Below the pieces are notes generated by a model. It ran no database searches and was not told the origin of the DNA. It was given only the letters and a program-made list of their open reading frames with translations. A program made the translations under genes and the position numbers. DNA of 64,000 nt from Clostridia bacterium (lineage in GTDB: Bacteria; Bacillota; Clostridia; TANB77; UBA1234), in NCBI GenBank assembly GCA_017518295.1, contig JAFWVJ010000020.1, positions 131,320-195,319 on the forward strand, in the 5' to 3' direction. This document shows positions 1 to 64,000 of the stretch, piece by piece (positions within the stretch are counted from its first letter, which is position 1; every line of letters starts with the position of its first letter).

Positions 1-293
1 TTTCAGAAGATGAATTAATGGAAGAAGCAATTGAATTAGGTGCAGATAATTTTGAGCCAGATGATGAGTTTTATGAGATTACTACAGCACCAGGAGATTT
101 TTCTACTGTTAGAGAAGGATTAGAAGCAAAAGGTATTGAGTTTATCGAAGCAGAAGTTAAGATGGTTCCTCAAAACTACGTTCAATTAGATAGTGAAGGT
201 GCTAGAAAGATGGGACTTATTATTGACAATTTGGAAGATAATGATGATGTTTCTGAAGTATGGCATAACTGGGACGAACCAGATGAAGAATAA
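1..293 (+). CDS. YebC/PmpR-family transcriptional regulatory protein, C-terminal fragment (gene begins upstream of the window)
   Basis: The translation (…EAIELGADNFEPDDEFYEITTAPGDFSTVREGLEAKGIEF…) matches the C-terminal domain of the YebC/DUF28 family. The ORF is open to the window edge. Confidence 0.7.
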   Translation, partial: SEDELMEEAIELGADNFEPDDEFYEITTAPGDFSTVREGLEAKGIEFIEAEVKMVPQNYVQLDSEGARKMGLIIDNLEDNDDVSEVWHNWDEPDEE

Positions 294-324
294 TATTTGC
301 AGAAGTTTTTGCATATAAAAAGGA

Positions 325-708
325 ATGAATACGATGATTATTGATTTTAGTATTCCGTGGGTATTATTAATTTGGTACTATATTACTGCTGGACTTTTAT
401 TTGCCTCATATAAGACTAAAAAAGCAATTTTTTGTTTGATACCTGTGGTATATTTCTTAGTTATTTTAGCTTTATCAATTGCAAATAATGACTTGTTAAA
501 ACATGTTGCTATTCACAGAGTTTTTAACTTTGTTGGACTTGGTCTTTCTTTATCTATGTTTTTAGTCATAGATGAAGTTGAGACAAGACGAAAAGTGATA
601 AGCCAAGTTTTTAAAAATAGATATAAAAAGAATAAAGATTTGGATGAAGATGAAGAATTTGTGGATGAAGATGAAGAATCATCAGAAGATGACAGCAAAG
701 ATGAATAA
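325..708 (+). CDS. small membrane protein with acidic C-terminal tail, function unknown
   Basis: 127-aa ORF with 3 hydrophobic segments followed by a D/E-rich tail. RBS-like AAAGGAA lies upstream. No recognisable family. Confidence 0.4.
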   Translation: MNTMIIDFSIPWVLLIWYYITAGLLFASYKTKKAIFCLIPVVYFLVILALSIANNDLLKHVAIHRVFNFVGLGLSLSMFLVIDEVETRRKVISQVFKNRYKKNKDLDEDEEFVDEDEESSEDDSKDE

Positions 709-712
709 TATT

Positions 713-739
713 ATTAGGAGGTTTAAAACCTCCTTTTTG
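713..739 (+). terminator. rho-independent terminator
   Basis: AGGAGGTTTAAAACCTCCT hairpin followed by a T-run. Confidence 0.6.
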
Positions 740-756
740 TTATAGTGGAGGAGAAT

Positions 757-1215
757 ATGAGAGCAATAGTTCAAAGAGTTAAAAGCTCAAGTTTAGTTAT
801 AGATGGAGAAGAATACTCTAGCATCAATAAAGGCTTTATGGTTTTAGTAGGAATAACAGAAACAGATACAATTGAAGATATAAAAGTTATGGCCGAAAAG
901 ATTGTTAAACTAAGAGTATTCGAAGATGAAAATGGAAAAATGAATTTAAGTATTCAAGATATAAATGGTGAATTACAAGTTGTTTCACAATTTACTTTAT
1001 ATGCTGATTGTCATCATGGTAATAGACCATCATTTACAAATGCAGCAAGACCTGAAGTAGCAATTCCATTATATGAAGAGTTTGTTAGATATACTAAAGA
1101 AATATCTGGGACTAAGGTAGTTACAGGTGTGTTTGGAGCAGATATGAAAATTACTCTAACAAATGATGGACCAGTTACTATTTATTTGGAAGTTAAAGAA
1201 GGTAAAGTGCTATAA
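757..1215 (+). CDS. dtd: D-aminoacyl-tRNA deacylase
   Basis: MRAIVQRVKSSSLVIDGE…SQFTLYAD is the canonical Dtd N-terminus/motif. ATG at 757 is preferred. An in-frame GTG at 745 is also possible. Confidence 0.85.
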   Translation: MRAIVQRVKSSSLVIDGEEYSSINKGFMVLVGITETDTIEDIKVMAEKIVKLRVFEDENGKMNLSIQDINGELQVVSQFTLYADCHHGNRPSFTNAARPEVAIPLYEEFVRYTKEISGTKVVTGVFGADMKITLTNDGPVTIYLEVKEGKVL

Positions 1216-1241
1216 AAAAAGAGTACACAAATAAATTCTAA

Positions 1242-1278
1242 AATGATATCATATTATAGGATATGATATCTTTTTTTA
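1242..1278 (+). terminator. rho-independent terminator after dtd
   Basis: GATATCATATTATAGGATATGATATC hairpin plus a T7 run. Confidence 0.65.
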
Positions 1279-1292
1279 TTTAGGGGGACAAA

Positions 1293-4200
1293 ATGAAAAA
1301 TAGAGAATTAATTGTAGTAGTTTTGACGATTGCATTGCTTGTTATTTTGGGAGCTTGTATTTTATTTAATCAAAATTTCAAAGGCGAACCAGGCAAAAAT
1401 ATAGTTGAAACTATTTTAAATCTTGAGCCTGAAACAAAAGTATACGCTCATTTGTCTGATGCTACTGTAACATACGATTCTGAAGACAATAGAATTATTA
1501 ATAAAGATGGTGTTGTTTTCAACATTGTATTTGCAGATGATGTGCCAGATGACTATGTTGAAAAAACGTTTAAAATTGAATGTAGAAATTCAAACGAAAG
1601 TGATGAGATAAAAACAGAAGTAATAAAAGAAGATAGCAAAAGCTACAAATTAAAGATAGCTGATACTCTTTCAGAAGGTGCTATTTATAATGTGGTTGAA
1701 TTAACTTCTGATGGAGTAAAAAAATGGGCTTTCCAAACAGAAAAAGAATTCAAAGTTGATTATACATATCCTGCTAATAAAGAATTCTTTAAAATAAATA
1801 GTGATCCAGAAATAAGATTCACTGATGAAATTCAAGATAATATTAAAGACTACTTATCAATTGAACCAAGTGTTAACGGATATTGGGAGAAGAAGTATAG
1901 TTCATATTATTATTTTAGACATCCAAATGATTATTTTAAAGATGGACAAGAATACACTATTAAGGTGAAAAAAGGCGCCAAAGATAAGTATGGAAATGAA
2001 CTAAAAGATGATTATTCGTTTTCATTTATCGCAAGAAGCAATACAAAAGAGAATAAAATAACAGACGTTGAATTAATTTCTGAAAATGTATTTAATATAA
2101 ACGAAAATGTGTCTTTTATATCATATATATTTATGAATGATGAAAGTAATAAAGGCATTAAGGTTGATGATAGTAAAATAAGAATATATAAATTGGATGG
2201 AACCAAGACATATATTGATTTACTAAGAAAAATAAATAAAACAAATAATATTGCAAAAGAACTATATGATAATAATGATTACAAACTAGTACTTGAAAAG
2301 AATGCATTAGATGTTGAATACGTTATACAAAGAGAAAAGTATATATCAAATAATTTCTATCAAGTAGATACTGATTTCAAATCAAGTAAAGCAGGATATT
2401 ATTTTGCATTATTAAAAATAAATGATTGTTATTCAATTAAGCCTTTCCAAATAAATGATGAAATAACTTCGGTGAACTTTTTAACTACTGGTGAGGCACT
2501 TGCTTTTTATAAGAATCCAAATAATAGCAATAATGTGGTAGATATTTTTGTTAATAATACTAGCGTTGGTAAAACAGATAATGATGGAAAAATTTATTTT
2601 AAAGATCTAAAGAAACAAGTAGTAGACTTTAATGAAGAATTCAACTATATTGAATTTAAATGCGAAACACCACTTGTCTTTGACATTACAAGTCAATTAA
2701 TTGCTAGAAACGGCTCTTGGGAAAACATTTATTACAGCGAATCATATGAAGATTATTATATTAATAGTGATGATACTAAAACGTTAGTTTATACTAGACA
2801 CAACAATGGATATATCTATTCGGATAGACCAGTATATAAAGTTGGTGAAACGGTTAAGTATTGGGGTTATGCAAGAAACAGAGTTTATGATGTTGATTCA
2901 GCGATTATAAAAATTTATTGTGAAGAAGATTTGTTAAAGAAAGATAATCTTACTTTAAATGAACAAGGATGCTTTACATATGACTTTGAATTAAAAGATG
3001 TAAATTCTGGTGCATATGTATATGCAGAGTTATATATAAATGGGGTTTATGTAGATAGAATTTCATCAAATATTCTTGATTATACAACAAGTGCATACTC
3101 AGTAAACGTCGAACAAGAGGCAAACGTATTTGTAACTGGCGAGACTACTAATGTAAAGATTACTGCTAATACTTATGATGGTATTCCATTAACTGACACA
3201 AAGTTTAATGTTGGAAATATTAGTAATGATAAATATGTTGATGTTGTTGCCGAAAATATTACTACAGATGCAAATGGTGTTGGATATGGAAAAGTAACAT
3301 TTAATGCGATAAACAATCAGCCTAACACTTATTCTAACTATGTACATGTTAGATATGATAACTCATATATTGATGGAGGAAGTTACACTATAAACTATAC
3401 TGTATATCCTTATATCAATAGAGCTTATATGAATGAAAAATATAATAAGGAAACTAATTCATACGAAATAACATTTGAAGAATACAATGTTAAAAATAGA
3501 AATACACCTGGAAATGATACAATTACTTTAGAAGCAAAAGCAAGATATGAACAAAGATATGAAAAGAGAAGATATTACGATGAATATTCAAAATCAGAAG
3601 AGATTGAATATGGATATAATCAAATAAGCATGCCGGAATATGACAAAACATTTGAAGTAAATATAGTAAATGGCAAAGGAAAAGTAACAATTCCAAACTG
3701 GTCTGATGGAAAGAATGAAAAAGGATATTATGCATTATTTGCTTATATAAATACTTCTGATGGAAGAAGACTTTCTTGTTCATCATATGAAAACACAGTT
3801 TATTTAGTATATGGATATGATATGTATGATGAAGACGAAGAAAAGGTTGTACTAAATGATGAAGATTTGGGAGAGTTTATTTCTCAAAATACCAAAAGCG
3901 TAATTACCAAATCTAATAATAAACCAATGTATCATATCTATATTGATTATAATAAGAACATGGAATATGGTAAGAAAGTAACAATTCCTCTTGTTAAAGG
4001 TGTTGGATCTGAATATATTGAAGGTGGTTCATCTTATTATATCGAAGAACCTGTTGAATTATCAGATGAAGAATACCAAGGAATTGAAGTATACACATTT
4101 ATAGTTTCGGGGCAAGGTACTGAATTAATTAAAAATGTGAATGGACCAATTTCATTTACTTATAAAGAAAAATATGGTGCCAATATAAGGATTTATCCAG

Positions 4201-6368
4201 TAATATATGATGGAGAAAAAATCTATGCGGCGAATTATCTTGATGTTGCTTATGGATGGGATGGCGTTGATTATCAATTAGAGCATAGATTTAGTAATTC
4301 ACTTATATTAGAATCAAAGCAATTATTGCTAGATATAGATGTTACATTTGATAAAGAAACTTACAAACCGGGAGAAGAAGCGATTATTAAAGTCAAAACA
4401 TCTCATGATGGTAAAGGTGTTTCAAGTGGTGTAAATTTATCTGCAATAGATTCAGCATATATAGATGAAAATGGAAGTAATTCATCATATATACAAGGTT
4501 CGTTATATAATCCATATAGTTTTAGCGCAAGTGAAATTTCTTCACACATGTTTTTAGAAGTTTTGATAAGAGATGCAGGCGGTGCTGGTGGAGGAGATGG
4601 AGAAGGCTATCGTACGGACATTTTAACTACAGCATTCTTTGAAAATATTATTACAGATAAAAATGGTGAAGCCACAATAAAAGTGAAACTTCCAGATAAT
4701 ATTACGGAATGGACATTAACCACTCAAGGTATTTCTGAAGATTATAGGGCTGCAAGTAAAGTATCAAAAATAATTGTTACAAAGGATTTCTATGTAGATT
4801 TAACTCATAAAGATAAGTATCTTGAGGATGAGTCATTTGCATTTAATATTAAAGCATTTGGTAGCAAATATGCAGGACAAAAATCAAAGCTTGAAGTAAG
4901 TATTTTAGATAGTAATAATAACGTGCTAGAAAGCGGCGATGCAGAAGTTACGGTTGGAAAAGTTGGAACATATAAGATAAAGAATCCTTTAAAAGAAGGG
5001 AAATATAAGATTAAACTATCTGGTAGTTTAAATGACTCTAAAGAAGCAAAAGATACTTTAATAAAAGAATTTGAAGTAAAGAAGAGCTTGCTAGAAATAT
5101 TAAGTAGAGAGACTTTAGAGCTAAAACCAAATGATGAAATTACAGTTGTTTCTCCTAGAGGCAGGATATATGTCTTAAATGAGGACGTTGAAAAGAATCT
5201 TAATATGCTATTTGAATTAATGTTTGTTCGAGGATATAGTTATAGAAATGACAGTGTAATAATAGGAAATGCAGCATATAAGCTATATACTTTATTAAGA
5301 AACGGAACAAATAATAATTCAAAACAGTATTATAACCTAGAAAAAATAGCCCAAGTCATGGATGGTGCTTCATATGATTATGACTTAGCTCTAAGAAATA
5401 TTGCAACAGGCATAATGAATTATCGATATGAAGTAAATATTTTTGATACAATAGAAAGTAATAAAGGTTTGTTTGCAAGATATTGGGCAGAAGCAGCTTG
5501 CGATAGACCGGTACTAAGACTACTAGATAAAGCGTATGAAGATGTAAGCAAAATAGAGGGAGCATATACAAAAGAGGAAGTAGCATATTTAGCTTTGGCA
5601 TTTGCTGAATTAGGAGATTTTGATAGTGCAGAATCATTATATGATATATTAAAGACAGCGATTACTGAAGAAAATGAAAGAGAATATGTTTTATTAACAA
5701 CACTTGCTATAAAGATTAATTTAAAAGATAGAGTAGATCTTTATAACAATTTAATGTCTAAAGATTTACCACCTGAAGTTAAGAATTACATTAAGCTATA
5801 TTATCTACAAAATGAAATTGTTAGAAATGTTAATGAAGGAAAACTTGTACTTAATGTTGATGGTAAAGATGAAGATATTAAAATTAATAACATAGGATAT
5901 ACTGATTATAAAGTAACTAACAAATCTAAATATATTGTTAAGAATCTAACAAATAATATTAAGATAATGTTAGATGATTATAAACCAGTTGATACTTCTA
6001 AATATGAATCAAAAGGATATTTAGATAAAACATATAACAATAAAAATGTAAAAGAAGGAAATATTGTTACTGTTACTTTAAAAGTAGATATTAGTAAGCT
6101 TCGTGAACAATATGGAAACTATGGTATCTATACTATTCAAGATGTTGTTCCAAATAATATGGTATTTGTAGATACAATAAATTGTGACCATTGCTGGTTT
6201 AGTGGAAAAGATGGACAAAAAGTTGAATTTACAGTTTATTCTTCTGATACCGATAAATATGCTACTGTTTCATACCATGCAAGAGTACAAAATAATGGTG
6301 AACAAAAAGAATCCGGTACAGTTCTTACAAACTTTAATAATGAAATAATAGATATTATTAAGTACTAA
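1293..6368 (+). CDS. very large (1691 aa) secreted/membrane-anchored protein, alpha-2-macroglobulin-like (MG-type beta domains plus helical alpha/alpha-toroid-like region), no thioester motif seen
   Basis: Good RBS (GGGGGA-N4-ATG). N-terminal signal/TM (LIVVVLTIALLVILGAC). Mostly beta-rich repeats. The region …RGYSYRNDSVIIGNAAYKLYTLL…LFARYWAEAACDRPVLRLL…AYLALAFAELGDFDSAESLYDIL resembles the thioester-domain helices of bacterial A2M proteins, but no CxEQ was found. Confidence 0.5.
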   Translation: MKNRELIVVVLTIALLVILGACILFNQNFKGEPGKNIVETILNLEPETKVYAHLSDATVTYDSEDNRIINKDGVVFNIVFADDVPDDYVEKTFKIECRNSNESDEIKTEVIKEDSKSYKLKIADTLSEGAIYNVVELTSDGVKKWAFQTEKEFKVDYTYPANKEFFKINSDPEIRFTDEIQDNIKDYLSIEPSVNGYWEKKYSSYYYFRHPNDYFKDGQEYTIKVKKGAKDKYGNELKDDYSFSFIARSNTKENKITDVELISENVFNINENVSFISYIFMNDESNKGIKVDDSKIRIYKLDGTKTYIDLLRKINKTNNIAKELYDNNDYKLVLEKNALDVEYVIQREKYISNNFYQVDTDFKSSKAGYYFALLKINDCYSIKPFQINDEITSVNFLTTGEALAFYKNPNNSNNVVDIFVNNTSVGKTDNDGKIYFKDLKKQVVDFNEEFNYIEFKCETPLVFDITSQLIARNGSWENIYYSESYEDYYINSDDTKTLVYTRHNNGYIYSDRPVYKVGETVKYWGYARNRVYDVDSAIIKIYCEEDLLKKDNLTLNEQGCFTYDFELKDVNSGAYVYAELYINGVYVDRISSNILDYTTSAYSVNVEQEANVFVTGETTNVKITANTYDGIPLTDTKFNVGNISNDKYVDVVAENITTDANGVGYGKVTFNAINNQPNTYSNYVHVRYDNSYIDGGSYTINYTVYPYINRAYMNEKYNKETNSYEITFEEYNVKNRNTPGNDTITLEAKARYEQRYEKRRYYDEYSKSEEIEYGYNQISMPEYDKTFEVNIVNGKGKVTIPNWSDGKNEKGYYALFAYINTSDGRRLSCSSYENTVYLVYGYDMYDEDEEKVVLNDEDLGEFISQNTKSVITKSNNKPMYHIYIDYNKNMEYGKKVTIPLVKGVGSEYIEGGSSYYIEEPVELSDEEYQGIEVYTFIVSGQGTELIKNVNGPISFTYKEKYGANIRIYPVIYDGEKIYAANYLDVAYGWDGVDYQLEHRFSNSLILESKQLLLDIDVTFDKETYKPGEEAIIKVKTSHDGKGVSSGVNLSAIDSAYIDENGSNSSYIQGSLYNPYSFSASEISSHMFLEVLIRDAGGAGGGDGEGYRTDILTTAFFENIITDKNGEATIKVKLPDNITEWTLTTQGISEDYRAASKVSKIIVTKDFYVDLTHKDKYLEDESFAFNIKAFGSKYAGQKSKLEVSILDSNNNVLESGDAEVTVGKVGTYKIKNPLKEGKYKIKLSGSLNDSKEAKDTLIKEFEVKKSLLEILSRETLELKPNDEITVVSPRGRIYVLNEDVEKNLNMLFELMFVRGYSYRNDSVIIGNAAYKLYTLLRNGTNNNSKQYYNLEKIAQVMDGASYDYDLALRNIATGIMNYRYEVNIFDTIESNKGLFARYWAEAACDRPVLRLLDKAYEDVSKIEGAYTKEEVAYLALAFAELGDFDSAESLYDILKTAITEENEREYVLLTTLAIKINLKDRVDLYNNLMSKDLPPEVKNYIKLYYLQNEIVRNVNEGKLVLNVDGKDEDIKINNIGYTDYKVTNKSKYIVKNLTNNIKIMLDDYKPVDTSKYESKGYLDKTYNNKNVKEGNIVTVTLKVDISKLREQYGNYGIYTIQDVVPNNMVFVDTINCDHCWFSGKDGQKVEFTVYSSDTDKYATVSYHARVQNNGEQKESGTVLTNFNNEIIDIIKY

Positions 6369-6379
6369 TTAAATTTAAA

Positions 6380-6420
6380 AAGGCTGAAAGTAAATAAAGC
6401 TTTCAGCCTTTAACTTTTTA
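6380..6420 (+). terminator. rho-independent terminator
   Basis: AAAGGCTGAAAG…CTTTCAGCCTTT hairpin followed by a T-run. Confidence 0.6.
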
Positions 6421-6422
6421 AA

Positions 6423-7499
6423 ATGGAGAGAATAATGAAAAAAACAAGCATTATCTTATTATTGATTTTAATATGTTTTTGCGGATGTAATAATACTTCA
6501 AATGATCATAAAGATATAAAGCAAATAACAATAGATAGTGATTTTATAAAAGATGAATTTGTAAAATATTTAGAATCTAAAATATGTGATGATGGAAGTT
6601 TTGAATATATTACTAATTTAGATGGTTCAAAAGAATTAGATGATTACAATCTTTTAAGACATTCGTTGTCTTATGTTTCTCTTTTAAGTGCATATAAAAA
6701 TGATGATTTACCAAGCAAAAAAGAAACTATTGAAAAAGGAATTGATTTTTTAATTCCGAGTATCATTTATAAAAATGAAGAAGAAGCTTTTTTGATGATT
6801 TATAAAGATAATGAAATAACATTAGGAAGTACAAGCTTAGCAATAGTTTTAATGTGTGATTATCAAAATAAATATGATGATGATAGATATTTTGAATATG
6901 CTAAAAAGCTTTCAAATGGAATATTATCTATGCAAAGATTGGAAGGAAGATTTAATCACGTATTTAATAGTAATTTTACTTTTAAAGAAAAAGAAAGAAT
7001 AATATATTATGAGGGAGAGGCAGTACTTGCTCTTTGTAAAATATATGATTTAACGAAAGATGAAAGATATATAAATGCTGCTAGAAAAGCTATCGATTAT
7101 TATATTTTATCTGGATATGAAGCTTATGGTGATCATTGGCAAGAATATGCAGTAAACGAATATTCAAAATATGTAGAAGAAAACTATATATTAGAATATG
7201 GCTTAAAAAATGCTAATACAGTATTAGAAAATATAAGTAAAAGCTCGGAAGTTTATAATACTAATCTAGAAACCTTAAATAATGGTCTAGAAATACTAGC
7301 TAAGTATAAATATAGCGGAGATAGTATTATAACTAGAGAAAAATTAGAAAATGCTATAAATAATGCTAAAAATGATATAATAAATACATATTTGAGTGCA
7401 AAAGAGAAAAATAAAATAGAAGGATTCTTCGCTCAAAAAGGCTATAAATCAGTAAGAATTGATGATATTGCTCACTATATTTTGGCTTTATGCCAATAA
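6423..7499 (+). CDS. putative lipoprotein, helical repeat (alpha/alpha-toroid-like), possibly partner of the upstream A2M-like protein
   Basis: Signal peptide with Cys cluster (LLLILICFCGCNN). 358 aa. Immediately downstream of the large protein and on the same strand. Confidence 0.45.
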   Translation: MERIMKKTSIILLLILICFCGCNNTSNDHKDIKQITIDSDFIKDEFVKYLESKICDDGSFEYITNLDGSKELDDYNLLRHSLSYVSLLSAYKNDDLPSKKETIEKGIDFLIPSIIYKNEEEAFLMIYKDNEITLGSTSLAIVLMCDYQNKYDDDRYFEYAKKLSNGILSMQRLEGRFNHVFNSNFTFKEKERIIYYEGEAVLALCKIYDLTKDERYINAARKAIDYYILSGYEAYGDHWQEYAVNEYSKYVEENYILEYGLKNANTVLENISKSSEVYNTNLETLNNGLEILAKYKYSGDSIITREKLENAINNAKNDIINTYLSAKEKNKIEGFFAQKGYKSVRIDDIAHYILALCQ

Positions 7500-7746
7500 A
7501 TAGCCTTTAATAGAGCTAATTTTTAAAAAAATCATTGACTTTTAAGCAAAAATAGCTTATATTATCTATTGTTTAAGAAGAAGTAACCACTTCTCACCAT
7601 GCCAAGCAAAGAGCATTGAGCATCGGTTAAATATATTATCTTTTCACTACTTTTATGTGATTTTTTAATATGATTAGTGGTAACTTGGGTCTTAAAGGTC
7701 CAAGTTTTTTTATATTCTAGTATAAATAAAAAGGGAGGTTTTTGCT
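7500..7746 (+). promoter_or_regulatory. infC-rpmI-rplT leader; candidate ribosomal protein L20 autoregulatory leader
   Basis: ~245-nt untranslated region upstream of an AUU-initiated infC. In Firmicutes this operon leader is the L20-binding regulatory RNA. The sequence was not modelled here. Confidence 0.35.
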
Positions 7747-8259
7747 ATTAAACAAGAACTACGAATTAATGAAGAAATCAGTGCAGAAAAAGTTAAAGTT
7801 ATATCTGAAGAAGGAGAACAACTTGGCGAAATGGAGCTTTCAAAAGCTTTAGATTTTGCGGCTCAAAAAGACTTAGATTTAGTTGAGGTTGCACCAGGAC
7901 AAGAAGTGCCTGTTTGTAAAATCATGAACTATGGTAAGTACAAATACGAGCAATCACGTAAAGAAAAAGAAGCTAAAAAGAAACAAAAAATAGTTGATGT
8001 TAAAGAAATTAGACTTTCATCTACTATAGATACGCACGATTTTGAATTTAAAGCAAAAAATGCTAGAAAATTCTTAGAAGATGGCGATAAAGTAAAAGCT
8101 ACTATAAAATTCAAAGGAAGAGAGTTAAATAATACCAGCTTTGGTATGAATGTGCTTAACAAATTTGCAGAGGCACTTTCTGAGGTTGGTGTTGCTGAAA
8201 AAGCTCCAAAACTTGAAGGTAGAAGCATGATGCTTATTATCAGCCCAAAAAATAATTAA
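7747..8259 (+). CDS. infC: translation initiation factor IF-3, initiating at ATT (AUU)
   Basis: In-frame translation upstream of the listed ORF gives IKQELRINEEISAEKVKVISEEGEQLGEMELSKALDF…, the conserved IF-3 N-terminus. AAGGGAGG RBS at 7731-7738 with 8-nt spacing to ATT at 7747. An AUU start is the classic autoregulated infC start. Confidence 0.9.
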   Translation: MKQELRINEEISAEKVKVISEEGEQLGEMELSKALDFAAQKDLDLVEVAPGQEVPVCKIMNYGKYKYEQSRKEKEAKKKQKIVDVKEIRLSSTIDTHDFEFKAKNARKFLEDGDKVKATIKFKGRELNNTSFGMNVLNKFAEALSEVGVAEKAPKLEGRSMMLIISPKNN

Positions 8260-8292
8260 TAATATTTTAAATAAAGGAAGGGGAGTTTCATT

Positions 8293-8496
8293 ATGCCTAA
8301 AATGAAAACACACAAAGCCACAGCTAAAAGAGTTAAAATTACAGCTACTGGCAAAGTAAAAGTTAGTCAAACAAACAAAAGACACTTATTAAATTCAAAT
8401 GCAAAAACATCTAAGAGAAAATTAAGACTTAGAAAGTCTAAATTAGTTGATAAGACAATGGCAGCAAATGTTAAAAAAATGCTTCCATACGCATAA
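8293..8496 (+). CDS. rpmI: 50S ribosomal protein L35
   Basis: MPKMKTHKATAKRVKITATGKV… is canonical L35. Confidence 0.95.
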   Translation: MPKMKTHKATAKRVKITATGKVKVSQTNKRHLLNSNAKTSKRKLRLRKSKLVDKTMAANVKKMLPYA

Positions 8497-8527
8497 TTAT
8501 TGTTTTTAGAAAGGAGAGCGAATTATT

Positions 8528-8875
8528 ATGGCAAGAGTTAAAACTGCTAGAATTACAAAGAAAAAACATAAAAAAGTTTTAAAAATGGCTAAAGGCTACT
8601 ATGGAGCAAAAAGTGTTAGATTTAGAATGGCAAACCAAGCTGTTATGAAGTCTTTAATGTATGCTTATGTTGGTAGAAAGAATAAAAAGAGAGACTTTAG
8701 AAGTCTTTGGATTGCAAGAATCAATGCAGGAGCTAGAGCAAATGGAGTTAATTATTCTACACTTATCAATGGTATGAAGAAAAACAACATTTCAATCAAC
8801 AGAAAAATGCTTGCAGAGATTGCAGTATCTGATCCAGCAGCTTTCACAGAAATCGTTAAAGCAGCTACAAAATAG
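8528..8875 (+). CDS. rplT: 50S ribosomal protein L20
   Basis: [29 protein letters not shown]… is canonical L20. Confidence 0.95.
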
Positions 8876-8883
8876 TATAAAAA

Positions 8884-8913
8884 ATGACACCTAAAAGAAG
8901 GTGTCTTTTTTTA
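8884..8913 (+). terminator. rho-independent terminator of infC operon
   Basis: GACACCTAAAAGAAGGTGTC hairpin plus a T8 run. Confidence 0.75.
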
Positions 8914-9031
8914 TTTCACTTTTGTTACAAATACTAGTTTTAGTTGATTTATAGCTTAATTATTTATAAACTTATATTAGTTATATTATGAGATTTTTGT
9001 ATCTAATGACAAAGATTCAGGGGGTTAACAA

Positions 9032-10645
9032 ATGAAGAAAATTTCTAAGATATTTGTTGTCGCATTATTAATGTGGGTTTTGATGGCTTCATGTGTATTT
9101 GCAGGAGATAGGTTTATTGAGACTAAAACATATACATATAGAAACGATGGAACTCATGAGATAAATAAAGCCTATATAGAAGTTTTTGTTGGGCAAAAAG
9201 ATACTGTTAGATATGAGAAAGATGAGTACTTAAAAGTTTCTCCAACACCGGATGAAATGGTAAAAGATGAATATGGAAATCTTTATGCTCATTATGATGT
9301 TTCATCATATAAACCTGGTCGTTCTATTACTATAAAAATAGAAAGAGCTTATGAAATGAGCGATTACAAAGAAGATATAGCCACTCGTAGTGAATCTACT
9401 TCTAATAGAGAAAATGAGCTTTATCTAAAAGCTCAAAAAAGAGTAGAAAGTGACAATGCTCAAATTATTTCAAAAGCTAAAGAATTAACTTTTGGTTTAT
9501 CTTCAGACTATAAGAGAGCTAAAGCAATCTTTGAGTATGTAAATACAAATATGAAATATAACACAGGTGCTACTTATGCTAATAAAGGTGCTCTTTCTGC
9601 ATTAACAAGTTTAAATGGTGTTTGTGAAGAATATGCTACTTTGTTTGCTGCACTTTGTAGATCTGTAGACATTCCAACAAAAGTAATTCAAGGTTATAGA
9701 ACTGAAAAAGTTGAAAAAGAAGCAGCTTCTTCATATATTGAACCAACAACAGGAGAAACTGTAATTGTGCCTGCTAAAGTAGAATACAAAGTTATTCCTC
9801 ATGTATGGAATGAAATATATTTTGATGACTATGGTTGGGTTCCAGTAGACTCATGCATTGTATACTCTGGAAAAGATGGAAAGAAACTAGCTTATTTTGA
9901 TTCTTTCTGTAAAATTGAAGGTGCTGAATATGTTGCAGATGGTATTTACAATATAGAAAAGCCAGAAATTTCATATAACAGCAATTTCAAAGAGATTGAA
10001 ACTAAAAAAGAAATCATTCCATTAGCAAATGGAAGTGGCGATGAAATTGTTGCACATAGATTTTTAGATGTTGAAGGATATAAATGGGCAGAAGATTCTA
10101 TTAATACTTTATATAATATGAATGTTATTAAGGGATATTCAGATACCGAATTTGGTCCTGCTGGAAACATTACTAGAATAGAATTTATAACAATGCTTTC
10201 AAGAGTACTTAAAAATTTAAATTATAATCCTGATACATCAGGAATGATTTATTACTTCTTAGATTATGATAAGAATCATTATTCAAAAAGAGAATATGAT
10301 TTCTTAATGAGATGTTTAGAAGATGCAAATCCAGGAGATAGATTTGCAGTAGGCTACTATGCAATGAGCAATATTTTTGGTAGCTCGCTACAAATGAATA
10401 AAGCAATTACTAGGGAAGAAGTAGTTGCACTTATGGATAGTTTCTTACAATACAAAGCTGATTATTCTTATACATTTAATGATATAGCTGCAAGTAAATT
10501 CCAAACAAGCATAATTAAAGGTGCTACTAATGGATTGATAAAAGGATATGAAGATGGTTCTTTTAGACCACAAAATCCAATTACTAGAGCAGAAATAGCA
10601 GTTATATTAGATAGATATATTGGCGAAAAAGATTTTGTAATATAG
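9032..10645 (+). CDS. secreted transglutaminase-like cysteine protease domain protein with C-terminal SLH domains
   Basis: Signal peptide. Transglutaminase-core-like segment …LNGVCEEYATLFAALCRSVDIPTKVIQGY…HVWNEIYFDDYGWVPVDS (Cys/His/Asp). The C-terminal repeats …FGPAGNITRIEFITMLSRVL… and …FRPQNPITRAEIAVILDRYI fit the SLH consensus. Confidence 0.75.
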   Translation: MKKISKIFVVALLMWVLMASCVFAGDRFIETKTYTYRNDGTHEINKAYIEVFVGQKDTVRYEKDEYLKVSPTPDEMVKDEYGNLYAHYDVSSYKPGRSITIKIERAYEMSDYKEDIATRSESTSNRENELYLKAQKRVESDNAQIISKAKELTFGLSSDYKRAKAIFEYVNTNMKYNTGATYANKGALSALTSLNGVCEEYATLFAALCRSVDIPTKVIQGYRTEKVEKEAASSYIEPTTGETVIVPAKVEYKVIPHVWNEIYFDDYGWVPVDSCIVYSGKDGKKLAYFDSFCKIEGAEYVADGIYNIEKPEISYNSNFKEIETKKEIIPLANGSGDEIVAHRFLDVEGYKWAEDSINTLYNMNVIKGYSDTEFGPAGNITRIEFITMLSRVLKNLNYNPDTSGMIYYFLDYDKNHYSKREYDFLMRCLEDANPGDRFAVGYYAMSNIFGSSLQMNKAITREEVVALMDSFLQYKADYSYTFNDIAASKFQTSIIKGATNGLIKGYEDGSFRPQNPITRAEIAVILDRYIGEKDFVI

Positions 10646-10721
10646 ATGCTACTATGGAGTTAAGATTGTAAGAATATGCAATTTTGACTCCATACATTTT
10701 CTAATTTTTACGGAGGATAAA

Positions 10722-11612
10722 ATGTCATTCTATAAGATGATTGCAATTGATATAGATGGCACATTATTAAATTCTAAAAGTGAATTAACTAAAAGAACAA
10801 TAGATATTTTAAAAGAAGCCTCCGAAAGAGGAGTGTATATAGTTCTTACTTCTGGAAGAATATCTACAAATGTTAAGAACTTTTGTAATAAAATAGGTGC
10901 TAATCAATATTTAATTGCTGAAAATGGTGCTTCAGTTATTAATCTGAAGACAAATGAAGTAGAATACTCAAGGTACATACCAAAAGATGTTGTAAATAAA
11001 GTGCTAGATATTTGTGAAGAAAATAGCATTTATTATATGGTTTATACTCAAAAAGAATTGATTGTTAAGAATATAAAATATATGTCATTATTCTTTTATA
11101 AACAAAATTACAATCCAAATGCTAGAATCAAACAAGTAGTTGCTGGAAGAGATTATATAGACCAGTGTGATGAGAAGTTTACAAAGCTCATGATATGTGA
11201 TGAAGATAGATCTATATACAAAAGTATTATTAAAAAACTAAGAAAAATTGATGGAATAGATATATTACCTGTGCCACATGTTTCGACAAAAAAAATCAAT
11301 AACAACGGAAAAGAATTTGAGATACAATATAGCTATGCAGATATATCTGCAGCTGGTGCAAATAAATGGACTGCAATACAATTTCTTGCAAATAAACTTG
11401 GAATAAAGCAAGAAGAGATAATTGCAATAGGAGATAATATAAATGATCTTCATATGATTCACAATGCTGGATTAGGTGTTGCTATGGAAAATGGTTCACC
11501 TTATGTTAGAAAGGTCGCAAATGTAGTTGCTCCTTCAAATGATAAAGATGGAGTAGCTCAAATAGTAGAAAAATATGTTTTAAGATGGAGACTATTTTTA
11601 AGAAGACAATAA
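10722..11612 (+). CDS. Cof-type HAD-IIB family hydrolase
   Basis: MIAIDIDGTLLNS (DxDGT motif) and C-terminal GDNINDLHMI motif. GGAGG RBS. Confidence 0.8.
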   Translation: MSFYKMIAIDIDGTLLNSKSELTKRTIDILKEASERGVYIVLTSGRISTNVKNFCNKIGANQYLIAENGASVINLKTNEVEYSRYIPKDVVNKVLDICEENSIYYMVYTQKELIVKNIKYMSLFFYKQNYNPNARIKQVVAGRDYIDQCDEKFTKLMICDEDRSIYKSIIKKLRKIDGIDILPVPHVSTKKINNNGKEFEIQYSYADISAAGANKWTAIQFLANKLGIKQEEIIAIGDNINDLHMIHNAGLGVAMENGSPYVRKVANVVAPSNDKDGVAQIVEKYVLRWRLFLRRQ

Positions 11613-11614
11613 AA

Positions 11615-11648
11615 ACAAAAGCCACTAATTAATTAGTGGCTTTTTTAG
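11615..11648. terminator. bidirectional rho-independent terminator
   Basis: AAAGCCACTAATTAATTAGTGGCTTT hairpin flanked by A/T runs, lying between convergent genes. Confidence 0.7.
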
Positions 11649-11917
11649 TATGGTAAACTAGCAAAGCTAGTTTTTTCTAATGCAGAACTATCTATGTAAT
11701 TATTTTCTACCATATAATTTTCGATTATTGTTGGTGAAACACCGGTTTGAGAAGAAACAGCAGTAACTGAATTTAAGTTTGCACCGTTACCTTCGAAATA
11801 ATCTTTCAAAATGGTTTTATTGTAACTAAGCGTATTAGCACAAGTATTGCAAAAATCACTTTCAGAATTAATGAAAGCACCACAATTTTTACATTTCTTT
11901 AATTCCATAGAACTCAC
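11645..11917 (-). CDS. small zinc-ribbon protein, function unknown
   Basis: CKNCGAFINSESDFCNTC (CxxC…CxxC). 90 aa. Confidence 0.4.
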   Translation of the reverse strand: MSSMELKKCKNCGAFINSESDFCNTCANTLSYNKTILKDYFEGNGANLNSVTAVSSQTGVSPTIIENYMVENNYIDSSALEKTSFASLPY

Positions 11918-12014
11918 CTCTCTAATAAAATTATAACATAATGCTAGTGAATTGCAAGAAATTGATTTATAATTATGATGAAAAAGTAAGATTTAAAGAG
12001 GAGAGAATAAAGAA

Positions 12015-14237
12015 TTGATAGCAGAAGTAATAGTTAACTCTTCAGCCGCAGAATTGAATAGAGTATTTGACTATAAAGTTCCAGATGGATATACAATTGG
12101 TCAAAATATAGATATAGGTTATAGAGTTCTTGTATCTTTTGCTAACTACAAAAACCTTGAAATAGGCTATATCATTGGGTTCAAAGAGACATCGGAATTT
12201 AAATGTAAAGCAATATCAAGAGTGTGCGATAGAGCATTTGATTTAGATAAATATGAATTAGCAAAATGGATGGCAAGAAGATATTTCTGCAATCTATCAG
12301 ATACTCTTAGACTTTTAGTTCCTCCTGGAACCAAAACAGATATAGACAAAGTTAAAATTAAATACGAAAGATGGGTACGACTAACAAAAGAATATTTAAG
12401 TAACATAAATCAAGAAAATGAAACCAAAAAGTTTACCATAAGATCTGAAAAACAAAAAAGAGTTATTGAATTTTTATTAGATAATAAAGAAATTCCAGCT
12501 GGGATTTTATACGATGTTACGGATTCAAATAGTCAAGTTATAAAGGCTTTAGAAGATAAAAACATTTGTGAATCATTTGAGATGGAAGTTTTAAGAAATC
12601 CATTTCTAAATAAAGTGGTTAAAAGAACCGAAAAACTAGAATTAACAAAAAAGCAATCAGAAGTATTAAATGGTATTGATTTTACAAATTATAATTCTTA
12701 TCTTATTCATGGAGTTACTGGAAGTGGTAAGACAGAAATATATTTGCAATTAATTGAAAAGGTTATTAATAGTGGGAAAAATGCAATTGTTTTAGTGCCA
12801 GAGATTTCGCTTACTCCACAAATTACAAATAGATTCTTAAGTAGATTTGGTAGAATAATTGCTATTTTACATAGCAAACTTTCAAATGGTGAAAGATTTG
12901 ATGAATGGAGAAGAATACAAAATAAAGAAGCCAGAATTGTTATAGGTGCTAGATCTGCTTTATTTGCTCCTATTAGTAACGTTGGAGTAATCATAATTGA
13001 TGAAGAACATGATAGTTCATATAAATCTGAAAATACGCCAAAATATGATGCAAGAGATGTAGCTACAAAAATGGCTAAACTTTATAACATTCCACTAGTA
13101 TTAGGATCTGCTACTCCAGATGTAAGAACTTATTATGAAGCAACAAATAATACTCAAAATATGAAACTATTTGAGTTAAAAGAAAGAATTCCTGGAGCAG
13201 TTATGCCAGATGTAAAAGTTGTTGATTTAAGAAAAGAATTAGCAAACGGAAATAAGACTGTTTTTAGTGAAGAGTTATATAAAGAAATAAAAAAGAATTT
13301 AGAAAATAAAGAGCAAATCATACTTTTCTTAAATAGAAGAGGCTATTCAACTTTTATCATGTGTAGAGATTGTGGATATGTAATTAAATGTGATAACTGT
13401 GATGTTGCAATGACTTATCATATAACAAAAAATAAACTAATGTGCCATTATTGTGGAGCAGAAAAGAAACCTGTTCAAATTTGCCCTAGCTGTGGTGGAG
13501 AAAATATAAGATATTTTGGTACAGGTACTCAAAAAATAGAAGCACAAATAAATAAAGTTTTTCCAGAAGCTAGTGTTATTAGGATGGATGTTGATACTAC
13601 TACTACAAAAAATGCGCATGAAATTATATTAAATAAGTTTAGAGATGAAAAAATAGATATTTTGCTAGGCACACAAATGATTACTAAGGGACATGATTTT
13701 GAAAATGTTACTTTGGTAGGCGTTTTAGCTGCAGATAGTTCTATAAATATAGGAGATTATAGAGCTCAAGAAAGAACATTCCAATTATTAACTCAAGTGG
13801 CTGGGAGAAGCGGAAGAGGAGAAAAAAAGGGTAGAGCTATAATCCAAACATACATGCCTGATGAATTTAGCATTATAACAGCCCAAAAACAGGACTATAA
13901 GAGGTTCTATGAGCAAGAAATAAAAGTTAGAGAAAAGTTGAAATATCCCCCATTTTGCGATATAATGGTTGCAGTTGTTGTAGGTAAAAAAGAAGCAGAA
14001 ATAATCGATGATGCAAACAAGATTTATAATATTTTTAAGAGTCATTTTGATGTTTTTGCTCCAATGCCAGCTCCAATTTCAAAAATTAACGATAATTACA
14101 GATGGAGAGTATTAATTAAGGCAAAAGTTACCGATAATGATATAGATATTATTAATTATTGTTTGGAGAGCTTTGAAAAGAGCAAACATAAAGACACTAA
14201 ACTTAATTTTGATATTAATCCAAACAACATGATGTAA
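12015..14237 (+). CDS. priA: primosomal protein N-prime (replication restart helicase PriA), TTG start
   Basis: Walker A GVTGSGKTE, DEEHD box and CxxC…CxxC zinc-binding insert. AAAGAGGAGAG RBS. Confidence 0.9.
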   Translation: MIAEVIVNSSAAELNRVFDYKVPDGYTIGQNIDIGYRVLVSFANYKNLEIGYIIGFKETSEFKCKAISRVCDRAFDLDKYELAKWMARRYFCNLSDTLRLLVPPGTKTDIDKVKIKYERWVRLTKEYLSNINQENETKKFTIRSEKQKRVIEFLLDNKEIPAGILYDVTDSNSQVIKALEDKNICESFEMEVLRNPFLNKVVKRTEKLELTKKQSEVLNGIDFTNYNSYLIHGVTGSGKTEIYLQLIEKVINSGKNAIVLVPEISLTPQITNRFLSRFGRIIAILHSKLSNGERFDEWRRIQNKEARIVIGARSALFAPISNVGVIIIDEEHDSSYKSENTPKYDARDVATKMAKLYNIPLVLGSATPDVRTYYEATNNTQNMKLFELKERIPGAVMPDVKVVDLRKELANGNKTVFSEELYKEIKKNLENKEQIILFLNRRGYSTFIMCRDCGYVIKCDNCDVAMTYHITKNKLMCHYCGAEKKPVQICPSCGGENIRYFGTGTQKIEAQINKVFPEASVIRMDVDTTTTKNAHEIILNKFRDEKIDILLGTQMITKGHDFENVTLVGVLAADSSINIGDYRAQERTFQLLTQVAGRSGRGEKKGRAIIQTYMPDEFSIITAQKQDYKRFYEQEIKVREKLKYPPFCDIMVAVVVGKKEAEIIDDANKIYNIFKSHFDVFAPMPAPISKINDNYRWRVLIKAKVTDNDIDIINYCLESFEKSKHKDTKLNFDINPNNMM

Positions 14238-14256
14238 TTGATTAGAGGGGAAAGAA

Positions 14257-14763
14257 ATGGCAATAAGACAAATTAGGGAAATAGGAGACGAGCTACTTAG
14301 AAAAAAATCACGTCCATATGAAAAAGTCGATGATAAAGCTAGAGAATTATTGCAAGATTTATATGATACATTAAAGCAAACTGATGATGGAGTCGGACTT
14401 GCTGCACCACAAGTGGGAGTTTTGAGAAGAGCTATAGTGGTTGATTTAAGTATGGATGAAGAAAATCCACAAGGTCCATTTAAACTAATAAATCCTGTAA
14501 TAGTTAAAAAAAGCGGTTCACAAGTTTGTAGAGAAGGCTGCTTAAGTATTCCTGGAAAACTAGGTGACGTTGAAAGACCAAAAAAAGTTACAGTAGAAGC
14601 TTTAGATGAAAATGGAAAGAAAATAACTATAAAAGCAGATGGATTGCTTGCAGTTGTTTTGTGCCATGAAATAGACCACTTAGATGGAGTGTTATTTGTA
14701 GATAGAGCAACAGAACTATTTAATGCTGAAGATGTTGAAAACGAAGAAAATGAAAGCAAATAG
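14257..14763 (+). CDS. def: peptide deformylase
   Basis: The three PDF motifs are present: GVGLAAPQVG, EGCLSIPG and HEIDHLDG. Confidence 0.92.
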   Translation: MAIRQIREIGDELLRKKSRPYEKVDDKARELLQDLYDTLKQTDDGVGLAAPQVGVLRRAIVVDLSMDEENPQGPFKLINPVIVKKSGSQVCREGCLSIPGKLGDVERPKKVTVEALDENGKKITIKADGLLAVVLCHEIDHLDGVLFVDRATELFNAEDVENEENESK

Positions 14764-14792
14764 AAATAATTGAAAGGAATAATATATGAATA

Positions 14793-15737
14793 TTGTTTTT
14801 ATGCGGTACTCCAGATTTTGCTTTAGAAACATTAAAAGCAATTTTTGAAGCAGGCCACAATATATTAGCAGTAGTTTCGCAAGCAGATAAAAAGGTAGGA
14901 AGAGGAATGAAAGTTCAGATGACACCTACCAAAGAATTTGCTGTTGAAAAAGGCATCAAGGTACTGCAACCTGAGAAAATTAGAAAAAATGAAGAATTCA
15001 TAGCAGAGATTAGAAATCTTAATCCAGATATAATAGTTGTTGTTGCTTATGGAAAGATTTTACCAAAAGAGATTTTGGAAATTCCAAGACTTGGATGCAT
15101 GAATGTTCATGGATCACTTCTTCCAAAGTATAGAGGCGCAGCTCCAATACAATGGGCAATAATAAATGGAGAAGATAAGACTGGTATTACTACCATGAAA
15201 ATGGATGAAGGAATGGATACTGGTGATATGTATCTTACAAAAGAGGTTGTTATAGAAAAAGATGATACGTATGGTACTCTATATGAAAAACTAAAATTAG
15301 AAGGCGCTAAACTTGCAGTTGAAACACTTGAAAAAATTAATGATGGAACAATTGAATCAACCAAACAACCAGATGATTTTACTATTGCTCCAATGATTTT
15401 CAAAGAGGATTGCAAGATAGACTTTAATAAATCTGCAAAAGAAATAACAAATTTAGTAAGAGGAGTTAATCCTGCACCTGGTGCATGGTTTAATATAGAA
15501 GACCAAATCTTTAAGGTTTGGAAAACAGACTACGTTCAGTTTGATGATTTAGAAATGGCTAATGAAGATGCGGTTCCAGGAACAATACTAGTTTCTGATA
15601 GTAAAAAAGGACTTTATATTTCTACAAAAGATGGAATCCTTAGTATTCTGGAAATTCAAGCTCCAAACATGAAAAAAATGGAGATTAAAGAATACTTAAG
15701 AGGTCATTCAATAAAAGAAAAAATAGTTGTTGGCTAA
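14793..15737 (+). CDS. fmt: methionyl-tRNA formyltransferase (N-terminus disrupted by an apparent 1-nt insertion; usable TTG start at 14793)
   Basis: GTPDFALETLKAIFEAGHNILAVVSQADK… and HGSLLPKYRGAAPIQWAI are Fmt motifs. ATG at 14786 encodes MNIVFM in the other frame. Together the two frames reconstitute the canonical MNIVFMGTPDFA if C14804 is removed. Confidence 0.85.
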   Translation: MFLCGTPDFALETLKAIFEAGHNILAVVSQADKKVGRGMKVQMTPTKEFAVEKGIKVLQPEKIRKNEEFIAEIRNLNPDIIVVVAYGKILPKEILEIPRLGCMNVHGSLLPKYRGAAPIQWAIINGEDKTGITTMKMDEGMDTGDMYLTKEVVIEKDDTYGTLYEKLKLEGAKLAVETLEKINDGTIESTKQPDDFTIAPMIFKEDCKIDFNKSAKEITNLVRGVNPAPGAWFNIEDQIFKVWKTDYVQFDDLEMANEDAVPGTILVSDSKKGLYISTKDGILSILEIQAPNMKKMEIKEYLRGHSIKEKIVVG

Positions 15738-15766
15738 GTTTTCTTAAAGAATAAGGAGGAAATAAT

Positions 15767-16240
15767 ATGGAAGAAGAAAAAGTTGTCGAAGTAAAAGCAG
15801 AAGATGTAAAAGTTGAAAACGAAGGACAAGAAGTTGTTTCTGAAAACGATATTAAAGGAATTAATATTTCTGAAGAAGTTGTTGCTACTATAGCGGGTAT
15901 CGCTGCTCAAGAAGTTAAAGGAGTTGCTTCTATGAATGCTAGCGGAATCGGAGAAATGTTTGGAAGAAAACCAAAGGGCGTAAAAGTTCAAGTTGGCGAA
16001 AAAGATACTGTAATAGATATATCACTTACAATAGAATATGGTGCAAGAATACCAGATATTGCTTGGGAAGTTCAAAATAAAGTAAAAACTCAAGTTGAGA
16101 GTATGACAGGATTAAATGTGGTTTCTGTAAATGTACATGTTCAAGGTGTTAATATGCCTAAGAAAAAAGGCGAGCAAAAAGCAATAGATGACAAAGTTGA
16201 AACAACAGTTGAAGAAGTAAAAGATAAAAAAGAAGAATAA
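15767..16240 (+). CDS. Asp23/Gls24-family alkaline shock protein
   Basis: …EVVATIAGIAAQEVKGVASM… is typical of the Asp23 family. Confidence 0.8.
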   Translation: MEEEKVVEVKAEDVKVENEGQEVVSENDIKGINISEEVVATIAGIAAQEVKGVASMNASGIGEMFGRKPKGVKVQVGEKDTVIDISLTIEYGARIPDIAWEVQNKVKTQVESMTGLNVVSVNVHVQGVNMPKKKGEQKAIDDKVETTVEEVKDKKEE

Positions 16241-16261
16241 TAATTAAAGGAGAGTGGGAGT

Positions 16262-16996
16262 ATGAGAATACTAGACAGAATCATTTCATTCATTTTTTCG
16301 ATAATAATGTTAGTGGTATCAATTATCCTAATTTTGGTAGGAATAGGAAGAATTGAACCAGCAATGATAATTGATTTCTTAAGTACCAATGTGTTTAATA
16401 AAGAAGTAATATCTTCTGGATTATTTAATCCAATTACAATTGCAGGTATTGTATTATTCTTAGCAGGTATTAAAACTACAGTTTTCTTATCTTTATTTAA
16501 GATAAAGAGTAGAGCTCCAATTGTAGTTAAAACAAAGAACGGTCAAATTCAAATTGCACAAGACACTATCACTAGTACTGCAAGAAATGCCACTCTTGCT
16601 TTTGATAATATTAAAGATGTTCAAACTAATATGGTTAAGAAAGGAAAGGGCGTTGTTATAAATGAGAACGTTCAAGTATATTCAAATACTAATATTAGAG
16701 AATTAACTGATGAAATTCAAAATGCAGTAAGAGAAAAAGTCACATCTACTACTGGTGTGGTTGTTAATCATGTAAATATTAAAGTTAAAAATATTTATGC
16801 AGGTAGAAAGAGAGAAACTTCTGATTATAAAGCTGCAAGTGCTGAAACTCCTTTATTTAAGAATGCTGATATCAATTTAGATGAAAAAGTTAATGAAACA
16901 ACTGTGAACGCACCTGTTAATGAAGAAGTAAATACTCCAGAAGTAGAAGAACAAGTTTCATCAAACGATACAAAAGAAGAGACAACTAATAATTAG
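16262..16996 (+). CDS. Asp23-associated membrane anchor protein (AmaP-like)
   Basis: N-terminal TM helices followed by an Asp23-like soluble region. Gene order asp23-amaP-DUF2273 matches the known module. Confidence 0.5.
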   Translation: MRILDRIISFIFSIIMLVVSIILILVGIGRIEPAMIIDFLSTNVFNKEVISSGLFNPITIAGIVLFLAGIKTTVFLSLFKIKSRAPIVVKTKNGQIQIAQDTITSTARNATLAFDNIKDVQTNMVKKGKGVVINENVQVYSNTNIRELTDEIQNAVREKVTSTTGVVVNHVNIKVKNIYAGRKRETSDYKAASAETPLFKNADINLDEKVNETTVNAPVNEEVNTPEVEEQVSSNDTKEETTNN

Positions 16997-17012
16997 GTAG
17001 GAGGTTTTTAAT

Positions 17013-17237
17013 ATGACATTTAAAGAATTTCTAGATAAATATTTAGGCATGATAATTGGTATTGTACTAGCAATTTTAATTATTGTGTTAGGCGGAGTAT
17101 ATGTTGTTAATTGTATTGCTTTAATTGTGCTTCTAGGATGGGCTGGAAAGTATATTCAAGGACATAAATCTTCTGTTAGAACAAAACTAAAAGGTGCAAT
17201 CGATCAAGTTCTAAAAGATGACGAAGACGATGAATAA
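17013..17237 (+). CDS. DUF2273-like small membrane protein
   Basis: 74 aa with two TM segments and an acidic tail. Typical third gene of the asp23 module. Confidence 0.5.
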   Translation: MTFKEFLDKYLGMIIGIVLAILIIVLGGVYVVNCIALIVLLGWAGKYIQGHKSSVRTKLKGAIDQVLKDDEDDE

Positions 17238-17257
17238 AAAAGGATGTGCGAAATTTT

Positions 17258-17671
17258 ATGAGTAGAACTACAGCAAGAGAATTGGCATTGAAAATTGTTT
17301 TTGAATTTTCGTTTCAAGATGAAGATGCAAAATCATTATATGAAAAATTTATTGATTCTCAAGAAGAATTAAATAGTGTGGACCAAGAAGATGAAAAGTT
17401 TATTTTAGAATTGATAGAAGGTATCAAATCTAATTTATCTAGTATAGATGAAAAAATAAAAGCACATCTTAAGGATTGGAATATAGAAAGAGTAAGCAAG
17501 GTCGATTTAGCTATTTTAAGACTAGCTATTTATGAGATTTTGTATAGGGAAGATATTCCGTTTAAAGTGTCTGTTAATGAAGCAGTTGAGCTTTCTAAAC
17601 AATATGGCGAAGACTCATCTCCAAGCTTTATTAACGGAGTGCTAGCAGAAATAATAAAAGAAAAAGAGTAA
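17258..17671 (+). CDS. nusB: transcription antitermination factor NusB
   Basis: MSRTTARELALKIVFEF… and the NusB fold signature. A GTG at 17246 is an alternative start. Confidence 0.85.
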   Translation: MSRTTARELALKIVFEFSFQDEDAKSLYEKFIDSQEELNSVDQEDEKFILELIEGIKSNLSSIDEKIKAHLKDWNIERVSKVDLAILRLAIYEILYREDIPFKVSVNEAVELSKQYGEDSSPSFINGVLAEIIKEKE

Positions 17672-17688
17672 AAATGGAGAGATGATAT

Positions 17689-18918
17689 TTGGAACAATTA
17701 AGCTTTGATTTAGATGATAAAAAACCATTTAGACCCACTCCACTTAGTGTAAGAGAACTGAATTTATATGTTAAAGATTTAGTAGATAGAGATGACTTTT
17801 TAAATAATGTATATGTTAAAGGCGAGATATCAAACTTTAAAAGGCATTATACAGGTCATCTATATTTTACTTTAAAAGATAAAGATTCACTTATAAAATG
17901 TGTAATGTTTAAATCATATACTAGCAACATTAAATTCGAACCACAAGATGGTATGCAAGTTGTTATATTAGGACAAGTTGCAGTATATGAAAGAGATGGT
18001 GTTTATCAAATATATGTTAAAGGAATGGAACAAGAAGGCTTAGGAGCATTATATGAAGCATATGAGAAACTTAAAGCTAAACTTGAAGCACAAGGACTAT
18101 TTGATGAAAGCCACAAAAAAGAAATACCACTTCTTCCTAAAGCAATTGGTGTAGTTACATCTAAAACCGGTGCAGTTATTAAAGATATTATTAATGTTAC
18201 TACTAGAAGATTTCCAAATGTAGTTATTAAATTATATCCATCTGCTGTTCAAGGAGTTGGAGCTGCCGAAACAATTGTAGAAGGAATTAAATATTTTAAC
18301 AAAGCAAAAAATGTAGATACAATTATTATTGCAAGAGGTGGAGGATCGTTAGAAGACTTATGGCCTTTTAATGAAGAAATTACAGCTCATGCAATCTATG
18401 AATCTGAAATCCCAATAATCTCGGCAGTAGGTCATGAAACAGATTTTACGATTGCAGATTTTGTGGCTGATTTAAGAGCTCCAACACCTTCTGCAGCAGG
18501 CGAACTTGCTGTGCCAGATTTAGAAGAATTAAAATGGAAGATTCAAAATATAAATCATAGACTTTCACTTTCACTAAATAAAAAGATTGAAAATATGAAA
18601 GCAAGATATGAAAAAGCGATGCGTTCTAAAGTTATGATGGATCCATTGTCTATGCTAAATGAAAGAAGATTAAAACAAGATTATTTAATTAAACAGTTAG
18701 CAAATAGTATTAAACTTGAATTAAAGAACAAAAAGATTGAACTTGTTAAAATTGTTTCTTCTTTAGATGGATTAAGTCCGTTAAAGACACTAACTAGAGG
18801 CTACGCTTTTGTAGAAAAAGAAGATGGAACTATTATTAAGTCAGCTAAAGATTTAGTAAAGAATGATGAAATAAAAATTACTTTAGCAGATGGCAATGTG
18901 GAGGCAAAAGTATTATGA
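17689..18918 (+). CDS. xseA: exodeoxyribonuclease VII large subunit
   Basis: OB-fold N-terminus (…VKGEISNFKRHYTGHLYFTLKD…) and the conserved XseA catalytic region. Confidence 0.9.
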   Translation: MEQLSFDLDDKKPFRPTPLSVRELNLYVKDLVDRDDFLNNVYVKGEISNFKRHYTGHLYFTLKDKDSLIKCVMFKSYTSNIKFEPQDGMQVVILGQVAVYERDGVYQIYVKGMEQEGLGALYEAYEKLKAKLEAQGLFDESHKKEIPLLPKAIGVVTSKTGAVIKDIINVTTRRFPNVVIKLYPSAVQGVGAAETIVEGIKYFNKAKNVDTIIIARGGGSLEDLWPFNEEITAHAIYESEIPIISAVGHETDFTIADFVADLRAPTPSAAGELAVPDLEELKWKIQNINHRLSLSLNKKIENMKARYEKAMRSKVMMDPLSMLNERRLKQDYLIKQLANSIKLELKNKKIELVKIVSSLDGLSPLKTLTRGYAFVEKEDGTIIKSAKDLVKNDEIKITLADGNVEAKVL

Positions 18919-19145
18919 AAAAAGATGAGAAATTAACATTTGAAGATGCAATGAATAGCTTAGAAGAGATTGTTGCAGAGCTTGAAAAAGGTGAGTTAAG
19001 CTTAGACCAATCTGTAGAAAAATTTAAAAAGGGTATGGAAATATCTAATTATTGTAATGATATGTTAGATTCTGCAGAAAAAAGTATAAAAGTATTACTT
19101 AAAGATCAAAATGGTGATATTGAAGAAGAACCTTTTGAGGCATAA
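18915..19145 (+). CDS. xseB: exodeoxyribonuclease VII small subunit
   Basis: 76 aa, FEDAMNSLEEIVAELEKGELSLDQSVEKFKKGMEL. Its start overlaps the xseA stop (ATGA). Confidence 0.85.
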   Translation: MKKDEKLTFEDAMNSLEEIVAELEKGELSLDQSVEKFKKGMEISNYCNDMLDSAEKSIKVLLKDQNGDIEEEPFEA

Positions 19146-19159
19146 ATTTGGAGGATAAA

Positions 19160-19609
19160 ATGAGAGAACTACTTACTAATAAGTGGATGTGGATACCACT
19201 TGCTACATGGCTTTTAGTTCAAATTTTTAAATTAATAGTTGAAGTCTTTACAGCAAAAGGTAAAAAGATAAACTTTAGAAGAATATTAGGTGCTGGAGGA
19301 ATGCCAAGTAGCCATACTGCTTGTATTACTGCTCTTGCAACATCTATTGGTATATCTGAAGGATTTGGATCACCAGTATTTGCACTTGCTGTAGTTTTTT
19401 GCTTTATAGTTATGTATGATGCAGCAGGTGTTAGAAGAGCAGCTGGAAAACAAGCTGCTGTCTTAAATAAAATTATTGAAAGCGATGAAGATATAAATGT
19501 TCAAGAAAAATTAGTAGAATTATTAGGACATACTCCTTTACAAGTAATTGTTGGAGCTATAGTTGGTATAATAATTGGATTTACTTTTTCTATGATTTGG
19601 GATTTATAA
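19160..19609 (+). CDS. DUF212 (divergent PAP2 / acid phosphatase-vanadium haloperoxidase-related, YuiD-like) membrane protein
   Basis: …GGMPSSHTACITALATSIG…YDAAGVRRAAGKQA… is the DUF212 signature. It occupies the position where ispA sits in the canonical OLE locus. Confidence 0.7.
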   Translation: MRELLTNKWMWIPLATWLLVQIFKLIVEVFTAKGKKINFRRILGAGGMPSSHTACITALATSIGISEGFGSPVFALAVVFCFIVMYDAAGVRRAAGKQAAVLNKIIESDEDINVQEKLVELLGHTPLQVIVGAIVGIIIGFTFSMIWDL

Positions 19610-19615
19610 AAGGTA

Positions 19616-19647
19616 AAAAGAAGTGTTTTATAGCACTTCTTTTTTGA
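19616..19647 (+). terminator. rho-independent terminator
   Basis: AAGAAGTGTTTTATAGCACTTCTT hairpin plus a T6 run. Confidence 0.7.
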
Positions 19648-19684
19648 TTTTAGTCATATCAAGATAGTAAAGAATATGAGATAA

Positions 19685-19713
19685 TTTGCAAATTATGATA
19701 TTTCATGGTATAA
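19685..19713 (+). promoter_or_regulatory. sigma-A type promoter for the ncRNA (TTGCAA-17-TATAAT)
   Basis: TTGCAAattatgatatttcatggTATAAT read directly from the sequence. Confidence 0.55.
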
Positions 19714-19719
19714 TACGTA

Positions 19720-20330
19720 GCGGTGATGTGTTATCCTAGTTATTGCTAAGGGTTGCTAAGGTGGGGCTAAAAATCCACTTAAAAGAGCACAATCGATGAA
19801 GTTTCTGGGTAGATGCTTGCGACGCCCAGTCGTGGGTGCTATCTGGGAGTAAAGAGTTAAGGGCGATCCGTAATGGCATACGGGCGTTGACCCTTTTCTC
19901 ATGGAGACACGTATTCTTTCTAAGCTAATTACCTTAATTAAAACAGCAGAGAATACGCGAAAACCTGCGAGGCCTTAGTTTTAGGTAGACTTAAGGTACA
20001 CAGAGTAGCTTTCCTTGAGTGAAATTGGTGAATGTATTACTGAAACCAACTTTGCAAAAGAGGATAAACAACTATTTAGCAGTTTGAGGAAATCTTCTAG
20101 GACATTTGCATCAAAAGCAAGATATACTTGGGATTGAGGTGTGGACTAAGTGGTAATTCAGACTCTTATGTCGGTGACGACTAAGATACTTCTTTTAAAG
20201 GGGAACCACTAAGATGGCGATATCTTAGCAAGAAGTAGGGAAATCCTTCTGGACCTAAGCCATAAAATTAACTAAGTATATTATCACTATAATTTATTAT
20301 ATTGATTACAGCCAATATAAAAAATATTGG
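19720..20330 (+). ncRNA. ole: candidate OLE (ornate large extremophilic) RNA, ~600 nt; boundaries approximate
   Basis: ~600-nt ORF-free, GC-enriched, stem-rich region with its own promoter. It lies exactly in the conserved OLE position: nusB-xseA-xseB-(ispA slot)-OLE-oapA. The downstream gene has the OapA features. No covariance model was run. Confidence 0.5.
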
Positions 20331-20576
20331 TTGTTTTTTATTATTATATACTTCTATGTATATACTATTTCAAAATAATGCGTCGACTTCTAAAACTACT
20401 AAATACTATACTTATAACAGCAACACATAAATTTTTGGGACCCGGCTTCCGCTATGCTACGCGCCCAAAAATTTCCTAGTTGCTGTAAAATTCTAGTATT
20501 AAGTAGTTGGAAGTCTTTGGCGGTTATTTTTCCATAGTATATACATAGAAGTTTATATAAAAAAGGAGAATTATAG

Positions 20577-21128
20577 ATGGAAAAAAAGATTAAGAAAAAA
20601 GAAAAAACAGGTCAAAAAGGATGGCTTTTAATCATATTTACAGTCACTTTTGCACTTTCTGCAGTATTTAATATGCTTTCGACTGAATTAGTAGAAAATG
20701 TAAATAATCTAGTTCTTTCTTTTATTTTATTAATTTTAGTTATATCTGTTGGTATTATGTTTGATTTAATTGGAACAGCTGTAACGGCGGCAGATGAAGT
20801 ACCATTTCACGCAATGGCATCAGATAAAAAGAAGGGAGCAAAAGAATCACTTCTTTTGATTAAAAATGCAGATAGAGTTGCTAATGTATGTGCTGATGTA
20901 ATTGGAGATATTTGTGGAGTACTATCTGGTGCAATTGCAGCTTTAATAGCTGGAAATATAGCTAAAATGCTAGGCCAGAAAGATATTACAGTAACAACTT
21001 TGCTAGTTACAGCAACGGTTACAGCACTTACTGTATGGAGTAAGGGGCTTTTTAAGCAGGTAGCTATCAAAAATAGTACGTCAATTATTAGAATTTTGGG
21101 TAGAATAATAGCAGTATTTAGCCGATAA
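20577..21128 (+). CDS. oapA: OLE-associated membrane protein OapA-like (4 TM, DxxxD motif)
   Basis: 183 aa (~20 kDa) with four predicted TM helices and ADVIGDICG (DxxxD) in TM3. It sits immediately downstream of the candidate OLE RNA, as in described OLE loci. Confidence 0.55.
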   Translation: MEKKIKKKEKTGQKGWLLIIFTVTFALSAVFNMLSTELVENVNNLVLSFILLILVISVGIMFDLIGTAVTAADEVPFHAMASDKKKGAKESLLLIKNADRVANVCADVIGDICGVLSGAIAALIAGNIAKMLGQKDITVTTLLVTATVTALTVWSKGLFKQVAIKNSTSIIRILGRIIAVFSR

Positions 21129-21199
21129 AGGTTGAACTTTACATAATATTGTGATATACTTTTATGTGGTATGTAAATATTTCATAGGAGGATGAACAA

Positions 21200-21697
21200 A
21201 TGGGCAATCCTATATTTCAGCTTAAAATTGCTGAGCTCAAGCAGCAAGTAGAAGATGATATCCATGATCTTGAGCTTGAGACCCCTGAATACGATACTAA
21301 TGGAAGGAGACGGAACATCTATAAGGCGTTTGAATATGCTAAGAAGTTACGGGAATTTCTCGAGTTAGAATACTTTAATGGAGGTATTTATCGTTGTGTA
21401 GGAGACATTGTTGGTAACATCAAATTCTGGGCAAAAGACTCTGAAGAGCGTATTGAACGGAATAAGAACAAGATCGAAGAAATCAAGAAAGTCAAGAAAT
21501 TGAAAGGACAGATTTCTTTGTTCGACAAGTATTCTTTAAGTGATGAAGATATGAAAAGGGCTATAGATGAGCCTGATTTATTCTTGAAAGAACTTAAAGA
21601 AGAGAATATCCAACTGGAAAAAGATAAGAAGTTGGCAAGATTTGTGCTGGCATATCTTATGCATCGTAACCAAATATTGACTGCAATTTATGAATGA
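21200..21697 (+). CDS. hypothetical protein (first gene of a compositionally atypical 2-gene cassette)
   Basis: GGAGGA RBS. Charged, coiled-coil-rich 165 aa. Codon usage is visibly GC-richer than neighbours. Its stop overlaps the next start (ATGA). Confidence 0.5.
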   Translation: MGNPIFQLKIAELKQQVEDDIHDLELETPEYDTNGRRRNIYKAFEYAKKLREFLELEYFNGGIYRCVGDIVGNIKFWAKDSEERIERNKNKIEEIKKVKKLKGQISLFDKYSLSDEDMKRAIDEPDLFLKELKEENIQLEKDKKLARFVLAYLMHRNQILTAIYE

Positions 21698-22239
21698 CGG
21701 AGGTAAATATTATGCTAAACATGTCAGTAAATCAAATGCGGGATTTCCTGATCGGAAAGATTCGTGAAACCTGCAAGACCAAGAACCTCTATGAAGAAGA
21801 GAGGGAAAAGAGAGCAGATGTGCTTCGTGATATCGTACAAAGTGAGCTTTTTGCTTATATGTACGATCGTCACGATACCAGATGGCTTCTGGAGCAGGCC
21901 AAAATCACCCGTTCGGAAGCTTTGCGCTACTTAAGCCTTAATTCTATGCGTATTGAGAGCACTCGAAAGAGTTATCTGATGACGCAAGACCAGATTCGGG
22001 CTCTTAACAGTTCGTTGAAAGCATACAATTCAATGAATGTTTCGAGTCATGACTTCGTTGAGCGTGAAGTTCGGGAAGCCAAGGAAGAGCTGAGTGAAGA
22101 AATAAGGCAGGCTGAAGTTCGAGCTGAGCAATATGGAAAATTGTTGAAAGAGGCAGAATATCAGGAACGGCTGCAGTATGTGATGCACCGTTTGGAAGGG
22201 ATCATCGTAGATCCTGAATATTTTGCATACCTGAAGTAA
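21694..22239 (+). CDS. hypothetical protein (second gene of the cassette)
   Basis: 181-aa helical/charged protein. GC-richer codons (ctggagcaggcc, cgtttggaagggatc). Followed by a strong terminator. Confidence 0.5.
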   Translation: MTEVNIMLNMSVNQMRDFLIGKIRETCKTKNLYEEEREKRADVLRDIVQSELFAYMYDRHDTRWLLEQAKITRSEALRYLSLNSMRIESTRKSYLMTQDQIRALNSSLKAYNSMNVSSHDFVEREVREAKEELSEEIRQAEVRAEQYGKLLKEAEYQERLQYVMHRLEGIIVDPEYFAYLK

Positions 22240-22270
22240 AGGAAGGGGCTGATGCCCCTTCCTTTTTTAT
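22239..22270 (+). terminator. rho-independent terminator
   Basis: AAGGAAGGGGCTGATGCCCCTTCCTTTTTT. Confidence 0.8.
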
Positions 22271-22384
22271 GTTTATTTAGAACTTTTTTCTTGCATTGAT
22301 TGATTATATGTGCTAATATATAAAATGCTTGTAATTAGGTAATAATAATTAATATAGATATATGCTTTAAGTGAGGTGAAAGTA

Positions 22385-22588
22385 ATGAAAGAAGGAATAC
22401 ATCCAAATTACCAAGAAGCTACAATTAAATGTGGCTGTGGCAACGTAATGAAAGTAGGTTCTACAAAAGAGTCTATGACAGTTGAAACATGTTCAAAATG
22501 TCATCCTTTCTATACAGGAAGCCAAAAATTCCAAGTTGCTAGCTCAAGAGTTGAAAAATTCAAAGCTAAATATGGTATTAAAGACTAA
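22385..22588 (+). CDS. rpmE: 50S ribosomal protein L31
   Basis: [20 protein letters not shown]…[10 protein letters not shown] is canonical L31 (zinc-ribbon type A). Confidence 0.9.
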
Positions 22589-22591
22589 TAA

Positions 22592-22627
22592 ATCTCGTGT
22601 GATACTGATATCACACGATTTTTTTTG
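22592..22627 (+). terminator. rho-independent terminator
   Basis: TCGTGTGATACTGATATCACACGA hairpin plus a T8 run. Confidence 0.75.
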
Positions 22628-22753
22628 CCTAAATTAGGATTGTAACCATAATGATTATTTTGTCTAAAACGATGTTTTTCTATTCTTTTTTAGGTTGTTT
22701 TAATGTATAATAGCATCAAATGTTTTTATAGATTTAGAAAGGATTATATATAA

Positions 22754-23902
22754 ATGAGTGAAGTTAAAAAGACATCGATAGGTGGTCAAGCTGTAATAGA
22801 AGGTGTTATGATGCGTGGTCCTTATAAGACTTGTGTATCCGTAAGAAAACCAAATGGTGAAATAACAACCAAAATTACAGAAAATAAAGTTAAAGGTGGT
22901 TTTAGAAAGATTCCTATAATAAGAGGAATATTTGGCTTTGTTAATTCTATGGTAATAGGAATTAATGCTCTTATGTTTTCAGCACAATTTTACGAAGAAG
23001 ATGGATCACCAAAAGAAGAAAGTGAAAAAGAAGTATCAAATGAAAAATCAGATAATATAGCAAAAGATAAGGAAGAAAAAAATGAAAAGAAAGAAGAAAG
23101 TGGAGAACTTTCTGGATTTGCATTGTTTTTTACTTTAGTAACATCTCTTGCACTTAGCATTGGATTATTCTTTGTATTACCAAATTTAATAGCAGGTTTA
23201 ATTGTTCCAAATACAACAATTAGTGGTGATCAAGTGGTTATAAGTGAAGTAGAAACAACTAATGCTGTAATAAATAGTATTCAATCTGGAGAATTAAGTG
23301 GAGAATTATTATTAGCTAGTAGCGGAGATACTGTGAAAAATAAAAAAAGTGGCGACATAGTAATAGCTAATACAGTAAATAATAGAAAAAATAATGTTTT
23401 ATATAATGTGATTGAAAGTGTAGTTAAGGTTGTAATCTTTATTGGCTACTTAGTATTAGTGTCACAGATGAAAGATATTAAAAGAGTATTTGAATATCAT
23501 GGAGCAGAGCATAAGACAATCTTTTGTTATGAACATGGTGAAGAATTAACTGTTGATAATGTTAAAAAATATAAAAGATTTCATCCTAGATGTGGAACAA
23601 GCTTTTTATTATTTGTAATAGTTATTAGTATTATTGTTTATTCAATAGTTGGAAGACATCCAAATCTATTAATAAATGTTTTGATTAGATTAGCACTTCT
23701 TCCTTTGATCGCTGGAGTATCTTATGAGATTATAAGATTTGCTGGAAAACATACCGAAAATAAATGTATAGCATGGCTAAATAAACCAGGTATGTGGCTT
23801 CAAAGATTAACTACTCGTGAACCTGATGATTCACAAATAGAATGTGCTATTAGTTCATTAAAAGCTGTTATTCCAGATGATGAAAAAGCAGATTTGTGGT
23901 AA
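22754..23902 (+). CDS. DUF1385 family membrane protein (YqhQ-like; commonly precedes prmC)
   Basis: N-terminus SIGGQAVIEGVMMRG is the DUF1385 signature. Central low-complexity E/K insert. TM helices. Confidence 0.7.
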   Translation: MSEVKKTSIGGQAVIEGVMMRGPYKTCVSVRKPNGEITTKITENKVKGGFRKIPIIRGIFGFVNSMVIGINALMFSAQFYEEDGSPKEESEKEVSNEKSDNIAKDKEEKNEKKEESGELSGFALFFTLVTSLALSIGLFFVLPNLIAGLIVPNTTISGDQVVISEVETTNAVINSIQSGELSGELLLASSGDTVKNKKSGDIVIANTVNNRKNNVLYNVIESVVKVVIFIGYLVLVSQMKDIKRVFEYHGAEHKTIFCYEHGEELTVDNVKKYKRFHPRCGTSFLLFVIVISIIVYSIVGRHPNLLINVLIRLALLPLIAGVSYEIIRFAGKHTENKCIAWLNKPGMWLQRLTTREPDDSQIECAISSLKAVIPDDEKADLW

Positions 23903-23905
23903 TTC

Positions 23906-23960
23906 GTAGTGGCGACCATTGGTCGCCTGTACAAAGTGTAGTGGCGTCCCCTGGTCGCCA
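23906..23960. repeat. two tandem REP-like palindromic units (GTAGTGGCGACC-N4-GGTCGCC)
   Basis: gtagtggcgaccattggtcgcc … gtagtggcgtcccctggtcgcca. The same palindrome family recurs at 26666, 47295, 47331 and 63174-63280. Confidence 0.8.
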
Positions 23961-23974
23961 ATAAAAGGATATTT

Positions 23975-24808
23975 ATGAAAACAATTGATGCATTAAATGT
24001 GGCAAAGAGCCTTTTAGAAAAGAATAATATTGATACTCGAGAAGCAAAATTATTTTTAGCTTTTGCTTTAGGAGTATCAAAAGAAGAATTAATTAAATAT
24101 ACACAAATACCTGATGAAGTATATACAAAGCTTTTAGTATTGCTTGAAAAAAGGTGCAATGGAATTCCTTATGCTTATATAGTAGGTCATAAAGAATTTA
24201 TGAAACTTGATTTTGAAGTAAATAGTAGTGTATTAATCCCTAGAGATGATACAGAAGTATTAGTTGAAAAAGTAATTGAAATTGCATCTAATATTTCAAA
24301 AAACGAAGTCAAAATTCTAGATTTATGTACAGGCTCTGGTTGTATAGCAATCTCACTTGATAAAAATATTCTAAATGCTAAAGTGTATGCATCAGATATT
24401 TCTAAAAAAGCATTAGAAGTAGCAATGAGAAATGCAAAAAAGAATGATGCAACAATTACTTTTATAGAATCTGATTTATTTGAAGAATTAAATGATAATA
24501 TAAAGTTTGATATTATTGTATCCAATCCACCTTATATAAGAACAGATGTAATAGATACATTGCAAAAGGAAGTTAAAGACAATGAACCTATAATTGCATT
24601 AGATGGTGGAACTGATGGACTTTCATTCTATGAAAGAATCATTAAAGATGCAAAAGCTTATTTAGAAGATAGTGGTTATTTAGCCTTTGAAATAGGTTAT
24701 GATCAAGCTATAGAAGTATCTAATTTACTAAAAGAGAATAATTATAAGAATATTAAAGTATTTAAAGATTTTTCTGAAAACGATAGAGTAGTAATTGCGA
24801 ATATATAA
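23975..24808 (+). CDS. prmC: release factor glutamine N5-methyltransferase
   Basis: GSGCIAIS SAM-binding motif and the NPPY catalytic motif (VSNPPYI). Confidence 0.85.
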   Translation: MKTIDALNVAKSLLEKNNIDTREAKLFLAFALGVSKEELIKYTQIPDEVYTKLLVLLEKRCNGIPYAYIVGHKEFMKLDFEVNSSVLIPRDDTEVLVEKVIEIASNISKNEVKILDLCTGSGCIAISLDKNILNAKVYASDISKKALEVAMRNAKKNDATITFIESDLFEELNDNIKFDIIVSNPPYIRTDVIDTLQKEVKDNEPIIALDGGTDGLSFYERIIKDAKAYLEDSGYLAFEIGYDQAIEVSNLLKENNYKNIKVFKDFSENDRVVIANI

Positions 24809-24811
24809 TTT

Positions 24812-25684
24812 TTGGAGGATAAGATGTCTTTTTCTAGCCTAGTAAAAGAAGAATTAACTAAAATAGTAATAAAAGATGAAGATCAAAGAAAAGCAGAATT
24901 GGCAGGCTTTATGATTACTAATTGTATTGTTACAAGAGAAGAAGGCGCATTTATTCTTAAAATGTCTACTGAAAATGAACTTGCTATTAGAAGAGTATAT
25001 ACTACTTTAAAAACACATTATGGGATAATAGCAAAATCAAATGTAGAAAGACCAAAAATTCCTGGTGCGGTGCCTCTTTATCATCTTAAAATATTTGATA
25101 AAACTGATTTAAAAACTATTTTTGATGAAAGCTTTATAAATATAAATGAAAAATTACAAATAGTTTTAAATGACAAGTCAATAATATTAAAAGATGATGA
25201 ATGTCAAAAATGCTTTTTAAGAGGAGTTTTCTTGGGCTCTGGTTCAGTAATAAATCCAGATAGTAGATATCATTTAGAAGTAGTTGCAAGTAATCAAGAA
25301 AATGCTATCTTTATTAATGAGATAATAGAATCATTTGATATAAAAGCAAAAATGATAAAAAGAAAAAAAGATTATATTATTTACTTAAAAGGTGCAGAAT
25401 CTATATCTACTTTTTTAGCAGCGATAGGAGCAAATCAAGGCACTTTAAAATTTGAAGAAACAAGAGTTATTAAAGAAGTAAGAAATAACATAAATAGAGT
25501 TAGTAATTTTGAAAATGCAAATTTTGACAAAACGGTAGATGCTAGTCTTAGCCAGCTAGAAGATATAATGCTAATTAGAAAAACTAGAAAATTTTCAAAA
25601 CTACCAGAACCACTTAAAGAACTAGCGAGACTTAGACTTTCTTATAAAGAAGCAACTTTTGAAGAACTTCGGAAGAATGCTTGA
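24812..25684 (+). CDS. whiA: DNA-binding protein WhiA, C-terminal HTH displaced into the +1 frame by an apparent 1-nt insertion (full-length reading would end at 25775)
   Basis: Strong collinear similarity to Firmicutes WhiA (MSFSSxVKxEL…, LRGxFLxxGSVxNP, HLE…). After …ATFEEL the main frame stops, while the +1 frame reads GRMLEPNLSRAGVSHRFKKIHEIAEEIRSQ, which is the conserved WhiA HTH tail. Confidence 0.8.
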   Translation: MEDKMSFSSLVKEELTKIVIKDEDQRKAELAGFMITNCIVTREEGAFILKMSTENELAIRRVYTTLKTHYGIIAKSNVERPKIPGAVPLYHLKIFDKTDLKTIFDESFININEKLQIVLNDKSIILKDDECQKCFLRGVFLGSGSVINPDSRYHLEVVASNQENAIFINEIIESFDIKAKMIKRKKDYIIYLKGAESISTFLAAIGANQGTLKFEETRVIKEVRNNINRVSNFENANFDKTVDASLSQLEDIMLIRKTRKFSKLPEPLKELARLRLSYKEATFEELRKNA

Positions 25685-25787
25685 ACCTAATTTAAGTAGA
25701 GCTGGAGTAAGCCATAGATTTAAAAAGATTCATGAGATAGCAGAAGAAATAAGATCACAAATAAATAATAATTAAAAGGGGAGCAAA

Positions 25788-26636
25788 ATGAGCAAATTTG
25801 GTGAAAAAGTATTAAAGACAATAAATCCTATTTTTCCAAAACAAGTACATCCATTTAATCTTCAATTAGATAAAAAGATGACATATGCTGAATGGGAGTT
25901 TGAAAAAGGCCAAGATACTATCAAATTCTATTTAGAAAAATTCACTACAGATGAAATGTTTAAAGATAAAGAAGTAATTGATTTTGGATGCGGTGCAGGT
26001 GGAAAATCTATGTACTATGCAAGTTTAGGTGCAAAGCATGTAACTGGCGTAGATATTGTTGAGCACTATGCTGAAGATTCGGCAAAGTTTGCAAAAGAAA
26101 AAGGATTTGAAGACGTATTCACATTTAAAATTGCAGATGCAACAAAGCTTCCTTTTAATGATGATAGTTTTGATACTGCCATAATGAATGATTTTATGGA
26201 ACATGTTAATAAACCAGAAGAAGCATTGAAAGAAGCATTAAGAGTAGTTAAGCCAGGTGGAAGAATTTATTTAAACTTTCCTCCATATAGCCATCCTTTT
26301 GGTGCACACTTATCTGATGCTATAAATATGCCATGGTGCCATAAATTTTTTAGCGAATCTACTTGTATTAATGTATATAAAGATTTAGTTAAAGATTTGC
26401 CAGATGGAAAAGATAGAATTAAATTTAGATTTTCTACTGATGAAAATGGTAAAGAATATATATCGTATATTAACAAGATGACTATTAAACGTTTCAATAA
26501 AATATTAAAAGACTTAAATATTACTCCATTTTATTATAAAGAAACACCTTTTAAAAAGTTTGTAGCTCCATTTTCTAAAATGGCTCCATTTAAAGAGATT
26601 CTTAATAAAAATGTTGTTTGTGTAATTCAAAAATAA
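25788..26636 (+). CDS. class I SAM-dependent methyltransferase
   Basis: VIDFGCGAGGKSMYYASLGAKHVTGVDI (motif I) and a Rossmann-fold methyltransferase pattern. Confidence 0.7.
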   Translation: MSKFGEKVLKTINPIFPKQVHPFNLQLDKKMTYAEWEFEKGQDTIKFYLEKFTTDEMFKDKEVIDFGCGAGGKSMYYASLGAKHVTGVDIVEHYAEDSAKFAKEKGFEDVFTFKIADATKLPFNDDSFDTAIMNDFMEHVNKPEEALKEALRVVKPGGRIYLNFPPYSHPFGAHLSDAINMPWCHKFFSESTCINVYKDLVKDLPDGKDRIKFRFSTDENGKEYISYINKMTIKRFNKILKDLNITPFYYKETPFKKFVAPFSKMAPFKEILNKNVVCVIQK

Positions 26637-26665
26637 AGCTAGAGATTTAAAAAAAGTTAATTTTT

Positions 26666-26690
26666 GTAGTGGCGACCAAAAGGTCGCCAT
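26666..26690. repeat. REP-like palindromic unit
   Basis: gtagtggcgaccaaaaggtcgccat. Confidence 0.75.
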
Positions 26691-26713
26691 TAAGATTATA
26701 TGGAGGTGATTTT

Positions 26714-27835
26714 TTGAGAGCTTTATATGTACATATTCCTTTTTGTAAGCAAAAGTGCTTTTATTGTGATTTTAATTCATATAGTGGAAAAGAACATATG
26801 ATAGAGCAATATGTAAAAGCTCTTAAAAATGAGCTTTCATTTGCATTACAAAAAAATGATGATAAACCAGTTTTTAAAACAGTTTATTTTGGAGGAGGTA
26901 CTCCATCTGTAATTCCTGCTAAATACATAAAAGAAATAATGCAAGATATTAAATGTGATGGAGAAGTTACCCTAGAATTAAATCCTGGAACGATAACAAA
27001 AGAAAAGCTTATGACATATAAAGAAGCAGGCGTTAATAGACTAAGTATAGGTCTTCAAACTACAAATGATGATCTTTTAAAAAGAATTGGAAGAATTCAT
27101 AGTCTAAAAGATTTTGAAGATGCATATTATATGGCAAGAGAAGAAGGGGTTAATAATATTAGTGTAGACTTAATGTTTGGACTTTCAAATCAAACTTTAA
27201 AAGATATTAAAAGTAGTTTAGATTATATTATAAATCTTAAGCCAGAACATATTTCATGTTACTCTTTGATAGTTCATGATGAATTGATTAAGAAAAATCC
27301 CAATGCTTTTAGCAATTTGCCATCAGATGAAGAAGAAAGAAAAATGTATTATTTAATATGTGATGAGCTAAAAAAGAATGGTTATATTCAATATGAGATT
27401 TCAAATTTTGCAAAGCCTGGCTTTGAATCTAAGCATAATTTATGCTATTGGAATCAAGAAGAATACTATGGCATTGGAGCAGGTGCAAGTTCATATATAA
27501 ATAATACAAGATATAAAAATATAGATAACATTGAAGAATACGTAGCGGCGATCATCGATCGCCATGGTGAGCAATACTCGATAATCGAAGAAATCCAAAC
27601 CGAAGAATCTAAAATAAAAGAATATATGATTTTAAAACTAAGGCTATTAGATGGAGTTTCTGAATATGATTTTAAAAATCGATTTAATAAGGATTTGTTT
27701 AGTGTATTTAAAAATGAATTAGATAAATTAATTGATTTAGGGTTAATAGAATTGGTAGGCGATAGTAATAAGAGTGTTAGATTAACTAAGAAGGGCTTAG
27801 ATTTAGCCAATATAGTGTGGGAAGAATTTATTTAG
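26714..27835 (+). CDS. hemW: radical SAM family heme chaperone HemW (TTG start)
   Basis: LYVHIPFCKQKCFYCDF (CxxxCxxC radical SAM) and HemN_C-like C-terminus. GGAGGTG RBS 7 nt before TTG. The listed ATG at 26669 lies inside the REP element and is unlikely. Confidence 0.8.
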   Translation: MRALYVHIPFCKQKCFYCDFNSYSGKEHMIEQYVKALKNELSFALQKNDDKPVFKTVYFGGGTPSVIPAKYIKEIMQDIKCDGEVTLELNPGTITKEKLMTYKEAGVNRLSIGLQTTNDDLLKRIGRIHSLKDFEDAYYMAREEGVNNISVDLMFGLSNQTLKDIKSSLDYIINLKPEHISCYSLIVHDELIKKNPNAFSNLPSDEEERKMYYLICDELKKNGYIQYEISNFAKPGFESKHNLCYWNQEEYYGIGAGASSYINNTRYKNIDNIEEYVAAIIDRHGEQYSIIEEIQTEESKIKEYMILKLRLLDGVSEYDFKNRFNKDLFSVFKNELDKLIDLGLIELVGDSNKSVRLTKKGLDLANIVWEEFI

Positions 27836-27897
27836 AATATTTTATTGACATGCAATTACTTATGGTATATTATACTATATGTAAGGAGGCGATAGAT

Positions 27898-28497
27898 ATG
27901 GTTCTAGAAATTTGTGCAACGATATTGGGATTGATGCAAGGTTATTTAGCAATGATAAATAAAAGGAGCAACTGGATATTTTATATATTTCAGATGCTCT
28001 TTTTAATTGCTTTTTCATTCATCAATCATTTATATGGAGATGTTTTCAACAATAGTATCTATTTAATAATGGGAATCATTGGTTTTGTTCTTTGGAATAC
28101 AAAAAATGATTCTAGTAAGATTACAAGCTGCAAGACAAAAGAGAGAGTAGCCTATACGTTAATTATTCTAGTAGGTGCTTTGTTTGTTGGAAATAGATTA
28201 TCTAGCACAAATGATCCACTACCATGGCTAGATGGTTTTACTACAGTTTCTAGTTTAGTTGCTACTTATTATATGATGAATAAAAAAATTGATACATGGG
28301 TTATTTGGTTTGTAAATGACATTTTATATGCAGTTGAATACTACTTATTACCAAATCAAGCATTTTATTTATTCTTATTAAATATAGTTTGGACCTTAAT
28401 GGCAGTTGGTTCATATTATAATTGGAAAAAGCTTATGAAAGAAGGCGATGAAGATGATAAAAATGTTTTATTCAGGAACATACAATGCAAGACATGA
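27898..28497 (+). CDS. pnuC: nicotinamide riboside transporter PnuC
   Basis: 7-TM protein with PnuC signature segments (…NWIFYIFQMLFL…, …WVIWFVNDILYAVEYY…). AAGGAGG RBS before ATG 27898. Confidence 0.75.
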   Translation: MVLEICATILGLMQGYLAMINKRSNWIFYIFQMLFLIAFSFINHLYGDVFNNSIYLIMGIIGFVLWNTKNDSSKITSCKTKERVAYTLIILVGALFVGNRLSSTNDPLPWLDGFTTVSSLVATYYMMNKKIDTWVIWFVNDILYAVEYYLLPNQAFYLFLLNIVWTLMAVGSYYNWKKLMKEGDEDDKNVLFRNIQCKT

Positions 28498-29026
28498 ACT
28501 TATCAATAAAGATAATGTATGTGAAATGTTAAAAGATGATGTTCGTAGCAAAATTGTTGGAGATGTAGCTAGGACTGTTTATGCATCGGATGGAGTAGTA
28601 GTTAAAGATAATCCAAAAGTATTATATATAGGAGGATTTTATTATGAAAAAGAACATAAAGGAAGATCTGATTGTGAAAATGTTGTTATAGAAGAATTAA
28701 GTCAGATAGATAGATGCGATTTGATTGTTGTAAACTTAAGAAAATATTCTGCTATAGCTAGTGTTACAGAAATGATTTATGGAGCTATGAGAGGAAAAAA
28801 GATAATAATATTTTGCGATCCTAAAATTACAAATTATAAAATTTCTGGAGAATATTGGTTTCCGATTCTAACAGCTAAAATGTTAAATAAAAATATAGAA
28901 GTAAGATTTGTTGAAAGTGATGAAGAAATTGTAGATTTTATAAAGAATATGAAGGAAGATGATTATAATGATAGTAATAGAAGGAATAGATGGAGCTTAC
29001 AAGACGAGTACGATAAATGCGCTTAA
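28448..29026 (+). CDS. nucleoside 2-deoxyribosyltransferase-like protein (start uncertain; overlaps pnuC end)
   Basis: …KVLYIGGFYYE… and …ASVTEMIYGAMRGKKIIIF… resemble the nucleoside 2-deoxyribosyltransferase-like Rossmann fold. Weak call. Confidence 0.35.
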   Translation: MKMIKMFYSGTYNARHELINKDNVCEMLKDDVRSKIVGDVARTVYASDGVVVKDNPKVLYIGGFYYEKEHKGRSDCENVVIEELSQIDRCDLIVVNLRKYSAIASVTEMIYGAMRGKKIIIFCDPKITNYKISGEYWFPILTAKMLNKNIEVRFVESDEEIVDFIKNMKEDDYNDSNRRNRWSLQDEYDKCA

Positions 29027-29092
29027 ATTATCTATCAAAGCTTTGAAGAACAAGTAGAATTAGTTTATGATATAATTAAAAAGGTGATGTAG

Positions 29093-29803
29093 ATGAATAT
29101 AAATCTTGTGTGTTGTTTATTTGTACTAGATAATGAAAAGAATGAAAATATAAGAAAAAATGACATTAAAAAGCTTAAAATATTGATAAATAAAGATGGA
29201 AAACTTCCTAGTGTGGTTTATAAAAAAGATCATATGAAAAGTGATTTAAAGAAAGAAATAAAAGGAATATTGGGTACTAGTTTCTTTCATCTAGAGCAAG
29301 TTTTTTCGCATAATATAAAAGATAGCGTGGATGTTATTTATCTAGGTTTAACTAATATAGAATATATTAAAAAATTGAATTCTTCATATAAATTAGTTGA
29401 TTTTGATTTAATAGACAATAAAGTAATTATATTTGATAAAGAAAAGTATAATTACAAAACAAAAGAAGTTGTAGAAGGCAAGAATATAGAATATTTTCAT
29501 GAAATTAAAACAGATGATGAAAGTATTAAAAATATTTTGCTAGAAATATTAATTAGCTTTAAAAGAGTTAGAAGCAATATAGATAATACAGACATAGTAT
29601 TTAAACTTTTAGGTGATAATTTTACTTTAGAAGATGTAAGAGCAACTTATGAATTAATAACTAAAACGAATGTAGATAAATCAAACTTTAGAAAAAAAAT
29701 AATAAAATATTGTGAGAAAACAGTAAGTAAAGATGAAAAGACTGGATTTAGACCATCTCAAAGATATACTTTTAAACCATTAAAAGGTGACTTGTGGATA
29801 TAA
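29093..29803 (+). CDS. NrtR-like (Nudix-related) transcriptional regulator with degenerate Nudix domain
   Basis: C-terminal …LLGDNFTLEDVRATYELITKTNVDKSNFRKKIIKYCEKT…RPSQRYTFKP matches the NrtR winged-helix domain (FTLxxLQxxYExxLG…DKRNFRKK…RPAxLYxF). Adjacent to pnuC, as is typical for NrtR regulons. Confidence 0.5.
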   Translation: MNINLVCCLFVLDNEKNENIRKNDIKKLKILINKDGKLPSVVYKKDHMKSDLKKEIKGILGTSFFHLEQVFSHNIKDSVDVIYLGLTNIEYIKKLNSSYKLVDFDLIDNKVIIFDKEKYNYKTKEVVEGKNIEYFHEIKTDDESIKNILLEILISFKRVRSNIDNTDIVFKLLGDNFTLEDVRATYELITKTNVDKSNFRKKIIKYCEKTVSKDEKTGFRPSQRYTFKPLKGDLWI

Positions 29804-29896
29804 GCAAAGGTTACATAATTGAAAAGGCGCATATTTTGTGGTAAAATAATAGTGTAGTAGCTATGTAGAAATTTAATGTAATATGGAGGTGATATT

Positions 29897-30604
29897 ATGA
29901 CTAATTGGAAAGAAAAAATGGAAAGAGGTTATAATATCGCTGGTCATAATATGAGAAATTCAGAAGGCTCAAAAGAAGCTGCTGAAAAAGTTTTTGAAGA
30001 AGGATTGATTATTGCTGATGGCAAAAAGTCTATTCGACATACTACAGTACAATTAGGTGATAAATATAGAAATAAAAGAATAAAAGAAGATATAAATAGA
30101 TTGTTAACGGAGTATGTTTATTCATTAACATCAGAAGGATATAATATTTTAGTAATGTCTCCTACTACTATTAAGAATAGTAGTGGAGAAGAGCTATTTT
30201 TAGGTGACCCATATTTAGGTATAAAAGAAAGCGATTTTGCAACCGATGGACAAGAGTATAAAGCACTAAGTATTTTAGATTTAGCTTGTAGTCAGATGGG
30301 AAAGATTCCACCAGAGTTTATTTATGGCTATGTAAATATTCATGAAGGAAAGATTGTAGAAAATCCAAATCATTACTCTCATAACCAAGAAAAAATGGAT
30401 GACCTATTTGATAAAATTAAATCAAGTTTAAATAGTGTTCAAATAGAAGTAAGTGGAGCACTTGCTAAAGGTGACAAAACAAAAATAGCATATTTAAAAA
30501 AATTATTTGAAACATATGCTATGACAGAAATGAATGAAATAATTGAAAAAGCAGAAAAAGAATACTTAGAAAAAGATGTTAATATAGATCAAGATGAAAT
30601 ATAA
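29897..30604 (+). CDS. hypothetical protein
   Basis: 235-aa ORF with GGAGGTG RBS. No recognisable motif. Confidence 0.5.
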   Translation: MTNWKEKMERGYNIAGHNMRNSEGSKEAAEKVFEEGLIIADGKKSIRHTTVQLGDKYRNKRIKEDINRLLTEYVYSLTSEGYNILVMSPTTIKNSSGEELFLGDPYLGIKESDFATDGQEYKALSILDLACSQMGKIPPEFIYGYVNIHEGKIVENPNHYSHNQEKMDDLFDKIKSSLNSVQIEVSGALAKGDKTKIAYLKKLFETYAMTEMNEIIEKAEKEYLEKDVNIDQDEI

Positions 30605-30634
30605 AATGGTGGCTTTGTCCACCATATTTTTTTG
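30605..30634 (+). terminator. rho-independent terminator
   Basis: ATGGTGGCTTTGTCCACCAT hairpin plus a T8 run. Confidence 0.75.
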
Positions 30635-30802
30635 CAACTTTTTTTGTAAACTACACATAGATAAAAAATGCCGCAATATAGCTACTTGTAAGTTCCTCTT
30701 GTAGCAAAATTTCATTTATAGTAAAATATTTTGGATAGTTTAAAGACATAAATTTATTAATTTTTACATAGGGTTAAATATTGTTTTGGAGGCAATTTTA
30801 AG

Positions 30803-33800
30803 TTGGAAAATAAAGATTTTAATTGGGGAGAAGTTGTAGATTTCTTTTCAAAAAAATATATATTAACAAGAGCAAGTTTTTTAAATAGTACTGCATCAAT
30901 AGAAGGTGATAATATTAATGTTCAGTTGGGAGCAAATGGAAAATTTATGCTTTTACAAAAGAATATTGATAAAACAGTTAGTGATTTTATTTTTAACACT
31001 ACTGGTAATAGATATAACATAAACTTTTTTGAACCATCTATAAATGATTTTTCACAAAAGAAAGAAAATGCAGAAGAAACTATTATTAAAAACATGCTTC
31101 AAGAAAACGCAAAAAGAGCAGTAGAGCATGAGAAAGAAAAGAATGTTGAACAACTAAAATCAAAAGAACAAAAAGCAAGGAATAAGATTGAAAAACAAAT
31201 CGAAAATGGAACCTTGCCACAAGATGTGCAAGATGAAGCATTAAATAGTTTGCTTTCTATGGTAGAAAGTGAGATTAAAGTTGAAGCAAAAACGAATGAA
31301 GTAACAACAAATACAATAAATAGTAATGAGAAAAGTAGAGATAATAATTCAAAAGAAGCGGCGAATAGTTATAATAATCAAGCTGAAGAAAAGAAGTTTT
31401 TTAATGGAAGACCAGTTCGCAAAAAGACTACAACAAATATTAAAGATCCAGATAAACTAATTTTCAAAGGTTGGAAAGATACACCAAATCCAAAAGAAGT
31501 TAAGATAATAGATTTAGCTGAAGATACTCCTTATGTAATTATTACTGGTGAACTTTCAAATTTTGATAGTAGAGAGACCAAAAATGGTAGTTTTATGATC
31601 TCTTTTGATGTATATGATGGCACTAGTACAATAAGTTGTAGAGCTTTTCTAAAACCAGAAGAGTTTAGTGAAGCAAAGCCTATGCTTAAATCTGCAAAAG
31701 CAGTTAGAGTAGTTGGCACATATGAATATAATGGCTATTCAAAAGAATTTGGTGTAATTGCTGATGTTATAGAAGAAGCTGAGTATAGTAAAAAGATTCG
31801 TATGGATGAAGCAGAAGAAAAAAGAGTTGAGCTTCATTTACATACTCAAATGTCTCAAATGGATGGTGTTACTTCAGCAGAAGAATTAGTAAAAAGAGCG
31901 ATAATGTGGGGACACAAGGCAGTAGCTATTACAGATCATGGAGTAGTGCAGGCTTTTCCAGATGCAAATAAAGCAGTAAAAGGAGCGGTTAAGAAAGCTC
32001 AAGAAAAAGCTCAAAAGAAAGTTGAAGAAGAGTATGCTTCTAAATTATCAGATGAAAATTTGTCAGAAGAAGAAAAAGAAAAAATAAAGTTAGAACGCGA
32101 TGAAGCAATTGAAAAAGCAAAAGCAGAAGCTAAAAAGAAAAATGATATTAAAGTTTTATATGGTGTTGAAGCTTATTTGGTACCAGATGGCGTAACTTCG
32201 ATTTTTGATTATAAAGATAATCAGACTCTAAAAGATGAAACATATAGCATACTAGATATAGAAACAACAGGTATATCAAAACTTACAGAACGTATAACTG
32301 AATTTGGTATTATGAAAGTAAAAAATGGAGAAGTTATAGATACTTTCGAGTGCTTTGTAAATCCTGAAAAACATATACCAGAAAAAGTAAGTGAGATTAC
32401 AAATATCACTGATGACATGGTAAAAGATGCAGAAACTATAGATATCGTTTTGCCAAAAGTAATAGAATTTTGCAAAGACACTACTATAGTTGCACATAAT
32501 GCTACTTTTGATGTTGGTTTTATACGTGAAAATGCAAGAAGACTAGGATTAGAATTTAATTATCCTTGGATAGATACTTTAGCATTAGCAAAAGAGTTGT
32601 TCCCAGATCGTAAAAAATTTAAATTAGGATTAATTGCAGAAGATTTAGGAATACAAGTTGATGTAGCACATAGAGCTTTAGCAGATGTAGATACACTTAA
32701 AAAAGTATTTGATGTTATGCTACAAAGATTAGATGAAAAAGGTATTACACATTTCAAAGATGTAGATAAAGCACTTGCAAATGATGTAAGCTTTAAAACA
32801 TTGCCTACTTATCACGCGATTATTTTGGTAACTAATAAAATAGGATTAAAGAATTTATATAAGTTAGTTACATTTGCACATTTAGATTATTTTTATAAAA
32901 AGCCAAGAACTTTGAAGAGCTTACTAAAAAAATATTCAGAAGGATTATTGATAGGTAGTGCGTGTGAACAAGGAGAACTATATAGAGCAATAGAAGAGGG
33001 TAAGTCTGATGAAGAATTAGAAGAGATTGCAGACTTTTACGATTATTTAGAAATACAACCACTTGGTAATAATTTATTTAAAGTTAGAGAAGGTACTGTA
33101 AAAAATATAGAAACACTTCAAGACTTCAATAAAAAGATTGTTGCTCTTGGTGAAAAATTAAATAAGCCTGTTGTTGCAACTTGTGATGTTCACTTTATGG
33201 ATCCTGAAGATGAATTATATAGAAGAATTCTGATGGCAGGACAAGGCTACGATGATGCAGATAATCAAGCTCCATTGTTCTTTAGAACTACTGATGAAAT
33301 GCTTAGAGAGTTTGGATATTTGGGTAAAGAAAAAGCATATGAAGTAGTAGTAACAAATACAAATAAGATTGCAGATATGTGTGAAAAAATTTGTCCAATA
33401 GCAGATTATAAAGCAGCACCTCATATTGAAGGCTGTGAAGATACAATTAGAAATATAACTTTAAATAGAGCACATGAATTATATGGTGAGAATCTTCCAC
33501 AAATTGTTGAAGAAAGAATTAATAAAGAGTTAGATTCTATTATTAAAAATGGTTTCTCAGTAATGTATATCATTGCTCAAAAACTTGTTAAGAAATCTAA
33601 TGAAGATGGATATATAGTTGGATCGAGAGGTTCTGTTGGTAGTTCATTAGTTGCTTACTTAACGGGTATTACAGAAGTAAATTCGCTAAAAGCTCATTAT
33701 AGATGTCCTAATTGTAAGTATTCAGATTTTACTGATTATGGAGTAAAAAATGGATTTGACTTACCAGATAAGACTTGTCCAAACTGCGGACATCCTTTAG

Positions 33801-35290
33801 CAAAAGATGGTATGGATATTCCTTTTGAAACTTTCTTAGGATTTGATGGAGATAAAGAGCCCGATATAGACTTAAACTTCTCAGGAGAATATCAAGCAAA
33901 AGCACATAAATATACAGAAGTAATATTTGGTAAAGGTACAACTTTTAAAGCAGGTACTGTAGGTACAATTGCAGATAAGACTGCTTTTGGATATGTAAAA
34001 AAATATTACGAAGAAAGAAATAAAATAGTTAATTCTGCAGAAATTGTAAGAGAAGCTGCAGGATGTACAGGTGTAAAACGTACAACTGGTCAGCATCCAG
34101 GTGGAATCATAGTAGTTCCAGAAGGACATGAGATTTTTGAATTTTGCCCTGCACAACATCCAGCGGATGATCCGGATTCAGACATTATTACTACACATTT
34201 TGATTATCACTCGATTGATCAAAACTTGCTAAAGCTAGATATACTAGGTCACGATGATCCAACGGTTATTCGTATGCTTCAAGATTTAACTGGAATTGAT
34301 CCTCGTACTGTTCCTTTAGATGATAAAGAAACAATGTCAATTTTCTGTTCTACAAATGCATTAAATGTAAAACCAGAACAAATAAAAAGTGAAGTGGGTA
34401 CTTATGGAGTTCCAGAATTTGGAACAAAGTTTGTAAGAGGAATGTTAGTAGATACTAAGCCAACAAAGTTTGAAGAGTTACTTAGAATTTCTGGATTATC
34501 TCATGGTACAGATGTATGGCTAAATAATGCACAAACATTAATTCAAGAAGGTACTATAAAACTAGAAGATGCAATATGTACTCGTGATGATATTATGATT
34601 TATCTAATTAGCATGGGACTTCCACCAAAGCCTTCATTTAAAATAATGGAGAGTGTGCGTAAAGGAAAGGGATTAACTGAAGAACAAGAAACAATGATGA
34701 GAGAATACAATGTTCCAGATTGGTATATTTCATCATGCAAGAAAATAAAATACATGTTCCCTAAAGCACACGCAGCAGCATATGTAACTAATGCATTTAG
34801 AATAGCATGGTTTAAAGTACATGTTCCAAGAGCTTATTATACAGCATATTTTTCTATTAGAGCAGATGGTTTTGATAGCGATATTATGGCTCATGGAAAG
34901 CAAAAGGTAATAGAAAAGATGAGAGAGATCGATTCTCTTGGAAACTTAGCTTTGCCAAAAGATAAAGATATGTATCCAGTTTTGGAAATTGTTTTAGAAT
35001 ATTATGAAAGAGGATATAATTTCTTAGACATAGATCTTTATAAATCTGATGCAATTAAATTTACTATGGAAGAAGGGGGAATAAGACCTCCATTAAATTC
35101 AATTCCAGGATTGGGTACAGTTGCTGCACAAAGTATACAAGCAAGTAGAGAAAAAGATGGAGAGTTTATGTCGGTAGAAGAACTTATGCTAAGAGCTGGT
35201 ATAGGTAAATCTACAGCAGAAATCTTAAAAAATGCAGGATGCTTAAATGGAATGATGTGGAGTAATCAAATGAGTTTATTTGCAATTTAA
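30803..35290 (+). CDS. polC: DNA polymerase III alpha subunit, Gram-positive PolC type (TTG start)
   Basis: PHP domain (HLHTQMSQMDG). Inserted DEDDh exonuclease (YSILDIETTG…HNATFDVGF…HRALADV). Pol III alpha core with zinc finger (CPNCKY…CPNCGH). Confidence 0.95.
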   Translation: MENKDFNWGEVVDFFSKKYILTRASFLNSTASIEGDNINVQLGANGKFMLLQKNIDKTVSDFIFNTTGNRYNINFFEPSINDFSQKKENAEETIIKNMLQENAKRAVEHEKEKNVEQLKSKEQKARNKIEKQIENGTLPQDVQDEALNSLLSMVESEIKVEAKTNEVTTNTINSNEKSRDNNSKEAANSYNNQAEEKKFFNGRPVRKKTTTNIKDPDKLIFKGWKDTPNPKEVKIIDLAEDTPYVIITGELSNFDSRETKNGSFMISFDVYDGTSTISCRAFLKPEEFSEAKPMLKSAKAVRVVGTYEYNGYSKEFGVIADVIEEAEYSKKIRMDEAEEKRVELHLHTQMSQMDGVTSAEELVKRAIMWGHKAVAITDHGVVQAFPDANKAVKGAVKKAQEKAQKKVEEEYASKLSDENLSEEEKEKIKLERDEAIEKAKAEAKKKNDIKVLYGVEAYLVPDGVTSIFDYKDNQTLKDETYSILDIETTGISKLTERITEFGIMKVKNGEVIDTFECFVNPEKHIPEKVSEITNITDDMVKDAETIDIVLPKVIEFCKDTTIVAHNATFDVGFIRENARRLGLEFNYPWIDTLALAKELFPDRKKFKLGLIAEDLGIQVDVAHRALADVDTLKKVFDVMLQRLDEKGITHFKDVDKALANDVSFKTLPTYHAIILVTNKIGLKNLYKLVTFAHLDYFYKKPRTLKSLLKKYSEGLLIGSACEQGELYRAIEEGKSDEELEEIADFYDYLEIQPLGNNLFKVREGTVKNIETLQDFNKKIVALGEKLNKPVVATCDVHFMDPEDELYRRILMAGQGYDDADNQAPLFFRTTDEMLREFGYLGKEKAYEVVVTNTNKIADMCEKICPIADYKAAPHIEGCEDTIRNITLNRAHELYGENLPQIVEERINKELDSIIKNGFSVMYIIAQKLVKKSNEDGYIVGSRGSVGSSLVAYLTGITEVNSLKAHYRCPNCKYSDFTDYGVKNGFDLPDKTCPNCGHPLAKDGMDIPFETFLGFDGDKEPDIDLNFSGEYQAKAHKYTEVIFGKGTTFKAGTVGTIADKTAFGYVKKYYEERNKIVNSAEIVREAAGCTGVKRTTGQHPGGIIVVPEGHEIFEFCPAQHPADDPDSDIITTHFDYHSIDQNLLKLDILGHDDPTVIRMLQDLTGIDPRTVPLDDKETMSIFCSTNALNVKPEQIKSEVGTYGVPEFGTKFVRGMLVDTKPTKFEELLRISGLSHGTDVWLNNAQTLIQEGTIKLEDAICTRDDIMIYLISMGLPPKPSFKIMESVRKGKGLTEEQETMMREYNVPDWYISSCKKIKYMFPKAHAAAYVTNAFRIAWFKVHVPRAYYTAYFSIRADGFDSDIMAHGKQKVIEKMREIDSLGNLALPKDKDMYPVLEIVLEYYERGYNFLDIDLYKSDAIKFTMEEGGIRPPLNSIPGLGTVAAQSIQASREKDGEFMSVEELMLRAGIGKSTAEILKNAGCLNGMMWSNQMSLFAI

Positions 35291-35291
35291 G

Positions 35292-35330
35292 AAAAAAACC
35301 CGGGTTTAAAAACCCGGGTTTAATTTTTTT
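35292..35330. terminator. bidirectional rho-independent terminator (polC / hpf)
   Basis: AAACCCGGGTTTAAAAACCCGGGTTT flanked by A- and T-runs. Confidence 0.8.
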
Positions 35331-35332
35331 AT

Positions 35333-35860
35333 TTATTCTGGAATAACTAGTCCAAAATCTCCATCTACTCTTTTATAAAGTACATTAACTTGTTTTGTAT
35401 CAAAATCAACATATGTTAAGAATAGGGCAGCAGAATCAGATAATGCTAATTTTGCATCTTCTAGTGTAAGTGGCTTTAAGCTATATCCACGTGTGATTGT
35501 AACTTCACCATTTTTTGATACTTGAGGAACATTAAGTCTTCTAGCGGCTTTCTCATCAAATTCAGCACTTTTATTTCTTGCAGCTACTTTTTCTTTTGCT
35601 TTTCTCATTTGACGTTCTAGTCTATCAAAAGCTAAATCAATAGCAGCGTATAAATCATCATTTTTTTCTTCTATTTTGATAAATTCTCCATTGTGAGAAA
35701 GTTGCATTTCTGCAATTTGATCTTCACGTTCAACTTTACAAACTACTGTTAATTCTGTGTTGGAACCTTCGAATTTCTCTAATCTATCTGCTTTATCTGT
35801 GATATAACCACGTATAGCATCTGTAATTTCAAGATCTTTACCAGTAACTTTAATGTTCAT
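35333..35860 (-). CDS. hpf: ribosome hibernation promoting factor (long form)
   Basis: MNIKVTGKDLEITDAIRGYITDK… and the long C-terminal dimerisation domain. Confidence 0.9.
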   Translation of the reverse strand: MNIKVTGKDLEITDAIRGYITDKADRLEKFEGSNTELTVVCKVEREDQIAEMQLSHNGEFIKIEEKNDDLYAAIDLAFDRLERQMRKAKEKVAARNKSAEFDEKAARRLNVPQVSKNGEVTITRGYSLKPLTLEDAKLALSDSAALFLTYVDFDTKQVNVLYKRVDGDFGLVIPE

Positions 35861-35891
35861 ATAAATTCCTCCTTAAAAATAAAACTAATAA

Positions 35892-36320
35892 TTATTCTAC
35901 AGGGGTTTTAGTAGTTAAGGCTCTAATAATTCTCCAAATAATAAAGATTATTTGAAGGCCAATTATAATAGGGACACCATACTTAAATAGTGGCTTTTGA
36001 GTCTTATGCTTGAATTTGTACATACCACCTAAAACGCCTAAAGAACCGCCTACTAAAGCAGTAAGCATAAGGGTTCTTTCAGAAATCCTTGTGAATAGTA
36101 GCTTTTTAAGCTCTTTTTCATCTGCTTCTGGATTTTCTTTCTTGATTTGTCCGTTTCTTTTAGCTATCTTTTTATCTCTATACATTAAGTAATAGCCAAG
36201 GGCATTTAATAGTATAAAGCCAGTAATAAAGGCTCTTACAGGGCCTCCTAAAAGGAAACCGACAATTGCTTCTAATACATAAGTCAAACCATTAACGAAT
36301 TGTTCTAAAAATGCATTCAT
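35892..36320 (-). CDS. DUF1294-like membrane protein
   Basis: …TRISERTLMLTALVGGSLGVLGGMYKFKHKTQKPLFKYG… matches the DUF1294 pattern. Confidence 0.55.
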   Translation of the reverse strand: MNAFLEQFVNGLTYVLEAIVGFLLGGPVRAFITGFILLNALGYYLMYRDKKIAKRNGQIKKENPEADEKELKKLLFTRISERTLMLTALVGGSLGVLGGMYKFKHKTQKPLFKYGVPIIIGLQIIFIIWRIIRALTTKTPVE

Positions 36321-36407
36321 AAAGAAAGACCCCCTCCATAGAAATTATACCAAAACAAAAAAATATGTACAATAGGAAGATTTATTGGTAGGGGACTAAG
36401 CAAGGTT

Positions 36408-36420
36408 AAATTTATGTAAA
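36408..36420. promoter_or_regulatory. AAATTTACATAAAA-family motif (reverse orientation: AAATTTATGTAAA)
   Basis: Recurrent motif. See findings. Confidence 0.5.
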
Positions 36421-36501
36421 CGCGTACTTCCGTAGGGTTTAGGGACAAAAAGCCACGAAACCCTTGATAAATACGAGAAAACTAAATGTAAAAAGTTTGC
36501 T

Positions 36502-36516
36502 AAATTTACATAAAAA
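36502..36516. promoter_or_regulatory. AAATTTACATAAAAA motif upstream of SLH gene A
   Basis: Exact motif instance. Confidence 0.5.
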
Positions 36517-36553
36517 GGTTGAAAAACAGGCCAAAATGTGTTAACATAAATAA

Positions 36554-36570
36554 TGTAAATTTTACAAAAC
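36554..36570. promoter_or_regulatory. ATGTAAATTTTACAAAA (motif-related dyad) upstream of SLH gene A
   Basis: Contains the TGTAAATTT / TTTACA half sites. Confidence 0.4.
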
Positions 36571-36620
36571 GCATATTATTAAAGAAAAAATAATAAGAAA
36601 CGAAAGAGGAGGAAGATATT

Positions 36621-39600
36621 ATGACAAATACTATGAAAAGAAGTATTATTTCGATTTTTGTTTTAGTTTTAGTTTTCTGCATGAGTGCAGTTGCTTTTGC
36701 TGATGACTATAACGGACAAGAAATATTCAACTTGACAGCTACTTACAATGGAAAAACATTAAAGAATGGTGAAACCATTAAAGTTTATTCCACATCACCT
36801 AGAACAGTTTCAATAGATACTAATCCAAAATATGTAGATAACACATTAGTTGTTGGCTATTGTTGGGATGGTGGCAATTGGAATGATACAACTGGTAAAA
36901 AATCAATTTCATTTACACTTCCAAATTTTGCTAATGGATCAACACATACTCTAGATATGGAAGGTTATATTGAACATAATAAAAACTTACCAGAAGGTGA
37001 CCCTGAAAGATATGTAGGAAATACAAACTTTGTAACAGTTTATTTTAAATTTGAAGAAACAACTCGTGAAATTAATTTAAAAGATGGAAGCAAAACAATT
37101 GCACATCAAGCAACAATTCAAAAACAACCTGGTGATACTCTTACTTTAGTTGGAACATCAAATATTGGAATTAATAAAATTCAATATATTTGGAATGGAA
37201 ATTCAAGTGATGTTAAAACAATCAATGGAGAATCAGGAACAATTACAGTTCCAAATATGGCAGAAGGTCAAAAGATTACTTTAGAAGCAGTTTGCCAATC
37301 AAAAGATAATAACTGGTCTTCTAGTAAAACATACTATATTCAAAGACCTGCAGCTAATGAAACAGTTACACTTTCACTTTCAGATACAGGTAGTAACGTA
37401 AAAGCTACTCCAACTGTAACTAATGGTACATTTGATCATTATGAATATCATTGGGATAGTGATGTAACCTCAACTCAAACAAGTAGTACATTTGGTTATC
37501 CAGTTGCAACTGGAAAACATATATTATATGTAAAAGCAGTTACTAAGAATGGTGTAAAATCTGCTGAAAAGAGTGTAACAGTAAATGTTGCTGAAGCAGA
37601 ATCATTAACATTATCTTTAAAAGATACAGGAAGCAATATTAAAGCAACTGCAACTGTAACTAATGGTACATTGGATCATTTCCAATATCATTGGGATAGT
37701 GATATTAGTTCAAATCAAACAAGTGATACATTTGGTTATCCAGTAGCAACTGGATCACATACATTATATGTAAGAGCAGTTTCTAAGAAAGGAAATATGT
37801 CTCCAGAAAAGAGCATAACAGTTAATGTAGCTGCTCCAGAAACTGTAACAGTATCTTTACAAGATAAAGGTACATATGTAAAAGCAACACCAACAGTTCA
37901 AAATGGTACATTTGATCATTTTGAATATCATTGGGATAATGATGCTAGTTCAAATCAAACAAGCGATCAATTTGGATATCCAGTAGCAACTGGACAACAC
38001 ATTTTATATGTAAAAGCAGTTACTAAAAAAGGAACAAAATCTGCTGAGAAAAATATAACAATTAATGTTAAAGAAGAGGAAGTAACAGGAACAATTTCTG
38101 CTTCAGTTCCTTCAGGAGCATTAAGTGAAACACAAAGCAAACCAACTAGTGTTGAACCTGGAACAGAAATCACAGTTAAATTTAATCCAGAATCTAACTT
38201 TACTAAATTTGAATATAACTGGGATGATGGTGCATTCCAAAACTTACCTTCAAATAAAAAGATTTCAATTCCAAACTTTGAACCTGGTACAACACATAAA
38301 TTAACAATTAGAGGAACATTAAAGAATGGAAATATAGTAACAAAGATTTACTATATTACAATTCCAAAGAAAACATTAGAAGGACAAGTTGATGCAAAAT
38401 TAAACAATAAAACATTAACAAATGGATCAACAACTACTGTTGAAGGAAATGAATCTATTGATTTAGTTGGAACACCAACAGCAAATATTAAATCTTTAGT
38501 TTATTCTTGGGACAATGGTTCTGAACAAACAGTAAATGGTGCTTCAGCAAAAACTAATGTAGTTGCAAAACAAGGTGAGACACATACTTTAAAAGTTAAA
38601 GCAATTTTAACAGATAATACAGAAACATCATCTAAATCATATAAATTTGTTTTAAGCGGTGAGATGGAAGATGGTGGAGAATTAGATATAGATCCATGGA
38701 TGAGAGAAAATGATGATGCAGAAGGATTATTAGTTGCTCTTAGAAATAGATCTGATGAAGATAAAGCAAATAAAAACTTCTATATGATTGATGAAGAAGT
38801 TATTTACTTAGTAGATTATATGAATGCTGGAAAAGATATTAGTGAAGAAGTTAAACTTGTATTAAATATCCCACTTTCATTCAAGATTGTAAGCAGCGAT
38901 GGTGGTGTAGTTGATAATGATAAGAAAACAATTACTTGGACATTCCCAAATGGAGTTAAAGAAAAAGCTGCAGATACAAAAGAAGTAAGACTTAAATATA
39001 CAGCTTTATCTAAGAAGACATTAAAGAGTGAAATGATTTATCCACAAGCAGTAATTTATAAGAAAACAAAAGCAATGGATTATTCAGCAGTTATTAATTG
39101 CATCTATTTAGATGAAGATACAAAATTTAGTGATACTCATGAACCATATATGTATGGTGACCTTGAAGCTCCAACATTTAGACCTGATGAAGGTATATCT
39201 AGAGCTGAGGGTGCTATGGTTCTATTAAGAATCTTTGGTGAAAACTATACAAATGTTAAGACAATTACTACAAAATATAGTGATATTGAAGATACATACT
39301 ATGTAGCTAGACAAGCTATTACAAAAGCAACTCAATTAAATATCATGTCAGGATATCCAGATGGTTCATTTAAACCAAATGGTAAGATGACAAGAGCTGA
39401 GTTCATGAGAGTTATTGCAAGCTATGTTGCAGAAAGTGCAGATAAGAAAGGCTTAGAACTAAAAGATACAGATGCACTTGTAATTTATAAGAATACAAGT
39501 AATAAGAACCATTGGTCAAATCCATATGTAACATTACTTGCTAGATTAAATATGACAAATGCATCAAGCAAGGAGAAAGATCTAAGAGTAGATGAAACAA

Positions 39601-39791
39601 TAACAAGAGCTGAGGTAGCTCAACTATGTAATTTCTATCTATTCAGAGCTCCTGCCAAAGTAACTTCTAGCACAAATATGCAATTTACAGATGTTAATAG
39701 AAGCCATAAATTAATTGGAGATATTGTTGAAGCAACGAGAGAATCTCATTCATATATGGTAACATCTGATGGCAAAGAAGTAATTAAATAA
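36621..39791 (+). CDS. S-layer-type surface protein A: signal peptide, N-terminal conserved domain, three tandem ~80-aa Ig-like repeats plus further beta repeats, conserved C-terminal module with three SLH domains
   Basis: Signal peptide MKRSIISIFVLVLVFCMSAVAFA. The repeat …HWDSDxxSxQTSxTFGYPVATGxHxLYVxAVxKxG… occurs 3 times. C-terminal FRPDEGISRAEGAMVLLRIFG…, FKPNGKMTRAEFMRVIASYV… and ITRAEVAQLCNFYLFRA are SLH motifs. Strong RBS GAGGAGG. Confidence 0.8.
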   Translation: MTNTMKRSIISIFVLVLVFCMSAVAFADDYNGQEIFNLTATYNGKTLKNGETIKVYSTSPRTVSIDTNPKYVDNTLVVGYCWDGGNWNDTTGKKSISFTLPNFANGSTHTLDMEGYIEHNKNLPEGDPERYVGNTNFVTVYFKFEETTREINLKDGSKTIAHQATIQKQPGDTLTLVGTSNIGINKIQYIWNGNSSDVKTINGESGTITVPNMAEGQKITLEAVCQSKDNNWSSSKTYYIQRPAANETVTLSLSDTGSNVKATPTVTNGTFDHYEYHWDSDVTSTQTSSTFGYPVATGKHILYVKAVTKNGVKSAEKSVTVNVAEAESLTLSLKDTGSNIKATATVTNGTLDHFQYHWDSDISSNQTSDTFGYPVATGSHTLYVRAVSKKGNMSPEKSITVNVAAPETVTVSLQDKGTYVKATPTVQNGTFDHFEYHWDNDASSNQTSDQFGYPVATGQHILYVKAVTKKGTKSAEKNITINVKEEEVTGTISASVPSGALSETQSKPTSVEPGTEITVKFNPESNFTKFEYNWDDGAFQNLPSNKKISIPNFEPGTTHKLTIRGTLKNGNIVTKIYYITIPKKTLEGQVDAKLNNKTLTNGSTTTVEGNESIDLVGTPTANIKSLVYSWDNGSEQTVNGASAKTNVVAKQGETHTLKVKAILTDNTETSSKSYKFVLSGEMEDGGELDIDPWMRENDDAEGLLVALRNRSDEDKANKNFYMIDEEVIYLVDYMNAGKDISEEVKLVLNIPLSFKIVSSDGGVVDNDKKTITWTFPNGVKEKAADTKEVRLKYTALSKKTLKSEMIYPQAVIYKKTKAMDYSAVINCIYLDEDTKFSDTHEPYMYGDLEAPTFRPDEGISRAEGAMVLLRIFGENYTNVKTITTKYSDIEDTYYVARQAITKATQLNIMSGYPDGSFKPNGKMTRAEFMRVIASYVAESADKKGLELKDTDALVIYKNTSNKNHWSNPYVTLLARLNMTNASSKEKDLRVDETITRAEVAQLCNFYLFRAPAKVTSSTNMQFTDVNRSHKLIGDIVEATRESHSYMVTSDGKEVIK
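37360..38080 (+). repeat. three tandem ~240-bp coding repeats inside SLH gene A
   Basis: Protein repeats ETVTLSLSDTGSNVKATPTVTNGTFDHYEYHWDSD…, ESLTLSLKDTGSNIKATATVTNGTLDHFQYHWDSD… and ETVTVSLQDKGTYVKATPTVQNGTFDHFEYHWDND…. Confidence 0.8.
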
Positions 39792-39798
39792 CATACTA

Positions 39799-39828
39799 AA
39801 AAAGAGGTAGGAAACTACCTCTTTTTTG
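39799..39828 (+). terminator. rho-independent terminator
   Basis: AAAGAGGTAGGAAACTACCTCTTT hairpin plus a T-run. Confidence 0.75.
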
Positions 39829-39894
39829 CGCCTTTTTTGGCCCAAAAACCTATAAATAGAGAAGATCTAAAAAACATAAAAAAAATTTAAATAA

Positions 39895-39937
39895 GTTTAC
39901 ATAAAGTATTGATTTTTTATTGGGAATATATTATAAT
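39895..39937 (+). promoter_or_regulatory. promoter of SLH gene B: GTTTACATAAAG motif immediately upstream of TTGATT-17-TATAAT
   Basis: Motif at 39895-39906, -35 at 39909-39914 and -10 at 39932-39937, all read directly from the sequence. Confidence 0.55.
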
Positions 39938-39994
39938 ATTAACAGTCGGGTGCGAAAAAGCACAAAAGTTAAAACTATAGGAGGTTTTTAAAAT

Positions 39995-41926
39995 ATGAGT
40001 AACGTAAGAAGAAAGATTTCATTAGGTTTAGTTATGTTACTAGTTGTTATGGCTATTTCCGTAGCTTTTGCAGATGATTATAACGGAAAAGAAATATTCA
40101 ACTTAACAGCTACATTAGGTGGCAAAACATTAAAGAATGGTGAAACAGTTGAAATATCACCTGATTCATCTAGAACAATTAATATTACAACAAATCCAAA
40201 GTATGTAGATAATACTTTAGTAATAGGATATGCTTGGGATGGTGGAGAATGGAATGATGCAACAGGAAGTGCTACAAGATCATTTACTATTCCAAATTTT
40301 GCTACTGGTACTCAACACCATGTAGATATGGAAGCATATATTGAACACAATAAAGATTTACCAGAAGGTAGTGCAGACAGATATGTTGGTAACTCAAACT
40401 TTGTAACAGTTTATTTTAACTTTGTTGATAAGGTTGCTACTAACGTAGAAGTAAATGTTAAAGATGGAAACACAACTCTTGCTCACAAATCAACAGTAGA
40501 AAAAGAACCAGGAACAACTTTAACAGCTACTGGTTCAACAAATGTTGGAACAATTGATAAATTCCAATACATTTGGGATGGAAACAAAAATGATGTTAAG
40601 ACAATTAATGGTTCTACAGGAACAATTACAATTCCAAACGGAGAAGCAGGAAAAACAAAAACACTTGAAATTACTGCACATTCAACAGATGGAGTTTGGT
40701 CTCCAAGCAAAACATATTATATTAAACTTAAATCAACAAAACCAATTGATGATGAATTAATCATTGAAGATTGGATGAAAGAAAACAAAGATATCGAAGC
40801 ATTAGCAGTTTCTTTAAGAAACGATAGCGATGAATATGAAAAATCTAACAAAAATATGTACGCTTTAAAAGAAGAAGTTGTTTACTATGTAGATTACAAA
40901 AATGGTGGAAAAGATATTAATAACGAAGTTAAACTAGTTCTTGAATTACCACTTGATTTTGATGTAGTAGATGCTTTTGGCGGAACAGTAGACAAAGAAA
41001 AGAAGACAATTACATGGACATGGCCTGATGGATTAGAAAAAGGACAATCAGGAACAAAAGTAGTTAAGATTAAATATGTTGCACTTAGCAAATCAAGCAA
41101 AAAATCTGAAACTATTTACCCAGTAGCAAAGATTTATGTTTCAAACTCTAAGACACCAAAGGATACATCAGCTGTTATCAATTTAATTTTCAAAGATGAA
41201 GATACAGAAATTGCTGATGAACATTATCCATACATGATTGGTGACTTAATGGAAGATAAATCTATTACACCAACATTTAGACCAGATGAAAGCATTTCTA
41301 GAGCAGAAGGTGCTTTAGTTCTTGCAAGAATTTTTGGTATTAACTATACAGGTACACAAGTTGCTGGAAATGAATTTTCAGATCTTAAAGATACTTATTT
41401 ATCAGCACAACAAGCTATCGTTGCAAGTTCTAAGATGGGCTTAATTTCTGGTTTCCCAGATGGCACATATAGACCAAACGATAAGATGACAAAAGCTCAA
41501 TTTATGAGAATTATAGCAAGCTATGTAGAAGTTAGAGCTGAAGAAGATGATGTTAAAGGATTAGAAATCAAAGAAGATGATATGGCAATTAAAGTTTATA
41601 AAAATCCTACAAATGTTTATATGACAGGTTCTACATCTACAACAAATCATTGGGCAATTCCATATGTTACATTACTAGTAAGAATTAATATGACTCCAGT
41701 TACAAGCTCACACAAAGATTTAGGATTAGATGAAGAAATTACAAGAGCAGAAGTTGCTCAATTAGTAAACTTCTTCTTATTTAGAGCACCAGCTGAAGAA
41801 GGAAAAGTTCAATTTAGTGATGTTTCAAAGAATCACAAATTATATAGAGATATACTTGAAGCTACAATGCCTGCTCATTCATACACATTAACACATGAAG
41901 GCACAGAAGTTAGAGTAGATGACTAA
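39995..41926 (+). CDS. S-layer-type surface protein B (paralog of A; shorter repeat cassette; three C-terminal SLH domains)
   Basis: N-terminal ~130 aa and C-terminal ~330 aa are highly similar to gene A (FADDYNG[QK]EIFNLTAT…KTLKNGET… / …FRPDE[GS]ISRAEGA[ML]VL[LA]RIFG…). Signal peptide present. Confidence 0.8.
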   Translation: MSNVRRKISLGLVMLLVVMAISVAFADDYNGKEIFNLTATLGGKTLKNGETVEISPDSSRTINITTNPKYVDNTLVIGYAWDGGEWNDATGSATRSFTIPNFATGTQHHVDMEAYIEHNKDLPEGSADRYVGNSNFVTVYFNFVDKVATNVEVNVKDGNTTLAHKSTVEKEPGTTLTATGSTNVGTIDKFQYIWDGNKNDVKTINGSTGTITIPNGEAGKTKTLEITAHSTDGVWSPSKTYYIKLKSTKPIDDELIIEDWMKENKDIEALAVSLRNDSDEYEKSNKNMYALKEEVVYYVDYKNGGKDINNEVKLVLELPLDFDVVDAFGGTVDKEKKTITWTWPDGLEKGQSGTKVVKIKYVALSKSSKKSETIYPVAKIYVSNSKTPKDTSAVINLIFKDEDTEIADEHYPYMIGDLMEDKSITPTFRPDESISRAEGALVLARIFGINYTGTQVAGNEFSDLKDTYLSAQQAIVASSKMGLISGFPDGTYRPNDKMTKAQFMRIIASYVEVRAEEDDVKGLEIKEDDMAIKVYKNPTNVYMTGSTSTTNHWAIPYVTLLVRINMTPVTSSHKDLGLDEEITRAEVAQLVNFFLFRAPAEEGKVQFSDVSKNHKLYRDILEATMPAHSYTLTHEGTEVRVDD

Positions 41927-41943
41927 TTTATAGTATAGAATAA

Positions 41944-41978
41944 TAAAACCCCGTATGCTTTTGCATACGGGGTTTTTG
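41944..41978. terminator. bidirectional rho-independent terminator
   Basis: AAAACCCCGTATGCTTTTGCATACGGGGTTTT lying between convergent genes. Confidence 0.8.
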
Positions 41979-41985
41979 TTGGGAT

Positions 41986-42936
41986 TCAACGATGACCAGT
42001 GCCGCTACCAGTGTTTCCGGTAGGAGAACGATGGCCGGTACCACTACCAGACTCAGTGTTCTGAGTGGTGGGAGTACGATGACCAGTGCCGCTACCAGAT
42101 TCGCTGGGCTGAGAGGTCCAACCAGTGAAGTTGTCTCCACCAGTCTGAGCATTTCCGTTGTCGGAGCCGCTCGTGGACTCGCTACCAGTGGGGGTACGAT
42201 GACCAGTGCCGGAACCCGTTTCCTCAGTGTGAGTGGGTTCACGATGACCGGTACCAGTACCAGTTTCTTCTTCAGGAGTAGTTTCTTCAACTACTTCTTC
42301 AGTAGGAACTTTTTCCTCAGGCTGGGTAGCCGTGGTCGGAGTATGGAGCACGGTCTGCTCCAGAAGTTCGAGACCATACACGCGCTCACCATCTTTGATG
42401 ATGAAGCTAACGCGAACGGCCCGGCCGCCAAGATTGCCTTCCAGGACAGTAGTCGTATGCTTGCGAGCATTACGATTCCAAATCCTGTGGCTCATCTGAC
42501 CTTCATAGCCTTTCTTGGTAGAAGCAAACAAAGTTGCATCGAAGCAGCTCTGAGCGTCCCCACCAAAAGCTTCGTAAGCTTCCTGGTCGAACCAGTAAGC
42601 ATTCACGAAGTTGTAAGACTTGAGATTACCAGCAGTGGTGAACCGGATTTTCCGATCCAATCTGTTGGTACCGAGGCAGTTAGCCGTGGCAGTAGAAGCT
42701 TTGACATAGGAAGACTTTTGCTTCATGTCAGCAGCTTCACTACGCTCGAGTTCAACCTTTTCAGTGAAGAATCCACCAAAGATTCTATCTTCACGGTTCT
42801 TTTTGGCAGCAAGTACTTCGATAGAAGTGTTTTCACACTTAATGCAGAAGTCTTCCGCCAGTGCGGTCGTAAAGCAAGCGAGAATCAGAGAAACCAGAAC
42901 CATGGAGATCTTGATGGTGTTACGAGCAGTATTCAT
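41986..42936 (-). CDS. GC-rich secreted repeat protein 1: signal peptide, ~200-aa N-domain, Thr/Pro/Glu linker, C-terminal (G)TGHR and GGDNFTGW repeats
   Basis: Start ATG at 42936 (MNTARNTIKISMVLVSLILACFTTALA) with AAAGGA RBS. The upstream in-frame extension in the ORF track lacks an RBS. Codon usage is far GC-richer than the surrounding genes. Confidence 0.65.
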   Translation of the reverse strand: MNTARNTIKISMVLVSLILACFTTALAEDFCIKCENTSIEVLAAKKNREDRIFGGFFTEKVELERSEAADMKQKSSYVKASTATANCLGTNRLDRKIRFTTAGNLKSYNFVNAYWFDQEAYEAFGGDAQSCFDATLFASTKKGYEGQMSHRIWNRNARKHTTTVLEGNLGGRAVRVSFIIKDGERVYGLELLEQTVLHTPTTATQPEEKVPTEEVVEETTPEEETGTGTGHREPTHTEETGSGTGHRTPTGSESTSGSDNGNAQTGGDNFTGWTSQPSESGSGTGHRTPTTQNTESGSGTGHRSPTGNTGSGTGHR

Positions 42937-43114
42937 TTTGACGATCCTTTCTTTTTTTGGCTCTTGGCCATAATTTTTTTCCCAACAAATGAGTGTATAT
43001 ACAATTGTATTCCACACAAAATAAGCTAAATGCAAATGCAAAATAGCTAGAAAATGTGGCTGTTGATTGTTTTCCACGTTTACAAATGTTGGTACTAAAC
43101 AATATTATATCACA

Positions 43115-43128
43115 AATTTACATAAAAG
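43115..43128. promoter_or_regulatory. AAATTTACATAAAAG motif; on the minus strand it reads TTTTATGTAAATTTGTGATATAAT, i.e. motif at -35 with an extended -10
   Basis: Directly upstream (minus strand) of GC-rich gene 1. Confidence 0.55.
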
Positions 43129-43151
43129 TCACTAAAATAGCCCAATTAAAG

Positions 43152-43190
43152 GCAAAAATAAGAGGCTTTGCACAATTGTGCAAAGCCTCA
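43152..43190 (-). terminator. rho-independent terminator of GC-rich gene 2
   Basis: GAGGCTTTGCACAATTGTGCAAAGCCTC hairpin with a T-run on the minus strand. Confidence 0.75.
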
Positions 43191-43211
43191 TGGAACTTCC
43201 TATAGATTAGA

Positions 43212-44396
43212 TTATGAACCCCAACCAGTGAAGTTATCTCCACCGGTCTGTCCGTTTCCGTTGTCCTGACCAGAAGTTTCAGGCGTGTTCTGGGGAGCGG
43301 CTTCTTCAGTAGAATGTCCACCGCGATGACCAGTTCCTTCGCCAGAGGCTTCAGGAGTGTTCTGCGGTGCAGCGGTCTCCTGAGTGGTAGGCCGATGACC
43401 AGTTCCTTCGCCAGAGGGTTCGGGAGTCTGCTGCGGAGCAGCAGTTTCCTGGGTGGTAGGCCGATGGCCAGTTCCAGTACCAGGATCAGTCGGTTCCGGA
43501 GCCCGGGTGGGCTGAGGAGTAGGCTGACTCGTGGGAACCGCAGTGGGTTCGGGAGTGGGCGCCTGAGTGGGCTGCGGGGTCGGTGCATTGGTCGGCTCAG
43601 CCGTAGGCACGGGCGTAGGAGCCTGTGTGGGCTGCGGCGTGGGGGCCGGCGTAGCAGTCGGTTCCGCAGTGGGTTCAGGAGTGGGTGTGGACGGAGGCCG
43701 ATGACCAGTTCCACCGGGGGTGGGGGTCGGAGTCGGCTCCTGGGTAGGAACGGGCGTCGGTTCCTGGGTAGGAACAGGCGTCGGTTCCGTTGTGGGTGCA
43801 GGGGTAGGTGCTACCGTGGGTTGGGGCGTGTTCTGCGGCTTGGAAGAACCACTGCCTTTTGTGCAGAGGGTCCACTCAAGATCCTGCCGAACATAAACGT
43901 TCCAGTACTGGTTGCTCTTTTTGCCCATCTGAAGCTTTACAACCGGCTTAAAAGTCGACTGATATTTCTCCAGATGAACAGAGGATGCATTGCGGTCAAT
44001 GGTCAGAATCCGTTCTACTACGACATCGCAGATATCCTGTTTTGTCAGAGAGGGAATCTGGTCCATTGGAATACCGGTCAGCTGTGAAAAAAGTTCCGCG
44101 TCAACGATTGAAGCATCAAGAATGTCAATCGTTGATTCCCAATCATGACCTAACTCAAGACCAACGTTCTTACCGGTAGAGCCGGTATAAAAACCATTGG
44201 CAGCATGTTTGGCCATGCTGGTCTGCTTTGTAACCTTGGTATTCTGAATTGTCCCGGTGAGGGGCGTACCAGCGACGACATCAAAGATGCCGCTTTTGCA
44301 TGCGGGAATCCGCATGGTTTCAGCCATCGCAGATGCGATGGAGAAAATAGAAACAATGATCCCAGTCAAGATAGCAATCCTCTTAGCCTTAGCCAC
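43212..44396 (-). CDS. GC-rich secreted repeat protein 2: signal peptide, N-domain, long PT-rich linker, (G)TGHR repeats, C-terminal [10 protein letters not shown]
   Basis: GTG start at 44396 ([25 protein letters not shown]) preceded by AAAGGAA. PT linker [23 protein letters not shown]…. TGHR occurs 5 times. Foreign codon usage. Confidence 0.65.
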
Positions 44397-44520
44397 TTTG
44401 TAATTCCTTTCTGGAGGCGTGTCGCATCTAGGCAACACTTGGTTATCATTAGACCCCCTACAATCATGGATAAAGAGAAAACCACCTGGTACCACATAAC
44501 CTATAAAAATCCCTTAAATG

Positions 44521-44613
44521 GGCATACCAATTGTTATTACCCAAATACGCGATCTTTAAACGCCGAAGCATAAAAAAGATCCACGAAAATGTGGAATAAC
44601 AATTGGTATACCC
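44521..44613 (-). promoter_or_regulatory. long inverted repeat (15-16-bp arms, ~55-nt loop) in the 5' leader of GC-rich gene 2
   Basis: cATACCAATTGTTATTa … gGAATAACAATTGGTATac. It lies between the candidate promoter motifs (44655-44690) and the start at 44396. Confidence 0.4.
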
Positions 44614-44654
44614 ACCATCGAGATTATTTAAGTTAGCATATTTATTATACAATA

Positions 44655-44690
44655 AATTTACATAAAATTCAATATATTTTACATAATTTT
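44655..44690. promoter_or_regulatory. two tandem motif copies AAATTTACATAAAATT / TTTTACATAATTTT in the divergent promoter region
   Basis: Exact instances in the 617-bp intergenic region between GC-rich gene 2 (-) and SLH gene C (+). Confidence 0.5.
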
Positions 44691-44882
44691 TGTTTATTTT
44701 TTACCTAATTTTTGCTTATATATAGCCAGTTTGACTTATAATAGGTTACTGTATTATTTAAACCAGATTTTGGAGAAAAAATAGAATAAAAAAGTAAAAA
44801 AATCACATCAAAATATTATAAGATTTTATAAAAAAATATGTTCAAAAAGTTGCTTTAAATTTATCCCAAAACTACGGATGAT

Positions 44883-44940
44883 AAAGTTACATAAAATTAT
44901 TACAAAAATATTACAAAAACTATTGCTTTTTTACATAATC
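44883..44940. promoter_or_regulatory. motif copies AAAGTTACATAAAATT and TTTTTTACATAATC upstream of SLH gene C
   Basis: Exact instances. Followed by TGATATTATGTG (extended -10-like). Confidence 0.5.
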
Positions 44941-45013
44941 CGTGATATTATGTGCAACGCACCCCTAGAAAAGGGGAAAACAGTAATAAGATAAGAAATT
45001 ATAGGAGGTTTTT

Positions 45014-47209
45014 TTGATTATGAGTAACTTAAAAGCAAAAGTTTCTTTATTCGTTGTGATGTTACTTATCGTAAGTGCTTTTTCAGTAGCATTTGCTGGT
45101 GACTATATTATGAACTTATCTGTATCATATAATGGTGAAACTCTACAAGATAGAGAATCAATCGAATTATATAATTCTGATAAAAATAGAACATTAACAA
45201 TCACAACAGACGCAAAGTACGTAGATGATTCTTTAACAATTTATTGGTCAAGAAGTGGTGGACCAGTATTTGAAAAGCTTTCTACAGGAAAGAAATCAGC
45301 TACATTCACAATTCCTGCTGACTTAACAGAAGGAAATGCAACACAATTCGTATTCGAAGCAGTTTCAAATGACTTCGGTAACAACTTCGTAGGTAATTCA
45401 AACGCAGTTCGTGTTTGGGTAAATTGTCCTAAGGAAGAAGACGTTAATGTAACAGCTAACTTAGAATACAATGGTAAAACAATTGAACACTTAGACACAA
45501 TTAGATGTGCTGAAGGCGACACACTTAGAATTGTTGGTAATTCAAACATTGGTGTTAAACTTGTTGCATACAAATGGGACAACGGTTCAATCGTTGAAAT
45601 TGATGGATCAAGTGCAAACATCAAAGTTCCAGCTTTAGGCGAAGGTAAAAAATTATCTATCGTAGCACAAGCTAAAGATGGTAAATGGTCAAATAGTAAA
45701 ACATTTACAGTTCTTCCAAAAGCTGAAGAAGATGAAACAACAATCGAAGCTTATTTAAGAAAAGATGGCGTTGTTGTTGAAAACAGAGCTACAATCGAAG
45801 TAGGTGAAGGAACAAAATTAGTTGTTTCTGGAACATCTAACAAAGGTGTTAAATTAGTATCATACAAATGGGGTAACGGAAACGTTGTTGAAATCAATGG
45901 TTCAAGTGCTACAATCCCAGTTCCAGCAGATTTAGGAGATGGATTAACACTTGGTATCACAGCTCAAGCTACTGATGGTAAATGGGCTAACAGCAAGACT
46001 TTCACAGTTAAAGCTGGATCTTCAGTAGAACCAATCGAACCAGAAGATGATGACGATGATGAATTAATCATTGAACCATGGATGAAAGAAAATGATGACT
46101 TAAATAAATTAGCAGTTTCTTTAAGAAGTGAACCATATGAAAACGAAGACAGAGCAAACAAAAACATTTATGCATTAAATGAAAAAGTTGTTTACTATGT
46201 TGATTACAAAAATGGTGGAAAGAAAACTGATAAAGAAGTTAAATTAGTTCTTGATTTACCTCTTGCTGCTACAGTTGTAAACAGCGATGGTGGTTCAGTA
46301 TCTAAGAAAGATGGAACAATCACTTGGACATTCAAGAATGGTTTAGATAAAGAAGAATCTGGAACAAAGACAGTAGTTGTTAAGTACACATCTTTAGGTA
46401 GTTCAAAAGCTACATTTAAGAGAATTACTCCAAAAGCTACAATTTTCCAAGATGGTAAAAAGAAAGATTTATCAGCAGTTATTAACCTAATCGTTAAAGA
46501 TTTCGATGTTGAAATTAAAGACGAACATGATCCATATATGTATGGTGATTTAGGTACTGGTACATTCCGTCCAGATGATACAATCACAAGAGCTGAAGGT
46601 GCTTTAGTTCTTACAAGAATTTTTGGTATCTCTACTTCTAACGATAACAATACATATGATTTCCCTGATTTAAATGAAACATATGTATCAGCTAGAAGAG
46701 CTATTAGAGCTGCTAGAGCATATGGTCTTATCGAAGGATTCCCAGATGGAAATTACTATCCAAATAAGACAATGACAAGAGCTGAATTCATGACAATCAT
46801 CGCTCGTCAATTAGAAGAAGAAGAGGGCGACGGATTCGAAGTTAAAGAAGCTGACGATCTAATTAAGATTTATAAAGATAAAACAAAAGTATACTATCTA
46901 GACAACAATGAAACATATGATGCTCATTGGGCTGCTGGATATGCTACATTACTTTGCAGATTAAACATGGCTCCTGTATCTGAAAAGAATACAAACTTAA
47001 GACTTGATCAACCTATTTCAAGAGCTGAAGTTGCTCAATTAGTAAACTTCTACTTATTAAGAGCTCCAGCTGAAGTAACAAAATCAACAAAGATTGGATT
47101 CCCAGATGTTAATAGAAACCATAAATTAATCGGTGATATCGTTGAAGCTACAAGAGCTTCTCACACATGGTCTCTAAATGAAGATGGAGAAGAAGTTGAA
47201 GAAGATTAA
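45014..47209 (+). CDS. S-layer-type surface protein C (paralog; three ~95-aa tandem Ig-like repeats; three C-terminal SLH domains)
   Basis: Signal peptide. Repeats …Y(K)WDNG(S)xVEIxGSSAxIxVPAxxGxGxxLxIxAQAxDGKWxNSKTFTV occur 3 times. C-terminal module and SLH motifs are shared with genes A and B. RBS AGGAGG. Confidence 0.8.
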   Translation: MIMSNLKAKVSLFVVMLLIVSAFSVAFAGDYIMNLSVSYNGETLQDRESIELYNSDKNRTLTITTDAKYVDDSLTIYWSRSGGPVFEKLSTGKKSATFTIPADLTEGNATQFVFEAVSNDFGNNFVGNSNAVRVWVNCPKEEDVNVTANLEYNGKTIEHLDTIRCAEGDTLRIVGNSNIGVKLVAYKWDNGSIVEIDGSSANIKVPALGEGKKLSIVAQAKDGKWSNSKTFTVLPKAEEDETTIEAYLRKDGVVVENRATIEVGEGTKLVVSGTSNKGVKLVSYKWGNGNVVEINGSSATIPVPADLGDGLTLGITAQATDGKWANSKTFTVKAGSSVEPIEPEDDDDDELIIEPWMKENDDLNKLAVSLRSEPYENEDRANKNIYALNEKVVYYVDYKNGGKKTDKEVKLVLDLPLAATVVNSDGGSVSKKDGTITWTFKNGLDKEESGTKTVVVKYTSLGSSKATFKRITPKATIFQDGKKKDLSAVINLIVKDFDVEIKDEHDPYMYGDLGTGTFRPDDTITRAEGALVLTRIFGISTSNDNNTYDFPDLNETYVSARRAIRAARAYGLIEGFPDGNYYPNKTMTRAEFMTIIARQLEEEEGDGFEVKEADDLIKIYKDKTKVYYLDNNETYDAHWAAGYATLLCRLNMAPVSEKNTNLRLDQPISRAEVAQLVNFYLLRAPAEVTKSTKIGFPDVNRNHKLIGDIVEATRASHTWSLNEDGEEVEED

Positions 47210-47243
47210 AATAATCAAATAAGATTATTCTATAGTTTTAATG

Positions 47244-47282
47244 CAAAAAGCTACAAGTATTTATACTTGTAGCTTTTTGTTT
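47244..47282 (+). terminator. rho-independent terminator
   Basis: AAAAGCTACAAGTATTTATACTTGTAGCTTTTT. Confidence 0.8.
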
Positions 47283-47294
47283 TGTAAAAAATCG

Positions 47295-47350
47295 TAATGG
47301 CGACCAGTGGTCGCCGATACAAAACCATACCGGCGAGCATTGCTCGCCAT
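47295..47350. repeat. two REP-like palindromic units
   Basis: gtaatggcgaccagtggtcgccgatac and ccggcgagcattgctcgccat. Confidence 0.75.
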
Positions 47351-47359
47351 TTTTAATGC

Positions 47360-47397
47360 AAAAAAAATCCCCACGGAGCAAAGTGCTCCATGGGGGT
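47360..47397 (-). terminator. rho-independent terminator of GC-rich gene 3
   Basis: CCCCACGGAGCAAAGTGCTCCATGGGGG with a T8 run on the minus strand. Confidence 0.8.
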
Positions 47398-47417
47398 CGG
47401 TCAGAAAGGTTAAAAGC

Positions 47418-49019
47418 TTACAGGGGATTGTCTCCATATCCACCGTCGCCATTATCAAGCGGATTCTGCTCATGCGGGATGTCTGCAACTTCTTCTACAG
47501 TTTTGTTTCCTTCGTCAGGAAGTGACTGAGGTGCAGCAGCCTGTGGTTGAGCTTGAGGTTCTGCTTGAGGCTGAGCCTGAGGTGCGGCTTTTGGAGCTGC
47601 AGCAGATTCCTGAGGTGAAGTTTCCGGAACAGCTTGGGGAGTGGCGGCCTTTGAAGTCTCGGGCTTGGCTTGCGGAGTTGCACTGCCACTAGACGATCCT
47701 AAGGGATTACCATTGCCACCGCTAGAGCTTGATCCAGAACTACTTTCGGAACTGCTACTGGACGAACCTAAGGGGTTTCCGCCGGTGTTTCCACCACTGC
47801 TTCCACTGGAACTCGAGCCACTTTCAGCACCGCCGTTGTTATTTCCAGCAAGCGGATTTCCGCCGTAACCACCATCGGTGTTGCTCGGCGGATCAACATG
47901 CAGGTCTTCAAGCGGGTTCGAACCATGACCACCATCATCGTTGCTTCCGGGCTTTTCGGCTTCAGGAGTTACCTTCGGAGTAGCAACAGGCTGAACATCC
48001 AAATCCTCGAGAGGATTGTCACCATAGCCACCATCGTCGTTATCACCAGGCCGTTCCGGTTCCGGCGTTACCACAGGTGTAGCTGTGGGTTTGTTAGTCG
48101 GCGTCGGAGTGGGGTCAGGCGTCACTACCGGTGTTGCAGTCGGCGTGGGTGTCGGCGTATTGGTAGGCGTCGGTGTCGGTGTCGGCGTATTGGTAGGCGT
48201 TGGGGTTGGCGTGGGTGTATTGGTGGGAGTCGGAGTCGGCGTGGGTGTCGGACCACCAGTCGGAGTCGGTGTAGGCGTCGGCGTAGGTCCACCAGTCGGC
48301 GTGGGCGTCGGCGTAGGTGTAGGTTCATCAGTCGGCGTCGGCGTATTCGTCGGACCAGGTGTCGGCGTCGGTGTTACTTCGGGGCCACAACCTGCTTTCC
48401 AGCAAAGCGTGAGCTCTTCAGTCTCCAGGTTATAGAAAACACCCAAGTAATCTTCAGGATTATCAGAGTGGAAATACTTGGCTACGAGTACATGCCTAGA
48501 AACATCATACTGCTGTACTTCGTGGCTTACGTATTCAGTACTATCCACAGTGATGAGCGTGTAATCAATGAGGGGGCGAGCCCACATAGTATCATACGCT
48601 CTGATGTAGTCCTGAATTTCAACAGGAAGTTGTGTAAAAGCTGTAGTTACCTCAATGTCTTTAAAAAGTACTGTTGACCGATAAAGATATACAACTTGGT
48701 TCACTCCGCCAGGATGAGGAATTGTTTTGGCGCCAGGAACGAAGTCGTATTCGGCATCTTGTACCAGGAATCCATACTTGAAACCGTGGATTGCCGGAGA
48801 AGAACCGATAAGGTCTGCAGATTCAACGAAAGTACCAGGGTCACCAGACTCTTTGTCGTAGGCGTAAACATAGCCATTGGAATTCACGTAGAGTTCTACG
48901 TACAAATCTTCCAGGGGGGGAAGAATGTCGTTACCCTGCGCTTCGGCAATAGCGGTGAATGCGAACAAACCACATACCGCTACCACCAAGGACAAAAAGA
49001 TGCCAAGAAACCTTTTCAT
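47418..49019 (-). CDS. GC-rich secreted repeat protein 3: signal peptide, ~190-aa N-domain, long PTPTPT linker, GG[YH]G[DSG]NPL repeats, Ser/Gly-rich and AQPQ low-complexity tail
   Basis: ATG at 49019 ([27 protein letters not shown]) with AAAGGAGG RBS. (TPTP)n linker of ~110 aa. DGGYGDNPL-type motif occurs 6 times. Ends …DGGYGDNPL. Foreign GC-rich codon usage. Confidence 0.65.
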
Positions 49020-49377
49020 TCTGGTATTCCTCCTTTGGTTTGTCGGTTTTTTTATTTTTTGCTTTAACCTTTTCTGAGTGGGAAAGTAATTACAATTACC
49101 CACTATAAAGTGGACAATGGATCTTGCCTTGACAAGACGCAAATCCACCTCGCCGTGGATTTGTAAAAAACTTCTCCACGCTCAATCTATTAAAGCATAG
49201 CAATTATACAATGTATTAACATAATTTTCAACACTTTTTTGAAAAAAATTAAACAATTTTTTCGCTTTTCCGTAAGGTTTTTTGGCATTTTTAAAATCAA
49301 CAAAAATTTACGTTTGAAATATAGTTGTAACACAATTGTAAAAAATGATAAAAAGGACATTTTTTTTGATTTTTAAG

Positions 49378-49408
49378 CTAAAAAAACTCCCTAAAATAGG
49401 GAGTTTTT
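49378..49408 (-). terminator. rho-independent terminator of the FtsH-like gene
   Basis: AACTCCCTAAAATAGGGAGTT with a T-run on the minus strand. Confidence 0.7.
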
Positions 49409-49483
49409 GAAATTATTATTCTTCATTTGAAGTATTGGGTTTTGCTTCTGATTTTTTAGAAACTTTTTTAACAGGTTTTTTAG

Positions 49484-50899
49484 TTACGTTTTTGGCTGGC
49501 TTTTTTTTTTGCCACGAGTAGAAGTAGTTTGCGGCTTTTTATCGCCTTCCAAAATAGCCATAACTTCTTCTTTGTAGAGAGTTTCTTTTTTGATAAGTTG
49601 TTCAGCAATAGCAATAAGTTTATCCTTATGCTCAAGCACAATTTCAGTTGCTTTAGATTCAAGTTCTATAAGCATCTCTTGAATTTTGCCATCTGCAATT
49701 GAATTAAGATACTCACTAGGAAGTACTTCTTCTTGCAAACAGATAGGTCCAAAAGTTCTATCCATGCCAAAATACTTAACATAGCTTTCGGCCAGAGTAG
49801 TGGCATTTGAAAGATCAGAAGATACACCAGATGTGTTTGTATTAAACATTATCTGTTCAGCAACCTTGCCGCCCAGGCAATGAATAATACGACCTTTAAT
49901 ATCTTCACGAGTATAAGAAAGTTTGTCTTCATCAGTTTCAGGATCAGTAAGACCCAAAGACTGAGGTCTAAATACAACTTCAACTTTACTTACTTTATAG
50001 TCAGTAGAACCATAGTAACCAGCAATAACGTGGCCTGCTTCATGGTAGGCAGTAAGACGCATTTCTTTTTCTGACATTTTGCGAATCTTATTACCAAAAG
50101 TCTCAGAATAAATCGTTGCATTAATGATTTCATAGGTGAGCTTCGGCTTGTTTTCGAGAAGACAAGAAATCCATGCCTTGTTCAAAATATCTGCAATATC
50201 GCCACCGCTGCAACCGATAAAATCACGAGCAACTTTATTAAAGTCCAAGTTTTCATCATAAGGAATATTTGCAATAAACTTTTTAATCAGCTTTTCACGA
50301 TCTTTCGGATCAGGAGAGTTGAAAGAAACTTTATTATTAAAGCCTTCAGCTCCAAAGAAAAATTGCGGATAAAAAGCAAACTGAGAAGCTGATGCAAAGA
50401 AGAAAGAACGCGGGAATGAATTCTTAATCTGACAAATCTTTGAAAGGAAAGAAGTCATCTTGCCTTCGTCAAGCATATTAGAATAATTGACATCTTTAAA
50501 AAGTACAACGCACTTATCAAACTGTGCAATAACACCTTTGAGTCCATTAACAATCTTAATTGAAAAATCCTGCAAAAGTTTTTCACTGTCAATAACGACA
50601 ATTGGAAGGTTCATTTCTTTGGCAAAAGAATAAACAGTAAGAGCCTTACCAATGCCGGAAACACCCAAAAGAAGGAAACTTGGATGATATGATCCGAGTC
50701 CTTTAATAGGCCGTTTTCTTTTTAAAAGTCTAACCATGTTTGAAAAATATTTAACAATATTAGTATTACCAATAATATCCTTAAAGAAGTTGTCATTATC
50801 TTGCGGTAGTAAAGTTTTGACTTGAATCTTTTCGACAACTTCTTCAACGCTATAAGTTTGCGTGCTCAGAAGTTCTTTAATCCGGGGAGTCTGTTTCAT
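49484..50899 (-). CDS. cytosolic FtsH-like protein: AAA+ module with degenerate Walker A/B plus M41 peptidase domain with intact HEAGH
   Basis: Start ATG 50899 (MKQTPRIKELL…) with GGAGGTG RBS. No TM segments. GVSGIGKA in place of GPPGTGKT. LFKDVN in place of IDEID. …TAYHEAGHVIAGYY… and …GCSGGDIADILNKAWI… are collinear with FtsH. Lys-rich C-terminus crosses a T10 homopolymer at 49501-49510. Confidence 0.7.
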   Translation of the reverse strand: MKQTPRIKELLSTQTYSVEEVVEKIQVKTLLPQDNDNFFKDIIGNTNIVKYFSNMVRLLKRKRPIKGLGSYHPSFLLLGVSGIGKALTVYSFAKEMNLPIVVIDSEKLLQDFSIKIVNGLKGVIAQFDKCVVLFKDVNYSNMLDEGKMTSFLSKICQIKNSFPRSFFFASASQFAFYPQFFFGAEGFNNKVSFNSPDPKDREKLIKKFIANIPYDENLDFNKVARDFIGCSGGDIADILNKAWISCLLENKPKLTYEIINATIYSETFGNKIRKMSEKEMRLTAYHEAGHVIAGYYGSTDYKVSKVEVVFRPQSLGLTDPETDEDKLSYTREDIKGRIIHCLGGKVAEQIMFNTNTSGVSSDLSNATTLAESYVKYFGMDRTFGPICLQEEVLPSEYLNSIADGKIQEMLIELESKATEIVLEHKDKLIAIAEQLIKKETLYKEEVMAILEGDKKPQTTSTRGKKKSQPKT

Positions 50900-51038
50900 A
50901 GTACACCTCCATTTTAAAAAAATATGGATTTCCACGGCGTGATTATATAACGGTGTATTAATCAATGTCAATCGGTTTTGGGCTATTTTAGAAATCTAAA
51001 AAAATGTCAATAATTGTTACAAAAATGAAACAAAAATG

Positions 51039-51067
51039 TTGACCAAAATGGAGTTCTTTGATAGAAT
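51039..51067 (+). promoter_or_regulatory. rpoB promoter TTGACC-17-TAGAAT followed by a ~235-nt leader
   Basis: Read directly from the sequence. Long leaders are typical for rpoB. Confidence 0.5.
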
Positions 51068-51302
51068 TGAAAAGATATTTTGGGGTAGGGGGATTATGCG
51101 CTTTTTTCTATGTAATAATTTCGTTACATTTAACCAAAATCTATCTCAAAAACGTAAGACAATTTAATATAGCTAAAATTTGGCATTCGTAATCTAAAGC
51201 AGCTTGAACGTCCTGATGGGAGCATTGTATAAAATTTTGCGAGTATCAACTTTAAGTCTAATTAAGTAATTAAAAAAATATTTACTGAGGTGATTTATTT
51301 TG

Positions 51303-54300
51303 ATGCGTGAAGTTAAGAACGAGAAAACTAGCAGAATGACTTTCGGCAACATTAAAGAAGTTGTCGAGATGCCAAACTTAATTCAAGTACAAAAAGACTC
51401 GTATGATTGGTTCATTAAAAAAGGCCTTAAAGAGGTATTTAATGAGTGCTTCCCAATCACAGATTATTCGGGCAAACTTGTACTTGATTTTGTTGATTAC
51501 CATTTTAACGAAGAGACCAAGTACTCTATTGAAGAAGCTAAGAGTAGAAATACTACTTATGCAACTCGTCTAAATGTTAAGGTTAGATTAATCAATAGAG
51601 AAACAGGTGAAGTTAAAGAACAAGAAATCTTCTTAGGAGATTTCCCAGTAATGACAGACTATGGTACATTCATAATCAATGGAGCAGAAAGAGTTGTAGT
51701 ATCACAACTTGTTCGTTCACCAGGTTGTTATTACGAAAAGAGCTATGACAAGCTTGGTAAGAAATTATATGCTGGTACAATCATGCCAAACAGAGGAGCA
51801 TGGCTAGAACTTGAAACTGACTCAAACGATATTTATTACATTCGTATTGATAAAGCACGTAAAGTTCCAGTTACACTTATGCTTAGAGCAATTGGTCTTT
51901 CTTCAGATTCAGAAATCTTAAGTGTTTTTGGTGATGATGAAAGAATAAATGCAACACTTGCAAAAGATACTATCAAATCTCAAGATGAAGCATTAATTGA
52001 GATTTATAGAAGATTAAGACCAGGAGAAATGCCTTCTATCGAAGCTGCTACAAATCTATTCAATGGATTATTCTATGATCCACGTCGTTATGATTTAACA
52101 AAAGTTGGTCGTTATAAATACAACGATAAATTAGCACTAGAAAAGAGAATTGAAGGAAGAGTTTCTGCAGAAAAAATTGTTAATCCAGAAACAGGAGAAC
52201 TTCTTGTTAATAAAGATGAAGTTATTTCAGCAGAAGCAGCTCATAATATTCAAGAATCAGGAATTAATAGTGTTACTGTAAAAGTTGAAGACAAACTAGT
52301 TAAAGTAATTGGTAACGGCACAGTATGGATTAATTCATTTGTAGATGTAGATGCAGAAAGCTTAGGAATAGAAGAAAGAGTTAATTATAATGTATTAAAA
52401 GAAATTTTAGATAATACAGATAATAAAGACTTATACAAAAAATTGGAAGAAAACATTGATAGACTTCTTCCAAATCACATCACAAATGAAGATATCATTG
52501 GTGCATTAAACTACTTAAACTGCTTAGATTTTGGTATAGGAAATGTAGATGATATCGACCACTTATCAAATAGACGTGTTAGATGTGTTGGTGAACTTTT
52601 ACAAAACCAAGTTAGAATTGGTATCACTCGTCTTGAAAAAGTTATTCGTGAGAGAATGGCTGTACAAGACTTAGATTCAGTTACACCACAATCTTTAATA
52701 AATATTAAACCAATAGTTTCTAGTATTCGTGAATTCTTTGGAAGTTCTCAGCTTTCACAATTCATGGACCAAAACAATCCTTTAACAGAACTTACTCATA
52801 AGAGAAGAATTTCTGCTTTGGGACCAGGTGGTCTATCTCGTGAAAGAGCTTCTTTTGAAGTTAGAGATATTCACTATTCACACTATGGAAGACTATGTCC
52901 AATTGAAAGCCCAGAAGGTCCAAACATTGGTCTTATCTGTTCACTTTCAGCATATGCTATTATCAATAAATATGGTTTTGTAGAAACACCATATAGAATA
53001 GTTGATAAAAAATCTCACAAAGTTACTGGAGAAATTAAATATTTCACAGCAGCAGGAGAAGATGACTTTATTATTGCACAAGCAAATGAACCACTTTCAG
53101 AAGATGGAAAATTCTTAAATGCAAAAGTTAAAGTTAGATACAAAAACGAATTAATGGAGGTTGATCCATCAGAAGTTGATTTAATGGATGTATCTCCTCG
53201 TCAATTAGTATCTGTTGCAGCAGCATTAATTCCATTCTTAGAATCAGATGATGCTAGACGTGCACTTATGGGATCAAACATGCAACGTCAAGCGGTTCCT
53301 CTAATTCGTACAGACCGTCCATTAGTTGGTACAGGTATGGAATTTAGAGCAGCAAAAGATTCAGGAGTTTGCGTAGTAGCAGAAAATGCTGGTACAGTTA
53401 CAAAAGTTACTGGCGACGTTATTGAAATTCAAACAAAAACTGGAGTAGATACATATAACCTAATCAAGTTTAAACGTTCAAACTCTGGTACATGTATAAA
53501 TCAAAAACCTATCGTTAAGTTAGGTGAAAAAATTAAAGCTAATCAAACTATTGCTGATGGTCCTTCAACAGATCAAGGCGAATTAGCACTTGGTAAAAAT
53601 ATTCTTATCGGTTTCATGAACTGGGAAGGTTACAACTACGAAGATGCTATTCTTATAAATGAAAGATTAGTTAAAGAAGATGTATTAACTTCTATTCATA
53701 TTTCAGAATATGATTGTGAATGTAGAGATACAAAATTAGGACCAGAAGATATTACTCGTGATATTCCAAACGTAGGTGAGGATGCATTAAAAGATCTTGA
53801 TGATAGAGGTATTATTAGAATTGGTGCAGAGGTTAGAAGCGGTGATATCTTAGTTGGTAAAGTTACTCCAAAAGGAGAAAAAGAACCAACAGCAGAAGAA
53901 AGATTACTTCGTGCTATCTTTGGTGAAAAAGCAAGAGAAGTTAGAGATACTTCTTTAAGATGTCCACATGGTGAATATGGTACTATCGTTGATGTTAAAA
54001 TATTCACTAAAGAAAATTCAGATGAATTAGGTACAGGCGTTAACGAAGTTATTCGTGTATATATTGCTCAAAAGAGAAAGATATCTGTAGGTGATAAGAT
54101 GTCTGGACGTCATGGTAATAAAGGTGTTATTTCTAGAATTCTTCCAGAAGAAGATATGCCATTCTTACCAGATGGTACTCCACTAGAAATCGTATTAAAC
54201 CCACTAGGCGTTCCTTCTCGTATGAATATTGGACAGGTGCTAGAAGTTCACTTAGGTTACGCTGCTAAAATGCTTGGTCTTCATGTTGCTACACCAGTAT

Positions 54301-55031
54301 TTGATGGTGCAAAAGATGACGACATTAAAGAGCTATTTAAGCAAGCAGGTATTCCAGAAAACGGAAAAACAATTCTATATGATGGACGTACAGGTGAACC
54401 TTTCGATAACGAAGTTACAGTTGGTGTAATGTATATGCTTAAACTTCACCACTTAGTAGATGACAAGATTCACGCACGTAGCACAGGACCTTATGCTTTA
54501 GTTACACAACAACCATTAGGTGGTAAAGCACAATTTGGTGGACAAAGATTTGGTGAAATGGAAGTTTGGGCTCTAGAAGCATATGGTGCTGCATACACAC
54601 TTCAAGAAATTCTTACTGTTAAATCAGACGATGTAGTCGGAAGAGTTAAGACCTATGAAGCTATTGTTAAAGGTGAAAATATTCCTGAACCTGGTATTCC
54701 AGAAAGCTTCAAGGTATTAGTAAAAGAACTTCAATCATTAGGATTAGATATCAAGTTATACAATAACGATGATACAAACGAGATTGAAATTAAAGAAGAT
54801 TATGATGATGAATCTGAAGAAGTTTCAAATGCTCGTAGAAATAATAATCTATCTAAAGACATGTTAATAGAAGGTGCAGATGGTGACATTATTGGAGATG
54901 AAATCGGCGGAGAATTAGATGGTTCATACGATGATGACTATGATGATGTTACAGAAGATGATTATTATGACGATGGTTATGATGATGAACCTGATGAATC
55001 AAATATAATTGAAGACGACTACAATGATTAA
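51303..55031 (+). CDS. rpoB: DNA-directed RNA polymerase subunit beta, with ~100-aa acidic C-terminal extension
   Basis: Canonical RpoB motifs throughout (e.g. …[15 protein letters not shown]…, …NMQRQAVPL…). GAGGTGA RBS. Ends in a D/E/Y-rich tail. Confidence 0.95.
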
Positions 55032-55046
55032 GGAGGAGAATGGATA

Positions 55047-58000
55047 ATGGTAGATTTAGAAATCTTTGATAGAATAAAGATTGGTCTAGCTTCACCTGAA
55101 AAGATCAGAGAGTGGTCTAGAGGAGAAGTTAAAAAACCAGAGACAATTAATTACAGAAGTTTAAATCCAGAAAGAGATGGACTATTCTGTGAAAGAATAT
55201 TTGGTCCTACAAAAGATTGGGAATGTCATTGTGGTAAATATAAAAGAGCAAGATTTAAAGGAATCATTTGTGATAAATGTGGCGTAGAAGTTACAAAAGC
55301 AAAAGTAAGACGTGAAAGAATGGGTCACATAGAACTTGCTTGTCCTGTATCTCACATTTGGTACTTTAAAGGCATTCCATCTAGAATGGGATTAATGTTA
55401 GATATTACACCAAGAGCACTTGAAAAAGTTTTATATTTTGCTGGATACATAGTTTTAGATCCAGGTGATACAGGACTTTTAAAATGCCAAGTATTATCTG
55501 AAAAAGAATATAGAGAAGCTCAAGAAAAATATGGTGAAGATGCATTTAGAGCAGGTATGGGTGCAGAATCAATCAAAGAGCTTTTAGCAGAAATCGATGT
55601 AGAAAAATTAGCTGCTAGTTTAAGAAAAGAATTAGAAAAAGCTTCAGGTCAAAAGAAAGCTAAAATTATTAAGAGACTTGAAACAGTTGATAGCTTTAGA
55701 CTTTCAGGAAACAAACCAGAATGGATGGTTATGGATGTTATTCCAGTTATACCTCCAGATTTAAGACCTATGGTTCAATTAGATGGTGGAAGATTTGCTA
55801 CATCAGATGTTAATGATTTATATAGAAGAATCATTAATAGAAATAATAGATTAAAAAGATTATTAGAACTTGGAGCACCAGATATTATCGTTAGAAACGA
55901 GAAGAGAATGCTTCAAGAAGCAGTAGATAGTTTAATAGATAACGGAAGACGTGGAAGACCAGTTACAGGTCCTTCAAACAGATCACTTAAATCTTTATCT
56001 GACTTACTAAAAGGTAAGCAAGGTAGATTTAGACAAAACCTACTTGGTAAACGTGTTGACTATTCAGGACGTTCAGTTATTGTAGTAGGTCCAGAACTTA
56101 AGATGTATCAATGCGGACTTCCAAAAGAAATGGCTATTGAATTATTCAAACCTTTCGTAATGAAAGAATTAGTTGAAAGAGGATTAGCTCACAACATTAA
56201 AAATGCAAAGAGAATGGTAGAAAGACTTCGTCCAGAAGTTTGGGATTGCTTAGAGTATGTAATTAAGGATCATCCAGTATTACTAAACCGTGCACCTACA
56301 CTTCACAGATTAGGTATTCAAGCATTCGAACCAGTACTAGTTGAAGGTAGAGCAATCAAACTTCACCCACTAGTATGTAAAGCATTCAATGCTGACTTCG
56401 ATGGTGACCAGATGGCTGTTCACTTACCACTTTCACCAGAAGCTCAAGCAGAAGCAAGATTCTTAATGCTAGCTGCAAATAACATCTTAAAACCAGCTGA
56501 TGGTCGTCCAGTTACTCAACCATCACAAGATATGATTTTAGGTTCTTACTATCTAACAGTTACATACGATGGTAAGAAAGGTGAAGGCATGGTATTTAAA
56601 GATTTTGAAGAAGCTCATATGGCTTTTGCAAATCACGATATCGAAATGCATTCAAAGATAAAAGTTAGAGTATCAAAAGTAATTGATGGTGTTGAACATC
56701 ATAAATTAATTGATACAACAATTGGTAGAATTATCTTCAACGAAATCATTCCACAAGATCTAGGTTACGTTGATAGAGAAAATCCAGAAACAATGTTTGA
56801 CTTAGAAGTTAACTTTGTTGTTGGAAGTAAAAATGTTGGTGATATTATTTCTAGAACAATTGAAAAACACGATTTATCTCGTACAGCTCAATTACTAGAT
56901 GATATCAAGACATTAGGTTATAAATATTCTACACTTGCAGGTTTAACATTCTCTGTTGCTGATGTTGTTGTTCCATCAACAAAACCACAACTTCTAAAAG
57001 AAGCTGATGAAAAAGTTGATACAATTACAAAGCAATATAGAAGAGGTTTGTTATCAGATAAAGAAAGACATGATGCTGTTGAAAAAGTTTGGCTATCTAC
57101 AACTGAACAAGTTGGTAATGATATGATCAAATGCTTCACAGAAGAAAACCCAATTTATATCATGGCTACATCTGGTGCCCGTGGTAATATCAAACAGTTA
57201 CGTCAGGTTGCAGGTATGAGAGGTCTTCTTGCGGATACATCTGGTAAAACAGTTGAAATCCCAATTAGATCATCATTTAGAGAAGGTCTAGACGTTCTTG
57301 AATACTTCATTTCTGCCCATGGTGCTAGAAAGGGTCTAGTTGATACAGCGCTTCGTACAGCTGACTCTGGTTACTTAACAAGAAGACTAGTTGATGTATC
57401 ACAAGATATTATCGTAAGAGAAGATGACTGTGGTACAGATGAAGGTATCTATGTAAGCGAAATTTCTGATGGTAATTCAGTAGTTGAAAGCTTAAAAGAT
57501 AGATTATATGGAAGATATACAGCAGAAGATGTTAAAGATCCAGTTAGTGGAGAAGTAATTGTTCCAAGAAATACATTCTTAACAGATGAACATTCAAAGA
57601 GAATTACTGATGCTGGTATTAAGCAAGTTAAGATTAGAACATTATTAACTTGTAAAGCAGAAAAAGGTGTTTGCTGCAAGTGTTATGGTAATGACTTAGC
57701 AGCACGTGGTAAAGATGTTAACATTGGTGAAGCAGTAGGTATCATTGCAGCTCAATCAATTGGTGAGCCAGGTACACAGCTTACCATGCAGACATTCCAC
57801 CAAGGTGGTATTGCTGGTGGAGATATCACACAAGGTCTTCCTAGAGTTGAGGAGCTATTTGAAGCTCGTAAACCAAAGGGACTTGCAATTATTTCAGATA
57901 TTCCTGGTGTAGTTAAGATAGAAGATTCAAAGAAGAAGAGAGAAGTTGTAGTAACAAGCGATGAAGGCGAACAAAAGACATACTTAATTCCATTTGGTTC

Positions 58001-58628
58001 TAGATTAACAGTTCATGACGGAGATAGATTAGAAGCTGGTGATGTTATCACAGAAGGTTCTATTTATCCACAAGATATCATGCGTATTAAAGGCGCTGAT
58101 GGAGTTGAAAGATACATCGTTTCTGAAGTACAAAAAGTTTATAGAAGCCAAGGTGTTGATATCAACGACCGTCATATCGAAGCAATTGTACGTCAAATGC
58201 TTAGAAAAGTTAGAGTTGAAAATGCTGGAGACACAGATATGCTTCCAGGTACATTAGTAGACTACAACAAATTTGTTAGAGAAAATGAAGAAGTAGAAGC
58301 TAAAGGTTTAAGACCTGCTGAAGGAAAGAGATTACTTCTAGGTATTACAAAAGCATCTCTTGCTACAGATTCATTCTTATCTGCTGCATCATTCCAAGAA
58401 ACTACAAGAGTTCTTACAGAAGCAGCAATCAAAGGTAAGGTTGATCCACTTCTTGGACTTAAAGAAAACGTTATCATTGGTAAGTTAATACCAGCTGGTA
58501 CAGGACTTCTTAAGTATAGAGAAATGCAACCATACAATACAGAGACAAACGTACCTACACAAAAAACAGTTCCTGAACAAATTACAATCACAGATGATTA
58601 CGAGATACCAGGAGTTGCAACTAAATAA
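55047..58628 (+). CDS. rpoC: DNA-directed RNA polymerase subunit beta-prime
   Basis: Zinc-binding [20 protein letters not shown] and the catalytic [12 protein letters not shown] motif. Confidence 0.95.
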
Positions 58629-58634
58629 TAATAA

Positions 58635-58669
58635 TAAAGTCACCTTAATATTTAAGGTGACTTTTTTTA
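58635..58669 (+). terminator. rho-independent terminator of rpoBC
   Basis: AAAGTCACCTTAATATTTAAGGTGACTTT plus a T-run. Confidence 0.8.
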
Positions 58670-58730
58670 TTTCTAAATTGTATTTATAATATGATATAAT
58701 TTGATTGTAGAATTTAGAGGAGGTATATTC

Positions 58731-59537
58731 ATGAAAGAAAATATTAAATTAATACTAACAGGTGTTGTGGGATTTTTAATTGGAGGTACATGTGTACTTG
58801 CGGGAAATGCTACCTTAAATGCTATTCTTAACAAAGAAGTAAAAATTAAAATAAATGGTACACCAGTTACTATCACAGACGAAAAAACGAATGAAACATT
58901 ATATCCTATCACATATAATGATAGAACTTATCTACCTGTTAGAAATCTTTCAAATATATTTAATAAAAATATTGGATATGATGTAGATGAAAATGCAGTA
59001 GAAATTGGATTAGCAAATAAAGTAATAAATGTTTATGATAAATGTGAAATAGTAAATGACAAGGCTGATAATTTAACTATTATATATGATTATATGGATG
59101 ATATAGTTACAGGTCGTCATTTAGATAAAAAGTATTTCGATAATGCAATTTATAATTCAACAAATCCTTTAATTGAAGAATTCAATAATACTGCTATAAA
59201 GCTTGCAAAAGAAAATCCAAATAAGAAATATGTTACTTATATTGTTAAAAGTGCAATAGATGAGCATAAAGAATATAACCTTTACATGAGTTTATTTGAG
59301 GGTGATGAGATCTTAGTAACAGATGATGTTATTACTTATATGACAGATGAAAATAACTTTACAGGAATGAGCATATACATTCCTTTGCACGATACTTTTG
59401 AAGAGTTTAAAATTGGAAATGATTTTGCTGGCGAGTATTACTCGGTAAAAGCAATTGGTAAGCTTTATAGTGTTAAAGCCATCGAAGGAAAACAAGCTAT
59501 AGATACAATCGAAAGACGCTATCCTGGAGAAGCCTAA
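58731..59537 (+). CDS. secreted protein with copper amine oxidase N-terminal-like (stalk) domain
   Basis: TM/signal segment followed by …INGTPVTITDEKTNETLYPITYNDRTYLPVRNLSNIF…, typical of the Cu-amine-oxidase N-domain repeat common in Clostridia. GGAGG RBS before ATG 58731. Confidence 0.55.
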   Translation: MKENIKLILTGVVGFLIGGTCVLAGNATLNAILNKEVKIKINGTPVTITDEKTNETLYPITYNDRTYLPVRNLSNIFNKNIGYDVDENAVEIGLANKVINVYDKCEIVNDKADNLTIIYDYMDDIVTGRHLDKKYFDNAIYNSTNPLIEEFNNTAIKLAKENPNKKYVTYIVKSAIDEHKEYNLYMSLFEGDEILVTDDVITYMTDENNFTGMSIYIPLHDTFEEFKIGNDFAGEYYSVKAIGKLYSVKAIEGKQAIDTIERRYPGEA

Positions 59538-59584
59538 AATTTGAGGTAACTTCAATTTGTATAACGAACAAATTGCCAAGCTTT

Positions 59585-59627
59585 TAAGGCTAATTGCAGC
59601 ACAATTGTGTTGTAATTAGCCTTTTTT
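59585..59627 (+). terminator. rho-independent terminator (imperfect hairpin)
   Basis: GGCTAATTGCAGCACAATTGTGTTGTAATTAGCC plus a T6 run. Confidence 0.55.
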
Positions 59628-59746
59628 GTAACATTTATTTAACTTTACTCTTATCTCTAGTATTGGTAAACTATTTATATATTGGGATTATTATAACTTT
59701 ATATAGATTTTAGGTAGTTATTTTTACGAAAAAGGGTGGAGATAGC

Positions 59747-62700
59747 ATGAAAAAATCATCTATTACTATTAAGACGACCATAACTTTATTATTATTGCTA
59801 GCTATAGTTTTTGCATTTTCATCAAGTTATGCTGCAACGGCTTGGGTTAACCAAAATAGTTCGTGGGAAACACAAGGTTGCCGTCTTAATGTTCAAGATA
59901 AAAATACTGGTAAATGGAGTGCGGGTATTTTCCATTATAACTTCGAAAATGATGTTACATGGAATGATGCTGTTAGCATTGGTGACAAATTATATATCGA
60001 TGCATATACTTGTTATAATGGCGGAAAGCTTTGGGTATATGAAGATGATGTTTGCGTACGTGAAATAGATGCAGGTTATCAAGAACATATTTATTTAGAT
60101 TGGACTGTTACAGCTAACAAAACAAGAATTGCTTGTAGTGCATCTGGTTATGCAAGACTAGGAGAACAATTATCAGTAACAATAAATGCAATAGGTGATA
60201 ATCAAGCACCTACTGTTACAATTGCAAAGCCATATGTTGCTTTAAATCCAGCAACAGGAAGAACACTAGCTAGCAATTGTTCAGCAACGAATGCAACAAT
60301 TAATTTAAGCGATAATAAAGGTGTTACAGGTTACTATGTATCAACCAATAGTGCAAAACCTAGTGCAACAGCTTCTGGATGGACAACAATTTCTGCTTCA
60401 ACATCTACATCAAAAACATATACACCAACTGCAGCTGGAGTATACTATGTGTATGCCAAAGATGCTGTTAATAATATAAGTAATGTTGCTTCTTTTGAAG
60501 CTGGTTATTTGCCAGAAGTTCCAAAGCCAGCTGATGTTATAGTTAAGACAACTGAAACTGCTTCATTTGTTGGCGCTCCTTCTAGAGCAACAGCACCATA
60601 TACATATCAATGGTATAAGAATACTTCAAATGCTATTAGCGGTGCAAAAAATAGTACATATTCGTTTACTACTTCAGAAGCAGATAATAATTGTTATTTT
60701 TCATGTGAAGTAACAAACCGTTTTGGATCAACAAAGAGTGATGCTGCTAAATTAACAGTATATTATCCACATGAAGTTACAATTAATATTACAGATCATG
60801 ATGTTAATTTTGATCAAAGAAACTTAAGTATTCCTGTTACTTTTACAAAACAAGGAAATACTAATTCATATACTTATCAGTGGTATAAAGCAAGTTCACA
60901 AACTGCTACTGGTACTAGAATAGTTGGAGCTACTTCTAATCCATATGTTTATACTCCAACAGGAAATGAATCAAATTGGTTTTATTGCGAAGTTGCAAAT
61001 GTTAGACCTAATGGTACAGTTCTTTATACCAAAAGAACAAATAGCGTTCAAGTAACATCAGATATTACAAAACCTACAATAGAATTAGTATCTGTAACTC
61101 CTTCGCCAGAGAATATGAATAAAAATGCTACTTTAACAATTAAGCTTAAAGTATCGGATACAGGTGAGGGATATACAGAAAATGGAAGCAACTTTACAGG
61201 AAGCGACATTAAAGTAATAGTTAAAAATACAGAGCAAACTGGTGCTAGTCGAAATTTAGTTTATACAAGTTCTACAGGAGATGATCATCTTTATACATTA
61301 ACTCTTACAAATGTAACAGGAGATGGAAATCTAAGTTTAAAAATTCCAGCAAATAGTATTGCTGATAGATATGGAAACAAAAATGTTGAAACGCCAATTG
61401 AGTTTTCACCAGTTATATATGTAGATAATACATTACCTCGTATAGATGAAGCAAAGTGTAGTGTAATTAAGACCACACATACTGATCCAGAAAATCAACA
61501 AGTTATTGATCAAACGAATAATAAGTATATAAATAAGTACAAAACAATAACAGCTAGAATTGTTATAGCAGAAGATATTAAATATAATTCAAATGAACTT
61601 ACTGCTGATGATCTTGTAGTAAAAGTTGGAGGCACTGCTTTTAGTTCAGCAACAAAAGAAGTTTCATATGAAGGTGAAGTTACTTCTTCAATTTCAGGAT
61701 TTAAAGGATATTCTTATTTAGTTACTTTGGGAAACATTGAAGGAGACGGAGCGTTAGCATTAAATCTACCTGCCGGTAAGATTAAAGATGATGCAAAAAA
61801 TGAAAATGCATCTCAAGATGTTCCTCTTAAATTAAATGGTACTCAACTAATCGTAGATAATACTGCACCACAAGTATCATTATCTACAAGATTAGGTGGT
61901 TTTGCAGATGATGGAGCAACATTTAACTATACTAGTCAATTAAGTAGTTGGCATGATAATTGGGCAAGAGAAGATGTATATGTAACTGTCAATGTAACTG
62001 ATACAAATGCTACTGCAGTGGGTGATAGAATTTATAGATTCTGTACTAAAGATGATTTCATAGATAGTAGATCTTTAACAAATACATATAGAGATAGACT
62101 AACTGATGAACTTGATCAAGATGTATATTATCGTGTTTATGACCAAGCAGGAAACTACACAACAAAAAGTGTAAATATCAAGATTGATAAGACACCACCG
62201 GAAGCTACTAAAGCAGGTATTTACGAATTAAGAATGAATGGTGCAGAATATATATATGTAGAAACTCAACCATCAAATAAAACATTATATGTTAAAGCAT
62301 TAGATAGAGTAGATAGTGGAAGAATTAAATCTGGCGTAGAAACGAATTCAGAGGCACTTAATACAGCAACTTCTCAATCTGGTGCAACATTAAATGATAT
62401 TCCTTCAGAGTACAAAATGGATATTAGTGGAGCTACATATGGTACTTATTATGTGATTACAAGATATAATAATCCAACAGATAAAGATGTAATAGATTCT
62501 TGGTCATATAAGATTGAAGACCAAGCTCAAGCATTAGTAGAAGATGGCTATTATGAAGTAATAACCACAACAACAGACAATGCAGGTAATACAACAAGAA
62601 GCGAACCATTTAAGATAATAATCAAAAAGAGAGCTGATAATACAATTAGGATTACAAATATGAATGATATGGGCTCTGGATTAAATAAACTAGTTATTAA

Positions 62701-62917
62701 TGTTTATAAAGGAAATGAATCAGATGTTACTATAGGTTCAAATGGAATTGTTACTGATGGAACAAAAGCAATTAAGACAATAGAAGTAAATAATCCATAC
62801 AAAGAATATTCTTCAACTATGAGATTAGGAAGAGGAGAGTTCTATGTAGAAGCAGTCTTATATGATAATGTTGGTTTATTTAATGTTTATAAAAAAGTAA
62901 TTAATAACGACCTATAA
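59747..62917 (+). CDS. large (1056 aa) secreted surface protein with multiple Ig-like/beta-sandwich domains
   Basis: Signal peptide (…LLLLAIVFAFSSSYA). Beta-rich, Thr/Asn/Ser-rich repeats. Repeated YxYQWYK(N/A)xS… modules. Confidence 0.6.
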   Translation: MKKSSITIKTTITLLLLLAIVFAFSSSYAATAWVNQNSSWETQGCRLNVQDKNTGKWSAGIFHYNFENDVTWNDAVSIGDKLYIDAYTCYNGGKLWVYEDDVCVREIDAGYQEHIYLDWTVTANKTRIACSASGYARLGEQLSVTINAIGDNQAPTVTIAKPYVALNPATGRTLASNCSATNATINLSDNKGVTGYYVSTNSAKPSATASGWTTISASTSTSKTYTPTAAGVYYVYAKDAVNNISNVASFEAGYLPEVPKPADVIVKTTETASFVGAPSRATAPYTYQWYKNTSNAISGAKNSTYSFTTSEADNNCYFSCEVTNRFGSTKSDAAKLTVYYPHEVTINITDHDVNFDQRNLSIPVTFTKQGNTNSYTYQWYKASSQTATGTRIVGATSNPYVYTPTGNESNWFYCEVANVRPNGTVLYTKRTNSVQVTSDITKPTIELVSVTPSPENMNKNATLTIKLKVSDTGEGYTENGSNFTGSDIKVIVKNTEQTGASRNLVYTSSTGDDHLYTLTLTNVTGDGNLSLKIPANSIADRYGNKNVETPIEFSPVIYVDNTLPRIDEAKCSVIKTTHTDPENQQVIDQTNNKYINKYKTITARIVIAEDIKYNSNELTADDLVVKVGGTAFSSATKEVSYEGEVTSSISGFKGYSYLVTLGNIEGDGALALNLPAGKIKDDAKNENASQDVPLKLNGTQLIVDNTAPQVSLSTRLGGFADDGATFNYTSQLSSWHDNWAREDVYVTVNVTDTNATAVGDRIYRFCTKDDFIDSRSLTNTYRDRLTDELDQDVYYRVYDQAGNYTTKSVNIKIDKTPPEATKAGIYELRMNGAEYIYVETQPSNKTLYVKALDRVDSGRIKSGVETNSEALNTATSQSGATLNDIPSEYKMDISGATYGTYYVITRYNNPTDKDVIDSWSYKIEDQAQALVEDGYYEVITTTTDNAGNTTRSEPFKIIIKKRADNTIRITNMNDMGSGLNKLVINVYKGNESDVTIGSNGIVTDGTKAIKTIEVNNPYKEYSSTMRLGRGEFYVEAVLYDNVGLFNVYKKVINNDL

Positions 62918-62923
62918 TCAAAT

Positions 62924-62962
62924 AAAAAAAGGATATCTTATTTAATAAGATATCCTTTAATT
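62924..62962. terminator. bidirectional terminator (surface-protein gene / tRNA)
   Basis: AAAGGATATCTTATTTAATAAGATATCCTTT. Confidence 0.7.
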
Positions 62963-62963
62963 T

Positions 62964-63038
62964 TGGTGACCCCTACGGGAATCGAACCCATGATTCGACC
63001 TTGAGAGGGTCGCGTCTTAACCGCTTGACCAAGGGGCC
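62964..63038 (-). tRNA. tRNA-Glu (anticodon CUC), CCA encoded
   Basis: Reverse complement GGCCCCTTGGTCAAGCGGTTAAGACGCGACCCTCTCAAGGTCGAATCATGGGTTCGATTCCCGTAGGGGTCACCA folds as a cloverleaf. Close to Bacillus tRNA-Glu. Anticodon loop CUCUCAA. Confidence 0.85.
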
Positions 63039-63173
63039 AAAATCAACATAAAAAGGCTATAAACCATAACCTTTACCGAACAAACAAGAGTATAGCATAT
63101 AAAATATTATTAAACAAGAGAAAAATGAAGATAACTTGTATAAATTTAGCATTTAAACTATAATAAATCATGA

Positions 63174-63280
63174 TGTGGCGACCGGTGGTCGCCAATGCGA
63201 AAATAAATTAAATGTAATGGCGACCGATGGTCGCCGATACGAAAACAAGTCAAATGTAGTGGCGACCATTGGTCGCCAAT
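63174..63280. repeat. three tandem REP-like palindromic units spaced ~50 bp apart
   Basis: gtggcgaccggtggtcgccaatgcgaaaa… / gtaatggcgaccgatggtcgccgatacgaaaa… / gtagtggcgaccattggtcgccaat. Confidence 0.8.
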
Positions 63281-63294
63281 TAGGAGGATATAAA

Positions 63295-64000
63295 TTGAAA
63301 GATTTTATAAAAAGAATTTTAGTTATTGTAGTATTTATAGCTATTGCTATTTTAATTATAAATAATGCTCCACAATACGAGTTAGATTATAAGTACAAAA
63401 ATGGAGACTTAAGAGTAATCGTTAATGATGTAGAAATTACAAGAAATATATCTAAGCTTCCTGAAGTAGCAGCATTGCATAATGGCAACGTGCTTCTTTC
63501 TTCTAATACAATAGATATATTATTCGATAAAGACTTATTCTATGATCAAAAAAATGATACCTTTATAACTATTTCAGATACTAATAGAGCAGATATTACA
63601 ATTGGTAGTAATACTGTAGTAAAAAATGGAATAGATACGGCGATATCTACACCTGCAATTAAAGTAAATTATGATTATTCTACTGATGATAGATATGAAC
63701 AATCAAAAGAAAATAAAGATGTTTATTATATTCCAATCAAAGATTTAGAGGATATTTATGATATTGATGTGGAATTTAATGATAAATTGATTATCACATC
63801 GAAGGACATAAATCTAAGTAGTTTTGTTGTAAATGAAGATAGAATTGATGTTAAATACTTAGATGATAAAACTTCTAAAACTATTGATACAGCTAAATCT
63901 GGTGATACAATTTATTTATTTGATTATAACGTAGAAAAAGATTTTAACAAAGTTAGAACTCAAAATGGTGAGATTGGTTATTTAAGTAAAGATATAATTG
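63295..64000 (+). CDS. secreted/membrane-anchored protein, partial (continues beyond window); Cu-amine-oxidase-N-like repeats likely
   Basis: GGAGGA RBS then TTG at 63295. Reading LKDFIKRILVIVVFIAIAILII… (N-terminal TM) stays open to the window end. Confidence 0.45.
   Translation, partial: MKDFIKRILVIVVFIAIAILIINNAPQYELDYKYKNGDLRVIVNDVEITRNISKLPEVAALHNGNVLLSSNTIDILFDKDLFYDQKNDTFITISDTNRADITIGSNTVVKNGIDTAISTPAIKVNYDYSTDDRYEQSKENKDVYYIPIKDLEDIYDIDVEFNDKLIITSKDINLSSFVVNEDRIDVKYLDDKTSKTIDTAKSGDTIYLFDYNVEKDFNKVRTQNGEIGYLSKDII

Follow-up and report, generated by a model that had tools for sequence, protein, structure and literature searches.

Organization of the ole-oapA locus

The 64-kb stretch of DNA analyzed here, referred to below as the window, carries an OLE RNA gene (ole) and an oapA gene within the order nusB-xseA-xseB-DUF212-ole-oapA-orphanA-orphanB-rpmE. 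The host belongs to the Bacillota (Clostridia), in line with the occurrence of OLE RNAs in this phylum, typically in anaerobes or extremophiles; a protein identical to the window OapA has been deposited as 'MAG: Clostridia bacterium', and relatives of the locus stem from rumen and gut metagenome-assembled genomes. As summarized in Table 1, the region between DUF212 and oapA is bounded by recognizable expression signals and contains a long palindrome.

Table 1. Features of the ole-oapA locus and its flanks (window coordinates).
Feature	Position	Strand	Evidence
nusB	17246-17671	+	Pfam NusB, 131 bits
xseA	17689-18918	+	Pfam Exonuc_VII_L, 317 bits
xseB	18915-19145	+	Pfam Exonuc_VII_S, 76 bits
DUF212 / divergent PAP2-family membrane protein (ispA slot of canonical loci)	19148-19609	+	Pfam PF02681, 162 bits
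Terminator-like hairpin after DUF212, separating it from ole	19615-19644	+	13-bp stem, then T-run
Sigma-70-type promoter of ole, TTGCAA-17-TG-n-TATAAT	19686-19714	+	10/12 matches, extended -10
OLE RNA gene (full-length type, one distal stem extension missing)	19707-20303	+	Rfam RF01071 match
Terminator-like hairpin directly 3' of OLE	20308-20334	+	11-bp stem and T-run
Imperfect palindrome (228 nt), ole-oapA spacer	20337-20564	.	Inverted repeats, RNA fold
Perfect 19-bp inverted repeats of the palindrome	20350-20368 and 20534-20552	.	Sequence
Interior of the palindrome (165 bp)	20369-20533	.	Bounded by the 19-bp inverted repeats
Ribosome-binding site of oapA, AAGGAG	20563-20568	+	8 nt 5' of ATG, read from sequence
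oapA, 183-aa four-helix membrane protein	20577-21128	+	CNNM match, DxxxD, position after ole
Promoter-like site before orphan pair	21132-21160	+	Sequence
Orphan gene 1 (165 aa)	21200-21697	+	No family above noise
Orphan gene 2 (181 aa), overlapping orphan gene 1	21694-22239	+	No family above noise
Strong terminator after orphan pair	22238-22265	+	Sequence

A preliminary description of this DNA had pointed to a region of ~600 nt, free of ORFs, enriched in GC and equipped with a promoter, lying downstream of nusB, xseA, xseB and a DUF212 gene in the position of ispA. These observations all held. ORFs of at least 50 aa were absent from both strands between 19609 and 20327, and GC content was 0.385-0.41 over 19600-20199 compared to ~0.29-0.31 in the flanks; the promoter and the Pfam matches of the four upstream genes, with DUF212 directly preceding ole, are listed in Table 1.

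From the promoter-like site, transcription of ole would start near position 19721. The hexamer pair occurs at the same position relative to ole in related loci (L081, L082, L002, L001, L004, L019, L036 and L067), and dedicated ole promoters were common among the relatives examined. The hairpin that follows OLE is kept in L081 and L082. In contrast to ole of Halalkalibacterium halodurans, which was reported to form part of a single polycistronic transcript (PMC12265935), ole of the window has its own promoter-like site, with terminator-like hairpins on both sides. The oapA gene starts 274 nt after the end of OLE. Because only ~45 nt lie between terminator and ribosome-binding site in L081, a relative whose spacer lacks the palindrome, transcription reading through the ole terminator is the most likely source of oapA expression.

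Identity and structure of the OLE RNA

We searched the window with the Rfam covariance model of OLE RNA (RF01071), using its curated gathering threshold (50 bits) as the cut-off for membership. The region matched model positions 1-616 with a score of 392.4 bits (E = 9e-112), bearing out the preliminary proposal that it encodes an OLE RNA. OLE RNAs of related loci scored 380-526 bits, the highest of these values (526 bits, compared to 392 bits for the window) belonging to a relative with the canonical gene context. A tRNA (62967-63038) was the sole other Rfam family to reach its gathering score within the 64-kb window. RNase P RNA, tmRNA and group II introns, named earlier as alternatives for the region, were each absent at gathering thresholds when the whole window was searched against Rfam.

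Invariant OLE sequence blocks were common to the window and 23 relatives, and compensatory double changes were present at 82 of the 128 consensus pairs in the resulting 24-sequence alignment, window included. Comparison with L082 revealed 92% identity across OLE, relative to 76-80% at the nucleotide level for the protein-coding genes of the same locus. Conservation of OLE exceeds that of the neighboring coding genes in this comparison, arguing for strong selection on ole. Taken together, these findings confirm that the region is a genuine copy of the OLE RNA gene.

The window RNA (597 nt) is longer than those of a neighboring clade (526-583 nt) and shorter than those of the Oscillospiraceae (640-678 nt). 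It lacks 46 model positions of RF01071, corresponding to one distal stem extension, and model positions 201-260 form an altered hairpin, AT-rich and with a large loop. In the classification of Fernando and Breaker (2024), P7 and P8 are wholly absent from OLE variant 2, while variant 1 has shortened P7-P9 and often lacks the OapB site. Membership of the variant 2 class was ruled out by hairpins at model positions 198-260 and 268-277. With respect to the features of variant 1, the window RNA has lost the one distal extension and retains, at the sequence level, an intact OapB site.

OapB docks on a GNRA tetraloop that caps a stem with a single-nucleotide bulge (P13) and on a second GNRA loop (P14.1) (PMC7936274). 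In the model alignment, a GUGA tetraloop capping a stem that contains a bulged U (20170-20190) and a GCGA tetraloop (~20217-20220) are the candidate primary and secondary sites, respectively. OapC binds the kink-turn region of OLE (PMC9723947). The window RNA retains, in alignment with the family, the conserved segments AUCGAUGAAG and GGGAGU of the putative kink-turn region. Genes for OapB (YbzG) and OapC (YbxF, L7Ae family) were not found among the ORFs scanned in the 64-kb window.

The protein encoded downstream of ole

OapA proteins are characterized by a DxxxD motif that is absent from CNNM domains, by a distant similarity to CNNM and by a structure resembling the CorB transmembrane domain (PMC11332333). 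The 183-aa protein downstream of ole, which the preliminary description had proposed as OapA on noting four transmembrane segments and a DxxxD motif, does possess four hydrophobic segments. Its motif is DVIGD (residues 107-111, encoded at 20895-20909), and both D107 and D111 were invariant in 16 homologues, down to 44% identity. The sole Pfam match was to CNNM (PF01595), at 28.8 bits relative to a cutoff of 28.4. An AlphaFold2 model (pLDDT 82) predicts long helices at residues 4-41, 45-71, 98-132 and 138-165, and the top six PDB matches of this model in Foldseek were CorB/CorC CNNM transmembrane domains (7M1T, 7CFF, 7CFG and 7M1U among them; probability 0.97-1.00, TM-score 0.36-0.48).

We assigned orthology by position, by way of a relative with the canonical gene order (L047). 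The protein aligns to a family whose genes immediately follow OLE at 76 of 80 related loci, L047 included, whose OapA is 45% identical to that of the window. In 3 of the remaining 4 loci, fewer than 300 nt of sequence were available upstream of the gene. Every hallmark of OapA that could be tested was found, and at the level of sequence and predicted structure the protein is confirmed as OapA.

A palindrome in the ole-oapA spacer

The spacer between ole and oapA is occupied by a palindrome whose predicted RNA fold reaches -96 kcal/mol (z = -10.7). The sole ORF in the gap, of 50 aa (20327-20479), lies within it and is probably spurious. Relative to L082, the interior of the palindrome was identical at 163 of 165 positions only after reverse-complementing, as opposed to 121 of 176 in the same orientation. 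The palindrome of L086 has the L082 orientation, and the breakpoints of the inversion that distinguishes the window from both fall exactly at the inverted repeats. The interior was also more conserved between species (163/165) than either its own flanks (p = 0.03) or OLE (p = 0.0009). A possible TATAT target-site duplication was ambiguous. Rfam returned only sub-threshold hairpin artefacts for the palindrome (mir-15, at 28 bits relative to 57, and U5), and a comparison with plasmids gave no match.

We regard the palindrome as probably a mobile palindromic insert. The account that we somewhat favor is a passive, lineage-specific mobile or repeat insertion of the MITE type into a hypervariable spacer, with no dedicated role, the L082/L086 orientation having arisen through a second insertion or a one-off recombination between the terminal inverted repeats. 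Support for this account comes from the spacers of close relatives, which are wholly different: L081 is an empty site; L087-L090 have unrelated spacers of ~55-140 nt with small hairpins only; a different element, with a perfect inverted repeat of 23 bp, occupies L002 and L083; three tandem GGGGACGG-containing repeats are found in L093 and L094; and L095 and L096 have GC-rich hairpins. When a flipped version of the L002-type element was sought in relatives, unrelated spacers were found instead. Conservation of the interior above that of its flanks and OLE fits a recent spread, and GGGGAC palindromes, which also occur elsewhere in some other loci (L017, L034 and L038), behave as dispersed repeats. 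The palindrome resembles typical MITEs in its terminal inverted repeats but differs from them in that it was found as a single copy only: neither the window nor the 80 related loci held another, its terminal 18-nt pattern was confined to L082 and L084-L086 among 86 loci searched, and one JGI metagenome scan recovered only the same locus. The empty site of L081, moreover, keeps 14 nt of the left inverted repeat, which is unexpected for a simple insertion.

Clostridioides difficile uses short invertible DNA switches, such as those of cwpV and flgB. A switch of this kind, in which the 165-bp core flips between the 19-bp repeats and thereby changes oapA expression downstream of ole, is a less likely explanation of the palindrome, and we consider it improbable. 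It would account for the exact placement of the inversion breakpoints at the repeats and for the unusual conservation of the interior; the ~19-bp repeats, the 165-bp core and the location in a 5' leader resemble the clostridial switches in size and arrangement, and both orientations exist, albeit between species only. In the L082 orientation, a promoter directed toward oapA, with 10 of 12 matches (TTGAAA, 17 nt, TATATT), spans the right junction, whereas none is present there in the window orientation, but promoter-like matches are common in AT-rich DNA (4 found compared to 1.7 expected). Several further observations speak against a switch. Among the matches listed, both of the two contigs with an OapA identical to that of the window have the window orientation, the flipped version not being among the matches listed. 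In contrast to the C. difficile switches, no recombinase gene was found nearby, among the ORFs scanned in the 64-kb window, and the core is itself nearly palindromic, so that a flip alters little sequence. Finally, the element is missing from L087, the relative with the nearest OapA (94%). It is therefore doubtful that the interior acts as a phase-variable invertible switch in the oapA leader, raising or lowering output of the OLE membrane anchor separately from the OLE RNA; if it did, the OLE particle would have its first reported case of on/off control.

Gene context of ole in the window and related loci

The canonical ole cluster has the order nusB-folD-xseA-xseB-ispA-ole-oapA-dxs-tlyA-ppnK-argR-recN. 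Among the related loci, L047 preserves the order ispA-ole-oapA-dxs (ispA 210 bits, dxs 419 bits) together with an FtsJ/TlyA-type methyltransferase. Within the 64-kb window, ispA, dxs, tlyA, ppnK, argR and recN were not detectable, and tblastn with ispA and dxs of L047 as queries likewise gave no match. We examined how often each arrangement recurs among 80 related, species-level loci. The genes nusB-xseA-xseB lie upstream of OLE in 24 of the 80, and DUF212 accompanies them in 9 of these 24. The order xseB-DUF212-ole-oapA was found in 9 of the 80 loci (L002, L003, L005, L008-L012 and L014) and in five further metagenome contigs (L081-L083, L095 and L096), with OapA proteins 53-88% identical to that of the window. 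Neither ispA nor DUF212 lies upstream of ole in ~50 of the 80 loci. Nearer relatives have a SleB-like hydrolase gene and the spoIIIA operon after oapA.

These comparisons establish that the context of the window is a lineage-level rearrangement of the canonical cluster and not a change in the ole-oapA module itself. The arrangement is clade-wide among uncultured Clostridia of the rumen and gut, and relatives display several ole contexts, of which it is one. Because ispA is present in only 13 and dxs in only 27 of the 80 loci, the locus says little about a link between OLE and isoprenoid metabolism, and the suggestion in the preliminary description that the variant context bears on such hypotheses carries little weight either way.

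The same description had dxs replaced by a foreign two-gene cassette. An orphan pair does sit in the dxs slot, but its foreign origin is only suggested, by a raised GC content (36-45%, relative to its surroundings) and a very narrow distribution: homologue searches among 5.8 billion returned only 4 clusters for the 165-aa protein and 1 for the 181-aa protein. Neither protein matched a family above noise in Pfam, NCBIfam, PHROGs or PADLOC, phage and defense-system families included. L002 and L081-L084 likewise have two genes of comparable size between oapA and rpmE. The AlphaFold2 model of the second orphan protein was all helical (pLDDT 67.7) and too poor for a fold search.

The PAP2 superfamily includes undecaprenyl-diphosphate phosphatases, and Pfam classes DUF212 as a divergent PAP2 family. 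We weighed whether DUF212 is a divergent PAP2-type membrane phosphatase that has taken over from IspA in tying the OLE particle to polyprenyl-phosphate lipid metabolism, which would make the context swap functionally meaningful and preserve the isoprenoid theme in a different guise. The recurrence of DUF212 in the ispA slot, directly upstream of ole, across 9 species-level loci and five metagenome contigs whose OapA identity falls as low as 53% (range 53-88%) is consistent with such a role, yet adjacency inside one clade can be plain inherited gene order. A terminator-like hairpin and a separate promoter stand between DUF212 and ole, the ~50 loci with neither gene upstream dispense with both, no substrate of DUF212 is known, and a literature search on its function gave nothing relevant. 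We consider a functional replacement of IspA by DUF212 unlikely.

Interpretation and comparison with known systems

Viewed as a whole, the sequence evidence makes us highly confident that an uncultured Clostridia bacterium, sampled in a rumen or gut metagenome, here encodes a working ole-oapA module, which forms the core of the OLE ribonucleoprotein. By analogy with H. halodurans, the OLE RNA would fold and dimerize, a dimer of OapA, expressed most likely by read-through past the ole terminator, would bind the RNA and hold it at the cell membrane, and the resulting particle would help the cell to cope with cold, short-chain alcohols, excess Mg2+ and poor carbon sources. We encountered no evidence contradicting the OLE/OapA identification. 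The locus is an ordinary further member of a known RNA-protein system and leaves existing knowledge of the OLE family unchanged.

OLE ranks among the largest conserved RNAs of bacteria that still await a biochemical function, and every well-characterized locus therefore contributes comparative data. In these low-GC rumen and gut Clostridia, the ole-oapA core has been kept under strong selection, with both ispA and dxs gone from the vicinity, and this pattern supports an obligatory link of ole to oapA alone. The DUF212/PAP2-like membrane protein is a recurrent neighbor of ole and a candidate for gene-association surveys. Models of oapA expression need to allow for the ole-oapA spacer being a hotspot of palindromic insertions.

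MpfA, CorB and CorC are CNNM-family Mg2+ transporters with which the window OapA shares a predicted transmembrane fold, and from which it differs in having a fourth helix and the DxxxD motif and in lacking cytosolic CBS or CorC domains; MpfA was reported to be anticorrelated with OLE (PMC11332333). We find it very hard to credit that the protein is a truncated MpfA/CorC-type transporter, or the OLE copy a decaying relic, since the CNNM match at threshold and the CorB/CorC transporters as best structural matches are set against a protein of only 183 aa with four rather than three membrane helices, without CBS or CorC_HlyC domains and with a DxxxD motif that CNNM domains lack (PMC11332333), against OLE directly upstream in 76 of 80 loci and, for a relic, against conservation of OLE above that of neighboring coding genes together with compensatory changes.

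Compared to the canonical ole cluster, the window retains nusB, xseA and xseB upstream in the same order and an intact ole-oapA core, whereas DUF212 takes the place of ispA, and the orphan pair with rpmE-DUF1385-prmC-whiA takes that of dxs-tlyA-ppnK-argR-recN. The RNA corresponds to OLE as represented by RF01071 and by the cryo-EM structure from H. halodurans in its full-length model match and in its conserved blocks and helices, and differs from the family model in the missing 46-position distal extension and the AT-rich, large-loop hairpin at 201-260. As in H. halodurans, GNRA tetraloops and a bulge would form the OapB site, the segments of a putative kink-turn region are conserved, oapA lies immediately downstream and the host belongs to the Bacillota. 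The window OapA differs from its canonical-context counterpart in L047 in sharing only ~45% identity with it, and otherwise agrees with OapA: it is a small protein encoded after ole, with four membrane helices, a DxxxD motif, weak similarity to CNNM and a CorB-like predicted fold.

The OLE RNA gene and its OapA partner

The window carries a real OLE RNA gene with an OapA partner. The preliminary description had pointed to an ORF-free, GC-enriched and promoter-equipped region, and these features were borne out: positions 19610-20326 lacked any ORF of at least 50 aa on both strands, the GC content of the ORF-free stretch was 0.385-0.41 compared to ~0.30 around it, and a promoter-like site precedes ole (Table). 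As summarized in the Table, comparison with Rfam RF01071 returned a strong match, which confirmed the proposed OLE identity; scores among relatives were between 380 and 526 bits. When the entire window was scanned, no Rfam family other than OLE and a tRNA (62967-63038) reached its threshold.

Docking of OapB, an OLE-associated protein, requires a GNRA tetraloop on a one-base-bulged stem together with a second GNRA loop (PMC7936274). Alignment to the model revealed both of these features, with GUGA as the tetraloop on the bulged stem and GCGA as the second loop. In the same alignment, only one base of a long stem's 46-position distal extension remained. A second departure from the consensus is the AT-rich hairpin with a large loop at model positions 201-260. 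Segments of the putative OapC kink-turn region were conserved in the sequence alignment. Alignment of the window RNA with 23 OLE sequences of related loci identified common invariant blocks, as well as compensatory double substitutions in 82 of the 128 consensus base pairs. Since OLE was 92% identical between the window and the relative L082, compared to 76-80% at the DNA level for flanking protein genes, OLE is under strong purifying selection.

Positions of the ole promoter hexamers were conserved in many relatives, indicating that a dedicated promoter is common rather than peculiar to the window. In the relative L081 the oapA ribosome-binding site follows the ole terminator by only ~45 nt, so oapA is probably usually expressed via read-through.

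The 183-aa ORF was present as described, with four hydrophobic segments and DVIGD at residues 107-111. Its product matched Pfam CNNM just at threshold (28.8 bits, cutoff 28.4) and no other domain in the Pfam search. A search of 5.8 billion proteins returned 1567 homologues at E ≤ 1e-5; the identical sequence on deposit is a hypothetical protein labeled 'MAG: Clostridia bacterium'. Both DxxxD aspartates were invariant in 16 aligned homologues, down to 44% identity. OLE lies directly upstream of the homologue gene in 76 of 80 species-level loci, and the upstream sequence was <300 nt in 3 of the 4 loci without it.

Features of the ole-oapA locus, and members of the GGGGACGG repeat family in relatives
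Feature	Sequence	Position	Strand	Details
Terminator-like hairpin upstream of ole	window	19615-19644
Promoter-like site of ole	window	19686-19714		TTGCAA-17-TG-n-TATAAT
OLE RNA gene	window	19707-20303	+	RF01071, 392.4 bits (threshold 50), E = 9e-112, model positions 1-616
Terminator-like hairpin downstream of ole	window	20308-20334
Imperfect palindrome	window	20337-20564		228 nt, in the 274-nt ole-oapA spacer
Inverted repeats of palindrome	window	20350-20368 and 20534-20552		perfect, 19 bp
Palindrome interior	window	20369-20533		165 bp
oapA	window	20577-21128		183 aa
Promoter-like site of orphan pair	window	21132-21160
Two overlapping orphan genes	window	21200-22239		165 and 181 aa, charged, helical
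Terminator of orphan pair	window	22238-22265		strong
GGGGACGG family	L093, L094			~300 nt upstream of oapA
GGGGACGG family	L017	3378-3458
GGGGACGG family	L020	9670-9753
GGGGACGG family	L034	9676-9756 and 763-962
GGGGACGG family	L038	9646-9755 and 1067-1149

Gene neighborhood

The upstream genes named earlier (nusB, xseA, xseB and the DUF212 protein) were all present with strong Pfam scores, in the order priA-def-fmt-asp23-asp23-like-nusB-xseA-xseB-DUF212-ole-oapA. The same order was found in relatives L002, L003, L005, L008-L012 and L014, and in metagenome contigs L081-L083, L095 and L096. None of ispA, dxs, tlyA, ppnK, argR or recN was detectable in the window. Thus, the context differs from the canonical one as claimed, but the arrangement itself is clade-wide and one among several; the ole neighborhood is rearranged in a manner typical of the lineage. 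Of the 80 loci, 13 contain ispA and 27 contain dxs; the remainder have other neighbors. Two published accounts rank ole neighbors by frequency and describe dxs only as 'often' adjoining (PMC10898510, PMC12265935).

The relative L047 displayed the canonical order, nusB-xseA-xseB-ispA-ole-oapA-dxs-tlyA-ppnK-argR-recN; Pfam searches confirmed its ispA, dxs and FtsJ/TlyA-type methyltransferase. Its OapA is 45% identical to that of the window, and the window protein is therefore tied to textbook OapA by both position and homology.

Members of the window's own lineage, whose OapA is at least 80% identical, have a pair of overlapping orphan genes and then rpmE after oapA. This pair, previously called a foreign cassette, is indeed present; its foreign origin is plausible, albeit unproven. 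It occurs only in the close lineage, always between oapA and rpmE, with a raised GC content (36-45%). Protein database searches returned essentially no homologues outside the lineage, and no match to phage or defense families above noise.

In a neighboring clade (L004, L006-L014), a SleB-like cell-wall hydrolase and the spoIIIA operon directly follow oapA (~600 nt to 7 kb downstream), with efp within ~7 kb in several members. This block, which is absent from the window's lineage within 64 kb, fits the published remark that sporulation genes are frequent ole neighbors.

The ole-oapA spacer

The spacer palindrome is predicted to fold at -96 kcal/mol (z = -10.7). The same element occupies the same place in L082 (2367-2567) and L086 (1553-1753), which represent one species whose OapA is 86% identical to the window's, with the interior reverse-complemented: 163/165 positions were identical when flipped, compared to 121/176 unflipped. 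The interior was conserved above its own flanks (p = 0.03) and above OLE (p = 0.0009). In L081 (about 3978-4000) the palindrome is absent, and the empty site is consistent with deletion between two TATAT direct repeats. No further copies were found in the window or the 80 loci; among 86 loci, an 18-nt pattern from its terminus was present only in L082 and L084-L086, and a JGI metagenome scan returned only the same locus.

Spacers of other close relatives contained unrelated short hairpins, tandem repeats of the GGGGACGG type, or a different inverted-repeat element. The GGGGACGG family, comprising long perfect palindromes and tandem ~52-nt units, recurs in the spacer of several other uncultured Clostridia, and looks like a dispersed repeat since L017, L034 and L038 have copies elsewhere in the same locus. 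We read the spacer as hypervariable, accumulating palindromic mobile or repeat DNA.

A less likely reading is that the palindrome acts as a true invertible switch. The interior as oriented in L082 creates a promoter with 10 of 12 matches across the right junction, pointing to oapA, and no promoter crosses that junction in the window orientation. Two retrieved contigs with identical OapA carry the window orientation, and no recombinase gene was present among the window ORFs scanned.

Other genes in the window

Three large S-layer-homology domain proteins (1056, 643 and 731 aa), with near-identical N-terminal signal regions, cluster at 36621-47209. Interleaved with them are ORFs of 363, 427 and 62 aa on the minus strand; the two scanned, of 363 and 427 aa, matched no family. 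Positions 1293-6368 encode a very large, 1691-aa alpha-2-macroglobulin-like protein with A2M, MG2 and Big_5 domains, uncommon in Clostridia. The product of the gene next after rpoC (58629-59746) is 278 aa long and contains a copper amine oxidase N-terminal-like domain. In Bacillus this place is occupied by ybxF (oapC); the window ORFs scanned included no L7Ae-family gene.

Comparison with known OLE systems

Published hallmarks of OapA comprise four helices, a DxxxD motif and weak similarity to CNNM (PMC11332333), all of which the 183-aa protein displays, in agreement with its proposed identity. The mechanism of the OLE particle would carry over to this locus by analogy with work in H. halodurans. 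The AlphaFold2 model of the window protein is all-helical (pLDDT 82), and its six best PDB matches are CorB and CorC CNNM transmembrane domains. These include 7M1U, the reported top match of the H. halodurans OapA model (PMC11332333).

Follow-up and report, generated by a model that had tools for sequence, protein, structure and literature searches.

In Bacillus anthracis, the alternative S-layer genes of the sap/eag switch are controlled at the level of their promoters, and we know of no shared 9-bp operator described there of the kind reported below. CodY acts both ways, repressing from core-promoter sites and activating from upstream sites, and its operator is a 15-bp palindrome, AATTTTCWGAAAATT, whose mismatches are scattered among sites. 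LytTR regulators (AgrA/ComE/VirR) bind paired 9-bp direct repeats, 12-13 bp apart, upstream of the -35; PadR-type operators display the arrangement ATGT-N8-ACAT; and the UP element, the site of alpha-CTD, is an A/T-tract at -38 to -59, located upstream of the -35 only and with no base-specific C/G. The locus described here, contained in a 64-kb window (the whole stretch of DNA analysed) from a Clostridia bacterium, displays a 9-bp motif in the promoters of two paralogue families of surface-protein genes, which comprise the following.

36621-39791, 39995-41926 and 45014-47209, plus strand: SLH-domain surface proteins
41986-42936, 43212-44495 and 47418-49019, minus strand: signal-peptide Pro/Thr-rich repeat proteins

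Definition and distribution of the motif

The conserved core comprises 9 bp, TT[T/A/G]ACATAA, with TTTACATAA as its exact form; the longer 14-mer is not the conserved unit. The dimeric site proposed in the preliminary description is only weakly indicated: the core is an imperfect palindrome, TTTA-CA-TAAA, and no more than 12 of 28 sites have A as their tenth base. The copies in the window are given below together with the promoters that they accompany, which are consensus predictions of sigma-A-type -35/-10 boxes.

21138-21146, plus: exact core in the spacer, centre -25, of promoter TTGAAC-17-TGaTATACT
29810-29818, plus: GTTACATAA, abutting the -35 (TTGAAA, 29819-29824) of the promoter of gene 29897-30604
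36412-36420, minus: exact core in the divergent intergenic region between DUF1294/HPF (minus) and SLH1056 (plus), the 36505 copy lying ~93 bp downstream
36505-36513, plus: exact core (14-mer 36502-36515), centre about -45 of the SLH1056 promoter
SLH1056 promoter, plus, predicted: TTGAAA (36519-36524), 17-bp spacer, TGtTAACAT (36539-36547)
36541-36549, plus: variant TTAACATAA, sharing bases with the -10 of the promoter of SLH1056 (gene 36621)
36551-36559, minus: one-mismatch copy TTTACATTA, covering the predicted SLH1056 start site
39896-39904, plus: exact core, centre -44 of the SLH643 promoter
SLH643 promoter, plus, predicted: TTGATT (39909-39914), 17-bp spacer, TATAAT (39932-39937)
Promoter of Pro/Thr-rich gene 41986-42936, minus, predicted: -35 at 43127-43132, -10 at 43104-43109
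43117-43125, plus: exact core in the spacer of this minus-strand promoter, centre -24, opposite orientation
Promoter of Pro/Thr-rich gene 43212-44396/44495, minus, predicted: -35 at 44667-44672, -10 at 44644-44649
44657-44665, plus: exact core in the spacer of this minus-strand promoter, centre -24, opposite orientation
44678-44686, plus: exact core 21 bp from the 44657 copy, at -45 of the same minus-strand promoter; unit 1 of a 22-bp tandem repeat
44700-44708, plus: one-mismatch copy TTTACCTAA at about -67, 22 bp past the 44678 copy; unit 2 of the tandem repeat
44886-44894, plus: one-mismatch copy GTTACATAA ahead of the SLH731 promoter, with two TTACAAAAA units at 11-bp spacing after it
SLH731 promoter, plus, predicted: TTGCTT (44923-44928), 17-bp spacer, TGaTATTAT ending at 44951
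44930-44938, plus: exact core in the spacer, centre -24, same orientation as the SLH731 promoter
Promoter of Pro/Thr-rich gene 47418-49019, minus, predicted: -35 at 49226-49231, -10 at 49203-49208
49216-49224, plus: variant TTAACATAA in the spacer of this minus-strand promoter, centre -24, opposite orientation

Ten of the 11 copies listed in the preliminary description exist as it described them (8 exact, 2 with one mismatch), including that at 21136-21150 ahead of a two-gene cassette, which contains an exact core in a promoter spacer; it had missed those at 29810, 36541, 44700 and 49216. The degenerate copy at 49305-49322 (TTTACGTTT) was rejected, as it contains 3 mismatches, is separated by ~115 bp from any predicted promoter downstream of it and lacks a conserved counterpart; the promoter concerned is served by TTAACATAA at 49216. 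The copy previously placed at the -35 position before 43100 is actually located in the -35/-10 spacer, at -28 to -20. The 36505 and 36551 copies bracket the SLH1056 core promoter, where a 16-nt inverted repeat is found (36496-36511 / 36553-36568, 41 nt apart), and multi-copy arrays display spacings of 21-22 bp and 11-13 bp.

In the 64-kb window, to which all counts for the source genome refer, TTTACATAA was found eight times against 2.95 expected. All eight copies lie in the intergenic 13% of the window (p about 8e-8), and seven fall within the island at 36-49.5 kb, whose intergenic DNA amounts to 2 kb (p about 3e-4). The 9-mer ranks 1st among 630 permutations of T4A4C1 in the intergenic DNA of the window (8 versus a mean of 0.54, sd 0.83) and again in that of ten related genomes (19 versus a mean of 1.45, sd 1.9), and the commonest non-low-complexity intergenic 8-mer in the relatives is TTACATAA. 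The 14-mer was found 13 times at up to 2 mismatches, against 7.7 expected, which is not significant alone, and 4 times at up to 1 mismatch, against 0.57 expected, a significant excess reached by none of 100 shuffles. The motif is absent from the island's promoter-less convergent intergenic regions (41927-41985 and 47210-47417). Its frequency in the window is well above chance, and it does not behave as a compositional artefact.

Register relative to promoters

The motif is in register with predicted sigma-A-type promoters and occupies one face of the helix. A strong predicted promoter is located within 70 bp of 39 of the 43 sites, compared with 33% for random positions. Nineteen of the 39 are centred at -23 to -25 (2.6% for random intergenic positions, p = 4e-20), 14 of them exactly at -24, and nine at -43 to -46 (2.8%, p = 1e-6); because many sites belong to paralogous or orthologous promoters, independent origins are fewer than these counts suggest. 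A few sites lie further out, at -52 to -55, on the same helical face; in three relatives (L006, L009 and L010) the upstream site is shifted outward by ~10 bp, to -53 to -56, which keeps that face. The spacer site (-28 to -20) would fill the sole free part of the 17-bp spacer, and the tight -24 register is also allowed by packing of the 9-mer between the -35 and the TRTG/-10 region. At -24, seven sites have the orientation of the promoter and 10 the opposite one, and orientation differs also between positionally equivalent genes of different species. The use of both orientations at -24 argues against a sigma -35/-10 element; an alternative sigma-factor element was rejected on this ground and because good sigma-A -35/-10 pairs accompany sites at -24, -44.5 and -55 alike.

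Conservation and gene specificity

The species is represented by five independent metagenome assemblies, which agree at 99.99-100% identity. Nine orthologous SLH643 promoters carry the motif, while the proteins that they precede are only 41-55% identical. The conserved blocks in these nine promoters comprise an A-tract, the motif, the -35, the TGn-10, a 5' hairpin and the RBS, with diverged flanks, and the A-tract upstream of the motif constitutes a separate block. In the relative L011, the SLH1056 orthologue (6944) displays the same variant arrangement overlapping the -10, the SLH731 orthologue displays the same spacer arrangement, and the same AAGGTTACATAATTGAAA promoter as at 29810, in the same position, precedes a non-homologous gene. 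Conservation in diverged promoters, discrete positions and the use of both orientations support the earlier proposal of a regulatory site rather than a sigma-factor element.

The position of the site varies with the gene: the upstream site is found in orthologues of SLH643 and SLH1056, the spacer site in SLH731 and the Pro/Thr-rich surface genes. The motif accompanies 22 of 40 genes with a signal/TM-like N-terminus and 2 of 23 other genes (p = 3e-4), an association biased because the relatives were fetched around SLH genes. The claim that the motif precedes all cell-surface genes of the island holds only for the six surface genes in 36-49.5 kb and fails for other SLH/surface genes of the window (transglutaminase-SLH 9032, the Ig-like 1056-aa 59747, and 58701). 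The strong promoters of rpoB, infC/rplT and polC in the window, among others, also lack it. Two non-surface promoters carry the motif: that at 21138 precedes two hydrophilic, non-secreted proteins without Pfam match (21200-22239), and that at 29810 precedes a cytoplasmic, non-secreted protein of no known function (29897-30604). In four relatives, the promoter of a small non-coding RNA carries it as well.

The 29810 copy lies 7 nt beyond the end of an NrtR-like gene. The gene order here, pnuC, a 192-aa ORF without family match and the NrtR-like gene, resembles the nadR-pnuC-nrtR arrangement, which is listed as an NAD-salvage cluster (PMC2330246). The NrtR operator, which precedes NAD salvage genes and is a 21-bp palindrome built around GT-N7-AC (PMC2330246), was rejected as the identity of the motif, which is a 9-mer without a 21-bp palindrome. 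A homologue of the NrtR-like gene was not detected beside the S-layer loci of the relatives.

A candidate operator and its possible mode of action

The sequence comparisons support a role of the motif as a gene-specific cis-regulatory site, of which conservation, positional locking and gene specificity are the sequence-level hallmarks. TT[T/A/G]ACATAA is probably (with a probability of about 0.65) the operator of one sequence-specific DNA-binding regulator, specific to a clade of uncultured gut/rumen Clostridia. No regulator gene was found beside the locus, either in the window or in any relative. In genes with a spacer site (the Pro/Thr-rich genes, SLH731, the two-gene cassette and the small RNA of the relatives), a protein bound at -28 to -20 would compete with RNA polymerase and would therefore repress. 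The orthologues of SLH643 and SLH1056, the conserved main S-layer genes, have the site 4-5 bp upstream of the -35, or one turn further, from where a bound protein may contact polymerase and activate; alternatively, it may nucleate co-operative repression together with the copies over the SLH1056 -10 and start. The net effect would be a co-ordinated, possibly reciprocal, control of alternative surface-coat proteins. A more specific model, put forward tentatively and at well below even odds, is that one clade-specific factor would turn the S-layer genes ON from -44.5/-55 and the Pro/Thr-rich mucin-like proteins and small RNA OFF from -24, or the reverse, or alternatively that the -24 box would be a new spacer promoter element involving a polymerase-associated factor. 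If true, this would represent a coat-switch regulon of a kind without earlier description.

Alternative explanations

The sites may instead be read by a global regulator already known, most plausibly CodY, whose specificity has shifted slightly; coat expression would then be linked to nutrient status. The best AATTTTCWGAAAATT matches of the window are indeed motif copies (13/15 at 44655, 12/15 at 43115 and 44884), such that the dismissal of CodY in the preliminary description was not safe, and the two modes of CodY action set out above would suit core-promoter and upstream sites. CodY is nevertheless unlikely: every copy deviates at the same two central positions (A at position 6, T at position 9) rather than at scattered ones, the flanks that complete the 15-mer are weakly A/T-biased, the canonical TTTTCWGAAAA occurs in no intergenic region of the window, and the motif core is even (10 bp) where the CodY box is odd (15 bp). 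Two other families were rejected on spacing. The ACAT of a PadR operator is present, yet the ATGT that should precede it by 8 nt is missing at both 36505 and 39896, and for LytTR the 21-22 bp spacing is found only at 44657/44678/44700, most sites being single and many located in the spacer. The same holds for GlnR/TnrA (TGTNA-N7-TNACA inverted repeat; PMC4888889): TNACA fits TT[T/A/G]ACA, yet no TGTNA is located 7 nt upstream at 36505, 39896 or 44657. It is quite unlikely that the sites are half-sites for a WalR- or PhoP-type response regulator of the OmpR/PhoB family, whose consensus is TGTWAH-N5-TGTWAH or TT[A/T/C]ACA repeats, with hexamers 11 bp apart start to start (PMC4888889). Only seven of 44 sites have a second hexamer (at least 5/6 bases) at -11 and one of 44 has it at +11, the conserved TAA after the hexamer is foreign to both consensuses, and the same promoter position is used in both orientations. 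These points weigh against a reverse complement that holds TGTAAA or TGTTAA and thus fits TGTWAH, with its variable third base as W, against the direct repetition, every 11 or 21-22 bp, seen in some arrays, and against a fitting cell-envelope target class, regulators of this type controlling cell-wall genes in other Firmicutes.

The very tight -24 register could also mean that the element is read by polymerase or a polymerase-bound factor. The motif would then be a lineage-specific core-promoter element marking strong surface-protein promoters, for which the UP element at -45 and the phage T4 MotA box, a fixed-register element in the spacer, offer known analogues, in keeping with the 14 spacer sites exactly at -24, the shared helical face, a frequency equal to that of the extended -10 in the clade's intergenic DNA and the great strength expected of S-layer promoters. 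This explanation is rather unlikely, given that orientation flips at -24, that the housekeeping promoters named above lack the motif, that its C/ACA core, constant in all sites, does not resemble the A/T-tract of the UP consensus, and that no single polymerase contact fits the same 9-mer at -24, -44.5, -55, -9 and +1. Moreover, generic promoters elsewhere are not enriched: outside the clade, the same promoter arrangement is not above permuted controls (14 versus 16, 8 and 6; viral contigs). The UP element itself was rejected because every site keeps the ACA core and half of them are spacer sites at -24. Remnants of promoter duplication among the SLH and Pro/Thr-rich paralogues, together with chance AT-rich matches and no dedicated function, are suggested by the paralogy of these genes and by the near-consensus -35 (TTTACA) and -10 (CATAAT) hexamers within the motif. 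This reading is disfavoured and very unlikely, since the 9-mer alone is conserved between diverged flanks, non-homologous promoters carry it (21138, 29810 and the RNA of four relatives), position is kept while orientation flips, and no permutation outranks it. Invertible promoter segments are recognized by long inverted repeats around a promoter, by both orientations in populations and by a recombinase. Phase variation of this kind typically targets surface genes, and both orientations of the motif do occur within one intergenic region, with the 36496-36511 / 36553-36568 pair bracketing the SLH1056 core promoter. The arms, however, are only 10-16 nt and 41-84 nt apart, most promoters contain a single copy, the five near-identical assemblies hold no inverted variant and no recombinase gene lies nearby, making inversion highly implausible.

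Comparison with known systems

The locus resembles sap/eag in presenting adjacent, alternative genes for SLH-anchored surface proteins under a transcriptional co-ordination that is here only proposed, while organism, proteins (with Pro/Thr-rich partners) and motif are unrelated. Elements of the MerR and phage T4 MotA types likewise keep a constant position between the -35 and -10 or beside them. MerR, however, needs a 19-20 bp spacer, where the spacer here is the optimal 17 bp; the MotA box replaces the -35, whereas a good -35 is kept here; and the present motif is also found upstream of the -35. With the CodY box it shares an AT-rich near-palindrome and sites that overlap promoters, but its conserved part is only 9 bp and its symmetry differs. 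Regulators that act from two positions and activate or repress according to where the operator lies (such as WalR, CcpA, CodY, and CRP/FNR class I and II) similarly use one short motif upstream of the -35 or over the core promoter, at upstream positions that differ by whole helical turns (here -44.5 and -55) and that vary with gene class. None of their consensuses is matched in full. In contrast with these regulators, most of the sites described here are lone 9-mers with no second half-site in evidence, and the spacer site is fixed at -24 +/- 1 in both orientations.

Locus and surface-protein genes

The window, about 30% GC and from an uncultured 'Clostridia bacterium' MAG, recurs in over 20 metagenome contigs; its proteins are represented by the NCBI accessions MBR3281452 and MBR3281459. 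A surface-protein gene cluster, termed the island, lies between polC/HPF/DUF1294 and rpoB and includes three SLH-domain paralogues and three secreted proteins that have a signal peptide and long Pro/Thr-rich repeats:

36621-39791, plus strand, SLH-domain protein (SLH1056)
39995-41926, plus strand, SLH-domain protein (SLH643)
45014-47209, plus strand, SLH-domain protein (SLH731)
41986-42936, minus strand, Pro/Thr-rich repeat protein
43212-44495, minus strand, Pro/Thr-rich repeat protein
47418-49019, minus strand, Pro/Thr-rich repeat protein

The Pro/Thr-rich proteins match no family and display Pro/Thr-rich linkers and repeated 'GTGHR' or 'GGxGxNPL' units, the repeats reaching a local GC of 40-52% against 30% for the genome. 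The start of the 43212 gene is uncertain (44495 or about 44396), as gene callers return 334, 394 and 427 aa from one DNA stretch. For each of the three genes the predicted leader measures at least 144-177 nt and contains GTGGA...TCCAC hairpins; the long leader of the 43212-44495 gene (44490-44642, minus strand) folds into a predicted, very stable hairpin of -61.5 kcal/mol (z = -9.2) with 25-nt arms at 44519-44543 and 44590-44614. SLH643 transcripts have a short hairpin (GTG...CAC; window 39938-39994) at their predicted 5' end, which is conserved in all relatives and could by analogy constitute an mRNA-stabilising stem-loop of the type known for S-layer transcripts. Between the island and rpoB, an FtsH-like protein is encoded (49484-50899, minus strand; a 471-aa call with Peptidase_M41 and weak AAA matches), which is conserved at this position in two relatives' loci, L011 and L015. 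A transglutaminase-SLH gene and a HAD hydrolase gene (9032-11612, plus strand) are located 25 kb from the island; the pair directly follows the S-layer cluster in L007, L009, L010 and L016, suggesting a rearrangement. An OLE (ornate large extremophilic) RNA is also present at full length in the window (19707-20303, plus strand, 392 bits). Its context is the usual one: nusB, xseA and a DUF212 gene precede it, and a CNNM/DUF21-type, OapA-like membrane protein (20577-21128) follows.

A recurrent 9-bp motif in intergenic DNA

The preliminary description reported a recurrent motif of about 14 bp in the promoter regions of all cell-surface genes of the island. Its recurrence is confirmed, with ten of the eleven listed copies present as described; the copy at 49305, which has three mismatches and lies outside a promoter context, was rejected, and four copies were added:

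49216-49224, variant TTAACATAA, within the promoter that serves the 47418-49019 gene
36541, added copy
44700, added copy
29810, added copy

The informative unit is a 9-mer rather than the 14-mer. The latter occurs four times with at most one mismatch (0.57 expected); with up to two mismatches it is not significant in the window. Exact TTTACATAA is found eight times in the window against 2.95 expected, all eight copies residing in intergenic DNA, which comprises 13% of the window, and seven of them within the 2 kb that is intergenic in the island. Composition does not explain this abundance, since TTTACATAA ranks first among the 630 T4A4C1 orderings in window intergenic DNA (8 copies, the mean being 0.54). 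The SLH1056 promoter carries extra copies on the -10 and the start site, while the divergent region at 44.5-45.0 kb harbours five, a 22-bp tandem repeat among them.

A protein-guided scan recovered eleven loci in MAGs of other uncultured Clostridia (human, rabbit, deer, sheep, rumen), which share the synteny polC - DUF1294 - HPF - SLH genes and encode SLH proteins 41-55% identical to the query. Intergenic k-mers were counted in ten of these loci, with one near-duplicate omitted and the window not used. The commonest 8-mer that is not of low complexity was TTACATAA (27 of 34 copies intergenic) and the top 9-mer was TTTACATAA (19 of 20 intergenic), which again ranked first of 630 permutations, narrowly above the extended -10 TGATATAAT. 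Alignment of nine orthologous SLH643 promoters revealed short conserved blocks amid diverged DNA, comprising an A-tract, the motif, the -35, the TGn-10, the 5' hairpin and the RBS. The occurrence of TTAACATAA in L009 and of TTGACATAA in L006 defines the core as TT[T/A/G]ACATAA. Identity between the window and five contigs of the same species reaches 99.99-100%, so that these contigs carry no SNP information on strain-level constraint.

Position of the motif relative to predicted promoters

For each intergenic site, the best sigma-A-type promoter within 70 bp was sought (TTGnnn, 16-18 bp spacer, [TGn]TAnnnT). A strong predicted promoter was identified near 39 of 43 sites, compared with 33% of random intergenic positions. 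In the island, transcription starts are predicted near 36554, 39944, 43097 (minus strand), 44637 (minus strand), 44958 and 49196 (minus strand). Relative to the predicted transcription start, the motif is centred at -23 to -25 in 19/39 sites (2.6% at random; p = 4e-20) and at -43 to -46 in 9/39 (2.8% at random; p = 1e-6), with three further sites at -52 to -55. In one tabulation of the sites, those at -24, seven in the same and ten in the opposite orientation, span -28 to -20, the sole part of a 17-bp spacer clear of both the -35 and the TG/-10. Upstream sites are located 4-5 bp ahead of the -35, and those of L006, L009 and L010 about one helical turn further out, which places -24, -44.5 and -55 on one helix face. 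Position varies with gene class across species, the upstream site being present in SLH643 and SLH1056 orthologues and the spacer site in the Pro/Thr-rich genes and SLH731.

SLH731-type promoters, and some of the SLH643 type, are preceded by units of TTACAAAAA with a 10-13-bp period (phased A-tracts):

window 44897-44920, TTACAAAAA units
L011 about 9860-9890, TTACAAAAA units
L014 5660-5720, TTACAAAAA units
L015 11020-11050, TTACAAAAA units

In L014 and L015 they stand where exact motif copies would be; the units may represent either degenerate sites or DNA with an intrinsic bend.

Gene specificity

Genes of the window and relatives that have a strong predicted promoter were compared by class: a motif at -70 to -15 precedes 22 of 40 with a signal/TM-like N-terminus and 2 of 23 others (p = 3e-4). 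The comparison is a crude one, biased by the retrieval of the relatives' loci around SLH genes. The tie to cell-surface genes is not absolute, as some SLH genes lack the motif and some non-surface genes possess it. It is absent from the transglutaminase-SLH genes (window 9032 and orthologues), from the window 58701 and 59747 genes and from the window's housekeeping promoters (rpoB, infC-rplT, polC). It is found at -25 ahead of two hydrophilic proteins of no assigned family (21200-22239), and it abuts the -35 of gene 29897-30604. A near-identical promoter (AAGGTTACATAATTGAAA, 17-bp spacer, TAAAAT/TATAAT) at window 29805-29847 and L011 530-575 precedes two non-homologous genes (235 and 222 aa) at a matching position just upstream of polC; a conserved promoter appears to stand before a replaceable gene. 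In four relatives a conserved candidate non-coding RNA of about 230-260 nt, encoded in the prfB-polC gap, has the motif at -23 of its predicted promoter:

L010 3760-3986, minus strand, candidate non-coding RNA
L016 3740-3998, minus strand, candidate non-coding RNA
L008 1075-1311, minus strand, candidate non-coding RNA
L007 3040-3295, minus strand, candidate non-coding RNA

The candidate RNA has a strong predicted promoter, an invariant GAGGAGAAGATTC, a micro-ORF of 6-7 codons behind an RBS and a terminal terminator hairpin. Of its 44 predicted pairs, 18 show compensatory changes. Comparison with Rfam gave no match, and the RNA does not occur in the window.

Interpretation of the motif as a probable operator

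The 9-bp element is conserved, locked in position and helical phase to predicted sigma-A-type promoters, orientation-independent, gene-specific and restricted to this clade. We infer an operator bound by a single sequence-specific regulator (probability about 0.65), in partial support of the preliminary reading as a dimeric transcription-factor site coordinating S-layer and associated genes rather than a sigma-factor element. An alternative-sigma element is ruled out by the occurrence of the motif in both orientations and at several distances from good -35/-10 pairs, and an UP element by the invariant ACA and the presence of spacer sites. The main rival, an element read by polymerase or a polymerase-bound factor, is improbable. 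A metagenome scan for the -24 arrangement (pattern TTGAHWNTTWACATAANNNNTGNTAWAAT) returned at least 120 unrelated contigs of 22-56% GC with unrelated downstream genes; in a viral-contig control, the real core gave 14 matches and permuted cores 16, 8 and 6. The real core being no commoner than permuted ones, these matches represent chance in generic promoters and are uninformative on the regulon; the motif is not a general Firmicute promoter feature.

Regarding the identity of the regulator, CodY is a possible, if unlikely, candidate in that motif copies are the window's best CodY-consensus matches (up to 13/15), but the two deviating positions are invariant, pointing to a specificity other than CodY's. 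A canonical WalR/PhoP site is ruled out, with a second hexamer at 11 bp in just 7/44 sites, as are GlnR/TnrA, PadR, LytTR and NrtR sites, whose architectures did not match on sequence check, and an inverton (arms of 10-16 nt, five identical assemblies). Pfam, NCBIfam and PHROGs searches of window genes and relatives' flanks identified no neighbouring regulator gene but an NrtR-like NAD regulator, and the motif string yielded only incidental literature matches.

If the operator reading is correct, a regulator bound at -24 would occlude the core promoter and repress, while at -44.5 or -55 it might contact polymerase and activate, both signs being guesses. Alternatively, upstream sites could act in co-operative repression with the SLH1056 copies at -9 and +1, and the 43212 gene could be co-operatively repressed through its 21-22-bp arrays. 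The partition of main S-layer from Pro/Thr-rich genes is conserved, suggesting that alternative surface coats are reciprocally controlled; the placement of upstream sites on the former and spacer sites on the latter predicts reciprocal regulation testable in metatranscriptomes.

S-layer and other surface proteins shape the encounters of gut bacteria with host, phages and other microbes. To our knowledge, almost nothing is known about their regulation in uncultured Clostridia. The motif offers a precise, testable handle, a 9-bp site, conserved across a family-level clade, whose positions are defined in six or more promoters of each genome. It provides a route to the regulator, through DNA affinity with TTTACATAA versus TTTAGTTAA probes or phylogenetic profiling across MAGs, and to regulon definition by motif scanning. 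It constitutes a new regulon motif in an uncultured lineage, of a familiar kind, the transcription-factor operator, and is thus useful and testable, if unsurprising in principle.

Follow-up and report, generated by a model that had tools for sequence, protein, structure and literature searches.

The question raised by this locus is why a cluster of AT-rich SLH genes is interleaved, on the opposite strand, with three GC-rich genes whose secreted products end in arrays of short motifs. The cluster is hypervariable and lies on the core chromosome of an uncultured rumen Clostridia bacterium, between polC and rpoB; it was analysed within a stretch of 64,000 nucleotides, hereafter the window, and its features are given in Table 1. 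The reading that we favour, with a probability of about 40% as a whole, is that the products of genes 1 to 3 are secreted accessory proteins of the S-layer locus, acquired laterally and evolving fast, with tails that would serve as multivalent docking peptides. Its descriptive part, that is, the reality of the genes, the secretion signal, the modular anatomy, the rarity of the families, the foreign codons, the pattern of synteny and divergence, and the sharing of a motif with phages, is held with high confidence.

Genes 1 to 3 are real and under purifying selection, with dN/dS of 0.10-0.21 (0.19-0.21 for gene 1), and a promoter and a terminator could be assigned to each of them. Across window positions 39001-51000, eleven independent metagenome contigs, taken from different samples and from assemblies that include MEGAHIT, SPAdes and Logan, are colinear, cross every junction and have an identity of 99.7-100%. 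The exact proteins are indexed in 38 collection blocks for gene 1 and 29 for gene 3, with the same neighbours in the 24 longest-contig blocks read for each of these two genes. The sharp GC steps at the gene ends, together with the many related contigs that are short and broken near genes 1 to 3, could be taken as signs of contamination, or of chimeric joining during metagenome assembly, in the GC-rich segments. Given the colinear contigs and the indexed blocks, a chimeric assembly fails at the junctions, which had been set beforehand as the place to look, and the alternation of SLH and GC-rich genes recurs in diverged relatives. This explanation is, for practical purposes, refuted.

Table 1. 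Features of the SLH cluster and of the window, by position (strand in the third column; dot, both strands).
Feature	Position	Strand	Description
Transglut_core+SLH protein	9032-10645		SLH-anchored transglutaminase-like
SLH1	36621..39791	+	1056 aa, AT-rich surface protein; Pfam SLH E=1e-17; GC3 0.123
SLH2	39995..41926	+	643 aa, convergent with gene 1; Pfam SLH E=1e-11; GC3 0.148
Bidirectional terminator hairpin	41945..41976	.	common to SLH2 (+) and gene 1 (-); AAAACCCCGTATGC-AAAA-GCATACGGGGTTTT
Gene 1	41986..42936	-	316 aa: signal peptide, ~190 aa N-domain, Thr/Gly/Ser/Glu-rich tail
Gene 1 tail	41986..42291	-	5 x G-x-G-T-G-H-R, internal GGDNFTGW motif, C-terminus in GTGHR
Gene 1 promoter	43104..43132	-	GTGACT-17-TATAAT, TG-extended, TTATGTAAA in spacer; then ~165 nt leader
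Gene 2 terminator	43162..43189	-	
Gene 2	43212..44396	-	394 aa, GTG start: signal peptide, ~160 aa N-domain, long Pro/Thr tail
Gene 2 tail	43212..43781	-	4 x GTGHR and C-terminal GGDNFTGW motif
Terminator-like hairpin in gene 2 leader	44580..44595	-	TCCACATTTTCGTGGA then T run; conserved in L021, L034
Gene 2 promoter	44644..44672	-	TTGAAT-17-TATAAT, TTATGTAAA in spacer; then ~245 nt leader
SLH3	45014..47209	+	731 aa, divergent from gene 2, convergent with gene 3; Pfam SLH E=4.5e-15; GC3 0.186
SLH3 terminator	47332-47348	+	separate from gene 3 hairpin
Gene 3 terminator	47369..47395	-	
Gene 3	47418..49019	-	533 aa: signal peptide, ~210 aa N-domain, PT linker, motif block, Ser/Gly- and AQP-rich stretches, C-terminal motif
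Gene 3 C-terminal motif	47421..47474	-	at or next to terminus in P0004, P0005, P0009, L025, L031
Gene 3 motif block	47844..48068	-	kept family-wide despite 30-70% N-domain identity
Structured 5' leader RNA of gene 3	49076..49180	-	invariant ATCCAC-GGCGAG-GTGGA; specific to gene-3-family genes
Gene 3 promoter	49203..49231	-	TTGAAA-17-TATAAT; conserved in L021, L026, L036, L037
Soluble FtsH-like protein	49484..50971	-	M41 protease domain with HEAGH, degenerate AAA domain, no TM segment

The three minus-strand ORFs lie where the sequence-only reading placed them and have the architecture that it described, namely a signal peptide, an N-domain, a Pro/Thr-rich linker and Gly-rich motifs. Each protein has a basic n-region, a single hydrophobic segment at the N-terminus and an AxA-type site (ALA/E, AMA/E, AEA/Q), and its N-domain of 160-210 aa is followed by a Pro/Thr-rich spacer with short Gly-rich motifs. 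A scan of the proteins found no second hydrophobic segment, no C-terminal TM segment and no LPXTG, and domain searches gave no SLH or other wall-binding domain. The isolated tails had no match in Pfam even at E<=10, in agreement with the view that the motifs lie outside known repeat families; the domains and motifs of genes 1 to 3 are undescribed.

The tails of genes 1 and 2 are homologous (blastp E=9e-17). Five GTGHR copies had been claimed for each gene, and this number is found in gene 1, while gene 2 has four. The terminal motif said to be common to both, GGDNFTGW, is C-terminal in gene 2 only, being internal in gene 1 (residues 266-273). Gene 1, which has a conserved CxxC at the N-terminal side of its N-domain, is without a match in Pfam, NCBIfam, PHROG and PADLOC. 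Its sole homologue, P0002, is 66% identical overall and 82% in the mature N-domain, and has a tail that keeps GTGHR (seven copies) and a 10-residue motif of the gene 1 tail between diverged spacers. Gene 2, for which the GTG at 44396 is used as the start (44495 or a later ATG was also chosen by gene callers), has homologues in P0014 (N-domain 70-74%) and in the genes at the same position in L021, L034 and L028 (23-33%). The N-domains had been considered unrelated. For gene 1 no supported relationship was found, but genes 2 and 3 differ in this respect: the last ~55 residues of their domains align profile-to-profile (E=3-6e-4, probability 28-38%), and by this alignment the N-domain of gene 2 is probably a distant relative of that of gene 3.

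The N-domain of gene 3 is an undescribed and very rare family without a known fold. A profile search found nine members among 1.84e9 representatives, structure searches with the AF2 model (pLDDT 71, pTM 0.73) returned no fold match, and MBR3281457.1, its copy at NCBI, is annotated as 'hypothetical protein'. The repeats and the DGGYGDNPL terminus are as had been read from the DNA, with four copies of GG[YH]GxNPL and seven NPL cores overall, and no part of the family is better conserved than the GGxGxNPL block. The two-motif GGxGxNPL module (GGYGDNPL) is also carried by phage SU10-type head-to-tail adaptor proteins (P0010-12), where it lies at the exposed end. Its DNA identity with gene 3 is only ~73% over 84 nt, indicating that the peptide was selected in both settings and was not recently transferred. 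This recurrence is the sole positive hint that the motif may be an anchoring, processing or modification signal.

It is improbable, in our judgement, that the motifs are processing or modification sites and not docking peptides. Peptides might be released after the Arg of GTGHR, His and Arg might bind metal, the motifs might signal glycosylation, or Gln and Lys might be cross-linked by the transglutaminase-like protein that is encoded in the same window. The motifs are indeed regularly spaced and strictly conserved inside freely evolving spacers, gene 1 ends exactly after GTGHR, and the tails of the three proteins are Gln-rich. Against this, no maturase, protease or glycosyltransferase gene adjoins genes 1 to 3, the phage adaptor exposes the same module, and the products, which are large secreted precursors with a folded head, do not resemble the multi-core peptide precursors that are known.

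In the docking reading, the three Sec-secreted proteins would remain on the cell surface once exported, with no classical anchor to hold them. The Pro/Thr-rich spacer would act as a stalk and the small globular N-domain as a displayed, fast-evolving functional head. The repeated motifs of Gly, Asp and Asn plus an aromatic residue, GGxGxNPL included, lie within the spacer and at the C-terminus and would be multivalent docking peptides of low affinity for a surface component, either an S-layer protein or a wall polymer, possibly aided by Ca2+. Surface retention and docking through the motifs, like the lateral origin, are what we infer. An analogy is found in Lactobacillus acidophilus, where S-layer-associated proteins are held non-covalently in the S-layer (PMC3836491). 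In C. difficile, S-layer proteins are phage receptors and the S-layer cassette occurs in variable types (PMC10100898, PMC8809339).

That every GC-rich gene is functionally paired with an SLH gene of its own had been proposed, and the evidence gives no support for such specific pairing. Convergence with an SLH gene, claimed for all three, is found for genes 1 and 3 only; gene 2 lies upstream of gene 1 in tandem and is divergent from SLH3. The alternation of AT-rich SLH genes with GC-rich genes on the opposite strand is kept in related lineages, with conserved promoters and leaders and coding regions that are 27-70% identical. This synteny is confined to a single clade of rumen Clostridia that are related to each other (L021, L026, L028, L034, L036; also L013 and L022), within which common descent would lead one to expect it. 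P0008, a distant member of the gene-3 family, is flanked by HSP20 and cobW genes, and its surroundings contain no SLH gene. L022 lacks gene 1, and the gene at the position of gene 2 ends, depending on the lineage, in GTGHR, in VITEVPIQTATPAP or in DPEPVWEDP/DWDQDFNL (L021/L034). The fact that SLH3 remains 83-85% identical to its L021/L034 counterparts despite the different tail, in a comparison without the VITEVPIQTATPAP lineage, argues against tight co-evolution.

These observations also bear on whether the products could be released, soluble extracellular proteins, for example binders of plant polymers, of other cells or, as decoys, of phages, with no link to the S-layer and with SLH neighbours only because the hypervariable region tolerates insertions. 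The lack of any known type of anchor domain or motif, the P0008 locus and the variation of gene content and tails independently of the SLH genes all speak for this explanation. We nonetheless consider it rather unlikely, given that gene order is kept in all recovered relatives and the promoters are conserved, and that a motif common to a virion protein is easier to understand if there is contact with the cell surface.

The regulatory elements were only partly as had been described. A terminator shared with the convergent SLH gene is present for gene 1 and SLH2, which use one hairpin, and not for gene 3 and SLH3. The proposed common promoter motif, TTATGTAAA, occurs eight times versus 3.0 expected, and seven of these occurrences are in the intergenic regions of this cluster. 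It lies between -35 and -10 in genes 1 and 2, whereas gene 3 has only the variant ATTATGTTAAT. The copies that precede SLH2 and SLH3 lie on the opposite strand, and SLH1 is preceded by one copy on each strand. The promoter and leader of gene 1 are conserved in L013; in L034 the leader core is kept and the promoter is, by sequence reading, TTTTATGTAAATTTGTGGTATAAT, with a coding region that is only 27% identical. For gene 2, L021, L034 and L028 all keep the -10 region; the comparison of the promoter's upstream half covered L028 only. When the leader of gene 3 was aligned across seven lineages, 11 pairs changed on both sides, versus 5.2+/-1.4 in shuffled and 1-6 in slid controls. This leader RNA has no match in Rfam, and its covariance model R1 matches solely upstream of gene-3 homologues.

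The codon usage of the three coding regions is typical of an organism with ~45-50% GC and foreign to the AT-rich host, as had been claimed. GC3 is 0.47, 0.51 and 0.43 for genes 1, 2 and 3, versus 0.155 in 19 neighbouring background genes. The N-domains taken alone give 0.45-0.52, so that the amino-acid bias of the linkers does not explain these values, and neither does gene orientation, given that the neighbouring minus-strand S30AE gene has only 0.108. In 13,400 background codons CGG occurs once, CTC once, CCC four times and CCG eight times, versus 12, 14, 44 and 51 times in the 1,246 codons of genes 1 to 3. The most economical origin would be lateral transfer, in which moderate-GC rumen Firmicutes supplied coding cassettes to a surface locus prone to recombination; fast divergence or allele replacement would then have followed behind the conserved AT-rich promoters and leaders. 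Against this origin, no donor was found, none of 185,579 species-representative genomes has the exact motif, and no mobility genes were seen in the cluster.

Divergence in this region is uneven. Between the window and L021, dS is 0.35 for RpoB, 0.59 for SLH3 and 1.3-1.4 for the M41 gene and gene 3, and amino-acid identity falls from 98% (RpoB) through 84% (SLH3) and 69% (gene 3) to 28-33% in the gene at the position of gene 2. The GC-rich genes show no excess of strain-level SNPs, a result that speaks against local hypermutation.

Another origin of the codon usage, quite unlikely in our view, is that the rare GC-rich codons are no leftover of transfer and that selection at the level of translation or mRNA keeps them in place; CGG, CCG, CCC, CTC and CTG might, for instance, throttle or condition expression together with the conserved leaders. 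The high GC ends at the coding boundaries, the leader of gene 3 is structured and covaries, and CGG is the Arg codon in three of the four GTGHR motifs of gene 2. GC3 is 0.41-0.61 at orthologous positions in at least five lineages, beside SLH genes of 0.16-0.18, and gene-3 divergence tracks that of the M41 gene. A polarised count on the window branch (S>W 2-6 versus W>S 12-14), rough given its saturated sites and small numbers, shows no AT-ward decay; with the sustained GC3, this count fits maintenance in situ better than a recent import undergoing amelioration. On the other side, such a regime is not known in Firmicutes, and a dS of 2-4 times that of the flanking genes also fits older imported alleles. 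P0006, a member of the gene-3 family located elsewhere, is Lys/Asn/Ile-rich and, judged from amino-acid composition alone, of the AT-rich-genome type, in which case high GC would not be inherent in the family; this suggests that the family can adapt to its host and that the window copies may have arrived later.

It is uncertain whether the FtsH-like M41 gene is a member of the module. It lies directly upstream of gene-3 homologues throughout the clade (synteny in L021, L026 and L036), with a GC3 of 0.28 and a dS of 1.32.

An ORF check found genes 1, 2 and 3 at the positions proposed by the sequence-only reading, within the order SLH1> SLH2> <gene1 <gene2 SLH3> <gene3 <M41 rpoB>, where SLH1 to SLH3 encode SLH-domain proteins (Pfam SLH, E 1e-11 to 1e-17) and M41 encodes an FtsH-like protein. 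The region from 36.6 to 51.0 kb is part of the core chromosome of an uncultured rumen bacterium, with PriA, Fmt, XseA, PrmC, WhiA and PolC encoded upstream and RpoB/RpoC downstream. It is clear that genes 1-3, which lie in a fast-evolving S-layer cluster and use foreign codons, encode modular proteins that are secreted, lack a known anchor and belong to undescribed families. Contamination or a chimeric assembly, for which the earlier reading had left room, is ruled out by the identical proteins found in 38 (gene 1) and 29 (gene 3) collection blocks, with the same neighbours in the 24 longest-contig blocks read for each, and by 11 contigs from different samples and assemblers that are colinear and 99.7-100% identical over the 12 kb at 39001-51000. 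The dN/dS values against relatives are 0.10-0.21. The length variants of gene 2 (334, 394 and 427 aa) are start-codon calls that differ on identical DNA.

Coordinates of the features discussed (window positions unless a contig is named)
Feature	Position	Strand	Remarks
Gene 1	41986-42936	-	
Gene 2	43212-44396	-	
Gene 3	47418-49019	-	
SLH1	36621-39791	+	
SLH2	39995-41926	+	
SLH3	45014-47209	+	
M41	49484-50971	-	soluble FtsH-like protein, intact HEAGH, degenerate AAA (GVSGIGKA, without DE Walker B), no TM segment
Tandem repeats in SLH1	37350-38081	+	three 240-nt repeats, 77-78% identical, encoding ~80 aa modules
SNP cluster, SLH1 3' part (SLH-domain end)	38471-39656		
TTATGTAAA/TTTACATAA copies in cluster intergenic regions	36412, 36505, 39896, 43117, 44657, 44678, 44930		
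Hairpin TCCACATTTTCGTGGA in gene 2 leader	44580-44595	-	terminator-like, followed by a T run
Conserved leader of gene 3	49076-49180	-	
Alpha-2-macroglobulin-like protein gene	1293-6368	+	1,691 aa; A2M, MG2, bait-region and Big_5 domains
Transglutaminase-core protein gene	9032-10645	+	two SLH domains
OLE (ornate large extremophilic) RNA	19707-20303	+	full-length; 392 bits, E=9e-112
tRNA-Glu(CUC)	62964-63038	-	reads GAG
Gene-2-position gene, L034	2962-4317	+	
Gene-2-position gene, L021	9511-10212	+	
Phage adaptor gene, L023	10001-11020		49.8 kb phage contig, capsid and tail genes around

In each of the three proteins, sequence reading and a hydropathy scan reveal a single hydrophobic stretch, at the N-terminus, accompanied by a basic n-region and an AxA-type site. 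The first ten residues carry a net charge of +2 to +3, the hydrophobic core spans approximately residues 5-32, and the putative signal peptidase sites are ALA/E, AMA/E and AEA/Q, so that the products are classed as predicted Sec-dependent secreted proteins. No second hydrophobic segment is found in them, the signal peptide being the only hydrophobic 19-aa window, and the last 25 residues have a mean hydropathy of -1.25 to -1.62. LPXTG is absent and no NCBIfam sorting-signal model is matched, nor is there a match to the SLH domain (PF00395) at E<=0.1 or to CW_binding_1 (choline-binding), dockerin, CWB2, LysM, SH3b, WxL or ChW. Searching the full proteins against Pfam at E<=0.1 gave nothing except sub-threshold PT and DUF6562 (for gene 2, the PT repeat PF04886 scores 15.4 bits, E=0.014, below the gathering threshold of 26.2 bits), and no Pfam, NCBIfam, PHROGs or PADLOC model is matched by the proteins or their tails. 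The view that the motifs are unlike known wall-binding repeats is borne out, given that the isolated tails match zero Pfam families even at E<=10.

The tails, formed by a Pro/Thr-rich spacer and the motifs, contain 3-8% of hydrophobic residues, with Pro, Thr, Gly and Ser predominating and P+T reaching 35-47% in genes 2 and 3. This composition suggests extended low-complexity segments. The tails of genes 1 and 2 are homologous to one another (blastp E=9e-17). The product of gene 1 contains five GTGHR and has GTGHR as its C-terminus; for gene 2, four were counted instead of the five previously reported, and the 20-residue motif described as terminal in both proteins is C-terminal in gene 2 and internal in gene 1. 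The product of gene 3 contains four GG[YH]GxNPL, with seven NPL cores in total, and does end in DGGYGDNPL as had been read.

Gene 1 has a single homologue, P0002 (66%), among 5.8e9 proteins, and gene 2 has one, P0014, together with highly divergent genes at the same position in the related contigs L021, L034 and L028 (23-33% identity). The gene-3 N-domain family is defined here by a full-length match to A3, the 183-position profile of this domain, which identifies nine true members among 1.84e9 cluster representatives: P0003, the representative of the gene 3 cluster, at 1e-80 and eight others at 3e-11 to 7e-70. Additional members are found in JGI metagenomes (L025, L026 and L031), where nearly all of the 11 matches to DGGYGDNPL are gene-3 homologues or one phage protein. 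Among 185,579 species-representative genomes, no coding match to the exact DGGYGDNPL was detected; the six matches obtained, with approximately two expected by chance, are all taken as fortuitous, the one examined (L015) lying outside any reading frame. The same string gave no real match in IMG/VR, GenBank phages gave no match to gene 3 and matched the phage adaptor only in its Flg_new-like middle, and a literature search for the motif strings returned nothing relevant. A kinship with NHL repeats (P0019 and P0020) was discarded, the resemblance being brief, fortuitous and limited to the first beta-hairpin.

The N-domains had been taken as mutually unrelated. For gene 1, a link to the gene-2 and gene-3 families is unsupported (profile E=0.05-0.8), with an unusable AF2 model (pLDDT 34), and for genes 2 and 3 that view is called into question. 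Indeed, profile-profile comparison of their families gives E=3-6e-4 with a probability of 28-38% over the final 55-60 residues, where the pattern E-x-Y-[DNQ]..S..H ... Y-[WL]-x-V-[FY] ... L-C is common to both, and points to a probable but unproven homology of the C-terminal ~55 residues of these N-domains.

Comparison of gene 1 with P0002 reveals spacers that have diverged and GTGHR (x7), a 10-residue motif and the terminal GTGHR that are retained. The parts most conserved in the gene-3 family are a block, ATPxVTPEPE[RK]...PG.N.DGG.G.NPL...DGGYG.NPL, and the terminal motif, unlike the N-domains, which are only 30-70% identical. The tail of P0014 is made of VITEVPIQTATPAP repeats with GDGGNGPAF as C-terminus, and the gene-2-position protein of L034 and L021, encoded with a GC3 of 0.55-0.61, has DPEPVWEDP/DWDQDFNL repeats and ends in SDGWDDGFNF. 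Such different tails on orthologous heads are read as tails swapped between lineages. Common to all of them is a low-complexity spacer with short Asp/Asn/Gly-plus-aromatic motifs, one of which is at or near the C-terminus.

Three phage proteins (P0010-12) likewise end in the two-motif GGxGxNPL module. Their N-domain is that of an SU10-type head-to-tail adaptor, a Listeria-Bacteroides repeat is inserted in them, and their genes lie in a ~50 kb phage contig alongside those for capsid and tail proteins; adaptors of this kind are encoded in L023, L027 and L030. At the DNA level, the phage module and its host counterparts share only ~73% identity across 84 nt, which indicates conservation of the peptide and not a recent transfer. 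Given that the GC content of the L023 phage is ~0.40, the AT-rich organism of the window is probably not its host. For function, a docking model is proposed, in which the tail would act as a stalk with multivalent short docking motifs, holding the head at the cell surface. Its main support is that the motif reappears on a virion adaptor, which fits the role of S-layers as phage receptors (PMC10100898). The specific pairing with the neighbouring SLH protein that the sequence-only reading had put forward is unsupported, given that one gene-3-family locus is devoid of SLH genes and that the tails change and SLH3 is stable. A transglutaminase-core protein with SLH domains is encoded elsewhere in the window, and that it might cross-link the Gln-rich tails of genes 1-3 is pure speculation.

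The arrangement of these proteins resembles that of clostridial cellulosomal and extracellular proteins, where long (PT)n/PTPxP spacers connect a globular module to an interaction module at the terminus. Pro/Thr-rich interdomain linkers are often O-glycosylated and extended. Here, however, the terminal 'module' consists of motifs of 8-20 residues and not of a folded dockerin or CBM. GGYGDNPLE also resembles one RTX nonapeptide, GGxGxDxUx, in its GGxG, its Asp/Asn and its hydrophobic residue, and its Asp/Asn/Gly-rich context suggests cation binding. Unlike in RTX proteins, the motifs stand alone, separated by 20-35 residues or at irregular intervals, with no tandem period of nine residues, so that no beta-roll can form. 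HemolysinCabind (PF00353) is not matched by the isolated tails at E<=10, and a Firmicute host with Sec signals means that secretion is not of type I.

The closest functional analogy for the docking model would be the S-layer-associated proteins (SLAPs) of Lactobacillus acidophilus (PMC3836491), which are secreted, have no classical covalent anchor and are held non-covalently in or on the S-layer. Many of them are uncharacterised, vary between strains and have genes close to those of the S-layer (PMC3836491, PMC7090030). Nonetheless, SLAPs are defined experimentally by LiCl co-extraction and genes 1-3 by sequence, there is no sequence relationship between them, the host of the window has SLH-type anchoring, and neither the Gly/Asp/Asn motifs nor the foreign codon usage has a SLAP counterpart. 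The hypervariable S-layer cassette of Clostridioides difficile (slpA region), which doubles as a phage receptor, is likewise a core-chromosome surface locus with alleles far more divergent than its flanks and a link between surface variation and phages (PMC10100898, PMC8809339, PMC8881574). There, variability affects the genes for the S-layer proteins themselves, which have a host-like composition and CWB2-anchored products, whereas here the most variable genes are on the opposite strand, GC-rich, anchorless and interleaved with the SLH genes.

The GC3 of genes 1, 2 and 3 is 0.47, 0.51 and 0.43, respectively, versus 0.155 in 19 background genes, and that of the N-domains alone is 0.45-0.52. 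The codon usage is thus foreign to this AT-rich genome, as had been claimed, and the codon choice is inverted relative to the host: the fraction of CCA among Pro codons is 0.67 in the background and 0.03 in genes 1-3, that of TTA among Leu codons 0.54 and 0.05, and that of AGA among Arg codons 0.82 and 0.09. CGG is enriched about 130-fold (12 in 1,246 codons of genes 1-3 versus 1 in 13,400 background codons) and encodes the Arg in three of the four GTGHR motifs of gene 2. The GC-rich stretches stop at the ends of the coding regions, with AT-rich promoters and leaders outside them. Orientation does not explain the GC richness, given that the S30AE gene, also on the minus strand, has a GC3 of 0.108. 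The sole tRNA gene of the window, that for tRNA-Glu(CUC), reads a codon used for only 12% of the Glu residues that the background genes encode.

Contigs of related lineages (L013, L021, L022, L026, L028, L034, L036 and L037) were compared with the window. The amino acid identity is 98% for RpoB (L021), 72-84% for SLH3 and 62-73% for M41. All of these lineages alternate SLH genes with a GC3 of 0.16-0.18 on one strand and secreted-protein genes with a GC3 of 0.41-0.61 on the opposite strand; L022 is without gene 1. Conservation extends to promoters (TTATGTAAA element and TGnTATAAT) and leaders, in contrast to an identity of just 27-70% in the coding regions. In the comparison of the window with L021, dS is 0.35 for RpoB, 0.59 for SLH3, 1.32 for M41 and 1.4 for gene 3, and gene 1 has a dS of ~1.0 versus 0.40 for the adjoining end of SLH2. 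The identity of gene 3 (69, 54 and 36%) declines in the same order as that of M41 (73, 64 and 62%). The M41 gene has an intermediate GC3 of 0.28 and a high dS. In L021, L026 and L036 it lies directly upstream of the gene-3 homologue, including where gene 3 is as little as ~36% identical; as regards a defence role, its product has only a weak similarity to IetA-type AAA proteins.

At the strain level, the 17 SNPs in the coding regions of SLH1, SLH2, gene 1 and gene 2 are distributed as 14, 2, 1 and 0, and 14 of the 17 between the window and the near-identical strain L006 cluster in the 3' part of SLH1, a pattern suggestive of gene conversion between SLH paralogues. Local hypermutation, DGR-like or head-on, is unsupported as the origin of the fast divergence, since the SNPs are in SLH1/SLH2 and not in the GC-rich genes; no reverse transcriptase is encoded within the window. 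The acceleration of mutation by head-on orientation is itself debated (PMC5585990 versus 10.1101/2021.08.23.457454), and a minor contribution from it is equally a matter of debate. SLH1-3 share many segments of 60-85% identity, and SLH1 contains tandem repeats.

The simplest account of the foreign codons and elevated dS is the import of cassettes from moderate-GC rumen Firmicutes, with recombination. The composition is as atypical as that of a horizontally acquired island (GC3 0.43-0.51 versus 0.155), and the sharp local departure in GC and codons from the host is that of transferred genomic islands. Unlike typical ones, there are three separate islands, each of one coding region behind host-like conserved promoters, free of integrase, transposase, tRNA or repeat boundaries, in a pattern that persists across diverged lineages. 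No integrase or transposase was found among the ORFs of the cluster, no flanking direct repeats are reported around it, and no donor lineage was found in the 185,579 species genomes searched with two short peptide patterns and the exact DGGYGDNPL. Import is also a poor fit to the restriction of GC richness to coding regions, to the persistence of a GC3 of 0.4-0.6 across lineages, to the divergence of gene 3 in parallel with M41, and to a rough polarised count with no GC-to-AT excess (sites saturated). For these reasons, a rare-codon regime maintained in situ, instead of a trace of import, is a live rival.

A joint reading, to which a probability of only about 0.15 is given as a whole, would combine a stable host codon dialect with a surface docking signal copied by a phage. 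Hypervariable surface genes would be kept at a GC3 of 0.4-0.6 versus 0.15, with host-rare codons such as CGG, in a dialect limited to coding regions and stable across speciation, behind conserved AT-rich promoters and structured leaders, among them the undescribed leader RNA of gene 3; this would reflect gene-specific control of composition or translation and not a fading trace of transfer. Together with this, GGxGxNPL and the C-terminal Asp/Gly/aromatic motifs would represent a novel kind of short linear signal for docking at the Firmicute surface, copied by the adaptor protein of a podophage so as to attach to the same site.

Genes 1, 2 and 3 are each preceded by a separate sigma-70-like promoter and by a long leader, of about 165, 245 and 180 nt, respectively, and are each followed by their own terminator. 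The terminator region thought to be shared with the SLH genes is confirmed for gene 1 and SLH2, in the form of a single bidirectional hairpin, and for none of the other pairs. Gene 2 forms a tandem pair with gene 1 and converges with no SLH gene. The element TTATGTAAA, or its complement TTTACATAA, occurs in eight copies in the window versus 3.0 expected, with enrichment between the genes of the cluster. It lies within the promoter spacer of genes 1 and 2, and is also found upstream of homologues in L013, L021, L034 and L037, where promoters were read by eye only. The hairpin TCCACATTTTCGTGGA lies ~50 nt past the predicted transcription start of gene 2 and ~185 nt ahead of its start codon, is kept in L021 and L034 and possibly acts as an attenuator.

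Upstream of gene 3 and all its homologues, in seven lineages, there is a structured and conserved 5' leader, in which ATCCAC-GGCGAG-GTGGA is invariant. Compensatory changes are observed at 11 base pairs, versus 5.2+/-1.4 in shuffles and 1-6 in slid controls, and four CCAC/GTGG segments possibly allow alternative pairings. None of 4,227 Rfam covariance models matches this leader, including in a scan of 42900-49400 at E<=1. By covariation and conservation, it is a candidate new cis-regulatory RNA. A leader RNA common to all six genes is ruled out, given that R1, the covariance model of the gene 3 leader, matches solely upstream of gene-3 homologues.

Most Clostridia of the rumen are uncultured, with envelopes that are unexplored. 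The feature is real and undescribed, and belongs with surface-locus accessory proteins and compositional islands. New here are one or two domain families with no fold match and under a dozen known relatives, short linear motifs in no database, one of them common to host secreted proteins and a phage virion protein, and a candidate cis-regulatory leader RNA. Two oddities are testable, namely the motif common to host and phage and the stable single-gene codon islands. If the motifs are docking peptides, they would offer anchor-free protein display on an SLH-type surface and a handle for phages. Whether atypical codon usage in bacteria can be preserved after transfer, or inevitably decays, is a question for which these single-gene GC-rich islands, kept across diverged lineages behind host-type promoters, provide a clean natural test case. 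If the genes are merely recent imports in a recombination hot spot, they would be an ordinary, albeit well-documented, instance of surface-locus plasticity.

Two other features of the window are a large alpha-2-macroglobulin-like protein and an OLE RNA which, with one tRNA, is all that an Rfam scan at gathering thresholds recovers.
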